A stretch of 64,000 nt of DNA. Origin: Bacteroidota bacterium (lineage in GTDB: Bacteria; Bacteroidota; Ignavibacteria; UBA10030; UBA6906). Positions 1 through 64,000 of the stretch are shown here, piece after piece. Where the stretch lies: contig DASRUE010000196.1 of assembly GCA_035687895.1 (NCBI GenBank), forward strand, positions 1,489 through 65,488. The letters run 5' to 3'. Every line of letters starts with the position of its first letter. Position 1 is the stretch's first letter. The notes beneath the pieces were generated by a model. That model worked only from the letters and a program-made list of their open reading frames with translations, had not been told where the DNA came from and searched no databases. Both the position numbers and the translations under genes were made by a program.

Positions 1-137
1 CAGATTCCTGAACTCTGGGATGGCAAGGCATCAATTCGGGTTGTGGATGTGGTGCAATCGTGGCTCGCAAAAGCGTCGACGGGGTAACCGGAATTACCTC
101 ACTCCAATTTGACTCCCATACAGAGAGGATGTACAGC

Positions 138-1613
138 ATGGCAAGTGTGCTCGAAGTTCATTGGAAACAACTCTTCATTCTGCTGATCGCATTTGCAGTG
201 ATTGGTGCGGTCATTTATCAGCCGGGGATCCAGGGGAAGTACTTCGCTGATGATTACAAGTTCTTCTTCAGTCCGGCGCCATCCAACCCGTTTCATTTTT
301 TCGTCAACAAAAACCCAAACAGCAGTTATGCGTATCGTCCCATCGAGGCAACGTTCTTATTGTTCGTACAAACGAACTTTGGCATGCAGACATGGCCGAT
401 ACATGCCGCACAGCTTGCGCTTCATATCTTCATCTCGTGGCTGGTGTTTGTCTGGATGCGACGCAATGGTTTTGGCAGTCAGGCAGCGATACTGGGTTCG
501 CTTTTCATGCTTGTGTCTCAGGCAAATGTGAGTGCGGTTGCAGGCAACGACACGTTCTCACAGGTGGCCTCCACGTTGTTTGGCAGTGCGTGCATGTGGT
601 TGTTTCAGAGTTACCTGCAGCGGAAAGAAGTCCGCTGGCTTGTTCTCAGCTCTTTCTCTTTTCTCCTTGCTCTTCTCTCTAAGGAGAACGGCATTGCATA
701 CTTCCTTCCAGTAGCGTTGATGGCGTGGTACGCAAATGACTTAGCCTTTGGTGCAAGAATGAAACAGAACATTGTGAAGTTGCTTCCCTTCCTTGTGGCG
801 ATTGTGCTGTTCTTCGCCCTTCGCTCTGTTGTTCAGGTCGTAGGAGTATCGACGGAAGGGGGGAAGTATGGCATCCAATTGGGCTTGGGGAGTGCAAAGA
901 ATGTGGCGATGTTCCTTCTTGCTGCAATGTCACCAGCATCGACCGTCGACATATTTATAACCCTACAAGAATCAAACTTTGCACGACTAGCTATCCTTGT
1001 TGGGGCTATCCTGGTCTTTGTTGTTCTTGTGCTTGTAGGACTTTGGAGTTCTGATCGTCGTTCCCCCGCACTCGTCTTGGGCCTCTTTGGTCTGCTCATT
1101 CTCCTCCCGATGGCGCTCTTCAAACATGTCAGTGAATTGTATGTGTATAATTCCATGCCATTGTTTGCAGTACCTGTAGGCGTGGGGCTTGGTCATCTCC
1201 TCCATCGAACGACCAGGAAAAAAGTGGTGGCGTTCGGGTTGGCTTTTCTGTTGCTTCTAATCTCTGCTGCTCAGGTTTCTGCTGTGCGTACCAAGACACG
1301 CCTGATGGCGGAGAATGGGGAGCGATCAGATGTGCTCCTTGGCCAGATCGTCCCGCTCACCAAGAACATCCCTCCAAAGGGTGAGTTGGCGCTCGTGAAT
1401 CCGGACTCAATGGGAATTGAATACTCAGTATTCTTGACTCAGGGATTCAATGTTCTTCAAAGCGGCGAGCACCAGATCCGGGTACTGGCCGGTCGGAAGG
1501 ACTTCGGCATCAGAATTCTCACTCAATCGGAATTTGAGAGAAGAACCGAAAGGCAGTCAGTCCTTACACTTCGTTTGGCGGAAGACGGGCAAACTGTACT
1601 CCCCCAGCCTTAA
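138..1613 (+). CDS. Polytopic membrane protein, putative GT-C fold glycosyltransferase (ArnT/PMT-like), ~9-11 TM helices plus C-terminal soluble domain
   Basis: The tabled ORF starts at a GTG at 60. I chose the ATG at 138 because GAGAGGA sits 8 nt upstream. The protein is strongly hydrophobic and multi-helical. The gene lies at the head of a sugar-modification cluster next to a DegT aminotransferase, as arnT/arnB do. No catalytic motif was verified. Confidence 0.4.
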   Translation: MASVLEVHWKQLFILLIAFAVIGAVIYQPGIQGKYFADDYKFFFSPAPSNPFHFFVNKNPNSSYAYRPIEATFLLFVQTNFGMQTWPIHAAQLALHIFISWLVFVWMRRNGFGSQAAILGSLFMLVSQANVSAVAGNDTFSQVASTLFGSACMWLFQSYLQRKEVRWLVLSSFSFLLALLSKENGIAYFLPVALMAWYANDLAFGARMKQNIVKLLPFLVAIVLFFALRSVVQVVGVSTEGGKYGIQLGLGSAKNVAMFLLAAMSPASTVDIFITLQESNFARLAILVGAILVFVVLVLVGLWSSDRRSPALVLGLFGLLILLPMALFKHVSELYVYNSMPLFAVPVGVGLGHLLHRTTRKKVVAFGLAFLLLLISAAQVSAVRTKTRLMAENGERSDVLLGQIVPLTKNIPPKGELALVNPDSMGIEYSVFLTQGFNVLQSGEHQIRVLAGRKDFGIRILTQSEFERRTERQSVLTLRLAEDGQTVLPQP

Positions 1614-1674
1614 GGACGAGACGGTACATTACCTAACAAACTCACAATTCTTTGATCAACAAGAAAAGCTCACC

Positions 1675-2847
1675 ATGGAAGTAATTACTCGGAAAGACTT
1701 TCTCCCATTCGCACTGCCGGACATCGATGATACTGAAATAGTAGAGGTCACCGAGGCTCTTCGATCAGGGTGGGTCACCACAGGACCCAAGACAAAACAG
1801 TTTGAAGCTGATTTTGCTTCAGTTGTGGGGGCAAAACACGCCATTGCCGTAAACTCTTGTACCGCTGCCATGCACCTTGCCCTAGAGGCAATCGGACTAC
1901 ACCCGGGTGACGAAGTCATCACAACGCCCTATACCTTTGCGGCAACCGCTGAGGTCATTCGGTACTTTGACGCCCGTCCGGTATTTGTGGATGTCGACCG
2001 TCGGTCGTTGAACATCGATCCGGAAAGGATTGAAGCAGTCATTACAAACCGGACCAAAGCTATCATCCCGGTCCACATTGCGGGGCTCCCGGTGGACATG
2101 GATCCCGTTATTGCGATTGCGAAGAGACACAACCTTCCCATCATTGAAGATGCGGCTCACTCATTCCCGACGAAATACAAGGGTCGGCTCGTTGGCGGAA
2201 TTGGGGATTTTACCTGCTTTAGCTTCTACGCCACCAAGACGATTACGACCGGCGAGGGAGGGATGATCTGTACCGGCAACGACGAGTGGGCAGAAAGATG
2301 TCGCATCATGTCCCTCCACGGTATCAGCAAGGATGCGTGGAAGCGTTACACTGCAGAGGGCTCCTGGTACTATGAAATTGTCGCCCCTGGGTACAAGTAT
2401 AACCTCACCGATATCGCAGCTGGTATGGGTCTCGCACAGTTACGCAAGACGACAACCATGCACCGCCGGAGGGATGAGATTGCGCGCGCATACAACAAAG
2501 CGTTCGCCGGTCAGGTGGAATTGGAGATACCAACCGAGAGATCTGATTCTCAGCACGCGTGGCATCTCTACATGTTAAGATTAAATCTTGAGCGACTTGA
2601 CATAGACAGGGCGGGTTTTATCGAAACGTTGAAGAAAAGCAATATTGGTGCGAGTGTTCATTTCATACCATTGCATATTCATCCGTATTACCGTGAGACG
2701 TTTGGATATCGACCTGAAGATTTTCCAATCGCTTACCAGGAATATCTGCGGGAGATTTCGTTACCGATCTACTCGAAGATGAACGATGAAGACGTCCAGG
2801 ATGTCATTCGTGCAGTTGTAGATACTGTTCATCAGCACCGACGGTAA
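1675..2847 (+). CDS. DegT/DnrJ/EryC1/StrS family PLP-dependent sugar aminotransferase (ArnB/PglE-like)
   Basis: The N-terminus reads FLPFALPDIDDTEIVEVTEALRSGWVTTGP, and a candidate PLP lysine sits in FSFYATKTITTGEGG. The tabled ORF began upstream, overlapping the previous gene. The ATG at 1675 matches the family N-terminus. Confidence 0.85.
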   Translation: MEVITRKDFLPFALPDIDDTEIVEVTEALRSGWVTTGPKTKQFEADFASVVGAKHAIAVNSCTAAMHLALEAIGLHPGDEVITTPYTFAATAEVIRYFDARPVFVDVDRRSLNIDPERIEAVITNRTKAIIPVHIAGLPVDMDPVIAIAKRHNLPIIEDAAHSFPTKYKGRLVGGIGDFTCFSFYATKTITTGEGGMICTGNDEWAERCRIMSLHGISKDAWKRYTAEGSWYYEIVAPGYKYNLTDIAAGMGLAQLRKTTTMHRRRDEIARAYNKAFAGQVELEIPTERSDSQHAWHLYMLRLNLERLDIDRAGFIETLKKSNIGASVHFIPLHIHPYYRETFGYRPEDFPIAYQEYLREISLPIYSKMNDEDVQDVIRAVVDTVHQHRR

Positions 2848-2906
2848 CAACTCCACAGCAGCGTGTGCAACAGAGATTTCATTTCCGTTTCTTAGCTCAG
2901 AGGTTC

Positions 2907-3866
2907 ATGATGCATTTCTTGGTTACTGGCGGTGCGGGGTTTATTGGATCCAACTTGGTTGAAGGCCTGCTTTCAAAGGGCTATGCGGTGCGCGTCCTTG
3001 ACAATCTCTCCACTGGTAGGAGAGACAACCTCATGGAGTCGGCAAACAAGATTGAATTCATCGAAGGGGACATTCGTAGTTACCACATTGTGCGTGAGGC
3101 TATGGAGGGAGTTGATGTTGTGCTGCATCAAGCGGCACTTCCGTCCGTGCCTCGTTCGGTCCACGACCCGATCACCTCAAATGATGTCAATGTTATGGGA
3201 TCTCTCAATGTCCTCCACGCAGCTAAGGAAGCAAGGGTGCGCAGGGTTGTCTACGCGTCTTCCTCTTCGGTGTATGGAGATACTCCCGAGCTTCCCAAAC
3301 ATGAAGGCATGAGTCCGAACCCACTCTCGCCTTATGCAGTATCGAAATTCGCTGCGGAGCAATATTGCAGGGTATTTGCTCTGGTTTATGGTTTGGAGAC
3401 GGTGTCGTTGAGATACTTCAACGTGTTCGGCCCCCGGCAGGATCCTGGTTCTCAGTACTCGGCAGTGATCCCAAAATTCATCACTGCTATGTTGAACAAC
3501 AGCCAACCGATCATCTATGGTGACGGTGAACAGACTCGAGATTTCACCTACGTGGCGAATGTGGTTCAGTCAAATATCCTGGCTGCAACTGCCAGTTGTG
3601 AATCGGGAATAGCGATGAATTGCGCCTGCCATGGAAGAGTCAGTCTCAATGAATTGGTAATGAAAATTAACCAGATCTTAGGAAGGGATATTCGACCAAT
3701 CTACAAGGACCCGAGGAAGGGAGATATCAAGCATTCCTTTGCTGCAATTGACAGGGCGAAAAAAGCAATCGGGTACACACCATCGGTTGAATTCGACTCA
3801 GGCCTTAGAAAGACCATTCAATGGTATGCTGAAACCCAACGCCTGCTGACAAATGCCGCGGAGTGA
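2907..3866 (+). CDS. NAD-dependent epimerase/dehydratase, WbpP/TviC-like UDP-sugar 4-epimerase (extended SDR)
   Basis: It has a GGAGFIGS Rossmann motif, a YAVSKFAAEQY catalytic YxxxK and a YFNVFGPRQDP motif. The start was set to MMHFLVTGG, with CAGAGG upstream. Confidence 0.8.
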   Translation: MMHFLVTGGAGFIGSNLVEGLLSKGYAVRVLDNLSTGRRDNLMESANKIEFIEGDIRSYHIVREAMEGVDVVLHQAALPSVPRSVHDPITSNDVNVMGSLNVLHAAKEARVRRVVYASSSSVYGDTPELPKHEGMSPNPLSPYAVSKFAAEQYCRVFALVYGLETVSLRYFNVFGPRQDPGSQYSAVIPKFITAMLNNSQPIIYGDGEQTRDFTYVANVVQSNILAATASCESGIAMNCACHGRVSLNELVMKINQILGRDIRPIYKDPRKGDIKHSFAAIDRAKKAIGYTPSVEFDSGLRKTIQWYAETQRLLTNAAE

Positions 3867-3932
3867 GCACTTTGGCGCGTGGCTGTACGCACAAGTGGAA
3901 GACCTCTTCTGTGCGCTTCGAATATTCGGGTA

Positions 3933-3961
3933 TTGACAACCCCTCTGCAGTACGCTATATT
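3933..3961 (+). promoter_or_regulatory. Sigma70-type promoter TTGACA-N17-TATATT upstream of the PglC/PglF-like genes (long leader)
   Basis: It matches the consensus hexamers exactly, with a 17-nt spacer. It lies in the 320-nt non-coding gap after the epimerase gene. Confidence 0.45.
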
Positions 3962-4198
3962 GGCAGTTACCACATGGGGATTCCTCTGCGTACGTGTGTG
4001 GTTATTGTTTCCAACTTCTTCTTTGCTGATCCAAAAAGGCCGGAAAGATCTGTACATTTGGGGTTCCAACGAGAATCCACACGTGTGCTCCAGAATACAA
4101 CATCTATCTCAGTCCATTCACTATCTTTAGACATCGATTTCGGTCCATTCAGCAGTTCATCTTGTATAAACCCGTCCTAGAGTACCTTGCTGGAAATT

Positions 4199-4783
4199 AT
4201 GGGAAGACTCCTTAACATAGTCATTTCACTCATAGGGCTTATTCTCCTGTCGCCAGTCCTGAGTGTTGTGGCGCTTTTCGTGAAAATGCACGATGGAGGC
4301 CCGGTGACGTACCGAGCAAAACGCGTAGGCATCAGGGGCGCGATTTTTGATCTTCACAAGTTCCGCACAATGGTGCCAAACGCGAACAAGATGGGAGGAG
4401 GCATCACTGTTCTGGGTGACAAACGCGTGACTCCGATTGGACGATTTCTCAGAAAATACAAACTTGATGAGCTCCCGCAGCTCTTTAACGTCCTCAAGGG
4501 TGACATGAGCTTCGTCGGTCCAAGGCCGGAGGATCCCCGCTATGTGGAACGTTATACGCCAGAACAGCGGGAGGTTTTAAGTGTACCGCCCGGGATAACA
4601 AGTCCAGCATCATTGCATTTCCGAAACGAAGAGGCGCTGCTCAGTGGGGGTGATTGGGAAAGCAAATACATTGAACAAATCTTGCCACGCAAATTGGCAA
4701 TGGAGCTTGAATACTTTCCAAGTCGCAGTTTGGGGGGCGACGTTCGAATCATCATCCGCACTCTGGGAGGTATACTGAAATGA
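4199..4783 (+). CDS. Undecaprenyl-phosphate sugar phosphotransferase, small PglC/WbaP-C-terminal type (bacterial sugar transferase)
   Basis: It has one N-terminal TM helix and then KRVGIRGAIFDLHKFRTM...DELPQLFNVLKGDMSFVGPRPE, the bacterial sugar transferase signature. The tabled start is a TTG, and the ATG at 4199 was chosen. Confidence 0.8.
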   Translation: MGRLLNIVISLIGLILLSPVLSVVALFVKMHDGGPVTYRAKRVGIRGAIFDLHKFRTMVPNANKMGGGITVLGDKRVTPIGRFLRKYKLDELPQLFNVLKGDMSFVGPRPEDPRYVERYTPEQREVLSVPPGITSPASLHFRNEEALLSGGDWESKYIEQILPRKLAMELEYFPSRSLGGDVRIIIRTLGGILK

Positions 4784-6798
4784 TCAGGGGATTCAAATCA
4801 TTCATGCTTCATTTGAGGAATCGGTCCCTGTTGGGGGTTGACATTGTTCTTGGGGCATTGATTCCCTCTGTAGCACTCTACATCCGAACGGAGAGTCTTA
4901 GCGCCCTGAGCCTCTACGCAACGCCAGTGATTCTTTTTACGGCTGTGGCTCTCGCTGCTAAGGTCATTGTTTTTTTCGTTACCGGACTGTATGCTCAATA
5001 CTGGCGCTACGCAAGTGTTGAAGAACTCATGACACTGCTTCGCGCCACGATGTTAGCCTGGCTCGCTGAGGCCCTGATCTTCTTCGGGTTGCTCATGCCC
5101 TTAGGCATCCTACCTTTTGGTTTTCCACGTTCGGTTGTGGTTCTTGACGGATTGCTTACCCTTGTGGTAGTTGCTGGAGTGCGATTGAGCATTCGTCTCT
5201 TCTTTGCCTTGTACACGAAGAAGGATGAAGGAATGCCCCTCAAGCCGGCGCTGGTGGTTGGGGCGGGTGTTGCCGGAGCAATGATTGTGAAGGAGCTTCA
5301 GTCAAATCAGCAACTAGGTCTCGAGCCTGTCGGGTACATCGACGATGACGTTGCGAAAGCTGGAAAGCGTATTCATGGCGTTGAGGTTCTTGGTGCCTTG
5401 AAGGACCTTCCCGCCATCCTGAATGAACACAAGATTTCAGAAGTGATCATCGCGATGCCAACGGCGCCTGGTAAGGTTGTTCGCGATGTTGTTCAGGCAT
5501 GCAAGGCATCGGGCGTGCGAAGCAAAACTATTCCGGGATTGTTCGAAATACTGAGGGGGACGGCAAAGGTCGCGCAATTCCGGAATATCCAACTCGAGGA
5601 CTTGCTCCGCCGGGGTGCGGTAAAGACGGATACGAAGAAAGTGGTCGGTCTTCTTCATGGTGTTCGCGTGATGGTGACTGGTGCGGGTGGGTCTATCGGC
5701 TCCGAACTCTGCCGACAGATCAGAGATTTCGGTCCTTCCGAGTTGGTTCTCGTGGGTCACGGAGAGAATTCGATCTATGAGATCATGCGCGAACTTCAAG
5801 AAGTTCCCAAGCAGGGACTGAAGGTGCATTCAGTCATCGCCGACATCAGAGACCGTGAGCGAATGGAGCAGGTTTTTGCGAACCACCGGCCGCACATCGT
5901 TTTCCATGCTGCAGCGCATAAGCACGTGCCGCTCATGGAGGCAAATATCCCTGATGCGATTTCGAACAATGTGCTCGGAACAAGAAACCTGATTGATCTT
6001 TCCGAGCGGCATCGTGTCGATCGATTTGTGATGATTTCCAGCGACAAGGCGGTCAACCCGACAAGCATTATGGGCGTGACCAAGAGAATCGCTGAGTTGA
6101 TTGTGCAAGAGGCCGCGTTTCGAACCAAACGGCCGTATGTTGCCGTGCGGTTTGGAAATGTCTTGGGGAGCAGGGGAAGTGTGGTTCCATTAATGAAACG
6201 GCAAATCGAGCTTGGAGGTCCCTTGACGGTCACGCACCCTGAGATGCGTCGGTACTTCATGACCATTCCTGAAGCAGTCCAACTCGTTCTGCAAGCAGCC
6301 ACAATGGGAACCAGCGGCGAGGTATTTGTCCTCGATATGGGTGATCCCATCAAGATCATCGATCTTGCACGAGATCTGATTCGCCTCAGTGGATTGGAAG
6401 AGGGCCGCGACATCGATATCACCTTTACAGGACTGCGGCCGGGCGAGAAGCTCTTTGAGGAACTCTTCTTCGACGGCGACAAAATCGAGCGGACTCACCA
6501 CGAGAAGATCATGGTGTATAGGAACGGTTCCCACTATGTCCATGAACCAGTCGGTACAGAAACCATCACCCATCGGGTTGAAGGTGTCCCAACGGCCGGT
6601 TATGAGAAGCCACTCCGCCTTGACGTGGATACACTTCTCGAGGCAGCACAACAGGGAAGCCTGCACGTTGTTCGCCGCCTGATGAAGAAGCTGGTACCGG
6701 AATACAAGCCACAAGAAGAAAGTCTGGAACCAACGAAATTACAGGCCACTCTATCGGCCGATGGGACTAAAACGACCTCTGTTGCTTTGCCTCGGTAG
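4780..6798 (+). CDS. Polysaccharide biosynthesis protein CapD/WbpM/PglF-like (membrane-anchored UDP-HexNAc 4,6-dehydratase)
   Basis: It has four N-terminal TM helices. A Rossmann region LVVGAGVAGA is followed by a second MVTGAGGSIGSEL, and the SDR-type dehydratase core is present. An ATGA overlap with the upstream gene gives translational coupling. Confidence 0.85.
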   Translation: MIRGFKSFMLHLRNRSLLGVDIVLGALIPSVALYIRTESLSALSLYATPVILFTAVALAAKVIVFFVTGLYAQYWRYASVEELMTLLRATMLAWLAEALIFFGLLMPLGILPFGFPRSVVVLDGLLTLVVVAGVRLSIRLFFALYTKKDEGMPLKPALVVGAGVAGAMIVKELQSNQQLGLEPVGYIDDDVAKAGKRIHGVEVLGALKDLPAILNEHKISEVIIAMPTAPGKVVRDVVQACKASGVRSKTIPGLFEILRGTAKVAQFRNIQLEDLLRRGAVKTDTKKVVGLLHGVRVMVTGAGGSIGSELCRQIRDFGPSELVLVGHGENSIYEIMRELQEVPKQGLKVHSVIADIRDRERMEQVFANHRPHIVFHAAAHKHVPLMEANIPDAISNNVLGTRNLIDLSERHRVDRFVMISSDKAVNPTSIMGVTKRIAELIVQEAAFRTKRPYVAVRFGNVLGSRGSVVPLMKRQIELGGPLTVTHPEMRRYFMTIPEAVQLVLQAATMGTSGEVFVLDMGDPIKIIDLARDLIRLSGLEEGRDIDITFTGLRPGEKLFEELFFDGDKIERTHHEKIMVYRNGSHYVHEPVGTETITHRVEGVPTAGYEKPLRLDVDTLLEAAQQGSLHVVRRLMKKLVPEYKPQEESLEPTKLQATLSADGTKTTSVALPR

Positions 6799-6817
6799 CA
6801 CTCTGAAGAGAACTTGC

Positions 6818-6861
6818 AATCCGCGGGAGACTGCGCATCGTCACCTGCGGATTTGTTTTTT
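6818..6861 (+). terminator. Rho-independent terminator after the dehydratase gene
   Basis: An AATCCGCGGG...CCTGCGGATT stem is followed by TTTGTTTTTT. Confidence 0.6.
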
Positions 6862-6915
6862 CCTCTAAGTGGGAGACTACCTGGCGCAATAAGCCTTGCC
6901 TTTCTTTACTCACCT

Positions 6916-6944
6916 CTTGCAATTTGTTGGCCGTGACCGTATTT
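6916..6944 (+). promoter_or_regulatory. Candidate promoter TTGCAA-N17-TATTTT
   Basis: The hexamers are near-consensus and lie about 165 nt upstream of the receiver-domain gene. Confidence 0.3.
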
Positions 6945-7110
6945 TGGTCCTACCCTGCCGTCTTGTTTGGCAAGAGGCCCGGTACCTTCAACGACAGACA
7001 CCTTGTTATTGGTCTCAAACGGTCCTTGGAGTGACCTTGATTCACTCGTTCAAGACCAGATTGTGGGGGGCTTGGACGAACTCTTTGACTGGTGAAACTT
7101 CCAACATTTC

Positions 7111-7470
7111 ATGTCCAAAGTTCTTGTTATTGATGACGATGAGATGCTCCTTAGCCTCATGCAAAACATCCTGCAAGGGGAAGGATACACAATTCTCTCG
7201 ACGGCTGACGGCCCTCGCGGAATCGCTATCTACAAAGAAGAACGACCTGACGTTGTGCTGCTCGATCTGGGGCTCCCCAGCATGAACGGCCTGGAAGTGC
7301 TCCGCAGGATCCGTAGCTTCGACGACAAAGCCAAGGTAATCGTCGTGACAGGGTACGGATCGGCAGAGTCTGTGGAAGTTGCCTACCGATCCGGTGCGTG
7401 GGACTTCGTGCAGAAGCCGTTCAATAATGCCGACGTTTTGAAGTTGATCAAGACGGCTATTGATGCGTAA
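7111..7470 (+). CDS. Single-domain response regulator (CheY-like receiver)
   Basis: It has VLVIDDDEMLL (acidic pocket), VVLLDLGLPSMNG (phospho-Asp) and the conserved T and K regions. There is no output domain. Confidence 0.8.
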   Translation: MSKVLVIDDDEMLLSLMQNILQGEGYTILSTADGPRGIAIYKEERPDVVLLDLGLPSMNGLEVLRRIRSFDDKAKVIVVTGYGSAESVEVAYRSGAWDFVQKPFNNADVLKLIKTAIDA

Positions 7471-7583
7471 GTCCCATTTCTACACCATCTTGATTCCTGC
7501 CCCACCACCGATTCCTGCTGTCATTCAATGCGCTACCTTTTCGTGCCACCAGGCATGATATCATCCCTGAAAGAGAATCAATC

Positions 7584-8615
7584 GTGACATCGAAAAACCA
7601 ATCCTCCAGAATTCTGGTGACCGGAGGTGCCGGTTATATTGGGAGCCATACGTCTCTTGAGCTCTTGCGCGCCGGATATGATGTTGTTGTGGTGGACAAT
7701 CTCTCCAATAGCAAACGCGAAGCCATCAAGAGAGTTGAGGATCTTTCCGGCCGGAAAATCGTCTTCCATGAGGTTGATCTGCTGGACAGGGACAGTCTGA
7801 ACTCTGTGTTTCGATCTACACCTGTGGATGCTGTAATTCATTTCGCAGGCTTGAAAGCAGTTGGCGAATCAGTGCGTGTTCCTCTTCAGTACTATCACAA
7901 CAACATCACCGGGAGCTTACATCTCCTGGAGGTAATGCAGCGACACAATGTGCGGCATGTCGTGTTCAGCTCATCCGCCACTGTATATGGCGACCCTCAT
8001 GCTGTTCCGATTACGGAGGACTTCCCGCTTGGGGCCACCAATCCCTATGGCTGGACAAAGCTGATGATTGAACAGATCTTTCGCGATATCCGCCAAGCGG
8101 AACCTTCCTGGAATATCGCTCTCCTTCGATACTTCAACCCTGTCGGCGCTGATCGCAGCGGGTGTATTGGCGAGGATCCAAATGGGATTCCCAACAATCT
8201 CCTCCCATACATCGCCCAAGTCGCTGTAGGAAAGCTACCGCAGTTAAGTGTCTTTGGGAGCGACTATCCGACGCCGGATGGAACGGGGGTCCGCGACTAC
8301 ATCCATGTTGTCGATCTGGCACTGGGTCATCTCAAAGCACTGCAGAAGCTTGCCACTGACCCCGGTCTGCTTACTTATAACCTCGGTACGGGGCGAGGTT
8401 ATAGCGTTCTTGAGATGGTGCAGGCATTTGAGCGGGCCTCTGGTCGACGCATTCCTTATTCGATCGTGGGGCGCCGGGCCGGCGACATCGCTTCTTGTTA
8501 TGCCAATCCCGCAAAGGCAAGCTCCGAACTGGGGTGGGTGGCTCAGATGGATATCCACGATATGTGTGCGGACACGTGGAGATGGCAGCAAAACAACCCT
8601 GATGGATACAAGTAA
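7584..8615 (+). CDS. galE: UDP-glucose 4-epimerase
   Basis: It has [14 protein letters not shown], the YxxxK motif and YFNPVGAD. The length matches GalE. It uses a GTG start. Confidence 0.85.
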
Positions 8616-8710
8616 CCGATTCTGAACCCAGCTCCGCGGGTTAAATTTCTACCTGCTTTCCCGGCAACGTGCGTCCGCCATTTCCTCCGCAACGACTGAC
8701 TACAAAAGGG

Positions 8711-8739
8711 TTGACGATCTGCGGTCAAGAACGTACATT
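8711..8739 (+). promoter_or_regulatory. Candidate promoter TTGACG-N17-TACATT containing the palindrome TTGAC-N8-GTCAA
   Basis: This hand-read motif lies 40 nt upstream of the small ORF at 8782. Confidence 0.3.
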
Positions 8740-8781
8740 AAAGACGTCAACGAGCAGATTCAGTCACAGTTCCCCATCCTT

Positions 8782-8982
8782 ATGTCGATGACTAGTGCAG
8801 AACAACGCCGGATGATTGAGGAGCTCTCCGATCACACGCGTAAGATGAAAAGGTATGACCTGGAAGAGTTCGAGATGTTTGCCAAGAGAAACAAAGATGA
8901 TGAAGACCTGGATCTTCAATCTGAAAAACGTCTTCGGCAAATGTACGACTTCTATGTGGTGAAACAAGGGAAGGGCTCATGA
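8782..8982 (+). CDS. Hypothetical small charged protein (66 aa)
   Basis: Its stop overlaps the ATG of the downstream oxidoreductase (ATGA), which gives translational coupling. I recognised no family. Confidence 0.35.
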   Translation: MSMTSAEQRRMIEELSDHTRKMKRYDLEEFEMFAKRNKDDEDLDLQSEKRLRQMYDFYVVKQGKGS

Positions 8983-10001
8983 AGGCGGCTGTAGTGGTAC
9001 GTTATGGAGGTCCGGAGGTGATGGAAGTCCGCGAGCTTCCAGTTCCCACGCCGGATGCCAACCAGATTCTGGTGCGCGTGAAGGCCATCGGATTGAATTT
9101 TGCCGATATTTTTGCGCGGTTTGGTGTATATCCCGGCACACCCAAGCCTCCATTCGTTCCGGGTCTGGAGTTTTCCGGTGAGGTAGTTGCCGCGGGATCG
9201 AAAACGTCTTTGTTCAAAGGCGGTGAACGGGTGATGGGATATAGTCGCCTGGGCAGCCATGCAGAGTATGTTATTCTGAATGAAAAACTCGCGACTGAAA
9301 TCCCTGCACCGATGACTTACGAAGAAGCGGCCGCGTTTCTAGTCTCCTACTTGACTGCATATCACGGCATCGTGCGTCTCGCGAATACACGGCCTGGGGA
9401 ACAACTGCTCGTCCATGCGGCGGCCGGCGGTGTTGGCCTCGCCTCGGTGCAGCTTGCACTGCACTTGGGGATTCACATCTATGCGACAGCGGGGTCAGAC
9501 GAGAAAGTTGCGCTCGTGCAAAAGCAGGGCGCACACCATGTGATCAACTACCGGACCCAGGATTTTGCCGAAGAAGTGCGCACCCTCTCGGACGGGTACG
9601 GCGTCGACGTCGTGATGGACTCTGTTGGTGGAGAAACATACAAGAAGAGCTGGCAACTGCTTGCGCAAATGGGGCGCTACATTCTCTTGGGTGTATCGGC
9701 TGTGACGGGATCCGGCGCTTTGAACCGGCTGAAAGCCGCAGCGGTGTTTTCGTTCATGAAACCCATCTTCCCTCCCCACCTCCTCAGTGCCAACAAAGGG
9801 ATCTTCGGCTTCAATCTTGGTACATTGACTGGGAAGGAGCAGTACTTCCGGGAGGCAACGCTTGAACTCCTGCAGATGTATACACAGAAAGTACTGAAGC
9901 CGATAATCGGCAGGACATATCCGTTCGATCAGATTGTCGAAGCCCACCGGATGCTACAGACTCGCCAGAGCGTCGGAAAGGTAGTGGTGATTGTCTCCTG
10001 A
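8979..10001 (+). CDS. Zinc-binding/MDR-superfamily NADPH:quinone oxidoreductase-like dehydrogenase
   Basis: It has a GroES-like N-terminus and a nucleotide-binding motif VHAAAGGVGLASVQLA. It is about 340 aa, typical of Qor. Confidence 0.8.
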   Translation: MKAAVVVRYGGPEVMEVRELPVPTPDANQILVRVKAIGLNFADIFARFGVYPGTPKPPFVPGLEFSGEVVAAGSKTSLFKGGERVMGYSRLGSHAEYVILNEKLATEIPAPMTYEEAAAFLVSYLTAYHGIVRLANTRPGEQLLVHAAAGGVGLASVQLALHLGIHIYATAGSDEKVALVQKQGAHHVINYRTQDFAEEVRTLSDGYGVDVVMDSVGGETYKKSWQLLAQMGRYILLGVSAVTGSGALNRLKAAAVFSFMKPIFPPHLLSANKGIFGFNLGTLTGKEQYFREATLELLQMYTQKVLKPIIGRTYPFDQIVEAHRMLQTRQSVGKVVVIVS

Positions 10002-10085
10002 CATGGGACATACGCCCCCTGCGGTCGGGGTGTTCGGCCTCCAGGATGACCTCTATCGTACCGGTCAGGATCGGAGGCCTGACCA

Positions 10086-11630
10086 ATGAAATTTCCCTTC
10101 TCGATTTCATCAAAGATCCTGCTGGGGGTTGTTCCAGCCGTTCTGGTATGCATGGTTGCCAGCGTCTGGCTTAATAACTACTTTCAGGAACGGGAAATGC
10201 TCGCCCAGGCGGAGGCATCCGCCGGCACGTACGCGGAGATCATGCGGGAAGCTCTGGTAAGCATGATGGTGACCAACTACCGTGTGGACGAGAGCTTTCT
10301 CGCCCGTGTGGATTCCATCAAGGAGATCGACAGCCTCCGACTGGCACTGAACGATCTGCACCTGCGGGAAGATCTGTTGACTGAAGAGAGAATCCAACGG
10401 CTGAATACAAAACGCTTGTTGTCCGGATATCTGGATTCGATTGATAAACGGGTTCTTACGTCCGGCAACTCCGAATTCCACAAGAATGGCGATCACTTCC
10501 GGGCCGTGATTCCGTTCAAGGCAACGAAGGTCTGCCAGGAGTGTCATCGGGTGCCTTTGAACTATACCCTTGGTGCAGCGGACATCCATATCTCGCTCAG
10601 CGCAATCTCCAATGCTGTCGATGAGAATTGGAAACGCTCCTTCTCCATTGTTGTCGTCTTTCTTGTGCTTGCACTCGGTATCGGCACGTTTGCCTTTCGC
10701 CGTGTGGTGGCGGATCCGATCGATGTGTTGATGAATGCAACCCAGCAGATTACCAGTGGCCGTCTCGACCGTCCGATCATCTCCCCTCGATCACGGGATG
10801 AACTGGGGACACTCTCAATGGCGTTTGAGGAAATGCGCCGATCATTGTGGGAAACACTCTCGGAACTCGCCTCGGTGAATCGAGAACTGGCAGGGAAGAA
10901 CACTTCGTTGCAGGAGTCGCTTGAAGCATTGCGTAAGGCGCAGGATGAACTTCTGAGCGCCGAGCGACTATCTGCCATAGGACAAATGGCCAGTTCAGTC
11001 ATCCATGATTTCAAGAACCCCATGAGCGTAGTGATCTCGTACGCCGATATATTGAGGAAGAACCCTGCAATGCCTGAGGAACAGCGGAGTCGTGCGTACG
11101 ATGCGATCCTGCGATCAATCAATCAGATGTCGGCCATGACGCACGACCTCCTCTATTTCTCCCGGGGAAAAGTTCAACTCCACCCCGAACCCATGCCGGT
11201 CCATGTCCTTGTGAAGGACATACAAGAAAGTGTAGCGATGAGCCTTGAGAAAGCGGGAGTAAGATTCGAGGTTCATCAACTGTATCATGGCGAGGTCGTG
11301 GTGGACGCGGAGCATTTTCGACGAGCGCTGGTCAACGTGATCACGAATGCCCAGGAAGCCATGCCGCACGGAGGGTGTGTGGCATTGAGCATCCTCCGCC
11401 TCAATGGTAGAATTGAGTTCAGGGTTTCGGATACAGGAGTCGGGATCCCACCTGGGTTAATGCACAAAATATTCGATCCGTTCATCACTCATGGAAAAGC
11501 AAATGGCACAGGGCTGGGCCTCGCAATCACCAAACTGATAGTGGAACAACACGGTGGCACTATCGATGTCAGCAGCCAGGTTGGCGTCGGTACCACCTTT
11601 GGGCTTATGATCCCCGGGGCAACTTCCTGA
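10086..11630 (+). CDS. Sensor histidine kinase (periplasmic sensor-TM-HAMP-HisKA-HATPase)
   Basis: It has two TM segments, a HAMP-like linker, the H-box SVIHDFKNPMSVV, and the N, G1 and G2 boxes (DTGVGI, GTGLGLAI). Confidence 0.85.
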   Translation: MKFPFSISSKILLGVVPAVLVCMVASVWLNNYFQEREMLAQAEASAGTYAEIMREALVSMMVTNYRVDESFLARVDSIKEIDSLRLALNDLHLREDLLTEERIQRLNTKRLLSGYLDSIDKRVLTSGNSEFHKNGDHFRAVIPFKATKVCQECHRVPLNYTLGAADIHISLSAISNAVDENWKRSFSIVVVFLVLALGIGTFAFRRVVADPIDVLMNATQQITSGRLDRPIISPRSRDELGTLSMAFEEMRRSLWETLSELASVNRELAGKNTSLQESLEALRKAQDELLSAERLSAIGQMASSVIHDFKNPMSVVISYADILRKNPAMPEEQRSRAYDAILRSINQMSAMTHDLLYFSRGKVQLHPEPMPVHVLVKDIQESVAMSLEKAGVRFEVHQLYHGEVVVDAEHFRRALVNVITNAQEAMPHGGCVALSILRLNGRIEFRVSDTGVGIPPGLMHKIFDPFITHGKANGTGLGLAITKLIVEQHGGTIDVSSQVGVGTTFGLMIPGATS

Positions 11631-11649
11631 GTCACGTTTTTATAGTGCA

Positions 11650-12288
11650 ATGACAGGCACGCGACGGATTCATTCACAGCTCGATGCAGCAACCGTCCTC
11701 GCTGCGTACCGCGCGGGATATTTTCCGATGGCCGACCCTGAGACCCGTGCTATTTCCTGGTACTCTCCTGATCCGCGGGCGATTATTCCCCTCGATGAGT
11801 TTCCTATCTCCCGAAGTCTTCGTCAAACGATCAACAAGCATCGTTTTGAGGTCAGGCTGGACACAGCATTCGAAAGCGTTATCCGTTCGTGCGCTGACAG
11901 GGAGGAAACGTGGATCTCTGATGAGATCATCGCCGTGTACACTGAACTGCACCGGCTCGGTCACGCTCATTCCGTGGAATCGTGGCTTGGTGGCGTGCTC
12001 GCAGGGGGACTATACGGTGTTGCGATCGGGGGGGCGTTTTTCGGGGAGTCCATGTTCAGCAGGAAGACAGATGCATCAAAGGTTGCACTTGTTTTCCTTG
12101 TCTGTCATCTGCATGATCGCGGCTTCGGACTCCTTGACTCACAATTTATCAATGATCACATCAGACGGTTCGGCGCAGTTGAGATCAAAAGGTCTGATTA
12201 CCTTGCACGCTTGCGAGGCGCCCTTTCATTGAAGACGGGGTTCGGGGAACCAACAAAAGACAAAACGGGTGATGCGAATAGCCGCTGA
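11650..12288 (+). CDS. aat: Leucyl/phenylalanyl-tRNA--protein transferase
   Basis: The sequence is LAAYRAGYFPMADP...ISWYSPDPRAIIPLDEF...FGESMFS, the characteristic L/F-transferase sequence. Confidence 0.85.
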   Translation: MTGTRRIHSQLDAATVLAAYRAGYFPMADPETRAISWYSPDPRAIIPLDEFPISRSLRQTINKHRFEVRLDTAFESVIRSCADREETWISDEIIAVYTELHRLGHAHSVESWLGGVLAGGLYGVAIGGAFFGESMFSRKTDASKVALVFLVCHLHDRGFGLLDSQFINDHIRRFGAVEIKRSDYLARLRGALSLKTGFGEPTKDKTGDANSR

Positions 12289-12428
12289 ACTTCTCATCAT
12301 TCTCGTTCACCGGGCAATGGACAGTGCGGTTCCGAGGTCACTCCGAAGGATCGTTGAAGTGGGGGCCGGCGACCGCAGCATGCGAACGGGCTGTGTGTCC
12401 GAAATCAAGTCCAGAATTATCCCCCGTG

Positions 12429-12468
12429 ACGGCTGGCCTCATGATCAGAATCAGCCGTGGACCTTTTT
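12429..12468 (+). terminator. Candidate terminator or attenuator hairpin followed by CCTTTTTGC
   Basis: An ACGGCTG...CAGCCGT stem is followed by a T-run, about 140 nt downstream of aat. Confidence 0.35.
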
Positions 12469-12488
12469 GCATTTCAGGGCATGAGCAG

Positions 12489-12517
12489 TTGCAACAGTAA
12501 CAATTACTGCCTATATT
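12489..12517 (+). promoter_or_regulatory. Sigma70-type promoter TTGCAA-N17-TATATT
   Basis: It has a perfect -10 hexamer and a 17-nt spacer, about 75 nt upstream of the ORF at 12595. Confidence 0.45.
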
Positions 12518-12594
12518 CACGAAGACATGAGCGACGAGTTCCAGGCGATGCCGGCAAACCTGCAAGTAACCACTTTCCCGTAAGGAGATAGTCG

Positions 12595-12996
12595 ATGGTC
12601 GTCTCGCGCGGAACACAAAAGTTCGATCGAGTTACCATTACTCTTGTGCCCACTGCGGATGAAAGAAGTTACCGCCACGTTCCATCTACGTTTGATCGGA
12701 CGAACCGTACCTACGCATGGCGACATTTTGAGAAGATCGAGTATCTCATCGTACCGACCAGGATTTCGAGCCGTGAAGTGAAGATAGATATGTTTGTGGG
12801 ATCGACCGGTAAGCGCAAGGCACACGGATCGAGTCTACACAAGACAATCGAGAATCTCGTGAAGACAAAAATTGAGTCCGAATGGCAAGGTCTCAAACTC
12901 GCAGGCATCAGCCGTCCCACGTCTGCGGCGCCCCCGGAGCAGACGTTTTCCCGGGGCACGATTGAAGAGATACTTGGGACGAGTCTGGAAGAGTAA
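12595..12996 (+). CDS. Hypothetical soluble protein (133 aa) with its own promoter, SD and terminator
   Basis: An AAGGAG Shine-Dalgarno site lies 7 nt upstream of the ATG. It has a dedicated promoter and terminator. I recognised no family. Confidence 0.5.
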   Translation: MVVSRGTQKFDRVTITLVPTADERSYRHVPSTFDRTNRTYAWRHFEKIEYLIVPTRISSREVKIDMFVGSTGKRKAHGSSLHKTIENLVKTKIESEWQGLKLAGISRPTSAAPPEQTFSRGTIEEILGTSLEE

Positions 12997-13016
12997 CACT
13001 AGTACCCGCATCGCTC

Positions 13017-13050
13017 ATGCATCGGGGAAAGAACCTGGTGCATTTTTTTT
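13017..13050 (+). terminator. Rho-independent terminator (stem then T8)
   Basis: An ATGCATC...GGTGCAT stem is followed by TTTTTTTT. Confidence 0.5.
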
Positions 13051-13103
13051 GGTTGCCCTCTCCTTCGTCACAACAAGTTCGGTCTTAAGGCTTAGAGTAT
13101 CAC

Positions 13104-13994
13104 ATGAACCCTGTTGTCCTGACTCAGACTTCTAGCCCGCGGTTCACCCCGACAAAGCAGGGGAAGGTGCGAGACATTTTCGATCTGGGCAACAGGCTCC
13201 TGATTGTTGCCACCGACCGGCTCTCTGCATTTGACGTGGTTCTTCCAGACGGAATCCCCGACAAAGGAAGGGTGCTCACACAGATCTCGGCGTTCTGGTT
13301 TCGAAAGCTCTCAAACGTTGTGCCTCACCATATGATCTCTGTGGACGTGAATGATTTTTCCGAGCCGTTTCGTTCTGCCCCGGAGATCTTTGCGGGACGT
13401 AGCATGCTCGTCAAGAAGACAACACCACTTCCTGTTGAGTGTGTCGTGCGTGGTTACCTTTCGGGATCGGGCTGGAATGATTACAGAAAGACACAGTCCA
13501 TCTGCGGGATTCCGCTTCCACCGGGGCTGAGAGAATCTGACAAGCTTCCTGAGCCGCTTTTCACTCCCTCTACAAAAGCTGAGCGAGGGATGCATGATGA
13601 AAATATTTCGTTCGATGAAGTTGTTAGGACGGTCGGCAGGGATATCGCCACACGAGTCCGTGATCTCACCATTGCGATTTACAGCGAAGGAGCTGCATTC
13701 GCTCTTACACGCGGGATCATCATCGCAGATACGAAGTTTGAGTTTGGTGTTGATGACAACGGCAATGTCATCTGGATTGACGAGGCCATGACACCCGACT
13801 CGTCCCGCTTTTGGCCGAAGAACGGGTACACACCAGGCGTCCCACAGCCGAGCTTTGACAAGCAATTTGTGCGTGACTATCTCCTCTCCATCAAATGGAA
13901 CAAGACGCCGCCTGCGCCCCGCCTGCCTCATCACGTGATTGAAACCACCAGTCAGAAGTACATCGAGGCATTGACACTTCTGACTCGGTTCTGA
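13104..13994 (+). CDS. purC: Phosphoribosylaminoimidazole-succinocarboxamide (SAICAR) synthase
   Basis: The sequence is [47 protein letters not shown], the classic PurC N-terminal signature. Confidence 0.9.
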
Positions 13995-14015
13995 GTTCAG
14001 TGAAAGGTAATCTCC

Positions 14016-15278
14016 ATGCTGGCTGACACGCCGCCGATATTGTCCGAGGTGGAGAACCTGCGTTTTTTTATCCCGCCTGTTTATGGTACACACCTTCTTC
14101 CGCTCCCTTGGCACAGTCCACTTGATGCATGGGGAGATAGTGGCATTTCCTTTATCCCGGTGAAGAGCGGGCTTTCTCGGCACGTTGTTCGATTTATCGA
14201 ATCTGGAGAAAAGAGATTCGCTGTCAAAGAAACCTCCCTGGAAAGTGCACAGCGGGAGTTTGCGAACTATGTGCAACTTGTCAAAAGGGAGATCCCGACC
14301 CTCATTCCTGTTGGCGTTGTTTCCCGTTACGAAGGAACCGAGATTGTCTCGACCAAGGTGGGTCAGCAGCCACAGGTCAGGGACACGGGGTACATAGTCA
14401 CCGAACTGATGGAGAAAGTAATTCCGGATTCGTTTCTGTTCAAGCGCGGGTTCACGAAAGAGAACAGAAATAAGATCTGGGACGCGGTAATCAGGTTGTT
14501 CATCCAACTGCATAGCCGCGGAATCTACTGGGGAGACGCCTCGCTCGCGAACATGCTGATCCGGTTTGAGACGGAAGTCGTTCCCGAGCTTGGCAAGCGG
14601 ACGCTCTTGACTGCCATCTTAGCCGACGCGGAAACAGTCGAAATCCACCCGGCTATCTCCGATTCACTGAGGATGGCAGACGTGGAGTTTTTTCTTGAAT
14701 CCATGTTATGGACGGAAGCGGATCTGCGGGCAAGCGGGATTGTCCGCGACCCGATGATCACGGAGAGAGATCAGGCGTACATTATGGCATCGTACAAAGG
14801 TCGGTTTGCCGTGGAGCTGGAGATTGCCTCCTTTGAACTGGTAACGCACATCGATGTTGACAAACTCCTCGGCAACTTTGACGTAAAGGGGTATGGAAAA
14901 CTGTTGCTCCAGCACATTCAGGAACATAAATGGTATGTCAGCGAGCGAAAAGGACGCGAGGTAACGCTGATTGAGGCGGCGGAGGATTGGTATAAAGAAA
15001 TTTTCAAACCGGTGTGCAAAATCTTCCATGATCAAGGGTTGTTGGAGTTCTTTCCCGACAAGACTGCCTCCAGCCTATATGTGGAGATCATGGAACACAA
15101 ATACTTTATGAGCGAGCGTGAGAAAAAGGATGTCGGTCTCGTGGCTGCACTGGAGGACTACTCTCGGAGATACGCTCAGCATGAGCCGGTGCACATGACC
15201 CTCGGTTCGATTATCAGAGCGTTGACGTCCCTTCTTGGGGGAGGTGACCCACAACGAACGAACATCTATCTTTCTTGA
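14016..15278 (+). CDS. Kinase-fold (Kdo/WaaP/RIO-like) protein with a C-terminal DUF4032-like region containing an internal tandem repeat
   Basis: GIYWGDASLANMLI resembles a kinase catalytic loop. Two ~30-aa repeats are HKWYVSERKGREVTLIEAAEDWYKEIFKP and HKYFMSEREKKDVGLVAALEDYSRRYAQ. The family assignment is from memory and is tentative. Confidence 0.55.
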   Translation: MLADTPPILSEVENLRFFIPPVYGTHLLPLPWHSPLDAWGDSGISFIPVKSGLSRHVVRFIESGEKRFAVKETSLESAQREFANYVQLVKREIPTLIPVGVVSRYEGTEIVSTKVGQQPQVRDTGYIVTELMEKVIPDSFLFKRGFTKENRNKIWDAVIRLFIQLHSRGIYWGDASLANMLIRFETEVVPELGKRTLLTAILADAETVEIHPAISDSLRMADVEFFLESMLWTEADLRASGIVRDPMITERDQAYIMASYKGRFAVELEIASFELVTHIDVDKLLGNFDVKGYGKLLLQHIQEHKWYVSERKGREVTLIEAAEDWYKEIFKPVCKIFHDQGLLEFFPDKTASSLYVEIMEHKYFMSEREKKDVGLVAALEDYSRRYAQHEPVHMTLGSIIRALTSLLGGGDPQRTNIYLS

Positions 15279-15279
15279 A

Positions 15280-15594
15280 ATGATGAGGCCACTGAGGATT
15301 CATCAGGTTGCTCTTGATCGGCTGCATGTTGTATGGGATGATAAGCATGAATCTCAATTCACAACCGAGTATCTGCGGAATAATTGTCCCTGTGCAACCT
15401 GCATCCATGAAAAAGAGGAGGATATCAAGAGCGGGATCTTTTCACTCCCCCTTGCCTCAAAAACCCACCTCGTCAAGATCGACCGTTCCGGCCATAACGC
15501 AATTGTGATTTCCTGGGGGGATGGACACAAGACAGGCATTTACACATGGGACTACCTGCGTTCCCTTTGCCCTTGCGACGATTGCCAGGAGTGA
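15280..15594 (+). CDS. DUF971/COG3536 family small Cys-rich protein (gamma-butyrobetaine hydroxylase N-terminal-like domain)
   Basis: It has two CPC..C motifs, NNCPCATCIHE and LCPCDDCQE. Its ATG lies 2 nt after the upstream stop. The tabled start at 15235 overlaps the upstream gene. Confidence 0.6.
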   Translation: MMRPLRIHQVALDRLHVVWDDKHESQFTTEYLRNNCPCATCIHEKEEDIKSGIFSLPLASKTHLVKIDRSGHNAIVISWGDGHKTGIYTWDYLRSLCPCDDCQE

Positions 15595-15782
15595 GGGGCC
15601 ATTTTTGCAGAAACTGCCATCGGGGTGCAACTCTTGAAGATGTTTCCGTACAATTAGGAAGAGTCGTCGCCCAACGCGATTGTACGGTCGTGCAAACGCA
15701 CATCCATCTTTTCCTCTGAGTTTGTCGTTTTTGACCCAAGTACTATCACCAACAAACCAATCATCTCATTAAAGGAGGGCTC

Positions 15783-17135
15783 ATGTACAGGGTTCTGCAA
15801 ACCCTCATTTTTGCGCTTATGGCTACGGCAGCATTACACGCCGGGCCTCCGGGTGCAGGCGAGAAGATACTTCCCTTTCCCATCCACCAAACGGTTTTGG
15901 ACAATGGGTTGAAGATTGTCACCATCGAATTCGATAGTCCGGGCATCATTGCGTACTATACAGTGGTCCGTTCCGGTTCGCGCAACGAGGTGGAGTCTGG
16001 TCTTTCCGGGTTTGCTCATTTCTTTGAGCACATGATGTTTCGCGGGACTGAGAAGTACGGTAAGGATAAGTACAATGATGTCCTCAAGTCCATCGGGGCA
16101 GACAACAACGCGTTTACAACCGACGACTACACGACGTACCACACACTCGCAAGTGCCGAAGCGCTGGAAACAATCATGGATCTGGAATCTGATCGGTTTA
16201 TGAACCTAAAATACTCTGAGGAAGCGTTTAAGACGGAGGCAGGTGCGATTCTCGGAGAGTACAACAAGAACTATTCGAGCCCGTTCCTGACGATCTTTGA
16301 GAAGCTCCGTAATGCAGCCTATACAGTCCACACCTACAAGCATACCACGATGGGATTTCTCGGGGACATCATGGATATGCCGAACCAATATCAGTACAGC
16401 CTGACGTTTTTCAACCGATGGTACCGACCTGAGTACTGCACGGTTCTCATTGTGGGAGACGTGCAGCACCACAAAACGGTAGCTATGGCCAAAAAATACT
16501 ATGGCAAGTGGAAGCGGGGGAATTACGTCCTTGACGTCCCGAAAGAGCCACCTCAGACAAAGGGAAGTGTTGTGGAGATGTCCTGGAAGGCCGAGACGCT
16601 TCCGATACTTGCCATTGGTTACCACGGGCCGGCATTCAGCGACGCACAGATCGATATGCCCGCGATGGATGTCCTTTCGCAAGCTCTGTTCTCACCGTCC
16701 TCGGATCTGTTCCGCAAACTCGTGATCGAAGAGCAAGCCGTGGAGTTCGTTCAGGGTGGCCAGCAGGATTCGCGTGATCCAGGGCAGTTCATGATCTTCA
16801 CACGGATCAAGGATCCTAAGATGATCCAGAAGGTCAGTGACGAGATCTATGGAACGATTGAGGAGGCCAAGACAACACCAGTATCTGCCGAGCGGTTGGC
16901 AGAAATTAAGTCGTTTCTTAAGTATAGCTATGCTATGGGGCTCGACAACGCCGACGCGATTGCCCGCAGTATTGTCCACTACATTGCCATGACCGGTGAC
17001 CCTGAGTCAGTAAACAAGGTCTATGCACTTTATGACAGAGTCACAGCTGAGGACTTAATGGCAGTGGCGAGTAAGTACTTCGACGCCAATAATCGTACCG
17101 TTGTGTTGCTGACGCAGGAAGGAGCGAAGCAATAA
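15783..17135 (+). CDS. M16 family zinc peptidase (insulinase/pitrilysin-like), active subunit, secreted
   Basis: It has a signal peptide. The HFFEHMMF inverted zinc motif HxxEH is present with a downstream E. There is a strong SD, AAAGGAGGG. Confidence 0.85.
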   Translation: MYRVLQTLIFALMATAALHAGPPGAGEKILPFPIHQTVLDNGLKIVTIEFDSPGIIAYYTVVRSGSRNEVESGLSGFAHFFEHMMFRGTEKYGKDKYNDVLKSIGADNNAFTTDDYTTYHTLASAEALETIMDLESDRFMNLKYSEEAFKTEAGAILGEYNKNYSSPFLTIFEKLRNAAYTVHTYKHTTMGFLGDIMDMPNQYQYSLTFFNRWYRPEYCTVLIVGDVQHHKTVAMAKKYYGKWKRGNYVLDVPKEPPQTKGSVVEMSWKAETLPILAIGYHGPAFSDAQIDMPAMDVLSQALFSPSSDLFRKLVIEEQAVEFVQGGQQDSRDPGQFMIFTRIKDPKMIQKVSDEIYGTIEEAKTTPVSAERLAEIKSFLKYSYAMGLDNADAIARSIVHYIAMTGDPESVNKVYALYDRVTAEDLMAVASKYFDANNRTVVLLTQEGAKQ

Positions 17136-18685
17136 TGAGGCCATTATCATTTGTAATTCTCGTTATTGTGCTGATCACCCTGATTAGTGGATCAATCGAT
17201 GCCAAAACCCCCGTAAAGGTGACGGAAATAAGAAGTGAACACTCGCCTCTGGTCAATTTTCGCATCATCCTTCGCGCCGGGTCGATTAACGACCCCAAGG
17301 GGAAAGAAGGGCTAAATGCCCTAACTGCCTTCTTGCTTGCCAAGGGAGGAACAAAGGAGCTTACCTACCAGCAGGTTGTTGCAAGTCTCTACCCATGGGC
17401 GGCTTCCATTAACGTGCAGCCGGACAAGGAGATCACGACATTTATTGGCAATGTCCATCGCGACCACCTGGAAGAATTCTACAAGATTTTCTCTGACCTT
17501 CTTCTCAACCCACGTTTCGATCCAGATGATTTCACCAGGAACAAAGATTTAGCCATCAGTTTTTTGGAGAAGAACCTTCGAGGGACGGACGATGAAAACC
17601 TCGGCAAGGAAGCACTTGGCCTCGTAATGTTTGGAAATCATCCTTACGGGACCGCGGATGCCACCGTCCAGGGCTTGAAGTCATCGACGTTGGAGGACGT
17701 GAAGGAATACTATGCGAAAACCTATACGATCGGCACAATGTGGATAGGAATTGCGGGCGGCTACCCCAGGGCATTCGTGGAAACAATGAAGAAGGACTTT
17801 GGCAAACTTCCGGATGGAAAATTTTCTCCTATCTCACTTCCGGAACCGGAGGCCATCAATGGGCTGGAGATTGCCTTCGTTGAAAAGCCGGCTCGCGGCA
17901 CGGCGATCTCGATTGGCCATCCGCTTCCTGTAACACGGAAGGACAAAGATTTTTACGCCCTTCTCGTTGCCAACTCGCACTTTGGCGAGCACCGTACATT
18001 CAACGGTGTTCTCATGAACCGCCTGCGAGGAGATCGCGGATTGAACTACGGCGATTATTCGTATATCGAGAAGTTCACTGGAGGAACCGGCTCCTCGCGG
18101 TTTCCCAATGTGAATACTCCACTACGGCAGCAGTATTTCAGTATTTGGCTAAGGCCGGTCCAACCCGAGAATGCTCATTTTGCGGTGAGAGCTGCGCTAT
18201 TCGAACTGGAGAAGTATGTGAAGGAGGGATTAACTGCAGAGCAGTTTCAGCAGACAAGGAAGTTTGTCTCCAACTACTCAAAGCTTTGGGCCCAAACACT
18301 CGATCGTCGTCTTGGCTACAAGATGGACTCCGAGTTTTATGGGACTGGAGACTACATTGAGAGAATCGACAAGGAGTTGAAGACGTTGACAGTAGCAGAC
18401 GTCAACAGCGCCATCAAGAAATACATCAGCCCGGCGAACCTCAAGGTTGCCATCGTTGCCAATGATGGGAAGAGTCTTATGGACGCAATGGTCTCTAACG
18501 CGCCCTCTCCAATCAACTATCAATCTCCAGTGTCTGAGAATATTCTCGAAGAGGACAAGTTGATATCCAACTATTCACTCTCGATCAACCCAAAAAAAAC
18601 CAAGCTGATACGAGTCCAGCAATTGTTTGAGAACGAGAGTCCTTCGAGAACACTGGGTCGCAAGGACAAAGAGAATATCAGATAG
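17135..18685 (+). CDS. M16 family peptidase partner subunit (no intact HxxEH motif)
   Basis: It has a signal peptide and the M16 fold, and I found no HxxEH motif on inspection. Its start overlaps the upstream stop by 1 nt, a typical paired arrangement. Confidence 0.8.
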   Translation: MRPLSFVILVIVLITLISGSIDAKTPVKVTEIRSEHSPLVNFRIILRAGSINDPKGKEGLNALTAFLLAKGGTKELTYQQVVASLYPWAASINVQPDKEITTFIGNVHRDHLEEFYKIFSDLLLNPRFDPDDFTRNKDLAISFLEKNLRGTDDENLGKEALGLVMFGNHPYGTADATVQGLKSSTLEDVKEYYAKTYTIGTMWIGIAGGYPRAFVETMKKDFGKLPDGKFSPISLPEPEAINGLEIAFVEKPARGTAISIGHPLPVTRKDKDFYALLVANSHFGEHRTFNGVLMNRLRGDRGLNYGDYSYIEKFTGGTGSSRFPNVNTPLRQQYFSIWLRPVQPENAHFAVRAALFELEKYVKEGLTAEQFQQTRKFVSNYSKLWAQTLDRRLGYKMDSEFYGTGDYIERIDKELKTLTVADVNSAIKKYISPANLKVAIVANDGKSLMDAMVSNAPSPINYQSPVSENILEEDKLISNYSLSINPKKTKLIRVQQLFENESPSRTLGRKDKENIR

Positions 18686-18700
18686 AACCACCGATATCCT

Positions 18701-18733
18701 GGGGTGGCGATTCAGTCGCCACCCTTTCCTCTT
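18701..18733 (+). terminator. Rho-independent terminator after the M16 pair
   Basis: A GGGTGGCGA..TCGCCACCC stem is followed by TTTCCTCTT. Confidence 0.55.
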
Positions 18734-18833
18734 AGGCTTCCATTTCTCGTTTTCCACGCTTTAAGAAGATCCTGCCTAACCCATTGATATAGATGGTTGT
18801 CCAGACGACTTCAAGTGATCGTTAAGAAAGTTC

Positions 18834-18862
18834 TTGCATATTGTTTGAGAATTGGCTAATTA
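18834..18862 (+). promoter_or_regulatory. Candidate promoter TTGCAT-N17-TAATTA
   Basis: It lies about 50 nt upstream of the hybrid kinase ATG. Confidence 0.3.
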
Positions 18863-18910
18863 CGTATCAGTCATCAATTCCCTCCAATTTGGCCAATTTC
18901 TGGAGCATCC

Positions 18911-21340
18911 ATGCCCGAGAGTATTCAGTTCGAAAGCATTCTTGAGAGCATTAGCGGTGGGTTCTTCGCTCTCGACAATGAATTCAGAATCACATATTGG
19001 AACCACGCTGCGGAGGCAGGGACGGGGCTTTCGGCAGCAGAGGTGCTTGGGAAGAACGTGTTTGAGGTATTCCCCAATGCAAAAGATGCTCCACTTGGTG
19101 AAAAGTACCGACTGGCAATGGCGACGAAGACATTCCAAAGTATCGAATCTGCCTACAAGGACGAACGGTTCGAGGCTTGGTATGATGTGCGCATCTATCC
19201 GGCTGAAAGTGGGGGCTTGTCCGTGTTCTTTCAGGACATCACCGACAGGAAAAGGGACCAGCGCCAAAAGGAAATCCTTGTAGAGATCTCCCACGCCGTC
19301 AATTCCTCGCGACACCTCGATGAGTTATGCGTACGAGTTGCAGAAAAGATTGCACTCTTGTTTGAAGTTTCCTCCAAGTTCATCTGTATCTATTTATTTG
19401 ATCCTCGAGGGAACGAGATTAGGCTCGTTGCGCCGGCGCTCTTTGACGCTGACTTCCCGCAAGAAAGAGTGCATCAGCCGGTGCAGCCAACCGCGGTATT
19501 CCTTGCGGCAAAGGCCGCGTTCTCGAAGGAAACGATTCTCTCCGATCAGATCACTGAAAGCACCGTTGCCGGTCTGTTTCTTGACGAAATGAATGAACGA
19601 AAACTTAAGACCCTGATTGTCCTGCCTCTCGTGGTGCAAGGTGAGTTACAGGGAGTGATGGAAGTGCTCAGCATCAAAGACAGGGAGTTCGTGCAGAGTG
19701 ACCTCGAGACTCTCTCCGTAGTAACGAATGAGCTTGCGGGTGGGATGAGTAGGAAACGCCTGATGGATGAACTCAGGATGAAGAATGTGGAGCTCGAAAC
19801 GCAGACACAGAAGGCACTCGATGCCAGCGATACGCTCAAGAAGTTTCTTGCTACCTTCAGCCACGAGCTTCGCTCGCCGTTGAATTCGATCATTGGATTT
19901 TCGGAGCTCCTGACTACGCAGTTCAGTGATCTTCCCGCCGAATCGGTCCAGGAATTCATGAAGAACATCAACATGAGCGGGAGGCATTTGCAGCAAATCA
20001 TCAACGACATTCTGGACCTTTCCAAAATCGAAGCGGGGAAATTGGAACTTCATATCGCCAGCTACCCGATGTCATACTTCAAGGAAAGCATCGAACGGGT
20101 GCTCGCGTCGGACATTGGGGGAAAAGCCGTTCAACTGGAACTGGCGTTCTCCCTTGAGTTTGATGATATCGTGGTCGACCAGACTCGCTTCAAGCAAATC
20201 CTCATAAACCTTGTGTCGAATGCTATCAAGTTCAGCAATCGAGGGGCGAAGGTCGTCGTCCGTTCGGAGCGGATAGGCAACGATATCCAGTTCACTGTCC
20301 AGGACTCTGGCGTAGGCATGAGGCCTGAGGAAGTTGCCGGGTTGTTCAAGCCCTTCAAGCAGGCGGCAAGCGGGAAGGAGATGAACCGCCAGGGGATCGG
20401 CCTTGGGTTGACCATTGCCAAGAAGCTTGTAGAGTTGCACGGTGGTTCTATTTGGATTGAGAGCGAATGGGGGAAGGGCACCGTGGTGTCGTTCAAGATC
20501 CCCATGATTATTGATGCGACTTCCGAGCAGGTGTTGCAGGCAGGAATGCTCCTGGATGCGTTGCAGCGAGAGAACAAACCACTCGACCCGAACGAAAAAC
20601 CGCTTGCGCTCATCATTGAGGATGCACCGCAGGCAAGCGAGTTATTGAGAATGCATATCGAGTCTGCAGGATATAGAGTGGAGATCGCCCGCGACGGCGC
20701 ACAAGCAGTGGATATGGCCAAGCGGCTTCATCCGAGTGTTATTACACTTGATCTGCTGCTCCCCGTAAAGGACGGCTGGCAAGTGATGAAAGAACTTAAG
20801 CGACATCCCCTGTGCAAACATATCCCTATCATCATTGTTTCCATTATTGATGAGAAGAACCTCGGATTTAGCCTGGGTGCTGTGGACTATTTTGTCAAAC
20901 CCGTGAACAAAGAAGACCTGCTCCAGGCGTTGGATCGCGTCCACCTTGTACCACGCCAGAACAACAGGAGACCGTCGGTTCTCGTCATTGATGATGACCG
21001 CGCGGCAACCGACCTCATCCAGATAATTCTGGAAAATGAAGGCTACCAAGTATTGAAGGCGTTCCAAGGAAAGGACGGTGTCGAGATCGCTGCTCGTGAG
21101 CGACCAGACCTTATTATTCTCGACCTGATTATGCCCGAAGTATCAGGGTTCAACGTGGCTTATCAGTTGAAGCAGATACCAGCGACACGGTCGATACCCA
21201 TTATCATTCTGACATCAATGGAGATTGACTCCGATACGCAGTCGCAACTTGGAACCTACGTTTCTGGCCTTATGAGCAAGTCCACATTCACTAAGAAAGA
21301 TCTTCTTAGGGAGATTAGCATTATTGACCACCCAAGGTAG
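18911..21340 (+). CDS. Hybrid sensor histidine kinase/response regulator (PAS-GAF-HisKA-HATPase-REC-REC)
   Basis: It has an N-terminal PAS-like region and a GAF-like region. The H-box is FSHELRSPLNSIIGF, with G-boxes DSGVGM and GIGLGLTI. Two receiver domains follow (LALIIEDAP...ITLDLLLPVKDG and VLVIDDDRA...IILDLIMPEVSG). Confidence 0.85.
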   Translation: MPESIQFESILESISGGFFALDNEFRITYWNHAAEAGTGLSAAEVLGKNVFEVFPNAKDAPLGEKYRLAMATKTFQSIESAYKDERFEAWYDVRIYPAESGGLSVFFQDITDRKRDQRQKEILVEISHAVNSSRHLDELCVRVAEKIALLFEVSSKFICIYLFDPRGNEIRLVAPALFDADFPQERVHQPVQPTAVFLAAKAAFSKETILSDQITESTVAGLFLDEMNERKLKTLIVLPLVVQGELQGVMEVLSIKDREFVQSDLETLSVVTNELAGGMSRKRLMDELRMKNVELETQTQKALDASDTLKKFLATFSHELRSPLNSIIGFSELLTTQFSDLPAESVQEFMKNINMSGRHLQQIINDILDLSKIEAGKLELHIASYPMSYFKESIERVLASDIGGKAVQLELAFSLEFDDIVVDQTRFKQILINLVSNAIKFSNRGAKVVVRSERIGNDIQFTVQDSGVGMRPEEVAGLFKPFKQAASGKEMNRQGIGLGLTIAKKLVELHGGSIWIESEWGKGTVVSFKIPMIIDATSEQVLQAGMLLDALQRENKPLDPNEKPLALIIEDAPQASELLRMHIESAGYRVEIARDGAQAVDMAKRLHPSVITLDLLLPVKDGWQVMKELKRHPLCKHIPIIIVSIIDEKNLGFSLGAVDYFVKPVNKEDLLQALDRVHLVPRQNNRRPSVLVIDDDRAATDLIQIILENEGYQVLKAFQGKDGVEIAARERPDLIILDLIMPEVSGFNVAYQLKQIPATRSIPIIILTSMEIDSDTQSQLGTYVSGLMSKSTFTKKDLLREISIIDHPR

Positions 21341-21364
21341 AAACAAGGCTTGATTTTTATTTTC

Positions 21365-21393
21365 TTGACAATTGAGCTCCAGTGATGTATATT
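21365..21393 (+). promoter_or_regulatory. Sigma70-type promoter TTGACA-N17-TATATT
   Basis: It matches the consensus perfectly and lies 54 nt upstream of the 21447 ATG. The SD is AAAAGAGGGG. Confidence 0.5.
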
Positions 21394-21446
21394 GAATCAG
21401 GTAAATCGAGAAAAACATCCCTATCGGAAAAGAGGGGCTAGTCACT

Positions 21447-22055
21447 ATGACATACAAGAAACCATTGAGCGTCGGTCAAGTAGCAGAAATCTGTTGCGTC
21501 AGCAAGAAGACCGTGCTGAACTGGATTTACGATGGGGCGCTTAAGGCATTCACAACCTACGGCGGTCATTATCGGGTGTGGCCCGTCAATGTCAAGAAAT
21601 TTCTTGATTCAACCGGGATGGATATTGATTTTGAGTACGTAGACGAGAGGATAACACACATTCTCATCATTGATGACGATGCTGACTACTCCCAAATGCT
21701 CAAGAGTGCGATCAGCACTGAATTACCCGGCGCCGAAATCACGGCAACGGATGACGGGTACGAGGGACTAATGCTCATTGGTGAGATCAAGCCACAGTTG
21801 GTGATTCTCGACATCAAAATGCCGAAGATTGATGGTTTTCAGGTGCTGGACCTTCTCAAGACAAGAAAGATTGATCACGACATGAAGGTACTCGTCATAA
21901 CGGGATACCTGGATGAGGGTACGAAGAAGCAATTAGCTGGCACTATTGCGGATCACTGGATGGACAAGCTGGCCGACATCAATGGGATGATCAAGACCAT
22001 AGTCTCATTTGTCCGATCAGACAAGCCCGTATTCCTGAATGGCTCAAACAACTGA
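21447..22055 (+). CDS. Response regulator with an N-terminal excisionase/MerR-type HTH and a C-terminal receiver domain
   Basis: LSVGQVAEICCVSKKTVLNWIYDGAL matches HTH_17. The receiver is ILIIDDDADYS...VILDIKMPKIDG...VLVITGY. Confidence 0.75.
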   Translation: MTYKKPLSVGQVAEICCVSKKTVLNWIYDGALKAFTTYGGHYRVWPVNVKKFLDSTGMDIDFEYVDERITHILIIDDDADYSQMLKSAISTELPGAEITATDDGYEGLMLIGEIKPQLVILDIKMPKIDGFQVLDLLKTRKIDHDMKVLVITGYLDEGTKKQLAGTIADHWMDKLADINGMIKTIVSFVRSDKPVFLNGSNN

Positions 22056-22102
22056 CCTTGGGACAAGCAACAGATATCTACAGAAAAGAGGATGTTCTTG
22101 TT

Positions 22103-22378
22103 ATGAAGCAACAGGATCTCGATGAGCACTCGGTTCAGGTCGAAAACCTCAAGGCCGGTATTCGGGAGATATCCCACGAGATCAACAATCCGCTTGGCGT
22201 TATGCGCATGGCCGCCTACTTCCTGGAGGTAACAAATCCGCCCGAGGACAAAAAGACACACTATTTCAAAGTCCTGAACGAGAGCATCGACAAGATTGAA
22301 AAGTGCCTCGAACAGCTTAAAATACTCCGCGAGAATCCCTCAGCTGCATCTGTTCACCCACCCCTTCAGGATACCTGA
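22103..22378 (+). CDS. Stand-alone HisKA/DHp-like protein (H-box only, no ATPase domain)
   Basis: It has an EISHEINNPLGVM H-box embedded in predicted helices. It is 91 aa. AAGAGGA sits 10 nt upstream of the ATG. Confidence 0.5.
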   Translation: MKQQDLDEHSVQVENLKAGIREISHEINNPLGVMRMAAYFLEVTNPPEDKKTHYFKVLNESIDKIEKCLEQLKILRENPSAASVHPPLQDT

Positions 22379-22489
22379 GATACTGCCGACCTTATGCCGA
22401 CGCGTCCTTCGTGCACGGGAACCAACGCCGCACATATTACGTACATATTAGCAGCCTAGTCGGCTCACGTTGCGAGGCCAGAGACAATC

Positions 22490-23926
22490 ATGGAACGACG
22501 TTCGCTCATCATATACTTGGTTCTGGCAATAGTCCTTGCCGGATGTACTCGAGAACAGAAGATTACCACCTCATCCCCTGAGGCGTTGCGATGCTATAAC
22601 GAAGGCGTTGACCGGTGGAAGAACTTCTATTATCAAGAGGCAAAATCGGTTCTTGACTCCGCTATCTCATTAGACTCAACGTTCGCTATGGCGTGGGCAC
22701 GGCTGGCACTGGTTGATGAAGGGATGAGAAATGAAGCTCAGTCGAAGCTGCACATAGAACGCGCCAGACGTTATTCCAGCAATGCGTCCCGGCGGGAGCA
22801 GCTTTTCATTAACATGTGGTACCATAAGATCAATTATACCTTCAAAGAGGCGGTAACGGCGGCTGATTCATTAATAGCCCTCTCTCCGGAGGACGCCGAA
22901 GCACACGCCTTCCGGGGAATCATGTATGAGGAAGCGAAGGACTTCGAGGCGGCCATTCGCTCGTATGAGCGGGCGACCAAGGTGGACACCGGCTACGCCC
23001 CTGCAGTCATGTCGCTTGGCTACGCGTATTCCACACTGGGGGAGCAAAGCAAAGCCATTGCGCAGATGAAGCGTTACATTCGTATGGCGCCAACCGCCGC
23101 AGATCCACGTGCAAGCTACGCGGATTTGCTGCTCCGCGTGGGGAGGTACGAAGAGGCTCTCTCACAATACACCAAATCGCTTGAGCTCAAGCCGGACTAC
23201 TGGTACTCCATCAATCAGATTGGCAATGTATATATTATCCAGGGGCGTCTACGCGAGGCGGAAGAACAATTCCACAAAGGGCTGACACTCCTGTTGCAGA
23301 GCCAGCAACTCGAGTCTTCCCATCTCTCTGTTGATGCCACTTTGAATGTTCTGCGCGGCGACTATCCACGAGCGATAGAGCAGTACATCCGGGCCCTTAC
23401 GATTGATTCGACAAACAGCGGACCTGCGTACGGCCTGGTAAACGCCTTCATCCAGATGAAGAAATTCAAAGAAGCGGATGCAACCATCAGCCGGATCAGG
23501 GTGGAATTGGATCGCCGTAACCTCGGTGAGTCGCAGGCAATGTTGGGGTTCTTTCTGGCACGCGCGAGGTTCTTAACGGCACAAGGACAACTTATGGAGG
23601 CACTGGCGGTATGTGATTCTGCGCTCGACCATTCCTCACCACTCACTCGTGGAGTCGTTTATCGTCAGGTGGCGGAGATCAGGCTTGAGCAGCGTCAGTA
23701 TGAGGGTGCATTCGACGCCTGCGAGGAGGCGCTCCGTGCGAATCCCAATAACCCCGATGCGTTGCTTACGCTCATGAAGGTGTACCATGCAAAAGGCGAC
23801 CTCCGAATGACGCACGAGATAGGCGGAAGGTTGCTTGAGTTCTGGAAGAATGCGGACGCGGATTTCAGGTATCTCGGCGACGTGAAGAAGATGCTTGCTG
23901 GAAACCGTTCGGGTGTGTCCGCTTAG
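22490..23926 (+). CDS. TPR-repeat lipoprotein
   Basis: It has a lipobox LAGC after the signal peptide, followed by multiple 34-aa TPR-like repeats. Confidence 0.75.
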   Translation: MERRSLIIYLVLAIVLAGCTREQKITTSSPEALRCYNEGVDRWKNFYYQEAKSVLDSAISLDSTFAMAWARLALVDEGMRNEAQSKLHIERARRYSSNASRREQLFINMWYHKINYTFKEAVTAADSLIALSPEDAEAHAFRGIMYEEAKDFEAAIRSYERATKVDTGYAPAVMSLGYAYSTLGEQSKAIAQMKRYIRMAPTAADPRASYADLLLRVGRYEEALSQYTKSLELKPDYWYSINQIGNVYIIQGRLREAEEQFHKGLTLLLQSQQLESSHLSVDATLNVLRGDYPRAIEQYIRALTIDSTNSGPAYGLVNAFIQMKKFKEADATISRIRVELDRRNLGESQAMLGFFLARARFLTAQGQLMEALAVCDSALDHSSPLTRGVVYRQVAEIRLEQRQYEGAFDACEEALRANPNNPDALLTLMKVYHAKGDLRMTHEIGGRLLEFWKNADADFRYLGDVKKMLAGNRSGVSA

Positions 23927-24032
23927 TGCGAACGAACACCTCTTTCCGACTTTGTAACTTCTGCAAGATTTCTGTACATTATTCACGCAGGGCACATCCG
24001 GGCACAATTTTCCTCTCAACCTCAGCTTCTCA

Positions 24033-25130
24033 ATGGGTTTCAATTGTGGTATCGTCGGGCTTCCGAACGTAGGGAAGTCTACTCTCTTCAATGCCATCAC
24101 GGCGGCGGGCGCTGAGGCGGCGAACTACCCCTTCTGCACAATCGATCCGAACGTTGGCGTAGTGGTCATTCCCGATCAGCGTATCGATGGGCTTGTCCGG
24201 ATATACCAGCCGCCCAAGGTGGTGCCGTCAACCATCGAGTTCGTAGATATTGCCGGCCTCGTCAAAGGAGCCAGCAAAGGAGAAGGCCTGGGAAATCAGT
24301 TTCTTTCTCATATCCGCGAGGTGGATGCCATTGCTCACGTTGTTCGGTGTTTCGATGACTCCAATGTTGTGCACGTGGACGGGAATGTCAATCCGAGGCG
24401 GGATATCGAGGTGATCGAAGCGGAACTGATCTTTAAGGATCTCGACACGGTTGAAAAGAAACTGAGCGAGACGCAACGGAAGGCAAAGACCGGCGACAAG
24501 AAGATGAAGGCAGAGGCCGATCTTTACACTCGGGTACGGGATCATCTCCTCTCAGGGCGGTTGGTCCGCTATCTCTCCATTGAGAATGAGGATGACGTCC
24601 TATGGATGCGCGATCTCCATCTATTGACAAATAAACCCGTGATGTACGTCTGCAACGTGCACGAGAGAGACGTCGCCTCCGAGATTGCTTACGTTCAGGC
24701 CGTACGTGAAATTGCGGCGAAGGAGGGGGCAAAAGTGGTAACCGTAAGTGCTGCTGTGGAGGCGGAAGTGGCCGAGCTGCCGACTGGCGACAGGAGGGGG
24801 TTCCTGGAGGGACTGGGTATGAAGGAGTCCGGACTCGATAAGGTGGTACGTGAAGGATACGATTTGCTCCACCTGATCACATTCTTCACTGCTGGTCCCA
24901 AAGAGGTGCATGCATGGACCGTCCGGAAGGGTGCAACTGCCCCCCAGGCAGCCGGAGTGATCCACTCAGACTTTGAAAAGGGCTTCATCCGGGCTGAGAT
25001 CATGAAATACGAGGATCTTGTCCGCCTTGGCTCTGAACAGGCGGTGAAGGACGGAGGCCTTCTGCACATCGAAGGGAAGGAATACGTCGTGGAAGATGGT
25101 GACATTGTCCATTTCAGATTTAATGTTTGA
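24033..25130 (+). CDS. ychF: Redox-regulated ribosome-associated ATPase YchF (Obg-family GTPase)
   Basis: It has GIVGLPNVGKSTLFNA (G1) and a YchF-type TGS C-terminal domain. It is 365 aa. Confidence 0.9.
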   Translation: MGFNCGIVGLPNVGKSTLFNAITAAGAEAANYPFCTIDPNVGVVVIPDQRIDGLVRIYQPPKVVPSTIEFVDIAGLVKGASKGEGLGNQFLSHIREVDAIAHVVRCFDDSNVVHVDGNVNPRRDIEVIEAELIFKDLDTVEKKLSETQRKAKTGDKKMKAEADLYTRVRDHLLSGRLVRYLSIENEDDVLWMRDLHLLTNKPVMYVCNVHERDVASEIAYVQAVREIAAKEGAKVVTVSAAVEAEVAELPTGDRRGFLEGLGMKESGLDKVVREGYDLLHLITFFTAGPKEVHAWTVRKGATAPQAAGVIHSDFEKGFIRAEIMKYEDLVRLGSEQAVKDGGLLHIEGKEYVVEDGDIVHFRFNV

Positions 25131-25218
25131 CTCTTTCGCTTGACTCTGTTATCTTTGCCGTTACTTTCCAGGGTCACAAATGTACTACTTTCATTCCCAC
25201 AATCAAGGAGTCTCCCCG

Positions 25219-26028
25219 ATGAAACGCGCACACCAACTGTTTGCCATCGGTTGCGTTGCAGTGATGATGGTACTTGCCCTTGTTCTCGCTGGATGCGAGG
25301 AGGATTCCACCTCCCCAAGTACGACCATCGTGCCGATTACGGACAATCTCTTTCCACTTACAGTGGGCAACAAGTTCACCTACACAGGTTATGCAACGGC
25401 TCCTGGCAGCGGATCCCAAATTCCAGATCCAACCGGCTCGTATCAAACGGTCTGGACTATAGCGAGTAATGTCGCCCCGAGTCCGTTGGGTGGAGTCGCA
25501 ACGGCCATTGTTGACAGTACCAGGGGACCTTTTGGTCCAGGCGGCCTCGTGGTGACTGTCGCCCGAACTCTTCTCATCCGGAAGGATACAACAGGAGACT
25601 TTGACTTCCTACAGACAATCGGACCATTCAAGCGGGCGTTCGGAATTCCGACTGGGACCACCGCAGCCGATACACTTAAGTGGATAGCTGTAGCCCGACC
25701 CTCGCAAGGCGTTGGGGCAACGGGAGCAAACTGGACTGCGTTTGACTCCACTTTCACTGGGTCTGGTGGCGCCCAGGTCAGGCTGCAGATCTTTGGCAGG
25801 ATCGAGACTCAAGAAACCATCACGGATAGCACTACCACCCACACCCAGCACAACGCGTATCGGTCACGTACCTGGCGACGCATTACCGTGAATGGCACCA
25901 TCGTGCAGGATGATGCGACAACTTCGCGTTTGCATCTCGTTAAGGATATAGGGCCGGTGCAGGTCCGCATCGTTGAAGACACCGAAAACCTTGGTCATTT
26001 CCGTGTCATGAAAGCGAAGAACTTCTAG
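25219..26028 (+). CDS. Hypothetical lipoprotein
   Basis: An AAGGAG SD precedes it. It has a signal peptide with lipobox LAGC. I recognised no family. Confidence 0.55.
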   Translation: MKRAHQLFAIGCVAVMMVLALVLAGCEEDSTSPSTTIVPITDNLFPLTVGNKFTYTGYATAPGSGSQIPDPTGSYQTVWTIASNVAPSPLGGVATAIVDSTRGPFGPGGLVVTVARTLLIRKDTTGDFDFLQTIGPFKRAFGIPTGTTAADTLKWIAVARPSQGVGATGANWTAFDSTFTGSGGAQVRLQIFGRIETQETITDSTTTHTQHNAYRSRTWRRITVNGTIVQDDATTSRLHLVKDIGPVQVRIVEDTENLGHFRVMKAKNF

Positions 26029-26042
26029 TCATTCTGCTTCTC

Positions 26043-26076
26043 GGGGACTTCCGCTTGCGGGGGTCCCCTTTGTCTT
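26043..26076 (+). terminator. Rho-independent terminator
   Basis: A GGGGAC...GGTCCCC stem is followed by TTTGTCTT. Confidence 0.55.
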
Positions 26077-26143
26077 ACCATCCGGTTGACCGAATAACCG
26101 AGACACTTTGCTTTCGCAAACATATCCACGGAGAATCGGATCT

Positions 26144-28411
26144 ATGGCTTTTCTGGACTCTGTTTTTGCCCCTGCCGGTCGTCTCTTGATCATTGTCTCC
26201 TGTTGGTGTTGCTTTACAACTCAAATCGTTGCCCAGACCTCTGGCTCCATTCGTGGGAAGGTGACCGATAAGAAAACCGGCGACTCACTTCCTTTCGCCA
26301 ATGTCGTTGTGAAAGGGACAAACGCCGGAGCATCAACGAATATAGACGGCTCATTCGAGATCCGCGGTCTTGAACCCGGCACCTACACGATTGTGGTTTC
26401 CCTGGTGGGCCATGAAACCCGGCAGATTACAGGACTGAAAGTAACCGCCGGTGATGCCACGACTCAGGACGTGTCGCTTGGTGATGCCAGTGTTCAAGTG
26501 GGTGACATCACCGTATATGGGGCGTCATTAAGAGGAGAAAAAGTAACGGATGCCCCGGCCGCCGTCTCCGCTCTTTCGCCCGAGGAGATCAAACTGAACT
26601 CAGTTAGCGGCCAGGTGCCGAAGCTTCTCGAGAACCAGCCGGGGGTGGATATTGCGCAGAGCGGTGTGAACGACTTCAATGTAAACACGCGGGGCTTTAA
26701 CAGCTCGCTTAATCGCCGTCTTCTTGTATTGCTTGATGGCAGAGACCTTGCTGTGGCGTTTCTCGGTTCGCAGGAGTGGAACGGTCTTTCCGTTCCCGTC
26801 GAGGATCTTGGCAAACTCGAACTTATCCGTGGTCCGGGCTCCGCCCTTTATGGTGCCAATGCCTTCAACGGGGTCATTAACATTCTCACGCCGCGCCCCA
26901 GAGATATCGCCGGCGGCAAAGTGACGATAGCGGGTGGAGAGAAAAACACCGCCAGGACTGACATTCGTTACGCAGGCTTCAGCGACGCATGGTCGTACAA
27001 GGTCAACGTGGGAAGATTCCAGGGTGACACCTGGAGTGTCTCAAGGACAATGTGGACTGGTGGTCAGATCGGTGTTTTCGAGTACTCCGGTTTCAATCCA
27101 GTTCTGAATATGGAGGTCGTGGAGGTCAACCGTGGAAAGGTCGCATCGACGTATGGTTCCGGTCGTCTGGACTACGCCTTTGCTGATGGCGCAAACGGCA
27201 CGATTGAAGGAGGACTCACGCAGGTGGAAAACGAAATCCTAGTGACCGGCATTGGGCGGGTGCAGGTGCCGAAGGCGGTGAAGTCTTGGGGGCGCGCAAG
27301 TTACAGCGATGAGCATGTGTTTGTGCAGGCATGGGTGGCGGGGAGAAATTCGTTGAAGCCGCAGGTGTCGCTGTCAACAGGCCTACCTCTCGAGGAGAAA
27401 TCATTGTTAGGCCAGGCGGATGTGCAATACCGGTTTTCTGAACTCGAAGACAGACTCTATGTCATCCTGGGAGCCGCACACAAGTATCAGTTCGTTGACA
27501 CGAAAGGAACGCTGACCTTGGCGGCGCATCACGACAATCTCAGTGGTCTTTACGGGCAGTTCGAATACAAGGTAACCGATCAAATAAAGGCAATTGCCGC
27601 CGGACGGTGGGATCGCAGCACTCTTCACGCCAGCCAGTTCTCACCAAAGGTAGCGATGGTGTGGTCGCCATTCGTAGGACAGTCATTCCGCGCAACGTAC
27701 AACAAGGCATTCCAGGCTCCAAACTATTCAGAGCTGTTCCTGAATGTAAAACACCCGATTCGTAATCTCGTCTATTTCGGGAATGAGGATCTGATTGTTG
27801 AGAAGATCACGGGGTATGAAGTGGGGTACAAGGGTGTATTTGAGAACGCTGTGTTCGTGACCTTGGATGGCTATTATAACCAGCTGACGGACTTCATCAC
27901 AGATTTGGCGCCGAGTGTCAACCCTAAATACCCAGGTCAAATCACATTGCCTGGAGAAACCATTACCCGAACAGTATGGTCCTATGGAAATGCTGGCAAG
28001 GTGAATGAATACGGGTTCGAGCTGGGAGTCAACTATTACGTCTCATCTGAGTGGCAGTTGAATGCCAACTATGCGTTCTTCGACTTCAAGGTGAAGGAGC
28101 AAAGCGCGAATGACGTTCTTCTTCCCAACGCCCCAAAGCACAAGGTGAACGGCGGAATCACGTACAGGAATGACACGTTCGAGTTCGGCCTGAGCGGAAA
28201 GTACGTTCCCCGGTTCGATTGGGCGGCGGGGATCTTCAAAGGACCGATTCTAGCGTATGCACTGTTTAACCTGAATGCGTCCTACAAGTTGGCCCAAAAC
28301 CTCACCCTGGGTTTGAATATTACAGACCTGCTGGATCGTGAACACTATCAGATCTTCGGTGGCTCGTTGATCGGTAGAAGAGCGATCATGAGCATGACAG
28401 CGACATTCTAA
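26144..28411 (+). CDS. TonB-dependent outer-membrane receptor with an N-terminal carboxypeptidase-regulatory-like domain
   Basis: It has a signal peptide, then a CarbopepD-reg-like domain (GKVTD...NIDGSFEIRGLEPGTYTIVVS), a plug domain, a beta-barrel and a C-terminal aromatic residue. Confidence 0.85.
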   Translation: MAFLDSVFAPAGRLLIIVSCWCCFTTQIVAQTSGSIRGKVTDKKTGDSLPFANVVVKGTNAGASTNIDGSFEIRGLEPGTYTIVVSLVGHETRQITGLKVTAGDATTQDVSLGDASVQVGDITVYGASLRGEKVTDAPAAVSALSPEEIKLNSVSGQVPKLLENQPGVDIAQSGVNDFNVNTRGFNSSLNRRLLVLLDGRDLAVAFLGSQEWNGLSVPVEDLGKLELIRGPGSALYGANAFNGVINILTPRPRDIAGGKVTIAGGEKNTARTDIRYAGFSDAWSYKVNVGRFQGDTWSVSRTMWTGGQIGVFEYSGFNPVLNMEVVEVNRGKVASTYGSGRLDYAFADGANGTIEGGLTQVENEILVTGIGRVQVPKAVKSWGRASYSDEHVFVQAWVAGRNSLKPQVSLSTGLPLEEKSLLGQADVQYRFSELEDRLYVILGAAHKYQFVDTKGTLTLAAHHDNLSGLYGQFEYKVTDQIKAIAAGRWDRSTLHASQFSPKVAMVWSPFVGQSFRATYNKAFQAPNYSELFLNVKHPIRNLVYFGNEDLIVEKITGYEVGYKGVFENAVFVTLDGYYNQLTDFITDLAPSVNPKYPGQITLPGETITRTVWSYGNAGKVNEYGFELGVNYYVSSEWQLNANYAFFDFKVKEQSANDVLLPNAPKHKVNGGITYRNDTFEFGLSGKYVPRFDWAAGIFKGPILAYALFNLNASYKLAQNLTLGLNITDLLDREHYQIFGGSLIGRRAIMSMTATF

Positions 28412-28434
28412 GGGGAGACAAACGAAAAACAAAG

Positions 28435-28472
28435 AAGGCAAGTCGGGTTCTCCGGCTTGCCTTCGTGTTTTT
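28435..28472. terminator. Bidirectional rho-independent terminator between convergent genes
   Basis: An AAGGCAAG...CTTGCCTT stem is flanked by T-runs on both strands. Confidence 0.6.
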
Positions 28473-28483
28473 ACCGCCCGACC

Positions 28484-28807
28484 CTACGCGTTCATTCCGA
28501 GCTTTTTCTTTGCCTCGTCAGACATCCTTACGGGGGACCATGCAGGTTCCCACACAATTCTCACGTCTGCGTCCTTCACGCCGGGGACCTTTAGTACCCG
28601 GTTTCGGACGTTTTGTGAGATCATCCCACTCATCCCACAGCCAGGGGAGGTCAATGTCATTTTCACACCCACCCAGTCGTCAATGATCTTCACATCATAG
28701 ATAAGGCCCAAATCCACGAGATTCACTGGGATCTCAGGGTCGTAGCACTCCTTGAGCGCGTCCATGATCTCCGTTTCAGTGGGGATTGTCGTTTTCGGTT
28801 CTTCCAT
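28484..28807 (-). CDS. SufT/MIP18-family (DUF59) Fe-S cluster assembly protein
   Basis: The sequence is ALKECYDPEIPVNLVDLGLIYDV...LTSPGCGMSGM, which has the conserved DUF59 cysteine. Confidence 0.7.
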   Translation of the reverse strand: MEEPKTTIPTETEIMDALKECYDPEIPVNLVDLGLIYDVKIIDDWVGVKMTLTSPGCGMSGMISQNVRNRVLKVPGVKDADVRIVWEPAWSPVRMSDEAKKKLGMNA

Positions 28808-28868
28808 TGCTGCTCCTTCGATGTTCACCTGTTTAAAGATAGCCTTTCACTGGGGGAGTTGCAACTCA

Positions 28869-29363
28869 TCATTGCTTGTGCCGGGGGAACCAGAGTTCCC
28901 TTAAAATAAGATAGCCCATCACACAATAACAAACAAACAGAGACACGCCCGAGAGAAGTACAAGCCAACTAAACAGGGGCGAAACAAAGCGGATTAGCAC
29001 GATCCCGCCAAATGTTGTCACTACTGCAATGAAGGGTTCAACGATGAGGAACTTCTTCACACCATCCGAGACAAGAGAGGAAAAATAGAAAATCCCCCCC
29101 AGGGCGAGGAACACCAGAGAAAGAGAAAGGATGTGGTTGTGAAGGAAGACATACATCTCATTGGCCGATTTGGCATACTTCATCTCCTGGATGGTTTGCA
29201 CATTTGCGGAGCCGAGGAATTGCTCCTGTATCCCTTGCGATGACAGGGACGTCGTATGCTCGACGAAGAAGAGTCCGATAAGATAGCCAGCGCTCATCAC
29301 CGCGATGAACAAAGTGAGAAAGAGCTTGAGCGTAGCATCGGCCTCTCGCAATCGGAATGTCAT
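28869..29363 (-). CDS. Hypothetical 4-TM inner-membrane protein
   Basis: It has four hydrophobic helices. An ATGA overlap with the upstream FMN-binding gene places them in one operon. Confidence 0.55.
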   Translation of the reverse strand: MTFRLREADATLKLFLTLFIAVMSAGYLIGLFFVEHTTSLSSQGIQEQFLGSANVQTIQEMKYAKSANEMYVFLHNHILSLSLVFLALGGIFYFSSLVSDGVKKFLIVEPFIAVVTTFGGIVLIRFVSPLFSWLVLLSGVSLFVCYCVMGYLILRELWFPRHKQ

Positions 29364-29968
29364 TGTGTCTCCAATGGTGTGTGAGGCAGGCGATCCCTAA
29401 CCGCTGCCAACACGGAAAGGACCTTCTTGACGCCAAACGTCACCGACCGAGCCGAAATCGTTGCGCCGCTGATATTCTTGATTTCCTTGCCTGGGCGGAG
29501 TTCCTCGCCCGGTCTTCTTCCGAAGAACTGCTTCTGCCATGATTTATAGCGCACTTCTCCGCCGTACGCTTCCCGATAGGCGAGAATTTCAAGATCCTTC
29601 ACCACGAGAGAGGAGTCAACAGCCACGATATACGTAATCAGTTGATCCTTCCCTTTGACATTGTCCACCACAGCATATCCCGCGGCAGCGTTTCCTTTGA
29701 ACGATGCGAGAACAACGAGCGTATCCCCTCCCCACCGTTGATTGCAAAGAATAAAGACCGCCTCTTTGTCTTGAGACAAAAGGGGGATGGTGACCAACAC
29801 TGCCTTGGTTTCCTTTCCAAACATTCGCTGAACGGACGCCTGTGCCTGGTCCAATTCACGTTCGGTGACTCCCACATCTGGCCATGCAGCGATGGAGAGA
29901 AACATTGCGGCAACCGCAAGGGTCGCTGCTCGTGTGATGCCCTTAGAAAAAATAATAGCCGATGCCAA
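29360..29968 (-). CDS. FMN-binding domain (FMN_bind) protein, predicted periplasmic, with a flavinylation motif
   Basis: It has a signal peptide. NISGATISARSV matches the [S/T]GA[S/T] covalent-FMN motif of NqrC, RnfG and PplA. Confidence 0.7.
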   Translation of the reverse strand: MASAIIFSKGITRAATLAVAAMFLSIAAWPDVGVTERELDQAQASVQRMFGKETKAVLVTIPLLSQDKEAVFILCNQRWGGDTLVVLASFKGNAAAGYAVVDNVKGKDQLITYIVAVDSSLVVKDLEILAYREAYGGEVRYKSWQKQFFGRRPGEELRPGKEIKNISGATISARSVTFGVKKVLSVLAAVRDRLPHTPLETQ

Positions 29969-31061
29969 GATTCAATTGCCTGGTGTTTTTGAAGCTGCCG
30001 GAATTCAATTCGTTGTTCATGAATGTGTAATCAAACTTGAAAGCTGTGTTGAATGTGGGTTTGTATGTCAACCCGAATACGATATCACTCCGGTTGTATT
30101 GCTTGAAGGGTTCAAAACCGGTCGTGGCAGCCTGGGTGTTGTACTTCTCGTATCGCCCGAAGAAGTTCAGTTCCTCTTCGGAGTCCGGGCAAAGCAAAGG
30201 AAGCACATTGTACGAGCCTTCGACGTAGTAGCCGTAAATCCGATCCGCGACAGCGGCATTAAACTGCGCGTTGATCTTGTCTGCATCTCCGATTGTACCA
30301 ATTGCACCAACAGCACGAAGTGCGAACCCATCGACAGAATACCTCACGTCACCGGACCAGAGTGAAACCATGGCGTCTCCGATGCTATCCAGATCAGCCG
30401 AGGAATTGCCGACAAAAAAAGAGCCGCCTAAGAAGAGTCCAAGGCATGGGGAATAGTCCAGTCGACCAGTGAAGGATGGATTTGCCGGGTTGCTTTCGAA
30501 TGCCCTCTGCCGCCCGTTACGCAACCCATTGCTTCCGCTGAACCCATCCGCCCTGAACCCAGCAACCACATAGAGTTGATAGTTGAGCCCTTCAACTAGG
30601 TTGCCGTACAGACCCGCTCCCGATTCTCTCCACGTGGTAGGGATTATTACTCGATCGACGCTTGGTCGCTCCACGCCGTTGAACGTGGGTGGTTCGTGAT
30701 AGGTGTTGATCAGGCCAACAGGGGGGAGGATGATACCTGCCCGGATACCGAAGGATCGGTTGATCTGATAGTCAAGAAATGCTTGTTCGATGGACAATTC
30801 CCCGCCGTCTGGATTTCCTGCTTCAATCAAGGTATGTTCGATCTCGAGCTCAGACCTGAACGCGAGTTTCTCGTTGAAATTGTGACCGAGATAGAGGACG
30901 AACCGGTGAAAATCCAGCATTCCGCGTCGATGTCCATCGGGTTCATTGTAGTGAAGTTCGCCGTAGCCACCGAGGCTTGTTTTGGGTTCACCCTGAGAGA
31001 AAGTTGATGCGGATATCAAGATCACGACTCCAACAAGAGCCAGAGCTGAGCGCAAGAACAT
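29943..31061 (-). CDS. Outer-membrane beta-barrel protein (porin-like), hypothetical
   Basis: It has a signal peptide and alternating beta-strand amphipathicity. The C-terminus ...LNLGIGYYFF ends in Phe. Confidence 0.55.
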   Translation of the reverse strand: MFLRSALALVGVVILISASTFSQGEPKTSLGGYGELHYNEPDGHRRGMLDFHRFVLYLGHNFNEKLAFRSELEIEHTLIEAGNPDGGELSIEQAFLDYQINRSFGIRAGIILPPVGLINTYHEPPTFNGVERPSVDRVIIPTTWRESGAGLYGNLVEGLNYQLYVVAGFRADGFSGSNGLRNGRQRAFESNPANPSFTGRLDYSPCLGLFLGGSFFVGNSSADLDSIGDAMVSLWSGDVRYSVDGFALRAVGAIGTIGDADKINAQFNAAVADRIYGYYVEGSYNVLPLLCPDSEEELNFFGRYEKYNTQAATTGFEPFKQYNRSDIVFGLTYKPTFNTAFKFDYTFMNNELNSGSFKNTRQLNLGIGYYFF

Positions 31062-31230
31062 GACTACCCCATGATTGATGTGGATGTGATTCTTACACTT
31101 CCACATCTTGCCTTAACAAACCGAGGCACCTTCGCTATACTGACATAGAAAAGGGACGCGTTGCCACGCAACGTGGAAGCCTTTTTCGTTTTCGGAGCGT
31201 GCCCATCATTAGCCTTTTGCCGAGGTCCCG

Positions 31231-31464
31231 CTATGCGGGTGAGAGCACGCTCCGTTTTTTTAAGCCAGACTCTTCCTTACAAAATTCCGATTTCTTGTCT
31301 GCAATGGTGTCTTCTTTGATTCGCTCAATGACTGTAGAGGAACAGCCACAGTCATGACCGCAGGCGCGAAGGCGTGCCCGGCGTCGTTTTCGAACCTCGG
31401 ATCGCAGGAGAATCACTCCGCTGATGAACACGATTCCTAATGATGCGATTTGTTGCCAGTCCAT
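31231..31464 (-). CDS. FeoB-associated Cys-rich membrane peptide
   Basis: One TM helix is followed by a basic stretch and CGHDCGC. It sits immediately downstream of feoB. Confidence 0.5.
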   Translation of the reverse strand: MDWQQIASLGIVFISGVILLRSEVRKRRRARLRACGHDCGCSSTVIERIKEDTIADKKSEFCKEESGLKKRSVLSPA

Positions 31465-33585
31465 TTATCCTCCCAATCCTATGTACAGGCCGATTCTGTA
31501 AACGACGAATGTCACCGAGTAGGCAAGGGTGGTCATATACCCGATCTGGAACAGAGGCCATTTCCAGCCATTGGTTTCTCGTCGCATGACAGCGACCGTC
31601 GACATACACTGCATGGCAAGAACGTAATACACCATTAGACAGATCGCTGTGAGAACCGTGAAAGTCGGCGCACCAGTGGCCGGATCTCGATCCTGTTGCA
31701 TCTGCTGGCGGAGCGAGACACTCCCCTCATTCTCGTCCGCATTCTGGATGTTGTAGATAGTTCCCATGGTACTGACAAACACCTCTCGTTGGAGGATCGA
31801 TCCGACAAGTCCAATGCCGATTCTCCAGTCAAACCCGAGAGGTTTGATCAGGGGTTCGATAAGGTGTCCCGCTTGTCCGGCAAGACTGTGCTTCAGTTGT
31901 TCCGCAGCAGAGACATTATCAAGTCTCGGGTAGCTTGCGAGAAACCATAGGATGATAGAGACACCAAGAATGAATGTTCCGGCACGCTTCAGAAAAAGCC
32001 AGGATCGCTCCCACATCTGCAACAGCACCGACCTGAGTGACGGAAGTCGGTAAGGCGGAAGCTCCATAATGAAGATCGGTGGTGCACTCCGAAGCAAAGT
32101 CTTCTTGAACAACCAAGCCATGGCGAGCGCTGCAACGAGTCCGAGCAAGTACATGGAAACCATAGTAATGCCCGCGAGGGAGAAAATTCCCAGCACGTTT
32201 GTGTTCGGAATAAACGCCGCAATCAAAAGCGTGTACACAGGGAGTCGGGCGCTGCAACTGATCAGAGGGGAGACCAGCATGGTCACCAGCCGATCTTTGG
32301 GGTTTTCAATTGTCCGCGTGGCCATGATGCCGGGAATTGCACAAGCAAAGGAACTGAGCATGGGGATAAATGATTTCCCGTGCAACCCTACCTTGCTCAT
32401 GAGCCTGTCCATAATGAAGGCAGCCCGCGACATGTATCCGGTGTCCTCCAGGAGTCCGAGGAACAAGAAGAGGAAGAGAATCTGTGGCAGAAACGTTACA
32501 ACCGCTGCCACCCCCGCAATGGCTCCATTCACGGTCAGGTCTTGAAGGTCTCCCGGTGGTATCAGGGCGGTGACCTGTTGGCCAACCCAATCAAAACCAT
32601 TCCCAATTAGCTCCATTGGGGCATTTGCCCATGTGAAGATGGTTTGGAAGACGACTGTCATCAGGCCAAGGAAGATGAAGAACCCCCAAATTCGGTGCGT
32701 CACAAAACGGTCAATTTTGTCACTGGTGCCCATCTTACTCCGAGCAGTCTGCTTTGTTGAAGCAGCGCAAATGAGCTTTATCCACTCATAGCGTGATTCC
32801 ACAAATACAGACTGGCGATCGAAGCCAAGGAAGTCGAGCTTCTGGTGATCCCGCTTCACATGCTCTCGAACCTCAGGGTCAAACCGATCCATGTGGTCAA
32901 GCAAATCACTTTGCGAGGTCAGAAGAAGGATCGCGTCGTGGAATGCCTGCTGGTCGGCGAGTTGGTGCCTATTTCGAAGGATGCTGACAAGTTCCTCGGT
33001 TTCCTTGTGAACAGCATCCGGCAGTTGCCATTGCCGCGGTTTACTTGTTGCGTTAGTCGTGCGCAGCATCGCGTCTTTCAGTTCCGAGATTCCGATTCCT
33101 TTGTTTGCGATGATTGATACAACGCGAACGCCCAGTTCCCGCTCAAGTCGTTTCACGTCAATTTCAATGCCTAACTCCTCCGCGAGATCAATCATGGTCA
33201 AAGCGACTATAACGGGAAGATGCCTGTCGATTATCTGGCTGACGAGGTAGAGATTGCGTTCGAGGTTGGTGGCATCGACGACGCAGACAACGAGGTCGGG
33301 AGCGGGAGTATGAACAACGCGGCCGAGAAGGACATCAGTGGCAACTTTTTCGTCCGGAGAGTTGGCAGTCAAACTGTATGTGCCAGGGAGATCCAGGATG
33401 GAAGCACTGACACCATTTTCGAAGATGACTCTTCCCTCTTTCTTCTCCACAGTAACCCCGGGGTAGTTCCCTACCTTCTGTCGAAGACCGGTGAGTTCAT
33501 TAAAGAGGGTGGTTTTCCCGCAATTCGGGTTTCCGATCAAAGCAATGTTTTTGCTGTGAACTGCAGTCTGAACGGATCCCATCAA
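31465..33585 (-). CDS. feoB: Ferrous iron transporter B
   Basis: It has an N-terminal G-domain (ALIGNPNCGKTTLFN) and a C-terminal polytopic permease. It is 706 aa. Confidence 0.9.
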   Translation of the reverse strand: MMGSVQTAVHSKNIALIGNPNCGKTTLFNELTGLRQKVGNYPGVTVEKKEGRVIFENGVSASILDLPGTYSLTANSPDEKVATDVLLGRVVHTPAPDLVVCVVDATNLERNLYLVSQIIDRHLPVIVALTMIDLAEELGIEIDVKRLERELGVRVVSIIANKGIGISELKDAMLRTTNATSKPRQWQLPDAVHKETEELVSILRNRHQLADQQAFHDAILLLTSQSDLLDHMDRFDPEVREHVKRDHQKLDFLGFDRQSVFVESRYEWIKLICAASTKQTARSKMGTSDKIDRFVTHRIWGFFIFLGLMTVVFQTIFTWANAPMELIGNGFDWVGQQVTALIPPGDLQDLTVNGAIAGVAAVVTFLPQILFLFLFLGLLEDTGYMSRAAFIMDRLMSKVGLHGKSFIPMLSSFACAIPGIMATRTIENPKDRLVTMLVSPLISCSARLPVYTLLIAAFIPNTNVLGIFSLAGITMVSMYLLGLVAALAMAWLFKKTLLRSAPPIFIMELPPYRLPSLRSVLLQMWERSWLFLKRAGTFILGVSIILWFLASYPRLDNVSAAEQLKHSLAGQAGHLIEPLIKPLGFDWRIGIGLVGSILQREVFVSTMGTIYNIQNADENEGSVSLRQQMQQDRDPATGAPTFTVLTAICLMVYYVLAMQCMSTVAVMRRETNGWKWPLFQIGYMTTLAYSVTFVVYRIGLYIGLGG

Positions 33586-33833
33586 TGGGTCGCCTTCAAA
33601 ATTATTACAGACTCTGCTTCTAGTCTTCTCATAGAGAGTCTATATCCTCTGACGCGCACTTCGATCGGATCTCCCATGGGGGCCACCCTTACCAATTCGA
33701 CTAGAGTTCCCCTTATGAGACCCATCTCGAGCAGCCGTTGCTTTAAAGCAGAACCCACTGTGTTGATTCGGGAGACTGTTCCTCGTTCCCCCGGGATCAT
33801 GGTGTCTAGTTGGACCTCAATGGTCGATTCCAT
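33582..33833 (-). CDS. feoA: FeoA family protein
   Basis: It has an SH3-like FeoA motif (GERGTVSRI...GLIRGTLVELVRVAPMGDPIEVRVRGYRLSMR). It overlaps the feoB start. Confidence 0.8.
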   Translation of the reverse strand: MESTIEVQLDTMIPGERGTVSRINTVGSALKQRLLEMGLIRGTLVELVRVAPMGDPIEVRVRGYRLSMRRLEAESVIILKATH

Positions 33834-33845
33834 GGTTCTCTACTA

Positions 33846-34082
33846 CTAAAAAGTGAATACGGAGATAGTGCTTGCCAGCAGGTTGTTGATCCCAAGCCGG
33901 GTGTTACAGACTTCGCAAATCACGTTGCCGTTACCCCTATTGAGACAGCGAATGACGGCATTTTCACAAAATCCAAGTTCACGAAGTCGTATACAGACGT
34001 CGGGGTGCGATTGGATTTCCCTAATGCGGACAGGGCGCCCAAGAGGTGCGTTAGCAAGCGTGAATGACGAACTTGGGTTCAT
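33846..34082 (-). CDS. feoA: Second FeoA family protein (tandem paralog)
   Basis: The sequence is LGRPVRIREI...LRELGFCENAVIRCLNRGNGNVICEVCNTRLGI. The start was set to the internal ATG (MNPSSS) 4 nt after the fur stop. Confidence 0.7.
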   Translation of the reverse strand: MNPSSSFTLANAPLGRPVRIREIQSHPDVCIRLRELGFCENAVIRCLNRGNGNVICEVCNTRLGINNLLASTISVFTF

Positions 34083-34086
34083 ATCG

Positions 34087-34530
34087 CTATGCTCTCTTCT
34101 TACATTTGGAACAGATTCCAAAAATCTGAAGTGTTGAACTTTGTGCCTTGAAACTCTTCTCGTCGCACACATCATCTTGAATCCGCTCGAGTTTTTCGTT
34201 TACGAATTCGATAATGTCTCCACAGTCCAGGCAAATAAGATGGTGGTGATGCGGACGCCCGAAGGCTTTCTCGTATCGAGATGTATTTTCGGCAAACCTG
34301 TACTTGGAGACGAGGCCGCATTCCTGAAGCACCTCCAGAGTATTGTATACAGTTGCCTTAGAGACTTTGATGCCATTCGTGATTAACCGGTAGTAGAGTC
34401 CCTCGACATCAAAGTGTCCCTGGCTTTCCAATACTGCGTCTAAGATCGCAAAACGCTCGGGAGTCGAGCGCTGCTTTCCGCTTGCCTTCAGATGGGTTGT
34501 GAGTATCTCGTGCGCTGCGTGAACGTCCAT
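34087..34530 (-). CDS. fur: Fur family transcriptional regulator
   Basis: It has a winged-helix N-terminus, HHHHLICLDCG, and C-terminal CxxC metal sites. Confidence 0.85.
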   Translation of the reverse strand: MDVHAAHEILTTHLKASGKQRSTPERFAILDAVLESQGHFDVEGLYYRLITNGIKVSKATVYNTLEVLQECGLVSKYRFAENTSRYEKAFGRPHHHHLICLDCGDIIEFVNEKLERIQDDVCDEKSFKAQSSTLQIFGICSKCKKRA

Positions 34531-34560
34531 GGCTCCTCTTATTTAGAATTAGTCTAAATA

Positions 34561-34589
34561 AAAATAAGCACAAATATCCAAGTTGTCAA
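34561..34589 (-). promoter_or_regulatory. Promoter for fur-feo operon: TTGACA-N17-TATTTT on the minus strand, AT-rich, possible Fur operator overlap
   Basis: The reverse complement reads cTTGACAacttggatatttgtgctTATTTT. It lies about 25 nt upstream of the fur ATG in a divergent AT-rich intergenic region. Confidence 0.45.
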
Positions 34590-34662
34590 GAGAGAAGTTA
34601 GAAATAGATTTGACATGTATCGAAAACAGTGTGAAAAATCTCTGGAAATTTGCAGATTTTGC

Positions 34663-34690
34663 TTGCTTATTTCGTCCGGATTAGTATATT
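34663..34690 (+). promoter_or_regulatory. Candidate promoter TTGCTT-N16-TATATT for the DHS-like gene
   Basis: It has a perfect -10. It is divergent from the fur promoter. Confidence 0.35.
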
Positions 34691-34736
34691 TTCACCGGGC
34701 AAACGGTTAGTCCCCTTCTTCTAATTCTTAGTATGA

Positions 34737-35837
34737 ATGAAGTCTCCTAAAGCCAACCTTCTCAGCGGCAGACGAATAATCAGGGCTCCTATTCCCAAGA
34801 ACATCCCAATTGTGAAATTGGTTGATGAGTACTTCCAGGCCTACAATGGAGGCAGACTGCGAGAAGCTTGCCAGTTGTTCTCTACAAAGATGCTCGCGAG
34901 AGATGTAACCGTGGGTATGAGTATTACTGGTGCACTTACGCCGGCCGGGCTCGGATCGTGCATAGTTCCTCTGATAAGAGCGGGATTTGTGGATTGGATC
35001 GTTAGCACGGGGGCCAACCTTTACCACGACACTCACTTCGCAATTGGCCACACCCTTCACCGCGGCTCGCCATTTCTCGATGATCGAGTCCTGCGCAAGG
35101 AAGGAGTGATTAGGATATATGACATTCTCTTCGATTATGAAGTTCTGCTGAGCACGGATGAGTTCTTCAGGACTGTTCTTCGCAACGAAGAGTTCCAGAA
35201 AGAAATGGGGACGGCCGAGCTACACTATAAGCTTGGTAAATATGTCCTTGAGCGCGAGAGAGTATTACGTATCAGGCATAGCAGTGTGCTAGCAACCGCG
35301 TACCGATGCGGTGTGCCGGTTTACACCCCTTCGCCGGGTGATAGCTCTATAGGAATGAATATAGCTGAGATTGAGTTATCTGGATATAGGACGCGTCTAG
35401 ATGTTCTTCTTGATGTCAACGAAACAGCAGCCATTGTGCTAGACGCAAAGAAAAGGGGTGGGAGGAGTGGAGTGTTGATCTTCGGTGGTGGGTCACCAAA
35501 GAATTTCATTTTACAGACTGAACCTCAGATCCAAGAAGTGCTGAAGATCAACGAGAAAGGGCACGATTTCTTCTTGCAGGTTACCGATGCCCGACCCGAT
35601 ACGGGTGGTTTGTCAGGTGCGACCCCGTCAGAAGCAGTCAGTTGGGGAAAAGTGGATCCCGACAAGCTTCCTGATACCGTTGTGGCCTACCTTGATGCAA
35701 CGGTAGCCATGCCAATTTTGACCTCGTATGCCTTGGCAAGACGTAAACCTCGCCAACTTAAACGCCTGTACGATCGTCGAGCAGAGTCGTTGGAACGATT
35801 GAAACGTGAATACAAAAGAGTGAGCAAGAGTTCTTAG
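34737..35837 (+). CDS. Deoxyhypusine synthase-like protein
   Basis: The sequence is [13 protein letters not shown]...[16 protein letters not shown]...[12 protein letters not shown], a DHS-family Rossmann core. It is 366 aa. Confidence 0.7.
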
Positions 35838-35875
35838 CAAAGAAACCCTTTCATTCACACTAAGGAGAAAAAATC

Positions 35876-36067
35876 ATGAGCAGGCTTCAGGAACTCAAGG
35901 ACTTGGTACAGTCTTTTGATAAAGACTTCGTAAAGTTCTATGAGAAGGGGAACAAGTCAGCCGGGACGCGCGTGCGGAAGGCCATGAATGAATTGAAGAA
36001 GAAGGCCCAAGAAATTAGAAAAGAAGTGCAGGAAATCAAGGCCCAAGCGAAAGAGGGTGGGGCCTGA
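35876..36067 (+). CDS. Histone H1-like nucleoid protein (Hc1 family)
   Basis: The sequence is FVKFYEKGNKSAGTRVRKAMNELKKKAQEIRKEVQEIKAQAKEG. It is small and basic, with an AAGGAG SD. Confidence 0.7.
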   Translation: MSRLQELKDLVQSFDKDFVKFYEKGNKSAGTRVRKAMNELKKKAQEIRKEVQEIKAQAKEGGA

Positions 36068-36164
36068 AAAGCCTCTCGATCCATTTACTGAAGGAGATGC
36101 ACCCCCCATGGCTGCGGTGGGATGGCCATCTGGGTGTGTGTCTCCTTCATCAATCTGCAAAAAG

Positions 36165-36190
36165 AAACCCACCATGTGGTGGGTTTGTCT
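36165..36190. terminator. Bidirectional terminator between the histone-like gene and rpsU
   Basis: AAACCCACCA-TG-TGGTGGGTTT is a perfect palindrome, flanked by CAAAAAG and TTTGTCTCTC. Confidence 0.6.
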
Positions 36191-36193
36191 CTC

Positions 36194-36388
36194 TCAGACT
36201 TGCTCCGCGAGAGTTCGTTGAGCTCGTCGTACCGCTTTGACTTTCTTCATCCGCTTTTTTACTGAAGGTTTTGTGAAGTAGGCTCTCTTCTTGAATTCCT
36301 TCAAGATGCCCGACCGCTCGTATTTCTTCTTGAACCGCTTGATAGCGCGGTCAATCGGCTCGTTCTCTGCAACGACGATTCCTACCAA
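36194..36388 (-). CDS. rpsU: 30S ribosomal protein S21, TTG start
   Basis: VGIVVAENEPIDRAIKRFKKKYERSGIL aligns with S21 MPVIKVRENEPFDVALRRF. The tabled ATG lies inside the SD: ATGCTGAAGGAGGTGATAGAA-TTG. Confidence 0.8.
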   Translation of the reverse strand: MVGIVVAENEPIDRAIKRFKKKYERSGILKEFKKRAYFTKPSVKKRMKKVKAVRRAQRTLAEQV

Positions 36389-36441
36389 TTCTATCACCTC
36401 CTTCAGCATTTATCAAGTGATTTTGATTCCGTGGTCATGCA

Positions 36442-36834
36442 TCATTGAGCGTTGTCTGATGCCGTCACAACACTCTCCAAAAGTCGTCTTTGTCCCAGTT
36501 TTTCAAAAGACACGACAATTGCGCGCTCTCCTCTCGAGGTTCGTTCCTTGGAAATGATCTTTCCGATATCGTCCCATTCCAAATGGAATATCGCCTGGCC
36601 GACAACGTAAGTGTTTTCAGGCCGATACTCCAAGCACTCAGTTCGATCGAGCTTTTTCTTTGATTCTTCTTGTTCCCGTTTGTATTCGTTAATGTCAACT
36701 AACATCGAATGTCTGCACCGTGTGCACCGGTACCATGTTTTTTCGGGTTGACTTTCTACTGCACCTACCATCTCCATCTTGTTGACGCGTTCACAATGGT
36801 TACAATAGCGGGTGATACTCTTACCCCTTGCCAT
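36442..36834 (-). CDS. Zinc-ribbon protein (two CxxC pairs), co-transcribed upstream of rpsU
   Basis: The sequence is CNHCERV...CTRCRH. An AAGGAGG SD precedes the internal ATG MARGKSITRY. The tabled ORF started upstream. Confidence 0.6.
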   Translation of the reverse strand: MARGKSITRYCNHCERVNKMEMVGAVESQPEKTWYRCTRCRHSMLVDINEYKREQEESKKKLDRTECLEYRPENTYVVGQAIFHLEWDDIGKIISKERTSRGERAIVVSFEKLGQRRLLESVVTASDNAQ

Positions 36835-36969
36835 GTTAACCCTCCTTAGTTGAAAGAAACTCTGGGATTCGAACCTGGGACACGACGCTGGGATTTCCAC
36901 ACGAGGGCAGGTGACAAACGACTCAATACAAGGTACTTGATTTCCTTTTGGAAGTCAAGATATTGTCGC

Positions 36970-36998
36970 TTGTGTTTGCGTGCATTGGTCGCTATATT
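36970..36998 (+). promoter_or_regulatory. Candidate tRNA promoter TTGTGT-N17-TATATT
   Basis: The -10 hexamer ends about 14 nt before the tRNA 5' end. Confidence 0.4.
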
Positions 36999-37012
36999 TC
37001 AGTGGTTCGCTT

Positions 37013-37086
<74 letters not shown>

Positions 37087-37090
37087 CAGA

Positions 37091-37120
37091 GGCATCACGA
37101 TTTCGTGATGCCTTTCTTTG
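37091..37120 (+). terminator. Rho-independent terminator after the tRNA
   Basis: A GGCATCAC-GATTTC-GTGATGCC stem-loop is followed by TTTCTTTG. Confidence 0.65.
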
Positions 37121-37322
37121 TTTGTGCGCAGTTCCCAGCTTTTCGAGAAAGCTATGTATCCACATGGTCAAATCTGCCGTTAAGGTAAAACTTACATGGC
37201 ATAAGCTCTCGAAATCCCCCAGTTTAACTCGTTTTAGGCCCTCCTTTCTGGCTTAACCTTTGCGCAAATCATGACTTACAAATAAGAACCTCTCGAATGT
37301 CCACATTGTCAGAAGGTTGACT

Positions 37323-37703
37323 ATGAGAATCTTGGTTGTTGACGACAATAAGGGTTTCCTCAACGTCATGGGTGACTTGCTGCGCGACTATGGTTACGAG
37401 GTTTTTCTTGCGGAGGATGGAAAGCAGGCCCGGGAGTTCTTGGAAGGAGAGAAGGTCGACGTTATCGTATCCGATGTTTTTATGCCGACGCTTGACGGGA
37501 CTCGGTTCCACAGTTACGTTCGTGAGTTTACGGACTTTCAGGACATTCCTTTCATCTTCATCTCAGGGTACGATGACGAGCACACACGAAATGTAGTAGT
37601 TGATTCCAAGATCGATTTCTTCATCAGCAAAACAGCGCCGGTGGAGACGCTCGTATCTCTGATTGAAAGCCTGAAACCAACAAAGCAGCTAAAGTCCGTC
37701 TGA
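37323..37703 (+). CDS. Single-domain response regulator (PilH/PilG-like position at head of pilus cluster)
   Basis: It has ILVVDDNKGF and VIVSDVFMPTLDG. AGAAGG sits 6 nt upstream of the ATG. The tabled start is a TTG 6 nt upstream. Confidence 0.8.
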   Translation: MRILVVDDNKGFLNVMGDLLRDYGYEVFLAEDGKQAREFLEGEKVDVIVSDVFMPTLDGTRFHSYVREFTDFQDIPFIFISGYDDEHTRNVVVDSKIDFFISKTAPVETLVSLIESLKPTKQLKSV

Positions 37704-37755
37704 TACGCGCGTCATTCACTGTAGAAAACCAATCTTTGCCAAGGAGCGGAACACT

Positions 37756-39627
37756 GTGTCAATTTCGGGAAATGTACATCCCCTACAACGGCCCCTCGAG
37801 GATGAGGAAGCATCATCCGTGTCGTCACACCCAGCGAACGACACCATGTCGAACGGTGCTGGACAACCATTCATGTCCTCCTTCATGGAGCATTTGGTCC
37901 GATCCAAGATCGTGACTGAGGAAGTTGCACTTCGGGCGTCGGCATGGAAACACGAACAGAATGGACGCGGGAAGAAAAGCCTCGTGGAAATCCTTGCGGA
38001 TGAGTTCAGCGTTCCACGGGACATCCTATATAATGAAGTCGCTCACTTCTACTCCTTTCGCATGATCGACCTTAATGATCGGAATGCAAGGAGGCTACCT
38101 CCGTCGACGGTCAACAAACTTCTTGCTGGGCTTCCGGAGTCAATCTACCAACTGGCACTCAAGCACAAAGTTCTTCCATACGAAGTTCCCGAAAACCAGC
38201 CGGACAAAATGTTGGTCGTTACCCCCAACCCTTCTGATCGCGAAGTGTATGAAGTAGCACGTTCGTTCACCTACAAGAAGTTCGAAATATGTTACATGAA
38301 GGAGCGAGACTGGGCGGAGTTCTGGCGCCAGGTCACCTTGGATAAGCAGCAGGTTGTTAGTGGGCTCGGCGGCTCAGACTCGGTTTTTGAGGAAGAGGAT
38401 GCAGAGTTGGACTTGGTGCTGGATAAAGAGATCAACAGAAGCCAGTTGATTGCGCTGGTGGAAAATCTCTTCGCCGATGCTGTGCGTGTCGGTGCCAGTG
38501 ACATTCACATCATGCCTAAAGGAGCACGCAAGACGGTAGTCTCATTCAGACTTGACGGAAGGTTGACTGAGTGGTACACGATTGAGGATGCTCGCGCAGA
38601 AGCCGTAGTTGCGGTTGTTAAAGGCAGGGGGTTGAACCTCGACAGGTTTGAGCGTATGGCCGCCCAGGATGGCTCGGCGCAGAAGGTTATCGATAATCAA
38701 GTGGTCAGGTTTCGCATTTCGATTATTCCAGTTGTCTCGCGTGAGCTGTCCGGCAAGTTCGAATCCGTCGTGATCCGCATTTTGAAGGACGCGGACGCAT
38801 CCGTTACCCTGGAGGCAATCGGTTTCGATCCCTACTCATTGAAGGTTTTCGGTGAGGCGATCGCGAAACCGCATGGCATGGTAATTCTAACGGGACCAAC
38901 GGGGAGCGGAAAAAGCACGACACTCGTTGCTGCGCTTCGGTCCGTGATGCATCCATCACGTAATACTATTACAGTCGAAGACCCAGTGGAATATCTGCTT
39001 GAAGGAGCGCGGCAGGTAAAGCTGAACCATAAACTCAATTTCGATGATGCCTTGCGCGCGATCCTTCGTCACGATCCTGACATTGTGATGGTGGGAGAGA
39101 TCCGTGATCGAATTACCGCAGATCTTGCCATCAAGCTTGCAAATACCGGCCATCTGACATTTTCGACCCTGCACACGAATGACGCGCCAAGCGCTGTCTC
39201 GCGGCTTTTCAAAATAGGTGTGGAACCCTTTCTTCTTGCTCAGGCACTAAATATTGTAGTTGCGCAACGTCTTGTCCGAAAACTCTGTGAAAAGTGCAAA
39301 CAGCCTGTTTCACAGGTGAGCGATATGCTTCTCGCAAAGACAGGATTTACGCAGGAAGAGGCAGAGACAACAACGTTTTACCGGGCAGTGGGATGTATCA
39401 ATTGCGTTGGTGGGTTCAAGGGCCGTACTGCGATTCACGAGTCGCTGTATGTGACGCAAGAAGTCCGAGACATTATCCTTGAGAGTGGAGACAAGATCGA
39501 CGTTAACGCCATCCGTGATACGGCTGTGGCCCACGGCATGCAGACGCTTCGACAGTCTGGTATTGAATTGGTGAAGAGTGGCATCACTACAATGGATGAG
39601 ATCATCAGTGGCACCACAAACGACTGA
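37756..39627 (+). CDS. pilB: GspE/PilB-family secretion ATPase (type IV pilus extension ATPase-like), copy 1
   Basis: It has the Walker A LTGPTGSGKSTTL, the Asp and His boxes, and a tetracysteine CxxC...CxxC. Its N-terminal GSPII_E_N region carries MshEN-like repeats. It uses a GTG start, with AAGGAG 9 nt upstream. Confidence 0.85.
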   Translation: MSISGNVHPLQRPLEDEEASSVSSHPANDTMSNGAGQPFMSSFMEHLVRSKIVTEEVALRASAWKHEQNGRGKKSLVEILADEFSVPRDILYNEVAHFYSFRMIDLNDRNARRLPPSTVNKLLAGLPESIYQLALKHKVLPYEVPENQPDKMLVVTPNPSDREVYEVARSFTYKKFEICYMKERDWAEFWRQVTLDKQQVVSGLGGSDSVFEEEDAELDLVLDKEINRSQLIALVENLFADAVRVGASDIHIMPKGARKTVVSFRLDGRLTEWYTIEDARAEAVVAVVKGRGLNLDRFERMAAQDGSAQKVIDNQVVRFRISIIPVVSRELSGKFESVVIRILKDADASVTLEAIGFDPYSLKVFGEAIAKPHGMVILTGPTGSGKSTTLVAALRSVMHPSRNTITVEDPVEYLLEGARQVKLNHKLNFDDALRAILRHDPDIVMVGEIRDRITADLAIKLANTGHLTFSTLHTNDAPSAVSRLFKIGVEPFLLAQALNIVVAQRLVRKLCEKCKQPVSQVSDMLLAKTGFTQEEAETTTFYRAVGCINCVGGFKGRTAIHESLYVTQEVRDIILESGDKIDVNAIRDTAVAHGMQTLRQSGIELVKSGITTMDEIISGTTND

Positions 39628-39850
39628 TTCGTTAAAGTTCGTCATTACAATAGGTATCGGAAATTCTGACTCTCGTCCAGTTACTTTTACCACAAGCATC
39701 CAAAACCCACACCAGAAAGCCTGTTTTGACGGTCGCTCAATGAATTCTAATTCTGGCATGGCGCTTGGGACATTCTGTTGCACAAACACAAATGAATACA
39801 AACAACTAACTCCCACATTTAATCACATTCACCAATAAAGGAGCTCCACC

Positions 39851-40243
39851 ATGGGACAGCAGCAACTTTTGTTAATCATCCTTGGCGTCATCGTTGTCGG
39901 TATCGCAGTGGCGGTCGGCATCACGATGTTCCAGGATAACGCAGTGTCGGCGAACCGCGATGCGGTCACGAACGATCTCGTGAACCTCGCCTCACGTGCG
40001 CAACAGTACTATCGTCGTCCGACGGCGTTGGGTGGCGGCCAGGGTGACTTTGACGGTCTGACCCTCGTAAAGCTGACCTCCAAGTCAATCAATGCAAACG
40101 GTTCATACGGGCTGACCTCGGCAGCAGGCCAGACAGCTGTTATCGAAGGATATGGCACGGAGAATGGCAATGACGGTTCGACGGTGATTCATCTTACGAT
40201 GAACGTGCTTTCGGATAGCACGTACATTGTAGAAGTTAACTAA
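39851..40243 (+). CDS. Pilin-like protein with a non-canonical N-terminus (MGQQQLLLIILGVIVVGIAVAVG...), candidate major subunit
   Basis: It has a strong SD, AAAGGAG, and an N-terminal hydrophobic helix at residues 5-27. A terminator hairpin follows it. It lacks the G-F-T-L-I-E prepilin motif. Confidence 0.55.
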   Translation: MGQQQLLLIILGVIVVGIAVAVGITMFQDNAVSANRDAVTNDLVNLASRAQQYYRRPTALGGGQGDFDGLTLVKLTSKSINANGSYGLTSAAGQTAVIEGYGTENGNDGSTVIHLTMNVLSDSTYIVEVN

Positions 40244-40252
40244 CGCATGCTT

Positions 40253-40292
40253 GAACGGGCTTCCCTTGTCGGGGAGCCCGTTCACTATTTTC
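40253..40292 (+). terminator. Intrinsic terminator/attenuator between tandem pilin-like paralogs
   Basis: A GAACGGGCTTCCC-TTGTC-GGGGAGCCCGTTC stem-loop is followed by ACTATTTTCAC. Confidence 0.5.
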
Positions 40293-40308
40293 ACAAAACG
40301 GTAAAGCC

Positions 40309-40719
40309 ATGGGCACTCAACAGTTATTGCTAATCGTCGTCGGCGTCGTCCTCGTTGGAATCATGATTGCAGTGGGACTCTTCATGTTTCGGGACCAGGC
40401 GGCTGCCACGAACAGAGATGCGCTCACAAACGATCTGACACATCTTGCTTCGGCGGCACAGCAGCACTATCGGCGCCCAACGGTTTTTGGTGGTGGACAG
40501 AGGAGATTTACAGGTCTCACGTTGAGCAAGCTGACGACAAAACCCATCAACGCTAATGGGACGTACTCACTGTCTCCGGATCCAGTAACAGGAACACCGG
40601 CCTCGGTTCAGATTACCGGGATTGGGCGTGAAACTGGAATTGATGGGACTAATAAGGTCAAAGTTGTTGTGCTGGTATTCCCCGACAGCGTCTATGTAGA
40701 CGACTCCAACGGCAACTAG
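40309..40719 (+). CDS. Pilin-like protein, tandem paralog (MGTQQLLLIVVGVVLVGIMIAVG...)
   Basis: It shares the first-gene N-terminus and downstream motifs (NRDA.TNDL..LAS.AQQ.YRRPT..GGGQ..F.GLTL.KLT.K.INANG.Y.L). Confidence 0.55.
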   Translation: MGTQQLLLIVVGVVLVGIMIAVGLFMFRDQAAATNRDALTNDLTHLASAAQQHYRRPTVFGGGQRRFTGLTLSKLTTKPINANGTYSLSPDPVTGTPASVQITGIGRETGIDGTNKVKVVVLVFPDSVYVDDSNGN

Positions 40720-40796
40720 ACCGATGTTCGGAAGCAACAGTCTGAGCAACACAAAAAAGAGGATGTAGGAATCTAGACAGAGGATTAGTACAAACA

Positions 40797-40840
40797 GGGG
40801 GGAGTCGTAATAGGGGGTACCTCCCCTTGTTGGTTCGCTT
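40797..40840 (+). terminator. Candidate terminator hairpin
   Basis: A GGGGGGAG...CTCCCC stem is followed by TTGTTGGTT. Confidence 0.3.
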
Positions 40841-40960
40841 GTTTTGCTAGGTGGGGGATCTAGTAAGACGTCGGGCGATTCCAACGGGGGAGCTTACCCT
40901 TTACGTGTTCAATAGAGAGAGTGTGATACAGCGTACAATTTAACGTAAGAGGAATGCATC

Positions 40961-42340
40961 ATGGCAGAGTTCAGAATCGAAGGTGTCACTGCTGGTGGAA
41001 AACCGGTCCAAGGTATCCTGGAAGCGGACTCCACCCGGTCGGCCAAGCAGAAAGCAGCAGTCATGGCGCAGCAGCGAAAATTCAAGCTGTTGCATGTTGT
41101 TCCTCGCTCCACGTGGGTGTACAAAGTACAGCGCGGGACGGAGAAACCTGTAATTGGTGAGCAGAAAGCCTTCACCAAAGGAGAGGTTCAGGAAGCCCTT
41201 CAGAAAATGGGCTACCGTGTAATCCGAATTCAGAAGCGGCTCATCAACTTCAAAGCAAGACCGCCCGCTACTGAAATCGTGACCTTCGTGCGGGTGAGTG
41301 CGGACCTTATACGGCAGAAGCTTCCGTTCAATGAGATCATGCAGTTGCTGGTGAACGACATTCAGAACAGGACCCTGCGCGAGGCGATCAAGGATATCAA
41401 CGCCGAACTGAAACAGGGCAAAGACAGCGAGCGTGCGTTCATCAAGCACGAAGCAGTTCTCGGTCGGTTCACCGCCCACATGCTCGGCTTGGCCTCGAAG
41501 AGTGGTAACATGGCCGAAATCTATGACAGCACGGCGAAGTTTTTGGAGCGCCAGTCGGAATTTAAAAAGAACCTCAAGAGCGCGCTGATCATGCCCATTG
41601 TGACTCTCTTCGTTCTGTTCGGTGCGGTGGTTTACTATGTCGGATACATCTTTCCGGCGACTGCCAATTTGTTCCGGAAGTTTAATATTGAACTACCGCC
41701 AATGACCCGGGCAACGCTCGCGCTTAGCGATTTTCTGGTGGAGAACATTGTGATAATTCTCATCGGGACAATCATCCCCACCATTCTCGCAGTTCGTTTC
41801 TTCACGACGGAAAAGGGGCGTTTCATTCTTGATCGTTACATCTGGAAGGTCCCCGCAATGGGACAACTCCTCCATAAAATGAGTATCGAGATCTTCTGCC
41901 GGGTATTCTATGCCCTGTACAGTGGGGCGGGCGAGAATATCGAGGTCATCCGTATGGCATCTGAGGCATGCGGCAACAAGTACATGGAGCACCAAATCAA
42001 GACCATCGCACTTCCCCTGATGATTCAAAAAGGTGCGGGTATCACCGAAGCGTTCGAAGCGACGGGTGTCTTTACGAAAACTGCGATTTCGCGATTCCAC
42101 TCGGGAGCCGAGACAGGGACAGTAAAGAACACGGCCCTTCAGCTGGCGGAGTACTACGAGAAGGAAACGTCGTACAAAATGAGGAATGCGATTGACTATA
42201 TTCAGTTGATGATTTCGATGATCATCATGGTTGTGTTGACGGCCCTGACGATTGTGTCGTCCGAGACGGCGACCATTCGGCCCAAGAACCCGGCGCTGGG
42301 TCACGCCACAGTGCAGCACGCTGAAAAGTCCTTGACGTAA
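40961..42340 (+). CDS. pilC: Type IV pilus/T2SS platform protein (two T2SSF domains)
   Basis: It has duplicated GspF-like domains and three TM segments. It is 459 aa, with SD AAGAGGAA. Confidence 0.85.
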   Translation: MAEFRIEGVTAGGKPVQGILEADSTRSAKQKAAVMAQQRKFKLLHVVPRSTWVYKVQRGTEKPVIGEQKAFTKGEVQEALQKMGYRVIRIQKRLINFKARPPATEIVTFVRVSADLIRQKLPFNEIMQLLVNDIQNRTLREAIKDINAELKQGKDSERAFIKHEAVLGRFTAHMLGLASKSGNMAEIYDSTAKFLERQSEFKKNLKSALIMPIVTLFVLFGAVVYYVGYIFPATANLFRKFNIELPPMTRATLALSDFLVENIVIILIGTIIPTILAVRFFTTEKGRFILDRYIWKVPAMGQLLHKMSIEIFCRVFYALYSGAGENIEVIRMASEACGNKYMEHQIKTIALPLMIQKGAGITEAFEATGVFTKTAISRFHSGAETGTVKNTALQLAEYYEKETSYKMRNAIDYIQLMISMIIMVVLTALTIVSSETATIRPKNPALGHATVQHAEKSLT

Positions 42341-42376
42341 TGTGTGTCTATCCCCCAACAATGAACAGACAGCGCA

Positions 42377-44164
42377 ATGGCACAGATTGACATTACAGAT
42401 AAGATAGGGTTCGCACTCCTCAAAAAAGGAATCATTGACTACGAGACGCTGGAGAAGTCGCTCAAGGTCAAAGACTCCGAAGGGAAGAAGAACCGGCGGA
42501 ATCTAGGGCAGATCCTCGTCCACGATTTCAATGCCGACCACGACGCGGTGTTCAGAGAAGTTGCCGATCTCTATGCGTTCCGGGAGATCTACCTTGCTGA
42601 TGAAAACATCGAGAAACAACGGATTGATTTCATTAGGAAGTTTGTTGATGCTCTTTCCGAGAGCGCACGCGACATGATGTTGCAGGCCAAGATTCTCCCA
42701 CTCAAGTTCGACGAGAAACAACCGGATAAGTTGGTGGTAATTGCCGCCGACCCGACCGATCGACGCATCCCGCTGGTTGCCCGCAATTTCGGCGTGAAGA
42801 AGTACGAGGTTGTGTACACCCGCCTCAAGGAACTGCAGAACCTCATGGAACAGGTTGTTCCACCGGAGAATGAGTTCCTCCGACTTCTTGAGGATTCACA
42901 GGTCGGCATCGAGGTAAAGGAAGATGAAAGCGCCGTTGATGAAGAGGCGCTCGAAGCGGAGATCGGAAAAAGCGCGTTGGTTAACCTCGTGGAAGGCTCG
43001 TTGATTGAAGCCGTGCGCCAGGGGGTGAGTGATATCCACATTATCGCAAAGGAAGGGAACCGAACCGAGTTTTGGTTTCGAGTGGATGGGAATCTGAAGC
43101 TGTGGCATGTGCAAGAGAACACGATGCCCGAGGCAGTTGCCGCAGTTGTTAAAGACCGTTCCAAGAATATAGACCGTTTCGAACGCGAAATGTCTCAGGA
43201 CGGTTTCATCCAGCGGCTTATCGACGACCACATGATCCGCTTCCGCGTCTCCATCATGCCGATCGTGGGTGTCGAATTCAGACACAAGTTTGAAAGCATC
43301 GTCATCCGTGTGCTGGACGATCGAAAGGTTATCACTGACCTGGATAAGCTGGGCTTGCAGGGCCCAGCGAAAGATTTCTTCTACAAAGCCATTGAGAAAC
43401 CTCAGGGGATCGTCATCCTGACCGGGCCGACTGGAAGCGGTAAGAGCACAACTCTGGTTGCTGCCTTGCACCAGGTGATTGACCCGACGGTGAATGTCCT
43501 CACAGTCGAAGACCCGGTCGAATATATTATACGCGGTGCACGTCAGCTGAAAATTGGCCCAAAAATGAACTTCGATCTGGCCATCCGCGGTATTCTCCGG
43601 CATGACCCGGACATTGTGCTCGTCGGCGAAATGCGTGACAAAGCAACGTCAGAAATCGCCATCAAGCTCGCTAACACAGGCCACCTCACGTTCTCCACGC
43701 TTCACACAAACGATGCACCGAGCGCTGTTGCTAGACTGTACAAAATGGGGATCGAGCCATTTCTGATCGCGTATGCCATTAATATAATTGTGGCCCAGCG
43801 TCTTGTCCGGACGTTGTGCAAAGTCTGCAGACGCCTCATCCCCAAGGAGGAAATTGACCGGGACGTATACCTGAAATTTGGTTTCGCGGAAGAAGACCTT
43901 GAAACACGGACAATGTACGAAGCGGTTGGTTGCGATAAGTGTAATGGAGGATACAAAGGACGTGCTGCAATCCACGAGGCGCTGTATTTCACCCGTGAGA
44001 TTCGCGGGTTGATCGTCAAGGCCGGTGGCGACATTGATGAGGAACAGATTCGCAACCAGGCGATGAAAGATGGGATGTGGACCCTTCGCAGGGCGGGTAT
44101 TGAGAGGATCAAGGATGGTATAACGACGCTCGAAGAAATTGCATCAGCAACAACGGATGATTAA
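42377..44164 (+). CDS. GspE/PilB-family secretion ATPase, copy 2
   Basis: It has the Walker A LTGPTGSGKSTTL and a tetracysteine. Its N-terminus carries MshEN-like motifs (IGFALLKKGIIDYETLEKSL; RNLGQILV...). Confidence 0.85.
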   Translation: MAQIDITDKIGFALLKKGIIDYETLEKSLKVKDSEGKKNRRNLGQILVHDFNADHDAVFREVADLYAFREIYLADENIEKQRIDFIRKFVDALSESARDMMLQAKILPLKFDEKQPDKLVVIAADPTDRRIPLVARNFGVKKYEVVYTRLKELQNLMEQVVPPENEFLRLLEDSQVGIEVKEDESAVDEEALEAEIGKSALVNLVEGSLIEAVRQGVSDIHIIAKEGNRTEFWFRVDGNLKLWHVQENTMPEAVAAVVKDRSKNIDRFEREMSQDGFIQRLIDDHMIRFRVSIMPIVGVEFRHKFESIVIRVLDDRKVITDLDKLGLQGPAKDFFYKAIEKPQGIVILTGPTGSGKSTTLVAALHQVIDPTVNVLTVEDPVEYIIRGARQLKIGPKMNFDLAIRGILRHDPDIVLVGEMRDKATSEIAIKLANTGHLTFSTLHTNDAPSAVARLYKMGIEPFLIAYAINIIVAQRLVRTLCKVCRRLIPKEEIDRDVYLKFGFAEEDLETRTMYEAVGCDKCNGGYKGRAAIHEALYFTREIRGLIVKAGGDIDEEQIRNQAMKDGMWTLRRAGIERIKDGITTLEEIASATTDD

Positions 44165-44215
44165 CCCGATGGAATGTGCGAATACACTCGCTATCAGAAA
44201 CCTCCGGGGTGACGT

Positions 44216-44782
44216 ATGAACCTCGGTCAAAGCATGCTGGTCATTGGTGCAATATTGCTTCTGGGGATTCTTACCCTTAACGCCAACAGGACAGTGATGG
44301 AGACAAATGATGTAACAAATTCAAGCGAGTTCGGAATTGCCGCGGTGTCGCTGGCGACGTCTCTGGTTGAGGAGGCAATGGGGAAGATGTTCGATGAAGT
44401 TGTGGCTGACACGGTGCCTCCAACGATGGCTCTGTCGATTCTCTCGACTACCCTGCAGAAGGAATCAGGCGAGCGGTATCGCGGCGGCACAAACGACTTT
44501 GACGATATTGATGACTACAATAACCTGTTTGTAGTCTATACAAGCCCGAATGACATGAGCGCGGTTGCCGGTGCGGATACGATTCTCGTTGTTCCTGGGT
44601 TGAGAGCCAGATACTATGTGAGAGCAAGAGTCAACTACGTCAACAGTACAGCTCTTGATGACACCACTTCTGCGCGAACGTGGCACAAGAAGATCCGAGT
44701 GGAAGTCACGAGTCCCCGGATATTACCGATCGGGCAGGCACAGGATACACTCGTGTATCCGGCCGTAATGAGTTATTGGTGA
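44216..44782 (+). CDS. Pilin-like/minor-pilin candidate (N-terminal TM helix then L.N.NR motif)
   Basis: The N-terminus is MNLGQSMLVIGAILLLGILTLNANRT. It has no prepilin Gly-Phe/Glu5 motif. Confidence 0.4.
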   Translation: MNLGQSMLVIGAILLLGILTLNANRTVMETNDVTNSSEFGIAAVSLATSLVEEAMGKMFDEVVADTVPPTMALSILSTTLQKESGERYRGGTNDFDDIDDYNNLFVVYTSPNDMSAVAGADTILVVPGLRARYYVRARVNYVNSTALDDTTSARTWHKKIRVEVTSPRILPIGQAQDTLVYPAVMSYW

Positions 44783-44813
44783 GTATGAGAATCTGCCTTG
44801 TGGAAGGGATATC

Positions 44814-45437
44814 ATGAGTGTAATTCTTGATTTAATCTGGTCGACGTTGATCGCAGCCTTCGTCATCCTATTGGGGTTGCGCCTGAACGCGAGTATTGCG
44901 GGGAGTGCAGATGCTTCAAAGGCCAGTCTCAACGTCCAGGAATCTTTGGTTGACATCGTTCAAACGATCGAGTACGATTTCAGGAAAATCGCATACCGAA
45001 TTGCTGATCCTTCGGCCGCAATTATCGTAGCTGACTCGAGTCGGTTGACCTTCTTGTCGGACATTGACAACAACGGCACCATTGATACGGTTTCGTGGTA
45101 TGCGGGACCGAAACTCACGTCGATGGCAAACCCGAACATCCGCGGCCTCTTCAGATCAGTGAGTGGAGAAGGGGCGGTCGCAGCGCCAGGGTTGGGTGTG
45201 ACAGAGTTTCATCTCAAGTACCTGGATCAGGATGGAGTCGAGATTTCGTCGTCGTACCCGCTACCAATAGCCGACCTTCGACGGATCTGGATCATAGAGA
45301 CGACGATGATGATTGAGAGTCCATACAAGGTGCAAGATCAACTGAATCCTGAAATGAGTTATGCAGATATGGGATACGCTGCTGCCTTTTGGAGACAAAC
45401 GCGGCTTGCATCGCGCAATATCCGGCGGCACGGCTAG
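44814..45437 (+). CDS. Pilin-like/minor-pilin candidate (PilW/GspJ-like region SDIDNNGTIDTVSWY)
   Basis: The N-terminus is MSVILDLIWSTLIAAFVILLGLRLNAS, with SD GGAAGGG. Confidence 0.45.
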   Translation: MSVILDLIWSTLIAAFVILLGLRLNASIAGSADASKASLNVQESLVDIVQTIEYDFRKIAYRIADPSAAIIVADSSRLTFLSDIDNNGTIDTVSWYAGPKLTSMANPNIRGLFRSVSGEGAVAAPGLGVTEFHLKYLDQDGVEISSSYPLPIADLRRIWIIETTMMIESPYKVQDQLNPEMSYADMGYAAAFWRQTRLASRNIRRHG

Positions 45438-45488
45438 GCACCGGCGAATGATAGCAGGTTCTAGTTCTTCATCTAAGTAGGGGGATCT

Positions 45489-46820
45489 ATGGGAAAAGCA
45501 AGTATCGTCTATGTGATCGGGTTGACTCTTGTTCTGGGTATCGCACTGTTCAACATCAACAGATCCAGCACGGACTCGATGGATACATATACCGAGTACT
45601 ATGGACGAACGATGGCGCACAACATCGCATCGGCAGGAGCGAACATTGCAACCAGTGCGCTACTGGTTCCTCCAGTGGCAATTGTCTCCGGCACCGATTC
45701 GTTCGCAGGGGGGACATACACCGTTCGGGTAGACAGCTTGAATTCAAACGGAGATAGTGTAGTGGTGGTGTCCACATCAAAGATTGATCTCTACGACAAC
45801 ATTGCTGAAAACCAAATCATCCGCGATACCATCGTGGCGAAACTCAGGCACCGACGGTTTGCGGAGTATGCTTATTTCTCCCAATCGGAGACGAACGGTT
45901 ACCTTGCTCCTGGGAGCACTGCGGCTCCATCAGGTGTCAATATGTGGAAAATTACAGGTGATTCACTTTTTGGACGAGCTCACACAAACGGTCGATGGAA
46001 TCTCTCAGGGAGACCGTATTTTGAGGATCGAGTAACGGCTCAGTTCGCAGCAAACCTTGCGGCAGGAGCAAATCCTATTTATAACAAGGGGTATCAGTGG
46101 CAAGTATATCTTAATCGTCCTGCAAGCAACTTGACCAATCTTGAGGCACGCGCAAACGCTGGCGGAGCCTTATTGACGAATAACGATGTTGCACTTACTT
46201 TTTTCCCTAATGGGAATGTGAATGTCCGGATTCCACCGACGACTGGCGGAACGCGCAACGATACAATTCCTATCTCGACCCTTACAAGTACGGGCGTTGT
46301 GGCCGTGAAAAACGGAGACGTGCGCGTCAAGGGGACCTACCAAGGTCAGTTGACTGTCGTGGCCCTCAAGGGAACAACTGCAGGTAATACCAAAGGGAAC
46401 ATCTGGATCGATGGAAATATTGTTGCGGCAACGAACCCGAACGGCAACATGTCTTCACCTGATATGCTCGGTCTGGTTGCCCAAAGAATGGCATATGTGA
46501 CAACCCGGGATCCAGCCACGGGGCTTTGGATCCCGCGTACATCAGCATCGGTTCTGAATATTCAGGCTGCGATCTATACGCACGAAGGGACGTTTGCCGC
46601 GCAAGAGTACAACAACACAGGTCTCGGGCTCTGCGGGAGAATCAACCAGTTCGGGGCTCTGGCGATGGCTGCATCCACTTCGACCGGTCTTATGAGCGGC
46701 GGTGTGATCTCTAATGGGTTTTTAAAGACAATTCGGCATGATCCACGGTATGATGAACAAGCGCCTCCTGGCTTTCCAGCGTCCGACAGCTACGTGCTTG
46801 TTTCGTGGTGGGAAAAATAG
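45489..46820 (+). CDS. Large pilin-like/pilus-tip candidate protein (443 aa, N-terminal TM helix)
   Basis: The N-terminus is MGKASIVYVIGLTLVLGIALFNINRS. It is Gly/Asn/Thr-rich and predicted to be beta-rich. Confidence 0.4.
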   Translation: MGKASIVYVIGLTLVLGIALFNINRSSTDSMDTYTEYYGRTMAHNIASAGANIATSALLVPPVAIVSGTDSFAGGTYTVRVDSLNSNGDSVVVVSTSKIDLYDNIAENQIIRDTIVAKLRHRRFAEYAYFSQSETNGYLAPGSTAAPSGVNMWKITGDSLFGRAHTNGRWNLSGRPYFEDRVTAQFAANLAAGANPIYNKGYQWQVYLNRPASNLTNLEARANAGGALLTNNDVALTFFPNGNVNVRIPPTTGGTRNDTIPISTLTSTGVVAVKNGDVRVKGTYQGQLTVVALKGTTAGNTKGNIWIDGNIVAATNPNGNMSSPDMLGLVAQRMAYVTTRDPATGLWIPRTSASVLNIQAAIYTHEGTFAAQEYNNTGLGLCGRINQFGALAMAASTSTGLMSGGVISNGFLKTIRHDPRYDEQAPPGFPASDSYVLVSWWEK

Positions 46821-46872
46821 GTACAACATGCAGGATATGAGATGAACGATGCTTTTCCACAAATCCCAAGAA

Positions 46873-46906
46873 ATTCATTGACATTACTTACGTCAATGAA
46901 TATATT
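46873..46906 (+). promoter_or_regulatory. Promoter TTGACA-N17-TATATT overlapped by a perfect inverted repeat ATTCATTGAC-N9-GTCAATGAAT (candidate operator) upstream of the pilT-like gene
   Basis: The 10-bp arms are perfect. They span the -35 through the -10. Confidence 0.5.
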
Positions 46907-46981
46907 CAACGTGAATTCGTGTGACCAATATCAGAGCGGACGGCGAAAGCACGCAACGGAAAGTGACCAAGAGAGCTTGAG

Positions 46982-48214
46982 ATGATAGCAACAGCAGTAA
47001 AAACATTGCAGGATATCGCAGCATCCATCCCGGATACAGCCCCAGGCATGGAACGGCAGATGCTAATTGGGGATTTGGTCTCGAAACAATCTCCCGCCGA
47101 GCGTACTGCCCTACGGAAGCTCATGGACAGCTACCTGACGCGGATGAGCAAAATCAACGCATCAGATATAGATATGGGCGGTTATGGATGTGGCGGTCAC
47201 ATCTGGTATCGCGTGTATGGTGACAAGAAGGTCGATGCTGCGATTGGGAAATTCACACATGATGAGTTTAACGTTCTCATTCAGAGCGTCTTGATTGAGC
47301 GGCAGCGCCTTTTCCTGTATGAAAACCGAAATCTTGATTTCTCATACAGTATCGTTGAAGACGACAAGATGTTCAGGTTTCGCGCGGACGCGTACTTCGA
47401 CCTCGATCAACTGGCGCTCAACATGCGCGCTATTAACGCGACGGTTCGTCCGTACAAGAATCTGGAACTCAATCCGAATGTAACTAAAGCGCTCAGTCTC
47501 TCCTATACGCAGCAAGGGCTCACGCTTATCACTGGCATCACGGGTTCGGGGAAAAGCGCTACACTCGACAGTATCATCGACGCAAACAACCATACCGTAG
47601 ATGCGCATGTTGTGATCATTGCATCCCCGGTGGAGTATGTTCATAAACCGGATCGTTGCATTATCCGCCATCGAGAAGTGGGACGAGATGTTCTGTCGTT
47701 CAAGGAAGGGGCCATTCAGGCATTGCGACAAGACCCCGATATCATTGTAATCGGAGAAATGCGCGATCCGGATACAATTATGACGGCTCTCGAAATCACA
47801 GATAGTGGTCATAAAGTGTTCTCGACGCTCCACACCGCCTCGGCCGTGGAAACCATAGATCGTGTCATTGGCGAAGTTCCACCGGTCGAGCAAGAACGTG
47901 TAAGGATGCGTCTTGCGGACACGTTGAGTTGTGTGATGTCACAGAAACTGGTTCCGAGCTTGGACGGGAAGCTGGTTCTCGCAAAAGAAGTTATGGTAAT
48001 GATCCCGTCCGTACGGGCAGCGATTAAGAACAATAATACGGGTGAAGTCTACCAGATGATGGCCGAATCAGGTGATCTGGGAATGATCACCCTTGAGCAG
48101 GACCTGAAAAGATTGTACATGCAGAAGAGGATATCGCTGGAGAATGCTATAGTCACGGCAAACAACAAGCGACGCTTCCAGCAGATCATGAACTTAACTC
48201 CTGTGGGAGACTGA
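46982..48214 (+). CDS. pilT: PilT/PilU-family retraction ATPase with an ~55-aa N-terminal extension
   Basis: It has the Walker A ITGITGSGKSATL, a KINASDIDMGG (ASDLH-like) region, and the His-box region STLHTASAVETIDR. Confidence 0.8.
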   Translation: MIATAVKTLQDIAASIPDTAPGMERQMLIGDLVSKQSPAERTALRKLMDSYLTRMSKINASDIDMGGYGCGGHIWYRVYGDKKVDAAIGKFTHDEFNVLIQSVLIERQRLFLYENRNLDFSYSIVEDDKMFRFRADAYFDLDQLALNMRAINATVRPYKNLELNPNVTKALSLSYTQQGLTLITGITGSGKSATLDSIIDANNHTVDAHVVIIASPVEYVHKPDRCIIRHREVGRDVLSFKEGAIQALRQDPDIIVIGEMRDPDTIMTALEITDSGHKVFSTLHTASAVETIDRVIGEVPPVEQERVRMRLADTLSCVMSQKLVPSLDGKLVLAKEVMVMIPSVRAAIKNNNTGEVYQMMAESGDLGMITLEQDLKRLYMQKRISLENAIVTANNKRRFQQIMNLTPVGD

Positions 48215-48272
48215 CGCGAGGGTACGAGGAGTCATCACGAACACTTTCTAGAACAATACAGGAAGCTCCCCT

Positions 48273-49826
48273 ATGGCTTCTATGAAAGGGCCGAACAAGA
48301 CAGTCCTTGGAATCTTTGTCGACGGTCTGGATGTTAAGCTCGCTCATCTGAGCGTAAAAGGAAAACGGGTCACCGTACATGAGTTGCGGTCTGGGACCCT
48401 TGTAGCGAAGCTGGAAGAGCGCAAGGCAGTTGAAGTTGGCAGCATGTCCGACACCGCCGATGCGTTCAGCTTACCCGCTGGTATTTCTGCGGATTCCGGC
48501 ATTGAAGCCCAATCGGAGGACAACAATGCCGTCTTGCTGGGCCTTCTTGCCCAGTATCCTTCCAACAAGTACTCACTGACCTATAGCATCGCCGAACCAG
48601 CGATCTACTATCACCTCCTGGAAAGTGATTTTGGCTTGAAAGGGAAGAAGCTCAAGGAACGAATCCTTGCAGAGCTTAGAAACATTCGCGCCTTTCAGCC
48701 TGCAGCTGATGCTGTAGATGCCATTACCACGGATGAGGGGAACCTCCTCTGTGTGGTCCGCGAAGATGGGCTTAGCCTCATCAATTCTCTTGAGAACATC
48801 AAGGGGTTCATGGGTAACAGGTTGCCCCGGATCCCGGCGATCGACAGCGCTGACATTTCGTTGATGAACCTTGTCAGGCTGAACTATGACCTTCAGCCCC
48901 AGGAAGTTTCCGTTATCATTTATGTGGGTGTTGAGTTTACCCGCTTGATCTTCATGAGGGGGAGTCAGTTCTATCAGTTTGCCCCGATCCTTGGAGAAGG
49001 GTACGATTCGCCGAACCTCCAAAACACGGTCTACAGCAGGCTATTGCTGGAACAGGATAATCTAGCCATCCCTCGCATCAGTAAGATCATACTTGCAGGC
49101 GAATGTCGTCGCATCAACTTCAAAGAGTTCCTCACCCAGCAACTCCCTGATCAAGAAGTCGACTACCTGTTGACGCCTCAGCTTGATTCCAGTCCGTTGC
49201 CTCCTGAACAACAGGAGTCAATCTCGGAGTTTGCCGTGCCTATTGCCGCGGCATGGAAGGTGTTGGATCCCACGAACCCGAGAATTTACAATATTAACCT
49301 CTTACCCGCGATTGTGCGGGAAGGTCAGCGTGTCTTCAAACTGGCATGGCACGGATATCTCCTCCTCCTCCTGCTCTTCTTTTCGACCCTGTTCTTCACA
49401 TGGTCGATTGCGCGAAAGCAGCGCGATATCGTCGAGCAGTCTGACGTCCTCGAACGAAAGAAAGTCCAGCTTGCGGAGAATGAGGCAGTGCAGAATTCCA
49501 TCATTGACCTCCAGCAACAAATAGCCCGCTACCAGACTTCCCTGGCATTGTATGACACCCTTGTGCCAGGTAGTGAACGATGGAGCAAGGTCTTCACCCA
49601 GTTTAGCCACGGTGTGGAGGACTTGAATTCGATCTGGTTGACGGACTTCTCAACTGGTGATGCCGGCGTGATGACTGTAAACGGGTTTACGGTGTACCGG
49701 ACCCGCATCCCGCGGCTCGCAACATTGTTTGATAACACGCTCCTGAAGGAAGTAAATGTGCAGGCGATTCGTGAGCAGGCCGTCTATCGGTATAAGATTG
49801 AAGTACCTGCCCCGTCCGGGCAGTAG
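48273..49826 (+). CDS. PilM-PilN fusion protein (actin-like PilM domain, then TM helix and coiled coil)
   Basis: The first ~340 aa resemble PilM (VLGIFVDGLDVKLAHL...). A TM helix LLLLLLFFSTLFFTWSI follows at ~350, then a Q/E-rich coiled coil. Confidence 0.6.
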   Translation: MASMKGPNKTVLGIFVDGLDVKLAHLSVKGKRVTVHELRSGTLVAKLEERKAVEVGSMSDTADAFSLPAGISADSGIEAQSEDNNAVLLGLLAQYPSNKYSLTYSIAEPAIYYHLLESDFGLKGKKLKERILAELRNIRAFQPAADAVDAITTDEGNLLCVVREDGLSLINSLENIKGFMGNRLPRIPAIDSADISLMNLVRLNYDLQPQEVSVIIYVGVEFTRLIFMRGSQFYQFAPILGEGYDSPNLQNTVYSRLLLEQDNLAIPRISKIILAGECRRINFKEFLTQQLPDQEVDYLLTPQLDSSPLPPEQQESISEFAVPIAAAWKVLDPTNPRIYNINLLPAIVREGQRVFKLAWHGYLLLLLLFFSTLFFTWSIARKQRDIVEQSDVLERKKVQLAENEAVQNSIIDLQQQIARYQTSLALYDTLVPGSERWSKVFTQFSHGVEDLNSIWLTDFSTGDAGVMTVNGFTVYRTRIPRLATLFDNTLLKEVNVQAIREQAVYRYKIEVPAPSGQ

Positions 49827-49859
49827 CACTATCGACCTGATGATCAAAGGAGAGTAGCC

Positions 49860-50756
49860 TTGTCATACAAAATACGAAATAGCGTCGTGCTGGGCGTCCT
49901 GCTCTTCCTCGTCCTTGGAGTAGGAGTGTATGTCCGCGGCTTCAATCTTCCGGGGAAACTCAACAAGATTGAGACAGAGATCCGCACCATTGAGGACCAG
50001 CTGCAGAACACGCCAAACTTGGTGGCGGAGTTCAACGATCTGAGCGCCAACCTTGCGGACACAAAGAAGCGCTGGGAAAACCGGAACAAGGATATCCCAC
50101 CGGTGGATGTTACGTCTCAGACCTATGCATATTTCAGCCGATTGATTGACTTGAGTGGCGATGTGAAACTTGACCTTCTGTACACTGGAGTAGAGCAAAA
50201 AGGGAACTACGGGTTCAATGTGTACAATTTAAGGGGCGAGGCGCCGTTTGAAAACTTTTACAGGTTCATCTGGTACCTTGAAAACGGTCGTAAACTCTAC
50301 AAGATCAAAAAAATGAATGTGAAGGGGCTTGAGATAGCTCCCAAAGAGGATGAGCCGGGCGGCATTTTGGTCACCTTTGAGATGGTCGTCCATGCATATT
50401 TCTCGTCGGTCGCAGAGCTTGCGAGCGCTCCCGGTGAACGAACCATAACGCCAAATTATCTGATGATTGATCCTTTCAATCCGGTGATTTCGAGCGACAT
50501 TCCGGCCAACCTCCGGAAGCTGATAGAGATTGAGCGTTCCGATTTGAAAGCAGTCATTCCAGGAAAGGCGTTTGTCCTTGATCAGACAAACGCGTTCAGA
50601 ACACTGACGGAAGGGGATGAAGTTTACCTTGGCTATGTGACCAAGATCGACCCCGAACTAGGACGGATCGAGTGCACGCTCAACAAGGGCGGCATCATTG
50701 AGAAGGTGGAATTGAAGATACGCTACGGCATTCAACAAAACGTTGTGCAAAAATAG
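49860..50756 (+). CDS. PilO/PilN-family inner-membrane pilus alignment protein
   Basis: It uses a TTG start, with AAAGGAGAG 5 nt upstream. An N-terminal TM helix is followed by a coiled coil and then a ferredoxin-like periplasmic region. Confidence 0.5.
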   Translation: MSYKIRNSVVLGVLLFLVLGVGVYVRGFNLPGKLNKIETEIRTIEDQLQNTPNLVAEFNDLSANLADTKKRWENRNKDIPPVDVTSQTYAYFSRLIDLSGDVKLDLLYTGVEQKGNYGFNVYNLRGEAPFENFYRFIWYLENGRKLYKIKKMNVKGLEIAPKEDEPGGILVTFEMVVHAYFSSVAELASAPGERTITPNYLMIDPFNPVISSDIPANLRKLIEIERSDLKAVIPGKAFVLDQTNAFRTLTEGDEVYLGYVTKIDPELGRIECTLNKGGIIEKVELKIRYGIQQNVVQK

Positions 50757-50769
50757 GATCGAGGACAGC

Positions 50770-52023
50770 ATGAAAACACGCACTATTGTCTGCATACTTA
50801 CTCTGCTGGCAGCCAGCATGGCACCGGCCCTTGGTCAGACAAACCCCGAGGAGCGACGCTCGTTCCGGGAGTACACATCTCCTGAAGAACTCGTCTCAAT
50901 TGCTCCGACTGCCACGATGGACAAGGCGCTTGCAGCCATCAGCGAGGTAAGTCGGAAGTTCGTCGGGAAGATCATTATTGATACGGAGCGGCGGACGATG
51001 CCGGTCAACGTCGACATCCAGGGCGTGCAGTGGCGCGACGCCCTTGAGATGATCTGTCGCAAAAATGAGATCTGGTACTCGGAGTATGAAAACTATATCC
51101 AGCTCACATCGTCCGGCAGCGCAACGACTGCCGATGGTGCGCGGCAGGGAGCCGCCGCCGCCGGGAGCCCCGATATCCAGAAGGAATTTGCCACCTTCAG
51201 GAGCCGGGAAATCAAAATCTCGGGAGTTTTTTTGGAAGTGAATCTGAGCAAACTCGATGAAGTCGGATTGAACTGGACTTTCATGAAGAGTACATCAGAC
51301 TATTCGATCAATTCCTCACTCGCCGCGGGTGATAGGGTTTCTAGTGAGATCTTCAAAACGGAAATCACACCGAAGGTGAGCTTCGCCAACATTAACATCC
51401 TCGCAAAGATGTTCTCGAACTACAACCTTGGTGAGATTCTTTCAAGTCCGCAAATCAACGTGCGTTCGGGGGAAGATGGAAGGATACAGGTAGGGCAGGA
51501 CTTCTCCATTAAAGAGCGTGACTTTGCCGGTAACCTGATCGATAAGTTCTACAGTGCTGGAACGATCATCAAGGTGAAGCCGCAGGTGATCAACGAGCAA
51601 GGGGTGAACTTCGTGCACATGGTGGTTGATGTTGAGCGCAGCTCGGTGGTGCCCGGGTCCGTTAGCACAATCATCAACAAGACGAAAGCAAGTACCAACG
51701 TCCTTCTGCTCGACGGTGAAGAAACAATCATTGGTGGTTTGTACACCACAGAGGTCACCACGGTGCGTTCAGGTATTCCATTTCTGAAGGACCTGCCTTG
51801 GTATGTCTTTGGTCTCCGGTATCTGTTTGGGTATAACAGAGAGGAAGAGACGAAGAAGGAGCTTATCATCCTTCTGAAAGCTGAGCTCGTCCCGACATTG
51901 CAGGAACGGATTACGCAGAAGACCAGGCCGGGTGAACTTTACGAGCAGTGGCGGGCGGATCGTGCGAAGGAAGAGCAAAACCTCAAAGGCGAGAGCGCCG
52001 CAGACGAAAGTGAAGAAAAGTAA
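50770..52023 (+). CDS. pilQ: Secretin (type II/III secretion system protein family), short form
   Basis: It has a signal peptide. The C-terminal secretin domain is NVLLLDGEETIIGGL...SGIPFLKDLPWYVFGLRYLFG. The start was set to the ATG (MKTRTIV) in the tabled frame. Confidence 0.75.
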   Translation: MKTRTIVCILTLLAASMAPALGQTNPEERRSFREYTSPEELVSIAPTATMDKALAAISEVSRKFVGKIIIDTERRTMPVNVDIQGVQWRDALEMICRKNEIWYSEYENYIQLTSSGSATTADGARQGAAAAGSPDIQKEFATFRSREIKISGVFLEVNLSKLDEVGLNWTFMKSTSDYSINSSLAAGDRVSSEIFKTEITPKVSFANINILAKMFSNYNLGEILSSPQINVRSGEDGRIQVGQDFSIKERDFAGNLIDKFYSAGTIIKVKPQVINEQGVNFVHMVVDVERSSVVPGSVSTIINKTKASTNVLLLDGEETIIGGLYTTEVTTVRSGIPFLKDLPWYVFGLRYLFGYNREEETKKELIILLKAELVPTLQERITQKTRPGELYEQWRADRAKEEQNLKGESAADESEEK

Positions 52024-52059
52024 TCCTCCATGGGAACCACAACATTTAGGGGACGGTCA

Positions 52060-53517
52060 ATGAAGAGAACTATGCTCATGCTGGCGCTCGTTGCCACGAT
52101 GGCACTCGTCCTGTTTGCGTGCAAGAGCGACGAACAGGGGGCAACACAGGGTGAAGGTGTCATTACCGGAGTTGTCACGGACGCGGCAACGGGGAATGCA
52201 CTGGCGTCTGTGACTCTGCAGGCACAGACGATTGGTGGCGCAACCCAGACAGCTACCACGGACGCACAGGGTAACTTTCGCTTCAGCTTTACCACTGATA
52301 GTGCCAAGTCTGTCACAATCTCCGTCACAAAATCGGGGTACCGCGATACGTCGGTTGTTGTTCAAATTCAGCCCGGTGTTGTCGTGACCCTTGGCCTCCA
52401 GATAGCTGCGCGATCACCAATTTCTGGTGTTGGAGGAGGCAGCGGGGTTGCGCAGACTATTGCCTTCCTCGGAGCCAGCCCCCGGCAAATCTCAGTCTAT
52501 GGTGTCGGCGGACTGGAGACATCCATACTCGGATTCGAAGTACGCGATTCACTTGGACTCGCTATAGATGCAGCACATTCCGTTAGCATGAGTTTTCAGA
52601 TTGTCGGTGGATTGAACGGCGGCGAATACATTTCGCCACTCTCTGTCACCACTAATGCCATCGGTCAGGCCTATACCACGTTCAATAGCGGGATCCGGGC
52701 AGGCGTCTTTCAGGTTGTTGCAACGGTGACTTTGGCCGGACGCCCGCCGATCACTTCGAATCCGGTCAGGTTGATCATTACGGCTGGATTCCCGGATCAG
52801 GCGCACTTCACAATCGGCATCGACCGCTTTAATTTCCCGGCACTGGGAATTGTCGGCAAGCGGAATAGTGTAAGTGTTCTCGTGGGCGATAAGTACACAA
52901 ACCCGGTCCAACCGAACACTGCTGTGTACTTCAGAAGTAGTGCAGGGGTTATTCAGCCCAGCGTTTTTACGGACGCAAGTGGCCAGGGGACTGTGGACCT
53001 CATCAGTGGAAACCCGGCACCATTTGGCATCTATGCGGCTCGGCCGCCATATGGTCCGGATACAGCGGGCTATCACCATATCGTCGCGCGAACCGTGGGT
53101 GAAGGTGGTGTGACGGTTCAGGACAGCACATTGATCCTTTGGAGCGGCGGGTCCATAATCTCAAATGTCAATCCCACGACTTTTAATATCCCGGACGGTG
53201 GTTTCCAAGACTTCACCTTTACTGTCTCTGACTTCCTCGGGCACCCACTGTCGGAAGGGACTATCATCAGTGTGCAGGCCACTGTGCCACCTCCCCCCGA
53301 TCCAAATGCTCAAGTTAATCAGGTCCAGCTTGCTTTCGGGCGGAATGGCTCACTGACCTTGCCGGATGTTATATTGCCTGGACCCGGAAGGACGGCTTTC
53401 GGCTTCCGCCTTAGCGATGGGAGTACGATTGTCGCGGTAACACCGGTTACTGTCTCAATCACGGTGACGAGCGAGAACAATAACGCTTACTTCACGTTCT
53501 TCGGTATTGTCAACTAG
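52060..53517 (+). CDS. Lipoprotein with a CarboxypepD-reg-like domain and Ig-like repeats, last gene of the pilus cluster
   Basis: It has a lipobox LFAC. GVITGVVTDAATGNALASVTLQ...DAQGNFRF resembles CarbopepD_reg. AGGGGA precedes the ATG. Confidence 0.6.
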   Translation: MKRTMLMLALVATMALVLFACKSDEQGATQGEGVITGVVTDAATGNALASVTLQAQTIGGATQTATTDAQGNFRFSFTTDSAKSVTISVTKSGYRDTSVVVQIQPGVVVTLGLQIAARSPISGVGGGSGVAQTIAFLGASPRQISVYGVGGLETSILGFEVRDSLGLAIDAAHSVSMSFQIVGGLNGGEYISPLSVTTNAIGQAYTTFNSGIRAGVFQVVATVTLAGRPPITSNPVRLIITAGFPDQAHFTIGIDRFNFPALGIVGKRNSVSVLVGDKYTNPVQPNTAVYFRSSAGVIQPSVFTDASGQGTVDLISGNPAPFGIYAARPPYGPDTAGYHHIVARTVGEGGVTVQDSTLILWSGGSIISNVNPTTFNIPDGGFQDFTFTVSDFLGHPLSEGTIISVQATVPPPPDPNAQVNQVQLAFGRNGSLTLPDVILPGPGRTAFGFRLSDGSTIVAVTPVTVSITVTSENNNAYFTFFGIVN

Positions 53518-53546
53518 TATCCGTTAGCGATTTCTGTGGTATCAAA

Positions 53547-53580
53547 CCCCGGCGAGGTACTCGCCGGGGTTTTGTCATTT
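53547..53580 (+). terminator. Strong rho-independent terminator ending the pilus cluster
   Basis: A CCCCGGCGAG-GTA-CTCGCCGGGG stem-loop is followed by TTTTGTCATTTGTT. Confidence 0.75.
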
Positions 53581-53661
53581 GTTCCACCTTTTCCTTCATT
53601 TGATTTTGCGCGCTATTTCCGTTAGCTTTTGGTTCACGAATTTGACCCCCAGATTACATCT

Positions 53662-56523
53662 ATGGCAACGATAGCCTCCGAGAAAAAACTCTTTCTTCGT
53701 TCTACCTCCAATGAAATTGCCGACAAGATTGTCATCCGCGGTGCACGCGTCCATAATCTGAAGAGCATAAACCTTGACCTGCCCCGGAAGAAGCTAATTG
53801 TGTTCACCGGTGTGAGCGGCTCCGGCAAGTCCAGTCTCGCTTTTGATACTATCTATGCAGAGGGGCAACGCCGATATGTAGAGAGCCTCTCGTCGTATGC
53901 GCGACAGTTCTTGGAACGGATGGACAAGCCTGACGTGGACCTGATTCAAGGAATCAGCCCCGCGATGGCCATTGAGCAGAAGACCAATACCCGCAACCCG
54001 CGTTCCACCGTAGGCACGACGACGGAGATCTACGATTACCTTCGTCTGTTGTTTGCCCGTGTCGGAAAGACGTACTGCGAAAAATGTGGCAGGGTTGTAA
54101 CAAGGGATTCTGTCCAGAGTGTGATGGAGGCACTCCAGCTCGAGACGCACCAACGCAGGCAGGCAGGGGGGGACTCGGCTCTGAAGATTCACATAGCATT
54201 CCCTCTTCCTCTTCATCCGAAAGAGACACTCGGCCAGGCACTGATCAATCTGAAGAAGGAGGGTTTCTTCCGCATTCTTGTTGCCGGTGACGTTGTTGAT
54301 CTGAACGAAACACCGACAATAGGGAAGCGAAAGGCAGGGGAAATCTCCGTACTTGTCGATAGGCTGGTGGTCCGCCCTCAAGAGGAGAATGACCGATTGG
54401 CGGATTCTATCGAAACCGCTTTTGCATCTGGAAACGGACGTATGTCCGTGGTTCTTGTTGAAGACTCCCGCGTTCTTCCATTCAACCAGAATTTTGAATG
54501 CCCGCACTGCCATATCAAATACGAAGAACCTGAGCCGAGACTCTTCTCATTTAACAGCCCCTTTGGCGCCTGCCCTGAGTGCCAGGGGTTTGGTCGGGCC
54601 GTTGGCATCGATATGAACCTTGTTGTTCCAGACAAGAACAAGACGTTGCGTGAAGGTGCCATCCAACCCTGGGCGACCCCGAAGTTTCTGGAAAACCTCC
54701 GGAGCTTGGTCCGCATCGCGCAGAAGGCGGGGGTGAGGTTGGATGTTCCTTTTGCACAGCTTGGGCCGGAAGAACTGGACGTTGTGATGCGCGGGTTTCA
54801 GACGTTCGATGGGGTTGACGGGTTTTTCAAGAAGGTGGAGAAGAAGGCATACAAGATTTATTATCGCGTATTGTTGAGCCGTTATCGCGGGTACACTATA
54901 TGCCCTGCATGCAAGGGCTCCCGTCTTCGCAAAGAGGCCCTGAGCGTCAAGATCGATGGGAAAAGCATAGCTGACGTGGTACGAATGACGATTGCTTCGG
55001 CCGATGATTTTTTCAAAATAGTTGCCTTGACGCCACATGAGATGGAGATCGCCCGGAGGATCCGCGAAGAACTCCAAAAGCGACTGCGGTATCTCCATGA
55101 GGTGGGGATCGGGTACCTCACCCTGGACCGACTCTCCAACACTCTGTCCGGCGGGGAATCGCAACGGATCAATCTGGCGACGTCGCTGGGCTCGTCGCTC
55201 GTCGGGGCGCTCTATGTGTTGGATGAACCAAGCATCGGTCTTCATCCCCGCGACAATGAACGGCTGATTCGGATTCTGAAGGCCCTGCGAGATGTGGGGA
55301 ACACAGTCATAGTAGTTGAGCATGACGCTGACATGATGCGGGCATGCGACCTCATTGTAGATATGGGTCCAGAGGCGGGTGAGCATGGTGGCGAAGTAGT
55401 GTTTTCAGGATCACCAACGACCATCCTTGATGATCAGAAGTCCCTTACAGGCAAATATCTTTCCGGCCGTCGCGAAATACCTGTTCCCGCAGTCCGCCGA
55501 AAGGCAGGCGGCAAGGCAATCAAGGTAGTAGGAGCAACAGAGAATAATCTTGCCGGAATCGACGTGACATTTCCACTCAACAAGTTGGTTTGTATTACAG
55601 GTGTGAGTGGCAGCGGCAAAAGCACGCTTGTCCATGATGTGCTGTTTGGTGGCCTCAAAAGGCTGAAAGGTGATTTCAGCGCCAAGGAAGGAGCCTGTCA
55701 CTTCATTGAAGGCCACGAGGAGATCGCTGCTGTGGAACTTGTGGACCAATCACCCATCGGCCGATCGCCACGGTCAAATCCGATCACCTATATTCAAGTG
55801 TTCGACCAGATCCGGAATCTGTTTGCATCAACGCAGGCGGCACGGATACATGGTTTTAGGCCGGGCCATTTTTCCTTCAATGTTCCAGGGGGGCGATGCG
55901 AGACCTGTGAGGGGGATGGTGTTATCAAAGTGGAAATGCAGTTCCTCGCTGATCTCTATTTGATGTGTGACTCGTGTAAAGGGAAACGATACAAACAAGA
56001 AGTACTCGACGTCCGGTACCGGGGAAAGAACATCGATGATGTGTTGGCGATGACCGTCACGGAAGCAATCGACTTCTTTGAAGGGAGCGCCGTGGGGGCA
56101 AAAATCGCCCGGCGGCTCAAGGTCCTTGCAGATGTCGGTCTTGGCTATGTACGGCTCGGCCAGTCTTCAACGTCGCTTTCGGGTGGAGAGGCGCAGCGCA
56201 TTAAGCTTGCGGCCCATCTTGGAAACACACACAAGGATGGCCACACGCTCTTCATCTTCGATGAACCCACCACGGGTCTGCATTTCGATGACATTGCCCG
56301 GCTAATGTCGTGCTTCACAGCTCTGCTGGATGCGGGTAATTCCGTGGTAATAATTGAACACAACCTTGATGTTATCAAGTGTGCCGATCATCTCATCGAT
56401 CTTGGTCCCGAGGCAGGAGAGGGGGGTGGAAAGGTTGTTGGTGTTGGGACGCCGGAAGAGATTGCCCGAAACGAGCGCTCACATACGGGACGGTTTCTCC
56501 GTCCGTATTTAAGGATGCCTTGA
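53662..56523 (+). CDS. uvrA: Excinuclease ABC subunit A
   Basis: It has two ABC modules ([28 protein letters not shown]; [11 protein letters not shown]) and zinc-finger CxxC pairs. It is about 953 aa from the ATG. The tabled start is a TTG upstream. Confidence 0.9.
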
Positions 56524-56668
56524 CGGTGAGTGGGTGGGCGCCGGGTGAGCCTCGTCACCGCAGTCGCTTGGTGAATGTATTAAGTTGGAACTGCAAGAAG
56601 CACTGAAAGGCATTGGTGCCACAATGGATTTAGGGGAGGTCCTGCGTGTGCGCCAGTGCCTTTCGCCA

Positions 56669-57463
56669 TTAATAGGCCATTCCCACGTTCAGCGTGATGA
56701 AAAACCCCCCAAAGTTTTTCTTCGTGGCCGCGACTGTTCCATCTGAGGTATTAAACAGCGAAGGAAGCCCGTCTCCAAAAAGATAGTTGAAATAGTATCT
56801 GAAATTCACACCAAAGACATTGCTCTTCTCCGACCCGAAGTTCGCCCCCACCCCGATGAAAGCCCCTGCTGTATAGTGAGGCTGTCCTTTTCCGAGACTT
56901 TTGAAAAACTCAACTTGGCGGAATTCTGCCACCCCAGAGACATTCGTAACGATTTCGGTAAAAGGTGCAGCGAAGATCATTGTGGGTCCCGCACCACCAT
57001 TCACATAGGGCCGAAATGTGTCAACGATATCCTCCCTGAAGAGGCGGTGCTGAACACCGAACATAAGAGGGAGAACAAGAAAGCGGTTCAACTTTCCGGG
57101 TACAAACGACACTCCGAGGTATTGATCAAACCGTTCGACCTCCCGCTCATCTTTTGATTCAGAAATGGAAAAGGTAACGAATCCGAAAAGGTCTTCAGTA
57201 AACTCGCGCCGGTAAAATGTCCCGAGTCCGAACCCGCCGTCAGAGATAAGAACATCCAGGCCCCATGCATTCAGCAGAGGGGCCTGCGCGACAGGGCTAG
57301 CGGCGCCGGGGATCGAGTCCCACATTGTGGATAGGTTATTACTTCTCATTCCATTTGCAGGAAAAGGTGAGGACATGTTCAGCTGTCCAAACGCGGTTTG
57401 AGCCGTCAGCCACGTCATTATCACCACGTACGTTAATAGACGCACCTTCATTCCTGGAAGCAT
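56669..57463 (-). CDS. Outer-membrane beta-barrel protein, hypothetical
   Basis: AAAGGAGGGAGG sits 4 nt upstream of the ATG (MLPGMKVRLL...). It has a signal peptide and a beta-rich region. The tabled ORF translated the SD. Confidence 0.5.
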   Translation of the reverse strand: MLPGMKVRLLTYVVIMTWLTAQTAFGQLNMSSPFPANGMRSNNLSTMWDSIPGAASPVAQAPLLNAWGLDVLISDGGFGLGTFYRREFTEDLFGFVTFSISESKDEREVERFDQYLGVSFVPGKLNRFLVLPLMFGVQHRLFREDIVDTFRPYVNGGAGPTMIFAAPFTEIVTNVSGVAEFRQVEFFKSLGKGQPHYTAGAFIGVGANFGSEKSNVFGVNFRYYFNYLFGDGLPSLFNTSDGTVAATKKNFGGFFITLNVGMAY

Positions 57464-57530
57464 AGCCCCTCCCTCCTTTGGCGGCAACGAGTTTTGTCAG
57501 CAAGATAGGCTGTTTGTGTCAGAAAATCAA

Positions 57531-58715
57531 TCAACAGATTCGGAAGACGCCAAACTTCAAATAGTGGGTCTCTGGGACGGAAGGAAGTGTAGGATGGTCG
57601 GGGGCAGCTCCCTGCCAGATCAGCATCTGAAGCTTTCTTCCTGTCTTCTGGGCAGCTTCACGGATGATCGTTAGGAACAGGTCCTGTTCGATGTGATGGG
57701 AACACGATGCAGTCATCAGCGTGCCACCTTCGCGAATCGACCGGATTGCATTAACGTGGAGCTCTTTGTACCCCTTCCTTGCGGCGGGAACTGTCTTTCT
57801 GCTTTTAGTGAACGATGGGGGATCGAGAACAACAACATCATACCCTGGCTTTTCCGTTGCCACGGAGGCGAGCCGTTCAAAAACGTCCCCTTTCTCGAAC
57901 CGGACATTCTGCACCTCGTTGAGTACAGCATTCTGTGCTGCTCGTTGGACTGCTTCTTCAGAAACATCAATGCCGGTGACCTCCAACGCACCACCTCTGG
58001 CAGCATGCAGGGCGAATCCGCCGTCATTGCAAAAACAGTCGAGAACGCGTGCGTTCTTACTGAACCGTCGGATCACTGCACGGTTCTCACGCTGATCAAG
58101 AAAAAACCCCGTCTTCTGTCCCTCGAGTGTATCTACCAGAAACTGAATTCCATTCTCATGGTGAACGGTCTTTTGAACGGATCCACGGAGGACCCCCTTC
58201 TTCTGAGGGAGATGCTCCAACAGCCGCAGTGGCGATTCGTTTCGCTCCACAATGCCGTCAGGGTGCAATAGATCCTCCAGCACATCGCAGATCATTGATA
58301 GTCGAACGTCCATTCCATAGGAGAACGTCTGCACACACAGGTAGTTGTTGTACTTGTCGATAACAAGTCCGGGGAGAAAATCGCTTTCTCCGTGCACCAG
58401 ACGGAAGCTCTCGCTCTCAGGATACAGTTGTCTCCGAAGCGCGAGTGCGGCTGTGATTCGCTTACGGAAAAAAGGCCCATCAATTTCTTCAGTCACCGAT
58501 GAGAGGAGACGAAAGGCAATAAGCGAATGAGGGTTGTACATCCCGATTCCCAACAACAGACCGCTTGCTGCGCGGAGTTCAACAATGTCGCCAATCGCAG
58601 GTGATCCTTTCGTCTCGCGTATCTCGTTGCTGAAAATCCACGGGTGACCTGAGAGCAGCCTTCTGTCTTCGTTCTTCTTCAGGATGAGTTGTTTTCTTGG
58701 TGAGGTAGTGTTCAT
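57531..58715 (-). CDS. rlmI: Class I SAM-dependent rRNA methyltransferase, RlmI/RlmK-like (PUA domain plus methyltransferase domain)
   Basis: The N-terminus RLLSGHPWIFSNEI is PUA-like. The methyltransferase region is RVLDCFCNDGGFALHAA, with a DPPSF motif. It is 395 aa from the internal ATG. Confidence 0.75.
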   Translation of the reverse strand: MNTTSPRKQLILKKNEDRRLLSGHPWIFSNEIRETKGSPAIGDIVELRAASGLLLGIGMYNPHSLIAFRLLSSVTEEIDGPFFRKRITAALALRRQLYPESESFRLVHGESDFLPGLVIDKYNNYLCVQTFSYGMDVRLSMICDVLEDLLHPDGIVERNESPLRLLEHLPQKKGVLRGSVQKTVHHENGIQFLVDTLEGQKTGFFLDQRENRAVIRRFSKNARVLDCFCNDGGFALHAARGGALEVTGIDVSEEAVQRAAQNAVLNEVQNVRFEKGDVFERLASVATEKPGYDVVVLDPPSFTKSRKTVPAARKGYKELHVNAIRSIREGGTLMTASCSHHIEQDLFLTIIREAAQKTGRKLQMLIWQGAAPDHPTLPSVPETHYLKFGVFRIC

Positions 58716-58837
58716 GGCTTGACAAGGTATCAAGAACACCTCCGAATTGCAAGGAAGTGCGAAAGTGCCTCGTTGATATTCGGAGCGAATATGGTTATAT
58801 TTTTCTAAGAACCTGTCACACAGAGACCAACCTTTGC

Positions 58838-59524
58838 ATGAACAACTCATCATCATCGAACCGGTCCGATCACAATCGTCTGACCTGTGTGATATTTGAT
58901 CTCGACGGCACGTTGACGCGGACAAACGATCTGATCTTTGCCAGCTTCAATCACGTCGCAATGAAATACCTTGGAAAGACTCTTACGAAGGAAGAAATCA
59001 TAGGTCTTTTTGGCCCCCCTGAAGAACATGGTATGGCCGTTCTTGTGGGGGACGATCAGGCTGCAACAGCACTGGACGATCTGTGCAAGTACTACCGTGC
59101 CTACCACAGCAAGCTCGCCTCGCTCCACCATGGGATTGACGAGGTTCTTCGGTACCTGAAGAATCATGGCGTCAAGATTGCCTTGTTCACCGGGAAAGGA
59201 AGGCGGACGACACACATTACGCTGGAAGAACTGAGTATCGGCCAATACTTCGATCTTGTTGTGTCCGGGTCTGACGTCGCCCATCATAAGCCCCATCATG
59301 AAGGAATCGCACGCGTCCTTGAAACCTTCTCACTCCAGGCGTCGGAAGTGTTGATGGTGGGTGACGCGCTGGCTGATCTGAAGGCGTCTCGCGCTGCCGG
59401 AGTGAGGATGGCAGCCGTGGTGTGGGACTCTTACGACCGCGAACGGGTTATCCGGTCGGATGCCGACTATCTCTTTACTGAAGTGCAGGAATTGTTTCTC
59501 TGGCTCCAACAGCACATTAATTGA
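58838..59524 (+). CDS. HAD-superfamily hydrolase (phosphoglycolate phosphatase-like)
   Basis: It has motif I VIFDLDGTL, motif II near FTGK, and motif III VGDALADL. The tabled start is a GTG upstream. Confidence 0.7.
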   Translation: MNNSSSSNRSDHNRLTCVIFDLDGTLTRTNDLIFASFNHVAMKYLGKTLTKEEIIGLFGPPEEHGMAVLVGDDQAATALDDLCKYYRAYHSKLASLHHGIDEVLRYLKNHGVKIALFTGKGRRTTHITLEELSIGQYFDLVVSGSDVAHHKPHHEGIARVLETFSLQASEVLMVGDALADLKASRAAGVRMAAVVWDSYDRERVIRSDADYLFTEVQELFLWLQQHIN

Positions 59525-59539
59525 AGTGACCGCAAATCC

Positions 59540-60871
59540 GTGAACGACGAGCATCCTCTCATTTTCAGGATTGTCCGGTACGGACTTCCTCTTGTTGTAG
59601 CCCTCTTCTATCTAACCGCATCGCTCACCTTTGACTACACTCCCGACAGCGCGTATGCAACATTTCACGCTGCACGTGAGCTTGTTCAGTATGGAGAAGT
59701 CATACAGAACCAGTCTGCTGCCGTGAGCCCGAATCCTCTCTGGGTGTTTTTCCTAGCCCTGGGGGTGGTGCTCGGTATTGACGTTGTGTTGACGGCTAAG
59801 GTCTTCAGTTTATTTTTTGCTTCGCTGAGTGTACTCTTCACATATCTGGTTGCTAACGAGCTTTTGAAAGAGAGGCTGCTTGGTTTTTGTACGGCCCTTC
59901 TGGTGGCAATGCAATATTCGTTGCTGCAGTCTGCGCCGTCCGGGACAGCGCACGCAATAGCGATGACGCTCTCTCTTGCTGCGATGTTCTTCCTCCTGCG
60001 GAACGAGTATCTGCTTGCCACCCTTTTCACAGGTCTCTGCACGCTCGTATTCTGGGAAGGAATTGCACTCTTTTTCATCCTCATTATTGATATTTGGCTG
60101 AACTCGACAAGCAAGCGCCGCGGCATAAAAGTCATCGGTTCCGCCGTGCTTGTGTACGTGGCAGTCCTTCTTCCGTGGCTACTGTATTCTATTGCTGTTC
60201 GAAGTTCCTTTATCACGCTGCTCGTGCCAGTGGGTGAGTTTCCAGAGGTCAGTTGGAAAGAGACTGTCTCGATGGCCGTCATAGGTGTGTTGACCGTTGC
60301 GGGTGTAGCGCTTCTCACGCGCAGGCTCGAGGAGCGGGTTGCTTTCATGAGGAATCAATCCGCCGCACTTGCGTGGGGGCTGTTGGCATGTTGTATTGGC
60401 CTCTATGGCGGCTCCGATCTCTGGATGCTGGCAATCCCCTTCGGCGTTGCTTTTGCGTTCCAGGGACTGAAGCAGAGCCTGATTCGTTGGAACAAGCCGG
60501 GTGCAGTTTACTCTTCAGCGTTTCTCCTTACTGCGTTGCTCCTTGCATTGAGTCAGGCAACCTTCACCGGAGTGGCGCGGACTGCCATGGTTGAAGGGAT
60601 CGAAGCGTCACAGCAGCTGATTCCTATTTCGTACTGGATCAGATCGCATATACCGGATGACGCCACTGTGTGTGCGGTGTACCGGCCGGAAATTCTTAGC
60701 TACTATGCAGAGCGGGACGTTACCTGTGCTGATCGTTCGAAAACAGATCGTAAGAGAGAGGAACGTGACTACGTGGTGGACAACGCGGCGACGATGGATG
60801 GCTTTGACTTGGTGTACACAACGGGAATTGCTGGGCCCACACACGTGTACGGAGTCTGGAGGAGACGATGA
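59540..60871 (+). CDS. Polytopic membrane protein (putative GT-C-like glycosyltransferase), GTG start
   Basis: It has about 10 TM helices and a C-terminal soluble domain. Its architecture resembles the ORF at 138. Confidence 0.45.
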   Translation: MNDEHPLIFRIVRYGLPLVVALFYLTASLTFDYTPDSAYATFHAARELVQYGEVIQNQSAAVSPNPLWVFFLALGVVLGIDVVLTAKVFSLFFASLSVLFTYLVANELLKERLLGFCTALLVAMQYSLLQSAPSGTAHAIAMTLSLAAMFFLLRNEYLLATLFTGLCTLVFWEGIALFFILIIDIWLNSTSKRRGIKVIGSAVLVYVAVLLPWLLYSIAVRSSFITLLVPVGEFPEVSWKETVSMAVIGVLTVAGVALLTRRLEERVAFMRNQSAALAWGLLACCIGLYGGSDLWMLAIPFGVAFAFQGLKQSLIRWNKPGAVYSSAFLLTALLLALSQATFTGVARTAMVEGIEASQQLIPISYWIRSHIPDDATVCAVYRPEILSYYAERDVTCADRSKTDRKREERDYVVDNAATMDGFDLVYTTGIAGPTHVYGVWRRR

Positions 60872-62187
60872 TGCACCGCGGGAGAGGGAGTCTGATTTGC
60901 GTCTGGCTTGGGATGTGGGGATTGGGAATAGCCCGGGGACAAGAAATCCCATCGGCGGTTGGGCCGGTTGTTGTCAGGGGACTCTCGGTCTATGCCATGG
61001 AGAACGAGCAAAACTTTCCCGTTGTGACGCGAGATAGTGCCAACGCTCCCTTCCGACAGTACCTTACCATTCAGTTCGATGTGCTGGCCGATGATCCACC
61101 GTTGTTGAAGATCAGGTTCTGGCATTGTACACGTGACTGGGTACCGGACAACAATGTTTTCCTGCAGGATGAGACGCACAATACTTCGTTCAACCTATCC
61201 TATCGCACATCTCCCAACGGCGTGCGTGGGTACGCCTACCGGTACAAGAACCGATTTCCAGATGAAGATGACATCGTGCGGTTTGCCTACTCCGGAAACT
61301 GGGTATTCAGAATAATGGATAATGATGAGACCTTTGTATATGGTGAAGGAAAGTTCTTTGTGGTGGACAATCGGACGCCGACGGATGTCCATGTGACAGA
61401 TGATTATCTTACAGACAACGCCTCACCGATGAACCAGATCCATAAAGTGGAAGTTGGTATCATCTTGCCGGATGAGGTAGAAGGACAATTTTATTCGACG
61501 GTTGATGTGTATCAGAATTGGCGCATCGATCATGCCTACCGTATTGATGCGAGCGACAGAAATTCATACACCATAGTGGATGGCTATAACACAGGGCGTC
61601 GTCGGTTCTCTGTCTCGAATGTCTTTCCCGGGAACGAGTATCGTAAGCTTGATCTCAGCAATGTCAACCGGTATCCGAACCGTTCGCTCGTCAGATTAGT
61701 GGAAGGAGCTGACCAGGAGCGGAGCTTCTGGCGAACGGGTCCCGACAGGAACGGAGCAGCGATTCTTGGCAGGTTCACCGGCATTAATTCCGACTACCTT
61801 GAGGTTCTCTTTCGTCTCGATTTGACACAAGCGTCACTCCGGGCAGCCACGGTCGGAGGGAGGGAAATTTTTGTTGTTGGTCAATTCAACCGATGGCAGC
61901 CCACTGTCGATGACATGCTTGTCTACGACGAGGATGAGATGTCATACGTTGTAAGGAAACTTCTTCGCAGGGGAGTGTATGACTACCAGTATGTAACGGG
62001 ATTCCGGGACGCCAGAAGCCGGACCGTTCTGGATCAGGACTGGCTCGTCCTGGAGGGGAACGACTGGCGAACGACAAACACTTATCGTGCCTTTGTGTAT
62101 TACAAAGATCCTCGCTACGGCGGGTTTGATCGACTTGTGGGCTATGGGACCGCACTCAGCGGGACGGCGCCGGCTGGCTCATATTAA
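60868..62187 (+). CDS. Secreted beta-rich protein, DUF5103/T9SS-plug-like (tentative)
   Basis: It has a signal peptide. Its aromatic/Asp-rich repeats recall DUF5103. This assignment is from memory only. Confidence 0.4.
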   Translation: MMHRGRGSLICVWLGMWGLGIARGQEIPSAVGPVVVRGLSVYAMENEQNFPVVTRDSANAPFRQYLTIQFDVLADDPPLLKIRFWHCTRDWVPDNNVFLQDETHNTSFNLSYRTSPNGVRGYAYRYKNRFPDEDDIVRFAYSGNWVFRIMDNDETFVYGEGKFFVVDNRTPTDVHVTDDYLTDNASPMNQIHKVEVGIILPDEVEGQFYSTVDVYQNWRIDHAYRIDASDRNSYTIVDGYNTGRRRFSVSNVFPGNEYRKLDLSNVNRYPNRSLVRLVEGADQERSFWRTGPDRNGAAILGRFTGINSDYLEVLFRLDLTQASLRAATVGGREIFVVGQFNRWQPTVDDMLVYDEDEMSYVVRKLLRRGVYDYQYVTGFRDARSRTVLDQDWLVLEGNDWRTTNTYRAFVYYKDPRYGGFDRLVGYGTALSGTAPAGSY

Positions 62188-62201
62188 TCACGGGAGTTTC
62201 T

Positions 62202-63194
62202 GTGGAACAACTCAGAATTGGCGTGGTGGGTGTCGGGCATCTCGGCTCATTGCATGCGAAAATGTTGGCGGATCTTCCGTCGGTTAAGCTGGTTGGTGTG
62301 TATGATCTGGAACAGGAAAAAGCTGCCGCGATTGCAGCCGAATATGGCACGTGTGCGTTTGCATCGCTTGACGAATTGCTGGGTCACGTAGATGCACTGA
62401 CCATTGCCACGGCAACCAAGTCACATTTCTCTGTTGCCGTCGAGGCTCTCGGACACGGCAAACATCTCTTCATTGAGAAACCGATCACGCAAACGATCGC
62501 CGAAGCGGAAACTGTCTGCTCACTTGCAAAGCAGAAGGGACTCCTCGTACAGGTGGGTCATATCGAGCGGTTTAACCCTGCGATCCTTGCGCTGGAACGA
62601 TACACGATCCAGCCGATGTTTGTTGAGTCCCACAGGCTTGCCCAGTTCAATCCGCGTGGTGCAGATGTTGCCGTTGTTCTCGACCTGATGATCCACGATA
62701 TCGACATCATACTCACTTTTGTCAAGTCGCCGGTCGCGCGTGTTGACGCCAACGGTGTCGCAGTGGTGTCCGACAGCGTTGACATTGCCAATGCGCGGCT
62801 GCAATTTGAGAACGGCTGCGTTGCCAATGTCACTGCCAGCCGGATCTCACAGCGAAAAATGCGCAAGATGCGCCTCTTCCAAAGGAACGAGTATATCTCA
62901 ATCGATTTTTCTGAAGGGCTTGCCGAGGTTTTCCGGCTGGTCGGAGAGGACGAACCAGATGCCAAGGGGACCATGATGCTTGGTGAGCTTGGGTCTGGAA
63001 AGTACAAACGGAAGATTGTATACGTGCAACCCGAAGTGAAGGAGGTGAACGCGCTGAAGTACGAACTTGATCTCTTTGCCAAAGCCGTTATCAATCGTAC
63101 CCAGCCACTCGTCACCTGCGAAGACGGCAAACGGGCGCTCGAGGTTGCCCAGATCATTATGGAGAAGATCAGTCAACAGACGGTGCAAATGTAA
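62202..63194 (+). CDS. Gfo/Idh/MocA family NAD(P)-dependent oxidoreductase
   Basis: The sequence is LRIGVVGVGHLGSLHAKML...LFIEKP. It is 330 aa. Confidence 0.85.
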   Translation: MEQLRIGVVGVGHLGSLHAKMLADLPSVKLVGVYDLEQEKAAAIAAEYGTCAFASLDELLGHVDALTIATATKSHFSVAVEALGHGKHLFIEKPITQTIAEAETVCSLAKQKGLLVQVGHIERFNPAILALERYTIQPMFVESHRLAQFNPRGADVAVVLDLMIHDIDIILTFVKSPVARVDANGVAVVSDSVDIANARLQFENGCVANVTASRISQRKMRKMRLFQRNEYISIDFSEGLAEVFRLVGEDEPDAKGTMMLGELGSGKYKRKIVYVQPEVKEVNALKYELDLFAKAVINRTQPLVTCEDGKRALEVAQIIMEKISQQTVQM

Positions 63195-64000
63195 ATGGCG
63201 GAACGACAAGACATCATTGCGCTGCCCCATCCCATGCTCACTGCAATCGCCTCCGTGGCAGATCGGGATGGAGTTGAGGCCTATGTCGTCGGTGGGTACG
63301 TCAGGGATGTCCTGCTGGGCCGCGATGGCAAGGATATCGACATTCTGGTGATTGGTGACGGAGTGCAGTTTGCACGCACGGTTGCCCGGACATTAGGGCT
63401 GGCAAATGTTGTCGTGTTCGATCAGTTTGGAACGGCCATGGTCCCAACGGAGAATGGAAAGATCGAGTTCGTAGGGGCAAGGAAAGAGGAGTATTCCTCT
63501 GATTCCCGTAATCCAGTCGTCAGGGTCGGGACGTTGGAGGATGATCTGCGCCGCCGGGACTTCACGGTGAACGCGTTGGCAGCGAGCTTGAATAAGGGAC
63601 GGTTTGGCATGCTGTACGATCCCTTCATGGGGCAGGAGGACATGAAGCGTAGGTACCTCCGCACGCCGCTGGAACCGGCAAGGACCTTTAATGACGACCC
63701 TCTCCGCATCATGCGAGCGCTCCGATTTGCTTCGCAGCTCGAGTTCACTATCGAAGAGAAAACCATGGCCGCGCTCCGTGGCATGAAGGAGAGGCTTTCC
63801 ATCATCTCACAAGAACGGATCACGGACGAGCTTCTGAAAATCCTAAAGAGTCCGCGTCCTTCTATAGGTCTGCGGCTGATGTATGATACCGGTGTGATGC
63901 ACCTGGTTTTTCCCGAGGTTGCCCAGATGGCCGGCGTGGACCAACGGAAGGATCATCACCACAAGGATGTTTTTCTTCACACGTGTATTGTGGTTGACAA
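63195..64000 (+). CDS. tRNA nucleotidyltransferase/poly(A) polymerase family protein (CCA-adding enzyme-like), 3'-truncated by window end
   Basis: It has GGYVRDVLLGRDGKDIDI and RRDFTVNALA of the polymerase beta head domain. It begins 1 nt after the upstream stop. No stop codon occurs before 64000. Confidence 0.8.
   Translation, partial: MAERQDIIALPHPMLTAIASVADRDGVEAYVVGGYVRDVLLGRDGKDIDILVIGDGVQFARTVARTLGLANVVVFDQFGTAMVPTENGKIEFVGARKEEYSSDSRNPVVRVGTLEDDLRRRDFTVNALAASLNKGRFGMLYDPFMGQEDMKRRYLRTPLEPARTFNDDPLRIMRALRFASQLEFTIEEKTMAALRGMKERLSIISQERITDELLKILKSPRPSIGLRLMYDTGVMHLVFPEVAQMAGVDQRKDHHHKDVFLHTCIVVD

Follow-up and report, generated by a model that had tools for sequence, protein, structure and literature searches.

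Tandem genes for predicted type IV pilins without a basic leader or Glu5 in a pilus gene cluster of Ignavibacteria and related phyla

The pilin gene pair and its genomic context

The window analysed here, meaning the whole stretch of 64,000 nucleotides, contains two tandem genes, pilA1 and pilA2, embedded in a gene cluster that is T4aP-like and complete as judged by Pfam and NCBIfam (Table 1). The cluster begins with a receiver-only response regulator and closes with a Big_1 lipoprotein located after the secretin. Both reading frames are present on the plus strand exactly as the original prediction had described them, and independent gene callers, as seen in public copies of the same contig, arrived at identical products of 130 and 136 aa. 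The similarity between the two proteins extends over their full length (BLASTP E 4e-39), and the duplication proposed earlier is supported both by this identity and by the retention of the tandem pair in related genomes, described below.

Table 1. Features of the pilin gene pair and the surrounding cluster, with positions in the window
Feature	Position	Strand	Basis and remarks
Receiver-only response regulator, cluster head	37317..37703	+	Pfam Response_reg E 6e-22; kept with PilB1 in this clade
PilB-like assembly ATPase 1	37756..39627	+	Pfam T2SSE E 3e-101; best NCBIfam TIGR02538 (PilB) E 6e-126, below curated cut-off
Candidate sigma-54-type -24/-12 promoter element, TGGCATGGCGCTTGG	39754..39768	+	about 95 nt upstream of pilA1
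Shine-Dalgarno AAAGGAG	39837..39843	+	7 nt before the pilA1 ATG
pilA1, predicted major type IV pilin, 130 aa	39851..40243	+	N-terminus MGQQQLLL, non-canonical
Intrinsic-terminator-like hairpin and T-containing tail, CTATTTTCAC	40252..40294 (stem-loop 40252-40284)	+	fold, positional conservation
pilA2, paralogous pilin, 136 aa	40309..40719	+	N-terminus MGTQQLLL; 54% identical to pilA1
Second short GC hairpin, AGGGGGTACCTCCCCT, then TGTTGG	40812..40827	+	similar GGGGG...CCCC TTGTTGG in loci L001, L004 and L010
Conserved hairpin, pilA2-pilC intergenic, invariant loop GGGGGA	40843..40867	+	12 loci
PilC/GspF platform protein	40961..42340	+	Pfam T2SSF E 3.5e-29; NCBIfam GspF, PilC E 1e-40, below cut-offs
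PilB-like assembly ATPase 2	42377..44164	+	Pfam T2SSE E 1.7e-97; TIGR02538 E 1.5e-124
Minor pilin-like protein, 188 aa	44216..44782	+	N-terminus M-x-x-G-Q; M1, G4 and Q5 invariant in 18 orthologues
GspJ/PilW-like minor pilin, 207 aa	44814..45437	+	N-terminus MSVILD, Asp6 invariant
Large minor pilin-like protein, 443 aa	45489..46820	+	N-terminus M-G-K; M-(x)-G-[KR] and hydrophobic segment conserved
PilT-like retraction ATPase, 410 aa	46982..48214	+	Pfam T2SSE E 1e-33; kept in cluster
Two conserved genes, 517 aa (48273-49826) and 298 aa (49860-50756)	48273..50756	+	syntenic in most loci
Secretin (PilQ-like)	50743..52023	+	Pfam Secretin E 7e-28

PilA1 begins MGQQQLLLIILGV (longer stretch MGQQQLLLIILGVIVVGIAVAVGITMF) and PilA2 begins MGTQQLLLIVVGV (longer stretch MGTQQLLLIVVGVVLVGIMIAVGLFMF), both proteins opening with MG(Q/T)QQLLL. 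An in-frame TAA is found four codons upstream of the pilA1 ATG at 39851, and an in-frame TGA 18 codons upstream of the pilA2 ATG at 40309. No start codon lies in between in either case, and a longer N-terminus is therefore not possible for either protein. Asp and Glu are absent from the first 27-28 residues of both. Neither Lys nor Arg occurs ahead of the hydrophobic segment or inside it, and the earliest basic residue is Arg28 of PilA2, directly after the segment. Only M-G stands ahead of the polar and hydrophobic start, where a canonical class III leader would be basic, and the residue equivalent to Glu5 is Leu8, Leu7 or Gln5, depending on the register. The residue composition of both N-termini thus bears out the earlier claim that a canonical basic leader and Glu5 are missing. 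A reading of the N-termini as lipoprotein or Sec signals was ruled out by the absence of Cys from both proteins, the uncharged n-region (MGQQQ) and a hydrophobic stretch of about 22 residues (L6-F27), as compared with 7-15 in a Sec h-region, all read from the sequence.

No significant Pfam family was found for PilA1 or PilA2, the best match being ComP_DUS at a sub-threshold E of 0.05, and NCBIfam returned nothing relevant. PF07963 (N_methyl) and TIGR02532 gave no match at E<=1 for either pilin, and PF08334 (T2SSG) matched neither of them. Profile comparison with the sequences in the PDB yielded no significant match either (best, Geobacter PilA-N, E 0.24). Foldseek against the PDB likewise gave no match significant by E-value; its top two matches were pilins. 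The predicted model has the lollipop fold of a pilin, with a helix of about 50 residues (a continuous 53 residues, one helix running to residue 55) that is hydrophobic in its N-terminal half, and a 4-stranded antiparallel sheet. The comparison with pilin families that had been suggested as a check gave a divided answer, a pilin by predicted fold and no significant similarity at the level of sequence.

The surroundings of the gene pair are retained in related genomes. A scan of species-representative genomes gave at least 513 relatives, of which the best 78 loci were examined for context. They belong to Ignavibacteriota, Melioribacteraceae, the cultured Stygiobacter electus, Candidatus Kryptonium/Kryptoniota, Calditrichota, KSB1 and Zixibacteria. 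In about 65 of the 78 species-level loci the pilin genes, one to three of them in tandem, immediately precede PilC-PilB-(three minor pilins)-PilT-PilMN-PilO-PilQ on the 5' side, and the homologous pairs beside pilB/pilC, which the original prediction had advised looking for, are thus found. PilB, PilC, minor pilins and a secretin are co-encoded in the window, in the same number of loci, and beside a sequence identical to MROS_0599 from Melioribacter roseus. The 517-aa and 298-aa genes of the cluster gave no Pfam match, and their position suggests PilM/N-like and PilO/P-like roles. Among close relatives, in the same clade as the window, identity to pilA1 is 61-76% for the first genes, and identity to pilA2 is 45-61% for the second genes; the second-gene orthologues are conserved in position and start with MG[STN]QQ. 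Since the paralogues form position-conserved orthologous groups, the duplication is old.

A non-pilus membrane protein or a globular, non-pilin fold had been named as outcomes that would speak against pilins, and both the predicted fold and the type IV pilus synteny point the other way. The combination of this fold with the conserved pilB/pilC/pilT/pilQ synteny supports the assignment of pilA1 and pilA2 as pilin genes.

The family is large. Clustering at 90% identity gives 3,454 clusters, and at 50% the representatives number 2,066 for E <= 1e-3 or, more strictly, 1,331 for E <= 1e-10. It is spread over Ignavibacteriota, Kryptoniota, Calditrichota, KSB1 and Zixibacteria. MGQQQLLLIILG is the start of 118 out of 120 close pilin homologues, which means that the N-terminus is not peculiar to one genome, and most of 150 representatives at 50% identity start with MG[QSNT]QQ[LI]L. 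In an alignment of 37 sequences M1, G2, Q4, Q5, L6, L7 and L8 are invariant. The majority fraction is 0.95 for residues 1-63 and 0.63 for the remainder, and in terms of sequence this conserved N-terminal half with a variable C-terminal half is the classic pattern of a major pilin. Other proteins carry the head domain too, repeated in tandem after a Sec or lipoprotein signal (P0121, P0122, P0137 and P0181) or fused behind N-termini with a zinc ribbon plus two TM segments (P0165, P0182 and P0190), and hence it is not exclusively a filament module. In the source databases members of the family are named 'hypothetical protein' and, at JGI, 'Tfp pilus assembly protein PilE'.

Expression signals and protein abundance

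Sigma-54 promoters carry GG at -24 and GC at -12. The element upstream of pilA1 reads TGGCAT-N5-TTGG, as compared with the sigma-54 consensus TGGCAC-N5-TTGCW, and it is because of the TTGG in the -12 box that the strict sigma-54 pattern does not match; across loci this box is TTGA, TTGC or TTGG. TGGCA-N7-TG is invariant in 13 out of 13 orthologous upstream regions and is the sole invariant block in their alignment, which is otherwise unconserved. The strong Shine-Dalgarno sequence that the original prediction had pointed out is present ahead of pilA1, and AAAGG(A/G)G occurs at the same place in about nine of the 13 loci.

An attenuator hairpin had also been proposed between the two genes. The hairpin is real, with a 14-bp stem (9 GC pairs), a 5-nt loop and a tail containing only four consecutive T, and is predicted from its sequence to be a rho-independent terminator. 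It folds at -29.4 kcal/mol compared with a shuffle mean of -16.2 (z -4.56), and none of 200 shuffles was as good. Every scored locus with the pilA1-to-pilA2 arrangement has a strong GC hairpin (dG -18 to -33) in this place behind its first gene, and the sequences of these hairpins are unrelated between species. Conservation of position with unrelated sequences argues that the hairpin is best taken for an intrinsic terminator belonging to the major pilin gene rather than for an attenuator. In Ignavibacteriales and Melioribacteraceae the terminator is instead located after the last pilin gene, which in M. roseus is the abundant one. pilA2 has no promoter motif and no strong Shine-Dalgarno sequence of its own. 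Judged from these signals, the pilA1 terminator is probably leaky and pilA2 is probably reached by read-through. Further downstream, the hairpin between pilA2 and pilC has nine predicted pairs, seven of them with compensatory changes among the 12 loci. Rfam contains no family for the hairpins.

Expression data are available for M. roseus, where the family member MROS_0599 is annotated as 'hypothetical protein'. It is 87% identical to a Melioribacter MAG pilin, and its gene adjoins the PilC, PilB and PilT genes. In the label-free proteome of this organism the emPAI of MROS_0599 was 1.7-2.2 in six out of six samples, as compared with 0.08-0.17 for PilB, 0-0.07 for PilC and about 0-0.12 for PilT, and the upstream paralogue MROS_0600 reached 0-0.59 (PMC5492636 Table S2). 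By emPAI in whole-cell proteomes MROS_0599 is thus about 10 to 25 times as abundant as PilB, with PilC and PilT lower still, and the protein is made in large excess over the machinery. Together with the conservation of the candidate promoter, the Shine-Dalgarno sequence and the terminator, the abundance of this orthologue indicates that PilA1 is likely a highly expressed major subunit, which is what had been proposed for the first gene. It is quite probable that PilA1 supplies the major subunit, and PilA2 an accessory one, of a T4aP-like pilus; both the formation of a filament by the two proteins, for which the whole-cell abundance of MROS_0599 is indirect support, and the roles of the two paralogues are what we infer.

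The same observations bear on the possibility that the two proteins are pilin-like only in appearance, namely bitopic membrane-anchored periplasmic or surface proteins, such as binding modules or accessories of the machine, that never polymerise. Such proteins would be in line with the occurrence of the head domain in non-pilin architectures, and with the missing Glu5 and the lack of a recognisable class III signal. The prediction of a full lollipop fold argues against them, however, as does the N-terminal helix, whose extreme conservation across phyla is typical of filament-core packing. Furthermore, the genes occupy the major-pilin slot before pilC/pilB, with an I/J/K-like set of minor pilins alongside, and the excess over PilB, and still more over PilC and PilT, speaks against such proteins as well. 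We therefore regard this possibility as very improbable.

Minor pilins and maturation of the N-terminus

From gene order, the 188-aa protein may have a GspI/PilV-like role, and the 443-aa protein, from gene order and size, a GspK/PilX-like role. A faint match to DUF4900 was seen in the 443-aa protein. The N-terminus of the 188-aa protein aligns with that of PilA1 residue by residue, M1 to M1 and Q5 to Q5. The GspJ-like protein starts with M-x-x-x-[LMI]-D in 103 out of 120 homologues, and residue 2 is Ser (80), Ala (20), Thr (6) or Gly (2). All four residues, when located at position 2, permit the removal of Met1 by methionine aminopeptidase. Going by the sequence M-(S/A/T)-x-x-L-D, Met excision alone would place the Asp at +5. 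In 118 of the 120 homologues there is no Gly ahead of the helix, and the GspJ-like protein is therefore not a canonical PilD substrate. That a protein without this Gly could reach Asp+5 by Met excision suggests that a prepilin peptidase may have no part in the system. In all four pilin families of the cluster the hydrophobic segment is preceded by no basic residue, and the N-terminal helix of the major pilin is free of acidic ones.

The Asp of the GspJ-like protein aligned with Glu5 of TTHA1219 in a weak profile match (E 2), and with Leu8 of PilA1 in hhalign (E 0.074). The weak match between PilA1 and Geobacter PilA-N implies the same equivalence of Leu8 and Glu5, and those of Gly17 with Gly14 and Phe27 with Phe24. 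These weak alignments and profile comparisons favour a register in which Gln4 would correspond to the canonical +1 and Leu8 to Glu5, Gly2 then being placed at -2 and not at -1. As to the two-residue leader of the original prediction, it holds that only M-G precedes the polar start; cleavage after Gly2 was an assumption, and the register comparisons disfavour it.

The search for a prepilin peptidase covered the 64-kb window and 86 related loci of up to 20 kb. No Peptidase_A24 was found by Pfam among the 35 ORFs of the window, no polytopic ORF with a GxGDxK motif was present in six-frame translations of the window or of 82 related loci (1.25 Mb in total), and five further loci carried no Peptidase_A24 annotation. 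The polytopic ORFs that did occur in the loci were rejected as candidates, as they proved to be UppP, Lgt and unrelated transporters. In the 2013 genome paper on M. roseus, pilA and pilD were reported as not found and the pilus gene set was judged incomplete (PMC3534657). The statement on pilD may reflect the limits of annotation. An Ignavibacteriales bin in a bioanode study was reported to contain a canonical pilin resembling that of Geobacter (PMC7399161), and some members may therefore have PilD. The searchable literature contained nothing that links Ignavibacteria to a prepilin peptidase, names Stygiobacter or contains the motif MGQQQLL, and the genome paper on I. album is silent on pili.

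It is common for pilD to be unlinked to the pilin genes. An unlinked A24 peptidase could cut an extremely short class III signal after Gly, giving MG/QQQ, MxxG/Q and M(x)G/K or R, and the mature pilin would then start with Gln, possibly methylated or cyclised to pyroglutamate. In canonical systems Gly at -1 is said, in accounts by Strom and Lory and by Giltner, Nguyen and Burrows from 2012, to be the sole strict determinant for PilD, and the near-invariant Gly of the families described here resembles such a cleavage site and is more tightly constrained than Met excision would need. This residue is Gly2 in PilA, and in the 188-aa minor pilin it is Gly4, where Gly4-Gln5 is invariant although the Gly is not at position 2; the 443-aa protein retains it at position 2 or 3, as M-(x)-G-[KR]. 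The GspJ-like protein of the same cluster does without this Gly in nearly all homologues, however, and in none of the four families is the Gly preceded by a basic residue. Moreover, the profile comparisons match the families by absolute position (M1 to M1, with a shared G17) and not by the Gly. In view of the lack of an A24 gene in the window and the 86 related loci, and of the pilD reported as not found in M. roseus, we consider cleavage after Gly rather unlikely.

The reading that we prefer is that the N-terminus would arise from ordinary Met excision, with no dedicated prepilin peptidase. From the sequences, maturation of the pilins without a dedicated peptidase is close to, if not quite, an even call; what this and cleavage after Gly leave over falls to processing of other kinds. 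The wider proposal of a peptidase-free pilus, with leaderless pilins that undergo Met excision or lose two to three residues and an uncharged Gln cluster that replaces the Glu5 salt bridge, is put forward tentatively. An N-terminal Gln could be cyclised to pyroglutamate.

Relation to known systems and implications

A basic cleavable leader and Glu5 are, to our knowledge, regarded as universal for type IV pilins, and we know of no characterised one that is without such a leader. Type IV pilins are both defined and searched for by the class III signal peptide, the A24 peptidase and Glu5 (PilFind, PF07963, TXSScan). Compared with the type IVa major pilins, exemplified by P. aeruginosa PilA, Neisseria PilE and Thermus thermophilus PilA4, the pilins described here have no basic leader, no Phe1 and no Glu5. 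They carry Leu or Gln at the candidate positions for Glu5, escape PF07963 and TIGR02532, and have no prepilin peptidase gene nearby in the 86 loci searched. Furthermore, the absence of Cys from PilA1 and PilA2 means that they have no disulfide-bonded D-region. Among the canonical GspJ/PilW, GspI/PilV and GspK/PilX proteins only GspK/PilX is without Glu5, whereas in this cluster the J-like protein is the only one that has retained an acidic residue. Unlike the canonical minor pilins and pseudopilins, none of those in the cluster has a canonical leader, the J-like protein opening directly with M-S/A/T-x-x-L-D.

Archaeal type IV pilins and archaellins have very short leaders of a few residues, and Glu5 is commonly absent from them; they share both properties with the family described here. 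In contrast to this family, the archaeal leaders have a basic residue before the Gly/Ala cleavage site and are processed by A24 peptidases of the PibD/FlaK type, whereas the machinery here is that of a bacterial T4aP, with PilT and a secretin.

The same superphylum includes a T4aP-related 'T2SS', known from Cytophaga and other Bacteroidetes, for which a short periplasmic piston has been proposed, and PilA1 and PilA2 could be pseudopilins of a similar system. The Bacteroidetes secretion system was placed within T4aP, has a very divergent major pilin, and was flagged as possibly a new type (Denise et al. 2019, PMC6668835). The Cytophaga system shares with the cluster described here the superphylum, a T4aP-related ATPase and platform, and divergent pilins. 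In addition, the minor pilins of our cluster resemble GspI/J/K, and the GspF model gives a slightly higher score for its PilC than the PilC models do. In Cytophaga hutchinsonii, however, the cluster CHU_3191-3201 encodes a major pseudopilin of the GspG type (PF08334) together with a Peptidase_A24 of its own, CHU_3197, and no PilT was reported (PMC5553014). Our cluster differs in having a conserved PilT retraction ATPase, no A24 gene and a pilin family that Pfam does not recognise, and it does not show the T2SSG signature of PF08334 with no retraction ATPase. Identity of the two systems was rejected because of the GspG and the in-cluster A24 gene of Cytophaga. From one species to the next the pilin is hypervariable in its C-terminal half, and it is present in very large amounts; both observations fit an exposed fibre better than a piston. 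A T2SS-like role is thus improbable.

Returning to the preferred reading, the pilus would be a type IVa-like, lineage-specific variant of Ignavibacteriota and neighbouring phyla of the FCB group. With its sigma-54-type promoter, strong Shine-Dalgarno sequence and intrinsic terminator, pilA1 would be expressed in large excess over the machinery, and pilA2, the old paralogue, would be expressed at a low level, mainly by read-through of the terminator, and give a minor or alternative subunit. The subunits would be held in the inner membrane by their hydrophobic helix (residues 6-27) with the head outside, and polymerised by PilB and PilC through the secretin, the three co-encoded minor pilins acting as primers. 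PilT would retract the fibre. The N-terminus would be produced by Met excision, and the polar cluster of Gln4 and Gln5 may take the place of the contact between Glu5 and the N-terminal amine. Only the GspJ-like minor pilin would bring an acidic residue, its Asp, to the position equivalent to Glu5.

In its fold, machinery and gene organisation the system resembles those already known; what is new is the N-terminal design without a basic leader, Phe1 or Glu5 across several phyla, which every pilin model misses and of which we found no description in the searchable literature. That pilus genes have been reported missing from Ignavibacteria-like genomes is explained by pilins that lack a basic leader and Glu5. 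The pilus gene set of M. roseus was called incomplete, yet MROS_0599 is among the more abundant proteins of the organism. Because about 2,000 clusters at 50% identity escape the search keys in use, too few pili are recognised in Ignavibacteriota, Kryptoniota, Calditrichota and related groups.

If maturation is indeed independent of a peptidase, two supposedly universal features of the type IV filament superfamily would be dispensable in several phyla of the FCB group. The family would then be a natural experiment that shows what a leader, N-methylation and Glu5 are needed for when subunits are extracted from the membrane and packed into a filament. As the hosts M. roseus, Stygiobacter electus and Rosettibacter firmus are in culture, the question is directly testable.

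Putative regulatory sequence and extra ATPase gene upstream of the pilins

The only invariant block in an alignment of 13 regions upstream of the first pilin gene is a sigma-54-type -24/-12 element. We saw no gene for an enhancer-binding protein within the pilus cluster, and the adjacent response regulator is receiver-only. In the clade of the window, this regulator and an extra PilB-like ATPase are both encoded 5' of the two pilin genes; in most other loci there is a single PilB-like ATPase, located downstream of PilC.

Coordinates of features in and around the pilus cluster (window unless stated; L001–L003, related loci with the pilin family)
Feature	Coordinates	Details
Sigma-54-type element	39754-39768	TGGCAT-N5-TTGG, 5' of first pilin gene
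Extra PilB-like ATPase and response regulator	37317-39627	5' of pilin pair
PilB-like ATPase	42377-44164	3' of PilC
Hairpin	40843-40867	pilA2-pilC intergenic; loop GGGGGA at 40853-40858
G-rich elements	40812-40827; within 40880-40900	near hairpin
GT87-family glycosyltransferase	L001 8202-9557	divergent from pilin pair; same gene in L002, L003
Lipoprotein-like protein	52030-53517	CarboxypepD_reg and Big_1/Invasin_D3 domains
T9SS plug protein first domain ORF	60868-62187	PF17116, E 5e-11
FeoB - FUR - deoxyhypusine synthase-like block	29943-35837; L001 2518-6905	upstream of pilus cluster

Intergenic hairpin between pilA2 and pilC

Across 12 loci, the loop of the hairpin located between pilA2 and the platform protein gene pilC is invariant and its stems covary, with compensatory changes in seven of the nine predicted pairs. 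A second conserved motif, ACGGGGGAG, is found about 33 nt downstream. No Rfam family matched the hairpin, which may control pilC, either as a leader RNA or through a protein-binding site of the GGA-loop type.

Genes surrounding the pilus cluster

The GT87-family gene, found immediately upstream of the pilin pair in one lineage, is a possible candidate for pilin glycosylation. The lipoprotein-like gene comes after the secretin gene in many loci, and its product may serve the machine as a pilotin or as an adhesin-like partner. Upstream of the pilus cluster, distant relatives share the FeoB block with the window in conserved gene order. Given the PF17116 match, a type IX secretion system is probably present in the organism too, as would fit an origin in the FCB group.

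The pilin head domain outside pilins

The head domain motif (NRDA..NDL.NLA..AQ.YYRRP..GGG...) is also present in non-pilin architectures. Four proteins (P0121, P0122, P0137 and P0181) carry the domain as two to five tandem repeats following Sec or lipoprotein signals, and in three others (P0165, P0182 and P0190) it is fused C-terminally to zinc-ribbon and two-TM regions. Because it occurs in such tandem-repeat and fusion proteins, the pilin head domain is an autonomous module, not recognized by Pfam, that is employed beyond pilins.

Follow-up and report, generated by a model that had tools for sequence, protein, structure and literature searches.

The window analysed here, meaning the whole stretch of 64,000 nucleotides, derives from what we take to be an uncultured Ignavibacteria-type bacterium, filed as 'Bacteroidota bacterium', and carries a type IV pilus gene cluster. 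A single-domain CheY-like gene (37317-37703) precedes the first PilB paralogue (37756-39627), which is followed by two pilin-like genes (39851-40243 and 40309-40719), PilC (40961-42340) and PilB (42377-44164). Three further reading frames, orfA, orfB and orfC (44216..46820, + strand), encode proteins with a pilin-like N-terminal hydrophobic helix and end 161 nt before the pilT-family ATPase gene (46982..48214, + strand). The 410-aa product of the latter belongs to the PilT/PilU family, matching PF00437 and TIGR01420 (313.6 bits, just below the 319.1 cut-off), and has a counterpart of 100% identity in a MAG filed under 'Bacteroidota bacterium'. Gene order is conserved in relatives as CheY-pilB2-pilins-pilC-pilB-(orfABC)-pilT-PilM-like-next gene-secretin-Big_1-UvrA. 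The two PilB-type assembly ATPases are ~47% identical in relatives, many of which conserve the pair.

The pilin-like proteins begin MGQQQLLLIILGV... and MGTQQLLLIVVGV...; they lack the usual G/FTLIE prepilin motif and have no Pfam pilin match. The products of orfA-orfC show the N-terminal hydrophobic helix only, the largest having a weak DUF4900 match. Both groups may represent non-canonical pilins. An AAGGAG ribosome-binding site stands before the ATG of a pilin-like gene, and a sigma-54-like element, TGGCATGGCGCTTGG (39754-39768), lies ~95 nt upstream of the first of these genes. Elements of the form TGGCAY-N5-TTG are found upstream of the pilin genes in most of ~45 related loci, and this conservation across the lineage places pilin and pilT on different sigma factors here.

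Downstream of pilT, on the same strand (+), lie a PilM-like gene (48273-49826), a gene at 49860-50756, a secretin gene (50743-52023) and a gene for a Big_1/CarboxypepD_reg protein (52030-53517), each of which is probably co-transcribed with pilT. The successive gaps measure 58, 33, -14 and 6 nt, no terminator was found in 48215-48272, and the first strong intrinsic-terminator-like hairpin downstream is located at 53544..53572 (+ strand; 13 pairs, 9 of them G-C, with 5 T in the 8 bases of a T-rich tail). Because the gaps are short and such a hairpin appears only at 53544, the promoter in front of pilT probably serves envelope-spanning machinery as well, driving the PilM-like gene, the 49860-50756 gene and the secretin gene rather than pilT alone. 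The interval between orfC and this promoter also yielded no terminator, so that read-through from the upstream pilC-pilB-minor-pilin genes is possible too. The first-pass annotation, made from the letters of this DNA before the present analysis, had concluded that retraction is gated separately from extension; given a promoter that probably also drives envelope machinery and the missing upstream terminator, this statement is too strong.

The pilT promoter and its counterparts in relatives

The 161-bp gap in front of pilT contains a sigma-70-type promoter with the -35 hexamer TTGACA (46878..46883, + strand) and, after a 17-bp spacer, the -10 hexamer TATATT (46901..46906, + strand). This combination is an 11/12 match to the sigma-70-type pattern and the best promoter-like site in 40-54 kb; it is intergenic, faces the gene and stands 76 nt upstream of the pilT ATG. 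The spacing typical of a -10 predicts a transcription start at ~46913, which would give a 5'UTR of ~69 nt.

Comparison with 173 loci around PilT orthologues of 69-100% identity, which together with the window amount to 1.9 Mb, shows that the promoter is conserved. The exact string TTGACA-N17-TATATT, expected ~0.008 times per 128 kb of two-strand sequence, occurs 66 times in the 1.9 Mb, and 64 of these occurrences stand 30-130 nt upstream of pilT. The promoter is retained down to 71% PilT identity, and its -35 hexamer is invariant in 60 distinct orthologous promoters, themselves selected on the pattern. The conserved promoter is the most solid result of the analysis, stronger than the palindrome that overlies it. 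Its closeness to consensus and its conservation lead us to expect a promoter of high intrinsic strength. In the variants L088, L026/L124 and L082 the spacer measures 18 bp.

The remaining two of the 66 exact promoters are both in the window (3933-3961 and 21365-21393), both intergenic and gene-facing. The former faces a sugar transferase gene (4187), and the latter faces a gene (21447-22055) that comes after a PAS-GAF hybrid kinase and encodes a response regulator whose N-terminal domain is HTH_17. The spacers of both carry CT(G/C)CAGT at positions 13-19.

Control of pilT varies within the lineage, where its upstream regions are of window type, sister type, sigma-54 type or promoter-less. In at least 13 relatives (L012, L016, L025, L031, L034, L037-L039, L043, L044, L131, L134 and L171), pilT follows 10-33 nt behind pilB and has no promoter of its own. 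In ~40 others (L004, L017, L018, L023, L024, L029, L032-L036, L041, L042, L045, L047 and others), a sigma-54-like TGGCAY-N5-TTG element upstream of pilT replaces the sigma-70 promoter. Both arrangements are further reasons to regard separate gating of retraction as overstated. Some loci combine a sigma-70-like site with a distal sigma-54-like one upstream of pilT.

Dyad symmetry over the promoter

Direct reading of the sequence gives a perfect 10-bp inverted repeat, ATTCATTGAC-N9-GTCAATGAAT, at 46873-46901. The inner five bases of its left arm ATTCATTGAC (46873..46882, + strand) belong to the -35 and the outer five to an A/T-rich stretch upstream of it; the 9-nt spacer of the repeat is ATTACTTAC (46883-46891, + strand), and the right arm GTCAATGAAT (46892..46901, + strand) includes a conserved CAATG(G/A)A block abutting the -10. 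Thus the repeat covers the first five -35 bases and the entire 17-bp promoter spacer, and has one base in common with the -10. The coordinates, the overlap with a consensus promoter and the PilT-family gene downstream, all reported by the first-pass annotation, are confirmed. A repeat search extended the arms to 15 nt at 87% complementarity, and the full 29-mer is unique within the window even at 3 mismatches (0 expected). Perfect 10-bp inverted repeats with a spacer of up to 20 nt occur at 7 places in the window versus ~1.3 in shuffles, at least two of the others being G+C-rich terminator-like hairpins. The repeat class itself is therefore not rare, and what is unusual is its coincidence with the best promoter of the 161-bp gap, which is not expected by chance (roughly 0.001 by our own estimate). 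The half-site centres, taken from the 6-bp cores in ATTGAC-N9-GTCAAT, are 15 bp apart, a spacing that is awkward for a simple dimer and atypical for a single helix-turn-helix dimer.

Two other symmetries occupy the same promoter. An alternative 17-bp dyad register in the promoter spacer (46882..46898, + strand) reads CATT-N9-AATG in the window and CAWTGG-N5-YCAWTG in a sister clade. In addition, a perfect 12-bp palindrome, TGAATATATTCA (TGGATATATTCA in most relatives), is centred on the -10 (46897..46908, + strand); conservation of its outermost TG (46897-98) and CA (46907-08) is confined to the clade of 83-100% PilT identity. The -10 palindrome is even-length (6-0-6), unlike the 7-1-7 layout of a Fur box.

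The retention of the 10-bp register was followed in 15 distinct window-type promoters, defined by TTGACATT...CAATGRATATATTCA. They have 10, 9, 8, 7, 8, 8, 7, 6, 10, 9, 5, 6, 5, 5 and 6 Watson-Crick pairs, a mean of 7.3/10 (range 5-10) versus 1.3-4.9 with the right arm slid, so several retain 5-6/10. The nearest relatives (97-98% PilT identity) have 9/10 (L161) and 8/10 (L163), the pairs being lost without compensation, and a 1-nt indel disrupts the outer arm in L005 and L166. The perfect 10/10 of the window rests on a derived G to A change at 46899, where most relatives have G; the change appears recent and may simply give a tighter site. The outer left-arm bases vary among relatives (ATTCA, ATTCG, TTCCA, ATCTA, TCTTA and others). 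One promoter, L167 (ATCTATTGAC/GTCAATAGAT), located via a PilT 88% identical to that of the window, reaches 10/10 with two exchanged pairs (T:A to C:G and C:G to T:A), and L083 (TCCATTGAC/GTCAATGGA) reaches 9/10 with one.

Covariation in the 10-bp register is not significant when Watson-Crick pairs only are counted (109/150 versus 106.6 ± 2.0, equivalent to 900 of 5000 shuffles, p ~0.18). With G-U allowed, 82.7% of pairs are formed versus 81.2 ± 0.7 in column shuffles (20-26 of 500), and only one pair is changed on both sides. In the absence of significant covariation, two conserved sequences, the -35 being one of them, account for most of the symmetry, and the 10-bp palindrome in its exact form is an elaboration specific to this lineage, for which the statistical support is weak. 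Of the repressor operator placement claimed by the first-pass annotation, the classical occlusion position over a real promoter stands, and the full 10-bp symmetry proves to be specific to the window. The same annotation had taken non-conservation in orthologous pilT upstream regions as the sign of a spurious motif; the core and the right arm recur in the closest clade, which speaks against that reading.

The bases that are held constant extend beyond the hexamers. Across the clade with 83-100% PilT identity, the near-invariant stretches, numbered from the first T of the -35, are TTGACAWT (positions 1-8), CAWTG(G/A)A (positions 17-23; 46894-46900 in the window) and TATATTCA (positions 24-31), while positions 13-16 and 32-42 vary freely. 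Among the 15 window-type promoters, CAAT, A33 and the adjoining TATATTCA are invariant. The conserved non-sigma block is accordingly CAWTGRA-TATATT-CA (46894-46908). Neither of the other two exact promoters in the window (3933 and 21365) has this block before its -10 or the bases after it; because the extra bases are absent from both, the block is pilT-specific, as far as two comparators can show, and not general to the RNA polymerase of the lineage. On the strand of the gene, 29 of 43 matches to TG[GA]ATATATT are at pilT promoters. The canonical extended -10 is TGnTATAAT, and an element of this kind was rejected on two counts, the TG being one base too distant from the hexamer and the block being missing from the two comparator promoters. 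CAWTG was also considered as a restriction or methylation target and discarded, as it is not depleted (200 observed versus 163 expected).

A symmetry scan peaks at centre 10, which is the 10-bp register, and at centre 13. The latter corresponds to the sister-clade dyad CAWTGG-N5-YCAWTG, for which 22 promoters are 86.4% paired versus 79.6 ± 2.1 and covariation is significant (score 0.206 versus 0.099, 0/500 shuffles; Watson-Crick pairs only, 100/132 versus 92.2 ± 2.6, 13/5000, p ~0.003). The window retains only the outer four pairs of the centre-13 register, CATT...AATG (46882-46898). The right half-site beside the -10 is the common denominator; the distance to its left partner is 12 bp in the sister clade, 18 bp in the window lineage (where the partner is CATTG overlapping the -35) and 7 bp in L088. 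The sister-clade partner, CAWTG, is 3 bp closer than that of the window lineage. In L088 the promoter spacer holds a compact CAATG-AG-CATTG palindrome, a third spacing of these pentamers.

Sister-clade promoters have further features in their surroundings. Just upstream of the -35 (~10-20 nt), L011, L013, L014, L100 and L109 carry an 11-bp palindrome, CTGTGTCACAG, at the place where other members have CTTTGTCCCGG. A nearly invariant leader, TCATTCGTCAAATCTCGCGATATG, is common to the promoters of this clade.

A second box in the leader and the search for a regulator

Downstream of the -10, at ~+8 to +23 of the predicted transcript, lies a CRP/FNR-like box of the form TGTGA-N6-TCAGA (TGTGACCAATATCAGA, 46920..46935, + strand). 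Fourteen copies are found at -52 to -65 from a pilT ATG and 1 elsewhere in the 1.9 Mb. TGTGA and TCAGA are conserved in the 14 loci, the ends of the N6 are variable, and the distance between box and -10 ranges from 10 to 17 nt across loci; the pilT leader shows no stable RNA fold (5'UTR fold z = +1.3). The variable distance, the variable N6 ends and the unfolded leader together give the box the look of a CRP/FNR-type protein site rather than of an RNA hairpin. Three relatives without a strong promoter (L010, L040 and L086) have kept it. Two other identities were rejected: a degenerate sigma-54 promoter, since GG-N10-GC is not matched in our own consensus comparison, and an RNA hairpin, since the closing pair may be C:G, T:G, C:A or T:A without constraint.

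The box matches the CRP core TGTGA-N6-TCACA at 9/10 positions, its copies in several relatives have A/T-rich flanks (AAAT...TTTT), and it is placed in the control region of a pilus gene. Vfr in Pseudomonas aeruginosa is a known case of a CRP-family protein that controls pilus genes (PMC8787478). The pilT-leader box differs from CRP/Vfr sites in that its right half is always TCAG and never TCAC, and in its placement downstream of the -10, where a bound protein would repress or form a roadblock rather than activate; this suggests repression or a separate role. The box, which is distinct from the palindrome flagged by the first-pass annotation, probably provides a second and independent input, through a protein of the CRP/FNR type. 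The window ORFs that were scanned included no CRP-family gene. Further along the leader, GTGACCAA (46963..46970, + strand) is a direct repeat of 46921-46928, 42 nt apart, and forms part of a conserved RGTGAY motif situated 15-31 nt before the pilT ATG. RGTGAY is separated from the box by either 43-44 or 33-34 nt, two distances that differ by one helical turn.

The first-pass annotation had envisaged a regulon definable by scanning for TTGAC-N8-9-GTCAA. In the window, both TTGAC-N9-GTCAA and TTGAC-N8-GTCAA occur at chance frequency (for the latter, with up to 1 mismatch, 3 matches versus 2.99 expected) and delimit no regulon. In the 1.9 Mb of window and pilus neighbourhoods, ATTGAC-N8/9/10-GTCAAT with up to 1 mismatch has 16 matches at pilT promoters; away from these promoters ATTGAC-N9-GTCAAT at the same tolerance has 5 matches versus ~4 expected, and the search brought up no further copy of the dyad. 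The TTGAC-N8-GTCAA palindrome at 8711, which had been presented as related, does exist, but it is a 5-bp repeat of different spacing and chance frequency over a weak promoter (TTGACG-N17-TACATT) and was set aside as a related operator. The right-arm 9-mer TCAATGAAT has a third exact copy at 39737-39745, just upstream of the pilin sigma-54 element. It was dropped as a regulon lead; the copy is absent from all orthologous pilin upstream regions, those of the closest relatives being cut off by contigs that end short of this region.

A cognate regulator had been anticipated near the pilus loci of relatives, but the conserved pilus neighbourhood was found to hold no DNA-binding gene. Regulatory genes elsewhere in the window encode a Fur-family protein (34087-34530) and the HTH_17 response regulator (21447-22055), for neither of which a link to the palindrome site was found; the histidine kinases and the CheY-like receiver protein of the window have no DNA-binding domain. 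The Fur-family gene (- strand) stands beside FeoB (31465-33585) in the region 31465-34530, where two small ORFs (33582-33833 and 33846-34175, - strand) look FeoA-like by eye. This region is an iron-uptake unit unrelated to the palindrome.

Interpretation of the site and its relation to known systems

The leading interpretation, to which a probability of roughly 45% is assigned, is that of a composite repressor operator over the near-consensus, housekeeping-type promoter TTGACA-17-TATATT, the palindrome being the form which that operator takes locally. A dimeric (or dimer-of-dimers) DNA-binding protein, encoded elsewhere, would bind across the -35, the spacer and the -10 and would exclude RNA polymerase, so that the strong promoter would stay off until the protein is released. 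As a near-consensus promoter needs no activator, negative control would be the economical reading. The promoter and its conservation, the constant bases outside the hexamers, the dyads and the covariation of the sister clade are shown; protein binding, repression and an importance of the window's own 10-bp symmetry are what we infer from the pattern of bases. In a bolder form of the proposal, which must be considered quite unlikely, a dedicated Ignavibacteria regulator would gate the pilT/PilM-like/secretin promoter via CAWTG half-sites whose partner is shifted between clades (12, 18 or 7 bp). If that were true, the operator would have changed register, or regulator and operator would have co-evolved, while the promoter beneath stayed fixed; other clades would have exchanged the entire control region for a sigma-54 promoter or joined pilT to pilB.

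The principal alternative, possible although on the unlikely side, accepts a functional promoter and regards the dyad as incidental. The left arm would then consist simply of the -35 with an A/T-rich, UP-like stretch, conservation of the right arm would have another cause, for example a -10-centred site (TGRATATATTCA) of a different protein or RNA polymerase contacts, and GTCAA would complement TTGAC by happenstance. This accords with the lack of significant covariation in the 10-bp register, with a perfect state that amounts to one derived base, and with TGAATATATTCA being itself a perfect palindrome. Three of the ten pairs are fixed merely since CAA (17-19) complements the TTG of the -35, and sister-clade promoters with a non-complementary left flank, CTTGTTGAC, keep the right arm. 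However, the differing outer arms of three lineages complement their own right arms (ATTCA/TGAAT, TCCA/TGGA and ATCTA/TAGAT), and the sister-clade dyad, built on the same right half-site, covaries significantly. Polymerase contacts as the cause of the conserved right arm also fit poorly, in that the TG is misplaced for a canonical extended -10 and the two other exact promoters of the window do without the block.

It has also to be asked whether the repeat acts as RNA in read-through transcripts; placed between the two halves of the pilus cluster, it could terminate weakly, insulate, or affect processing or stability. Read-through RNA would indeed carry the repeat, given that no terminator separates orfC from the promoter; its fold has -10.8 kcal/mol and z = -2.7, and with G-U pairs on the + strand the stems are complete in L003 and L173 (10/10) and reach 9/10 in L001, while one pair of the sister-clade dyad is most often G-U. 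Nevertheless, mismatches of the A-C and G-T classes are similarly frequent, the ATTACTT of the loop is conserved as well, and the register with the -35 and -10 stays the same whether orfC or pilB precedes it. The stem, rich in A/T, encloses a 9-nt loop and lacks a U tract, in contrast to the G+C-rich terminators at 40252 and 53544, and there is no Rfam match: none at E up to 1 in 46780-47020, and tRNA only in the whole window at the gathering threshold. These features make an RNA role very improbable. As an intrinsic terminator in the strict sense the repeat was rejected, having 3 G-C among 10 pairs, a 9-nt loop and the tail AUAUUCAA, and not being called by the terminator scan.

That only the two hexamers are functional and the palindrome is pure chance is scarcely credible. 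It is true that ~1.3 perfect 10-bp repeats are expected per 64 kb and that the window holds no more matches to the 5-bp core than chance predicts. Yet dozens of species retain the positions outside the hexamers where those next to them vary, nothing close to the 29-mer turns up elsewhere, and the related contigs are not near-clonal (83-89% PilT identity, divergent flanks).

The composite-operator reading has counterparts among well-known systems. Steric-occlusion operators on strong sigma-70 promoters include lambda OR with cI, tetO with TetR, and LexA boxes, and the pilT dyad likewise extends over a near-consensus promoter from its -35 through the spacer to the -10. QacR binds its 28-bp IR1 as two dimers, and the pilT site, at 29 bp with 10-bp arms, is of comparable length. 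The difference from the occlusion operators is that the symmetry at pilT is only partly conserved and shifts its register by 3 bp between sister clades. In MerR-type promoters, a dyad lies between the -35 and -10 hexamers of over-long 19-20-bp spacers. The pilT dyad also occupies the spacer, and the HTH_17 (MerR/excisionase-like) response regulator at 21447-22055 is driven by exactly the same promoter type; MerR-type logic was nonetheless rejected for pilT, where the spacer has the optimal 17 bp and not 19-20 bp. Sigma-54/PilR-type control of pilA is established in Pseudomonas, Myxococcus and Geobacter. The pilin genes of the present lineage and ~40 orthologous pilT genes, with their TGGCAY-N5-TTG elements, resemble it, whereas pilT in the window has a sigma-70-type promoter with operator-like dyads and no sigma-54 element.

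The site is a new instance of the textbook operator-over-promoter arrangement in a poorly studied lineage, and it changes no general concept. Should it prove a genuine operator, negative control would act on pilT and on the PilM-like and secretin genes at an otherwise very strong promoter, with the pilin gene controlled separately by a sigma-54-type promoter. The comparison also presents a case in which the control region of one gene is rewired among close relatives, being served by a sigma-70 promoter with dyads, by a sigma-54 promoter or by no promoter at all. Together, the 29-bp site and the CRP-like box would then offer a concrete, testable handle on pilus regulation in Ignavibacteria that are widespread in soil and sediment and have almost no genetics.
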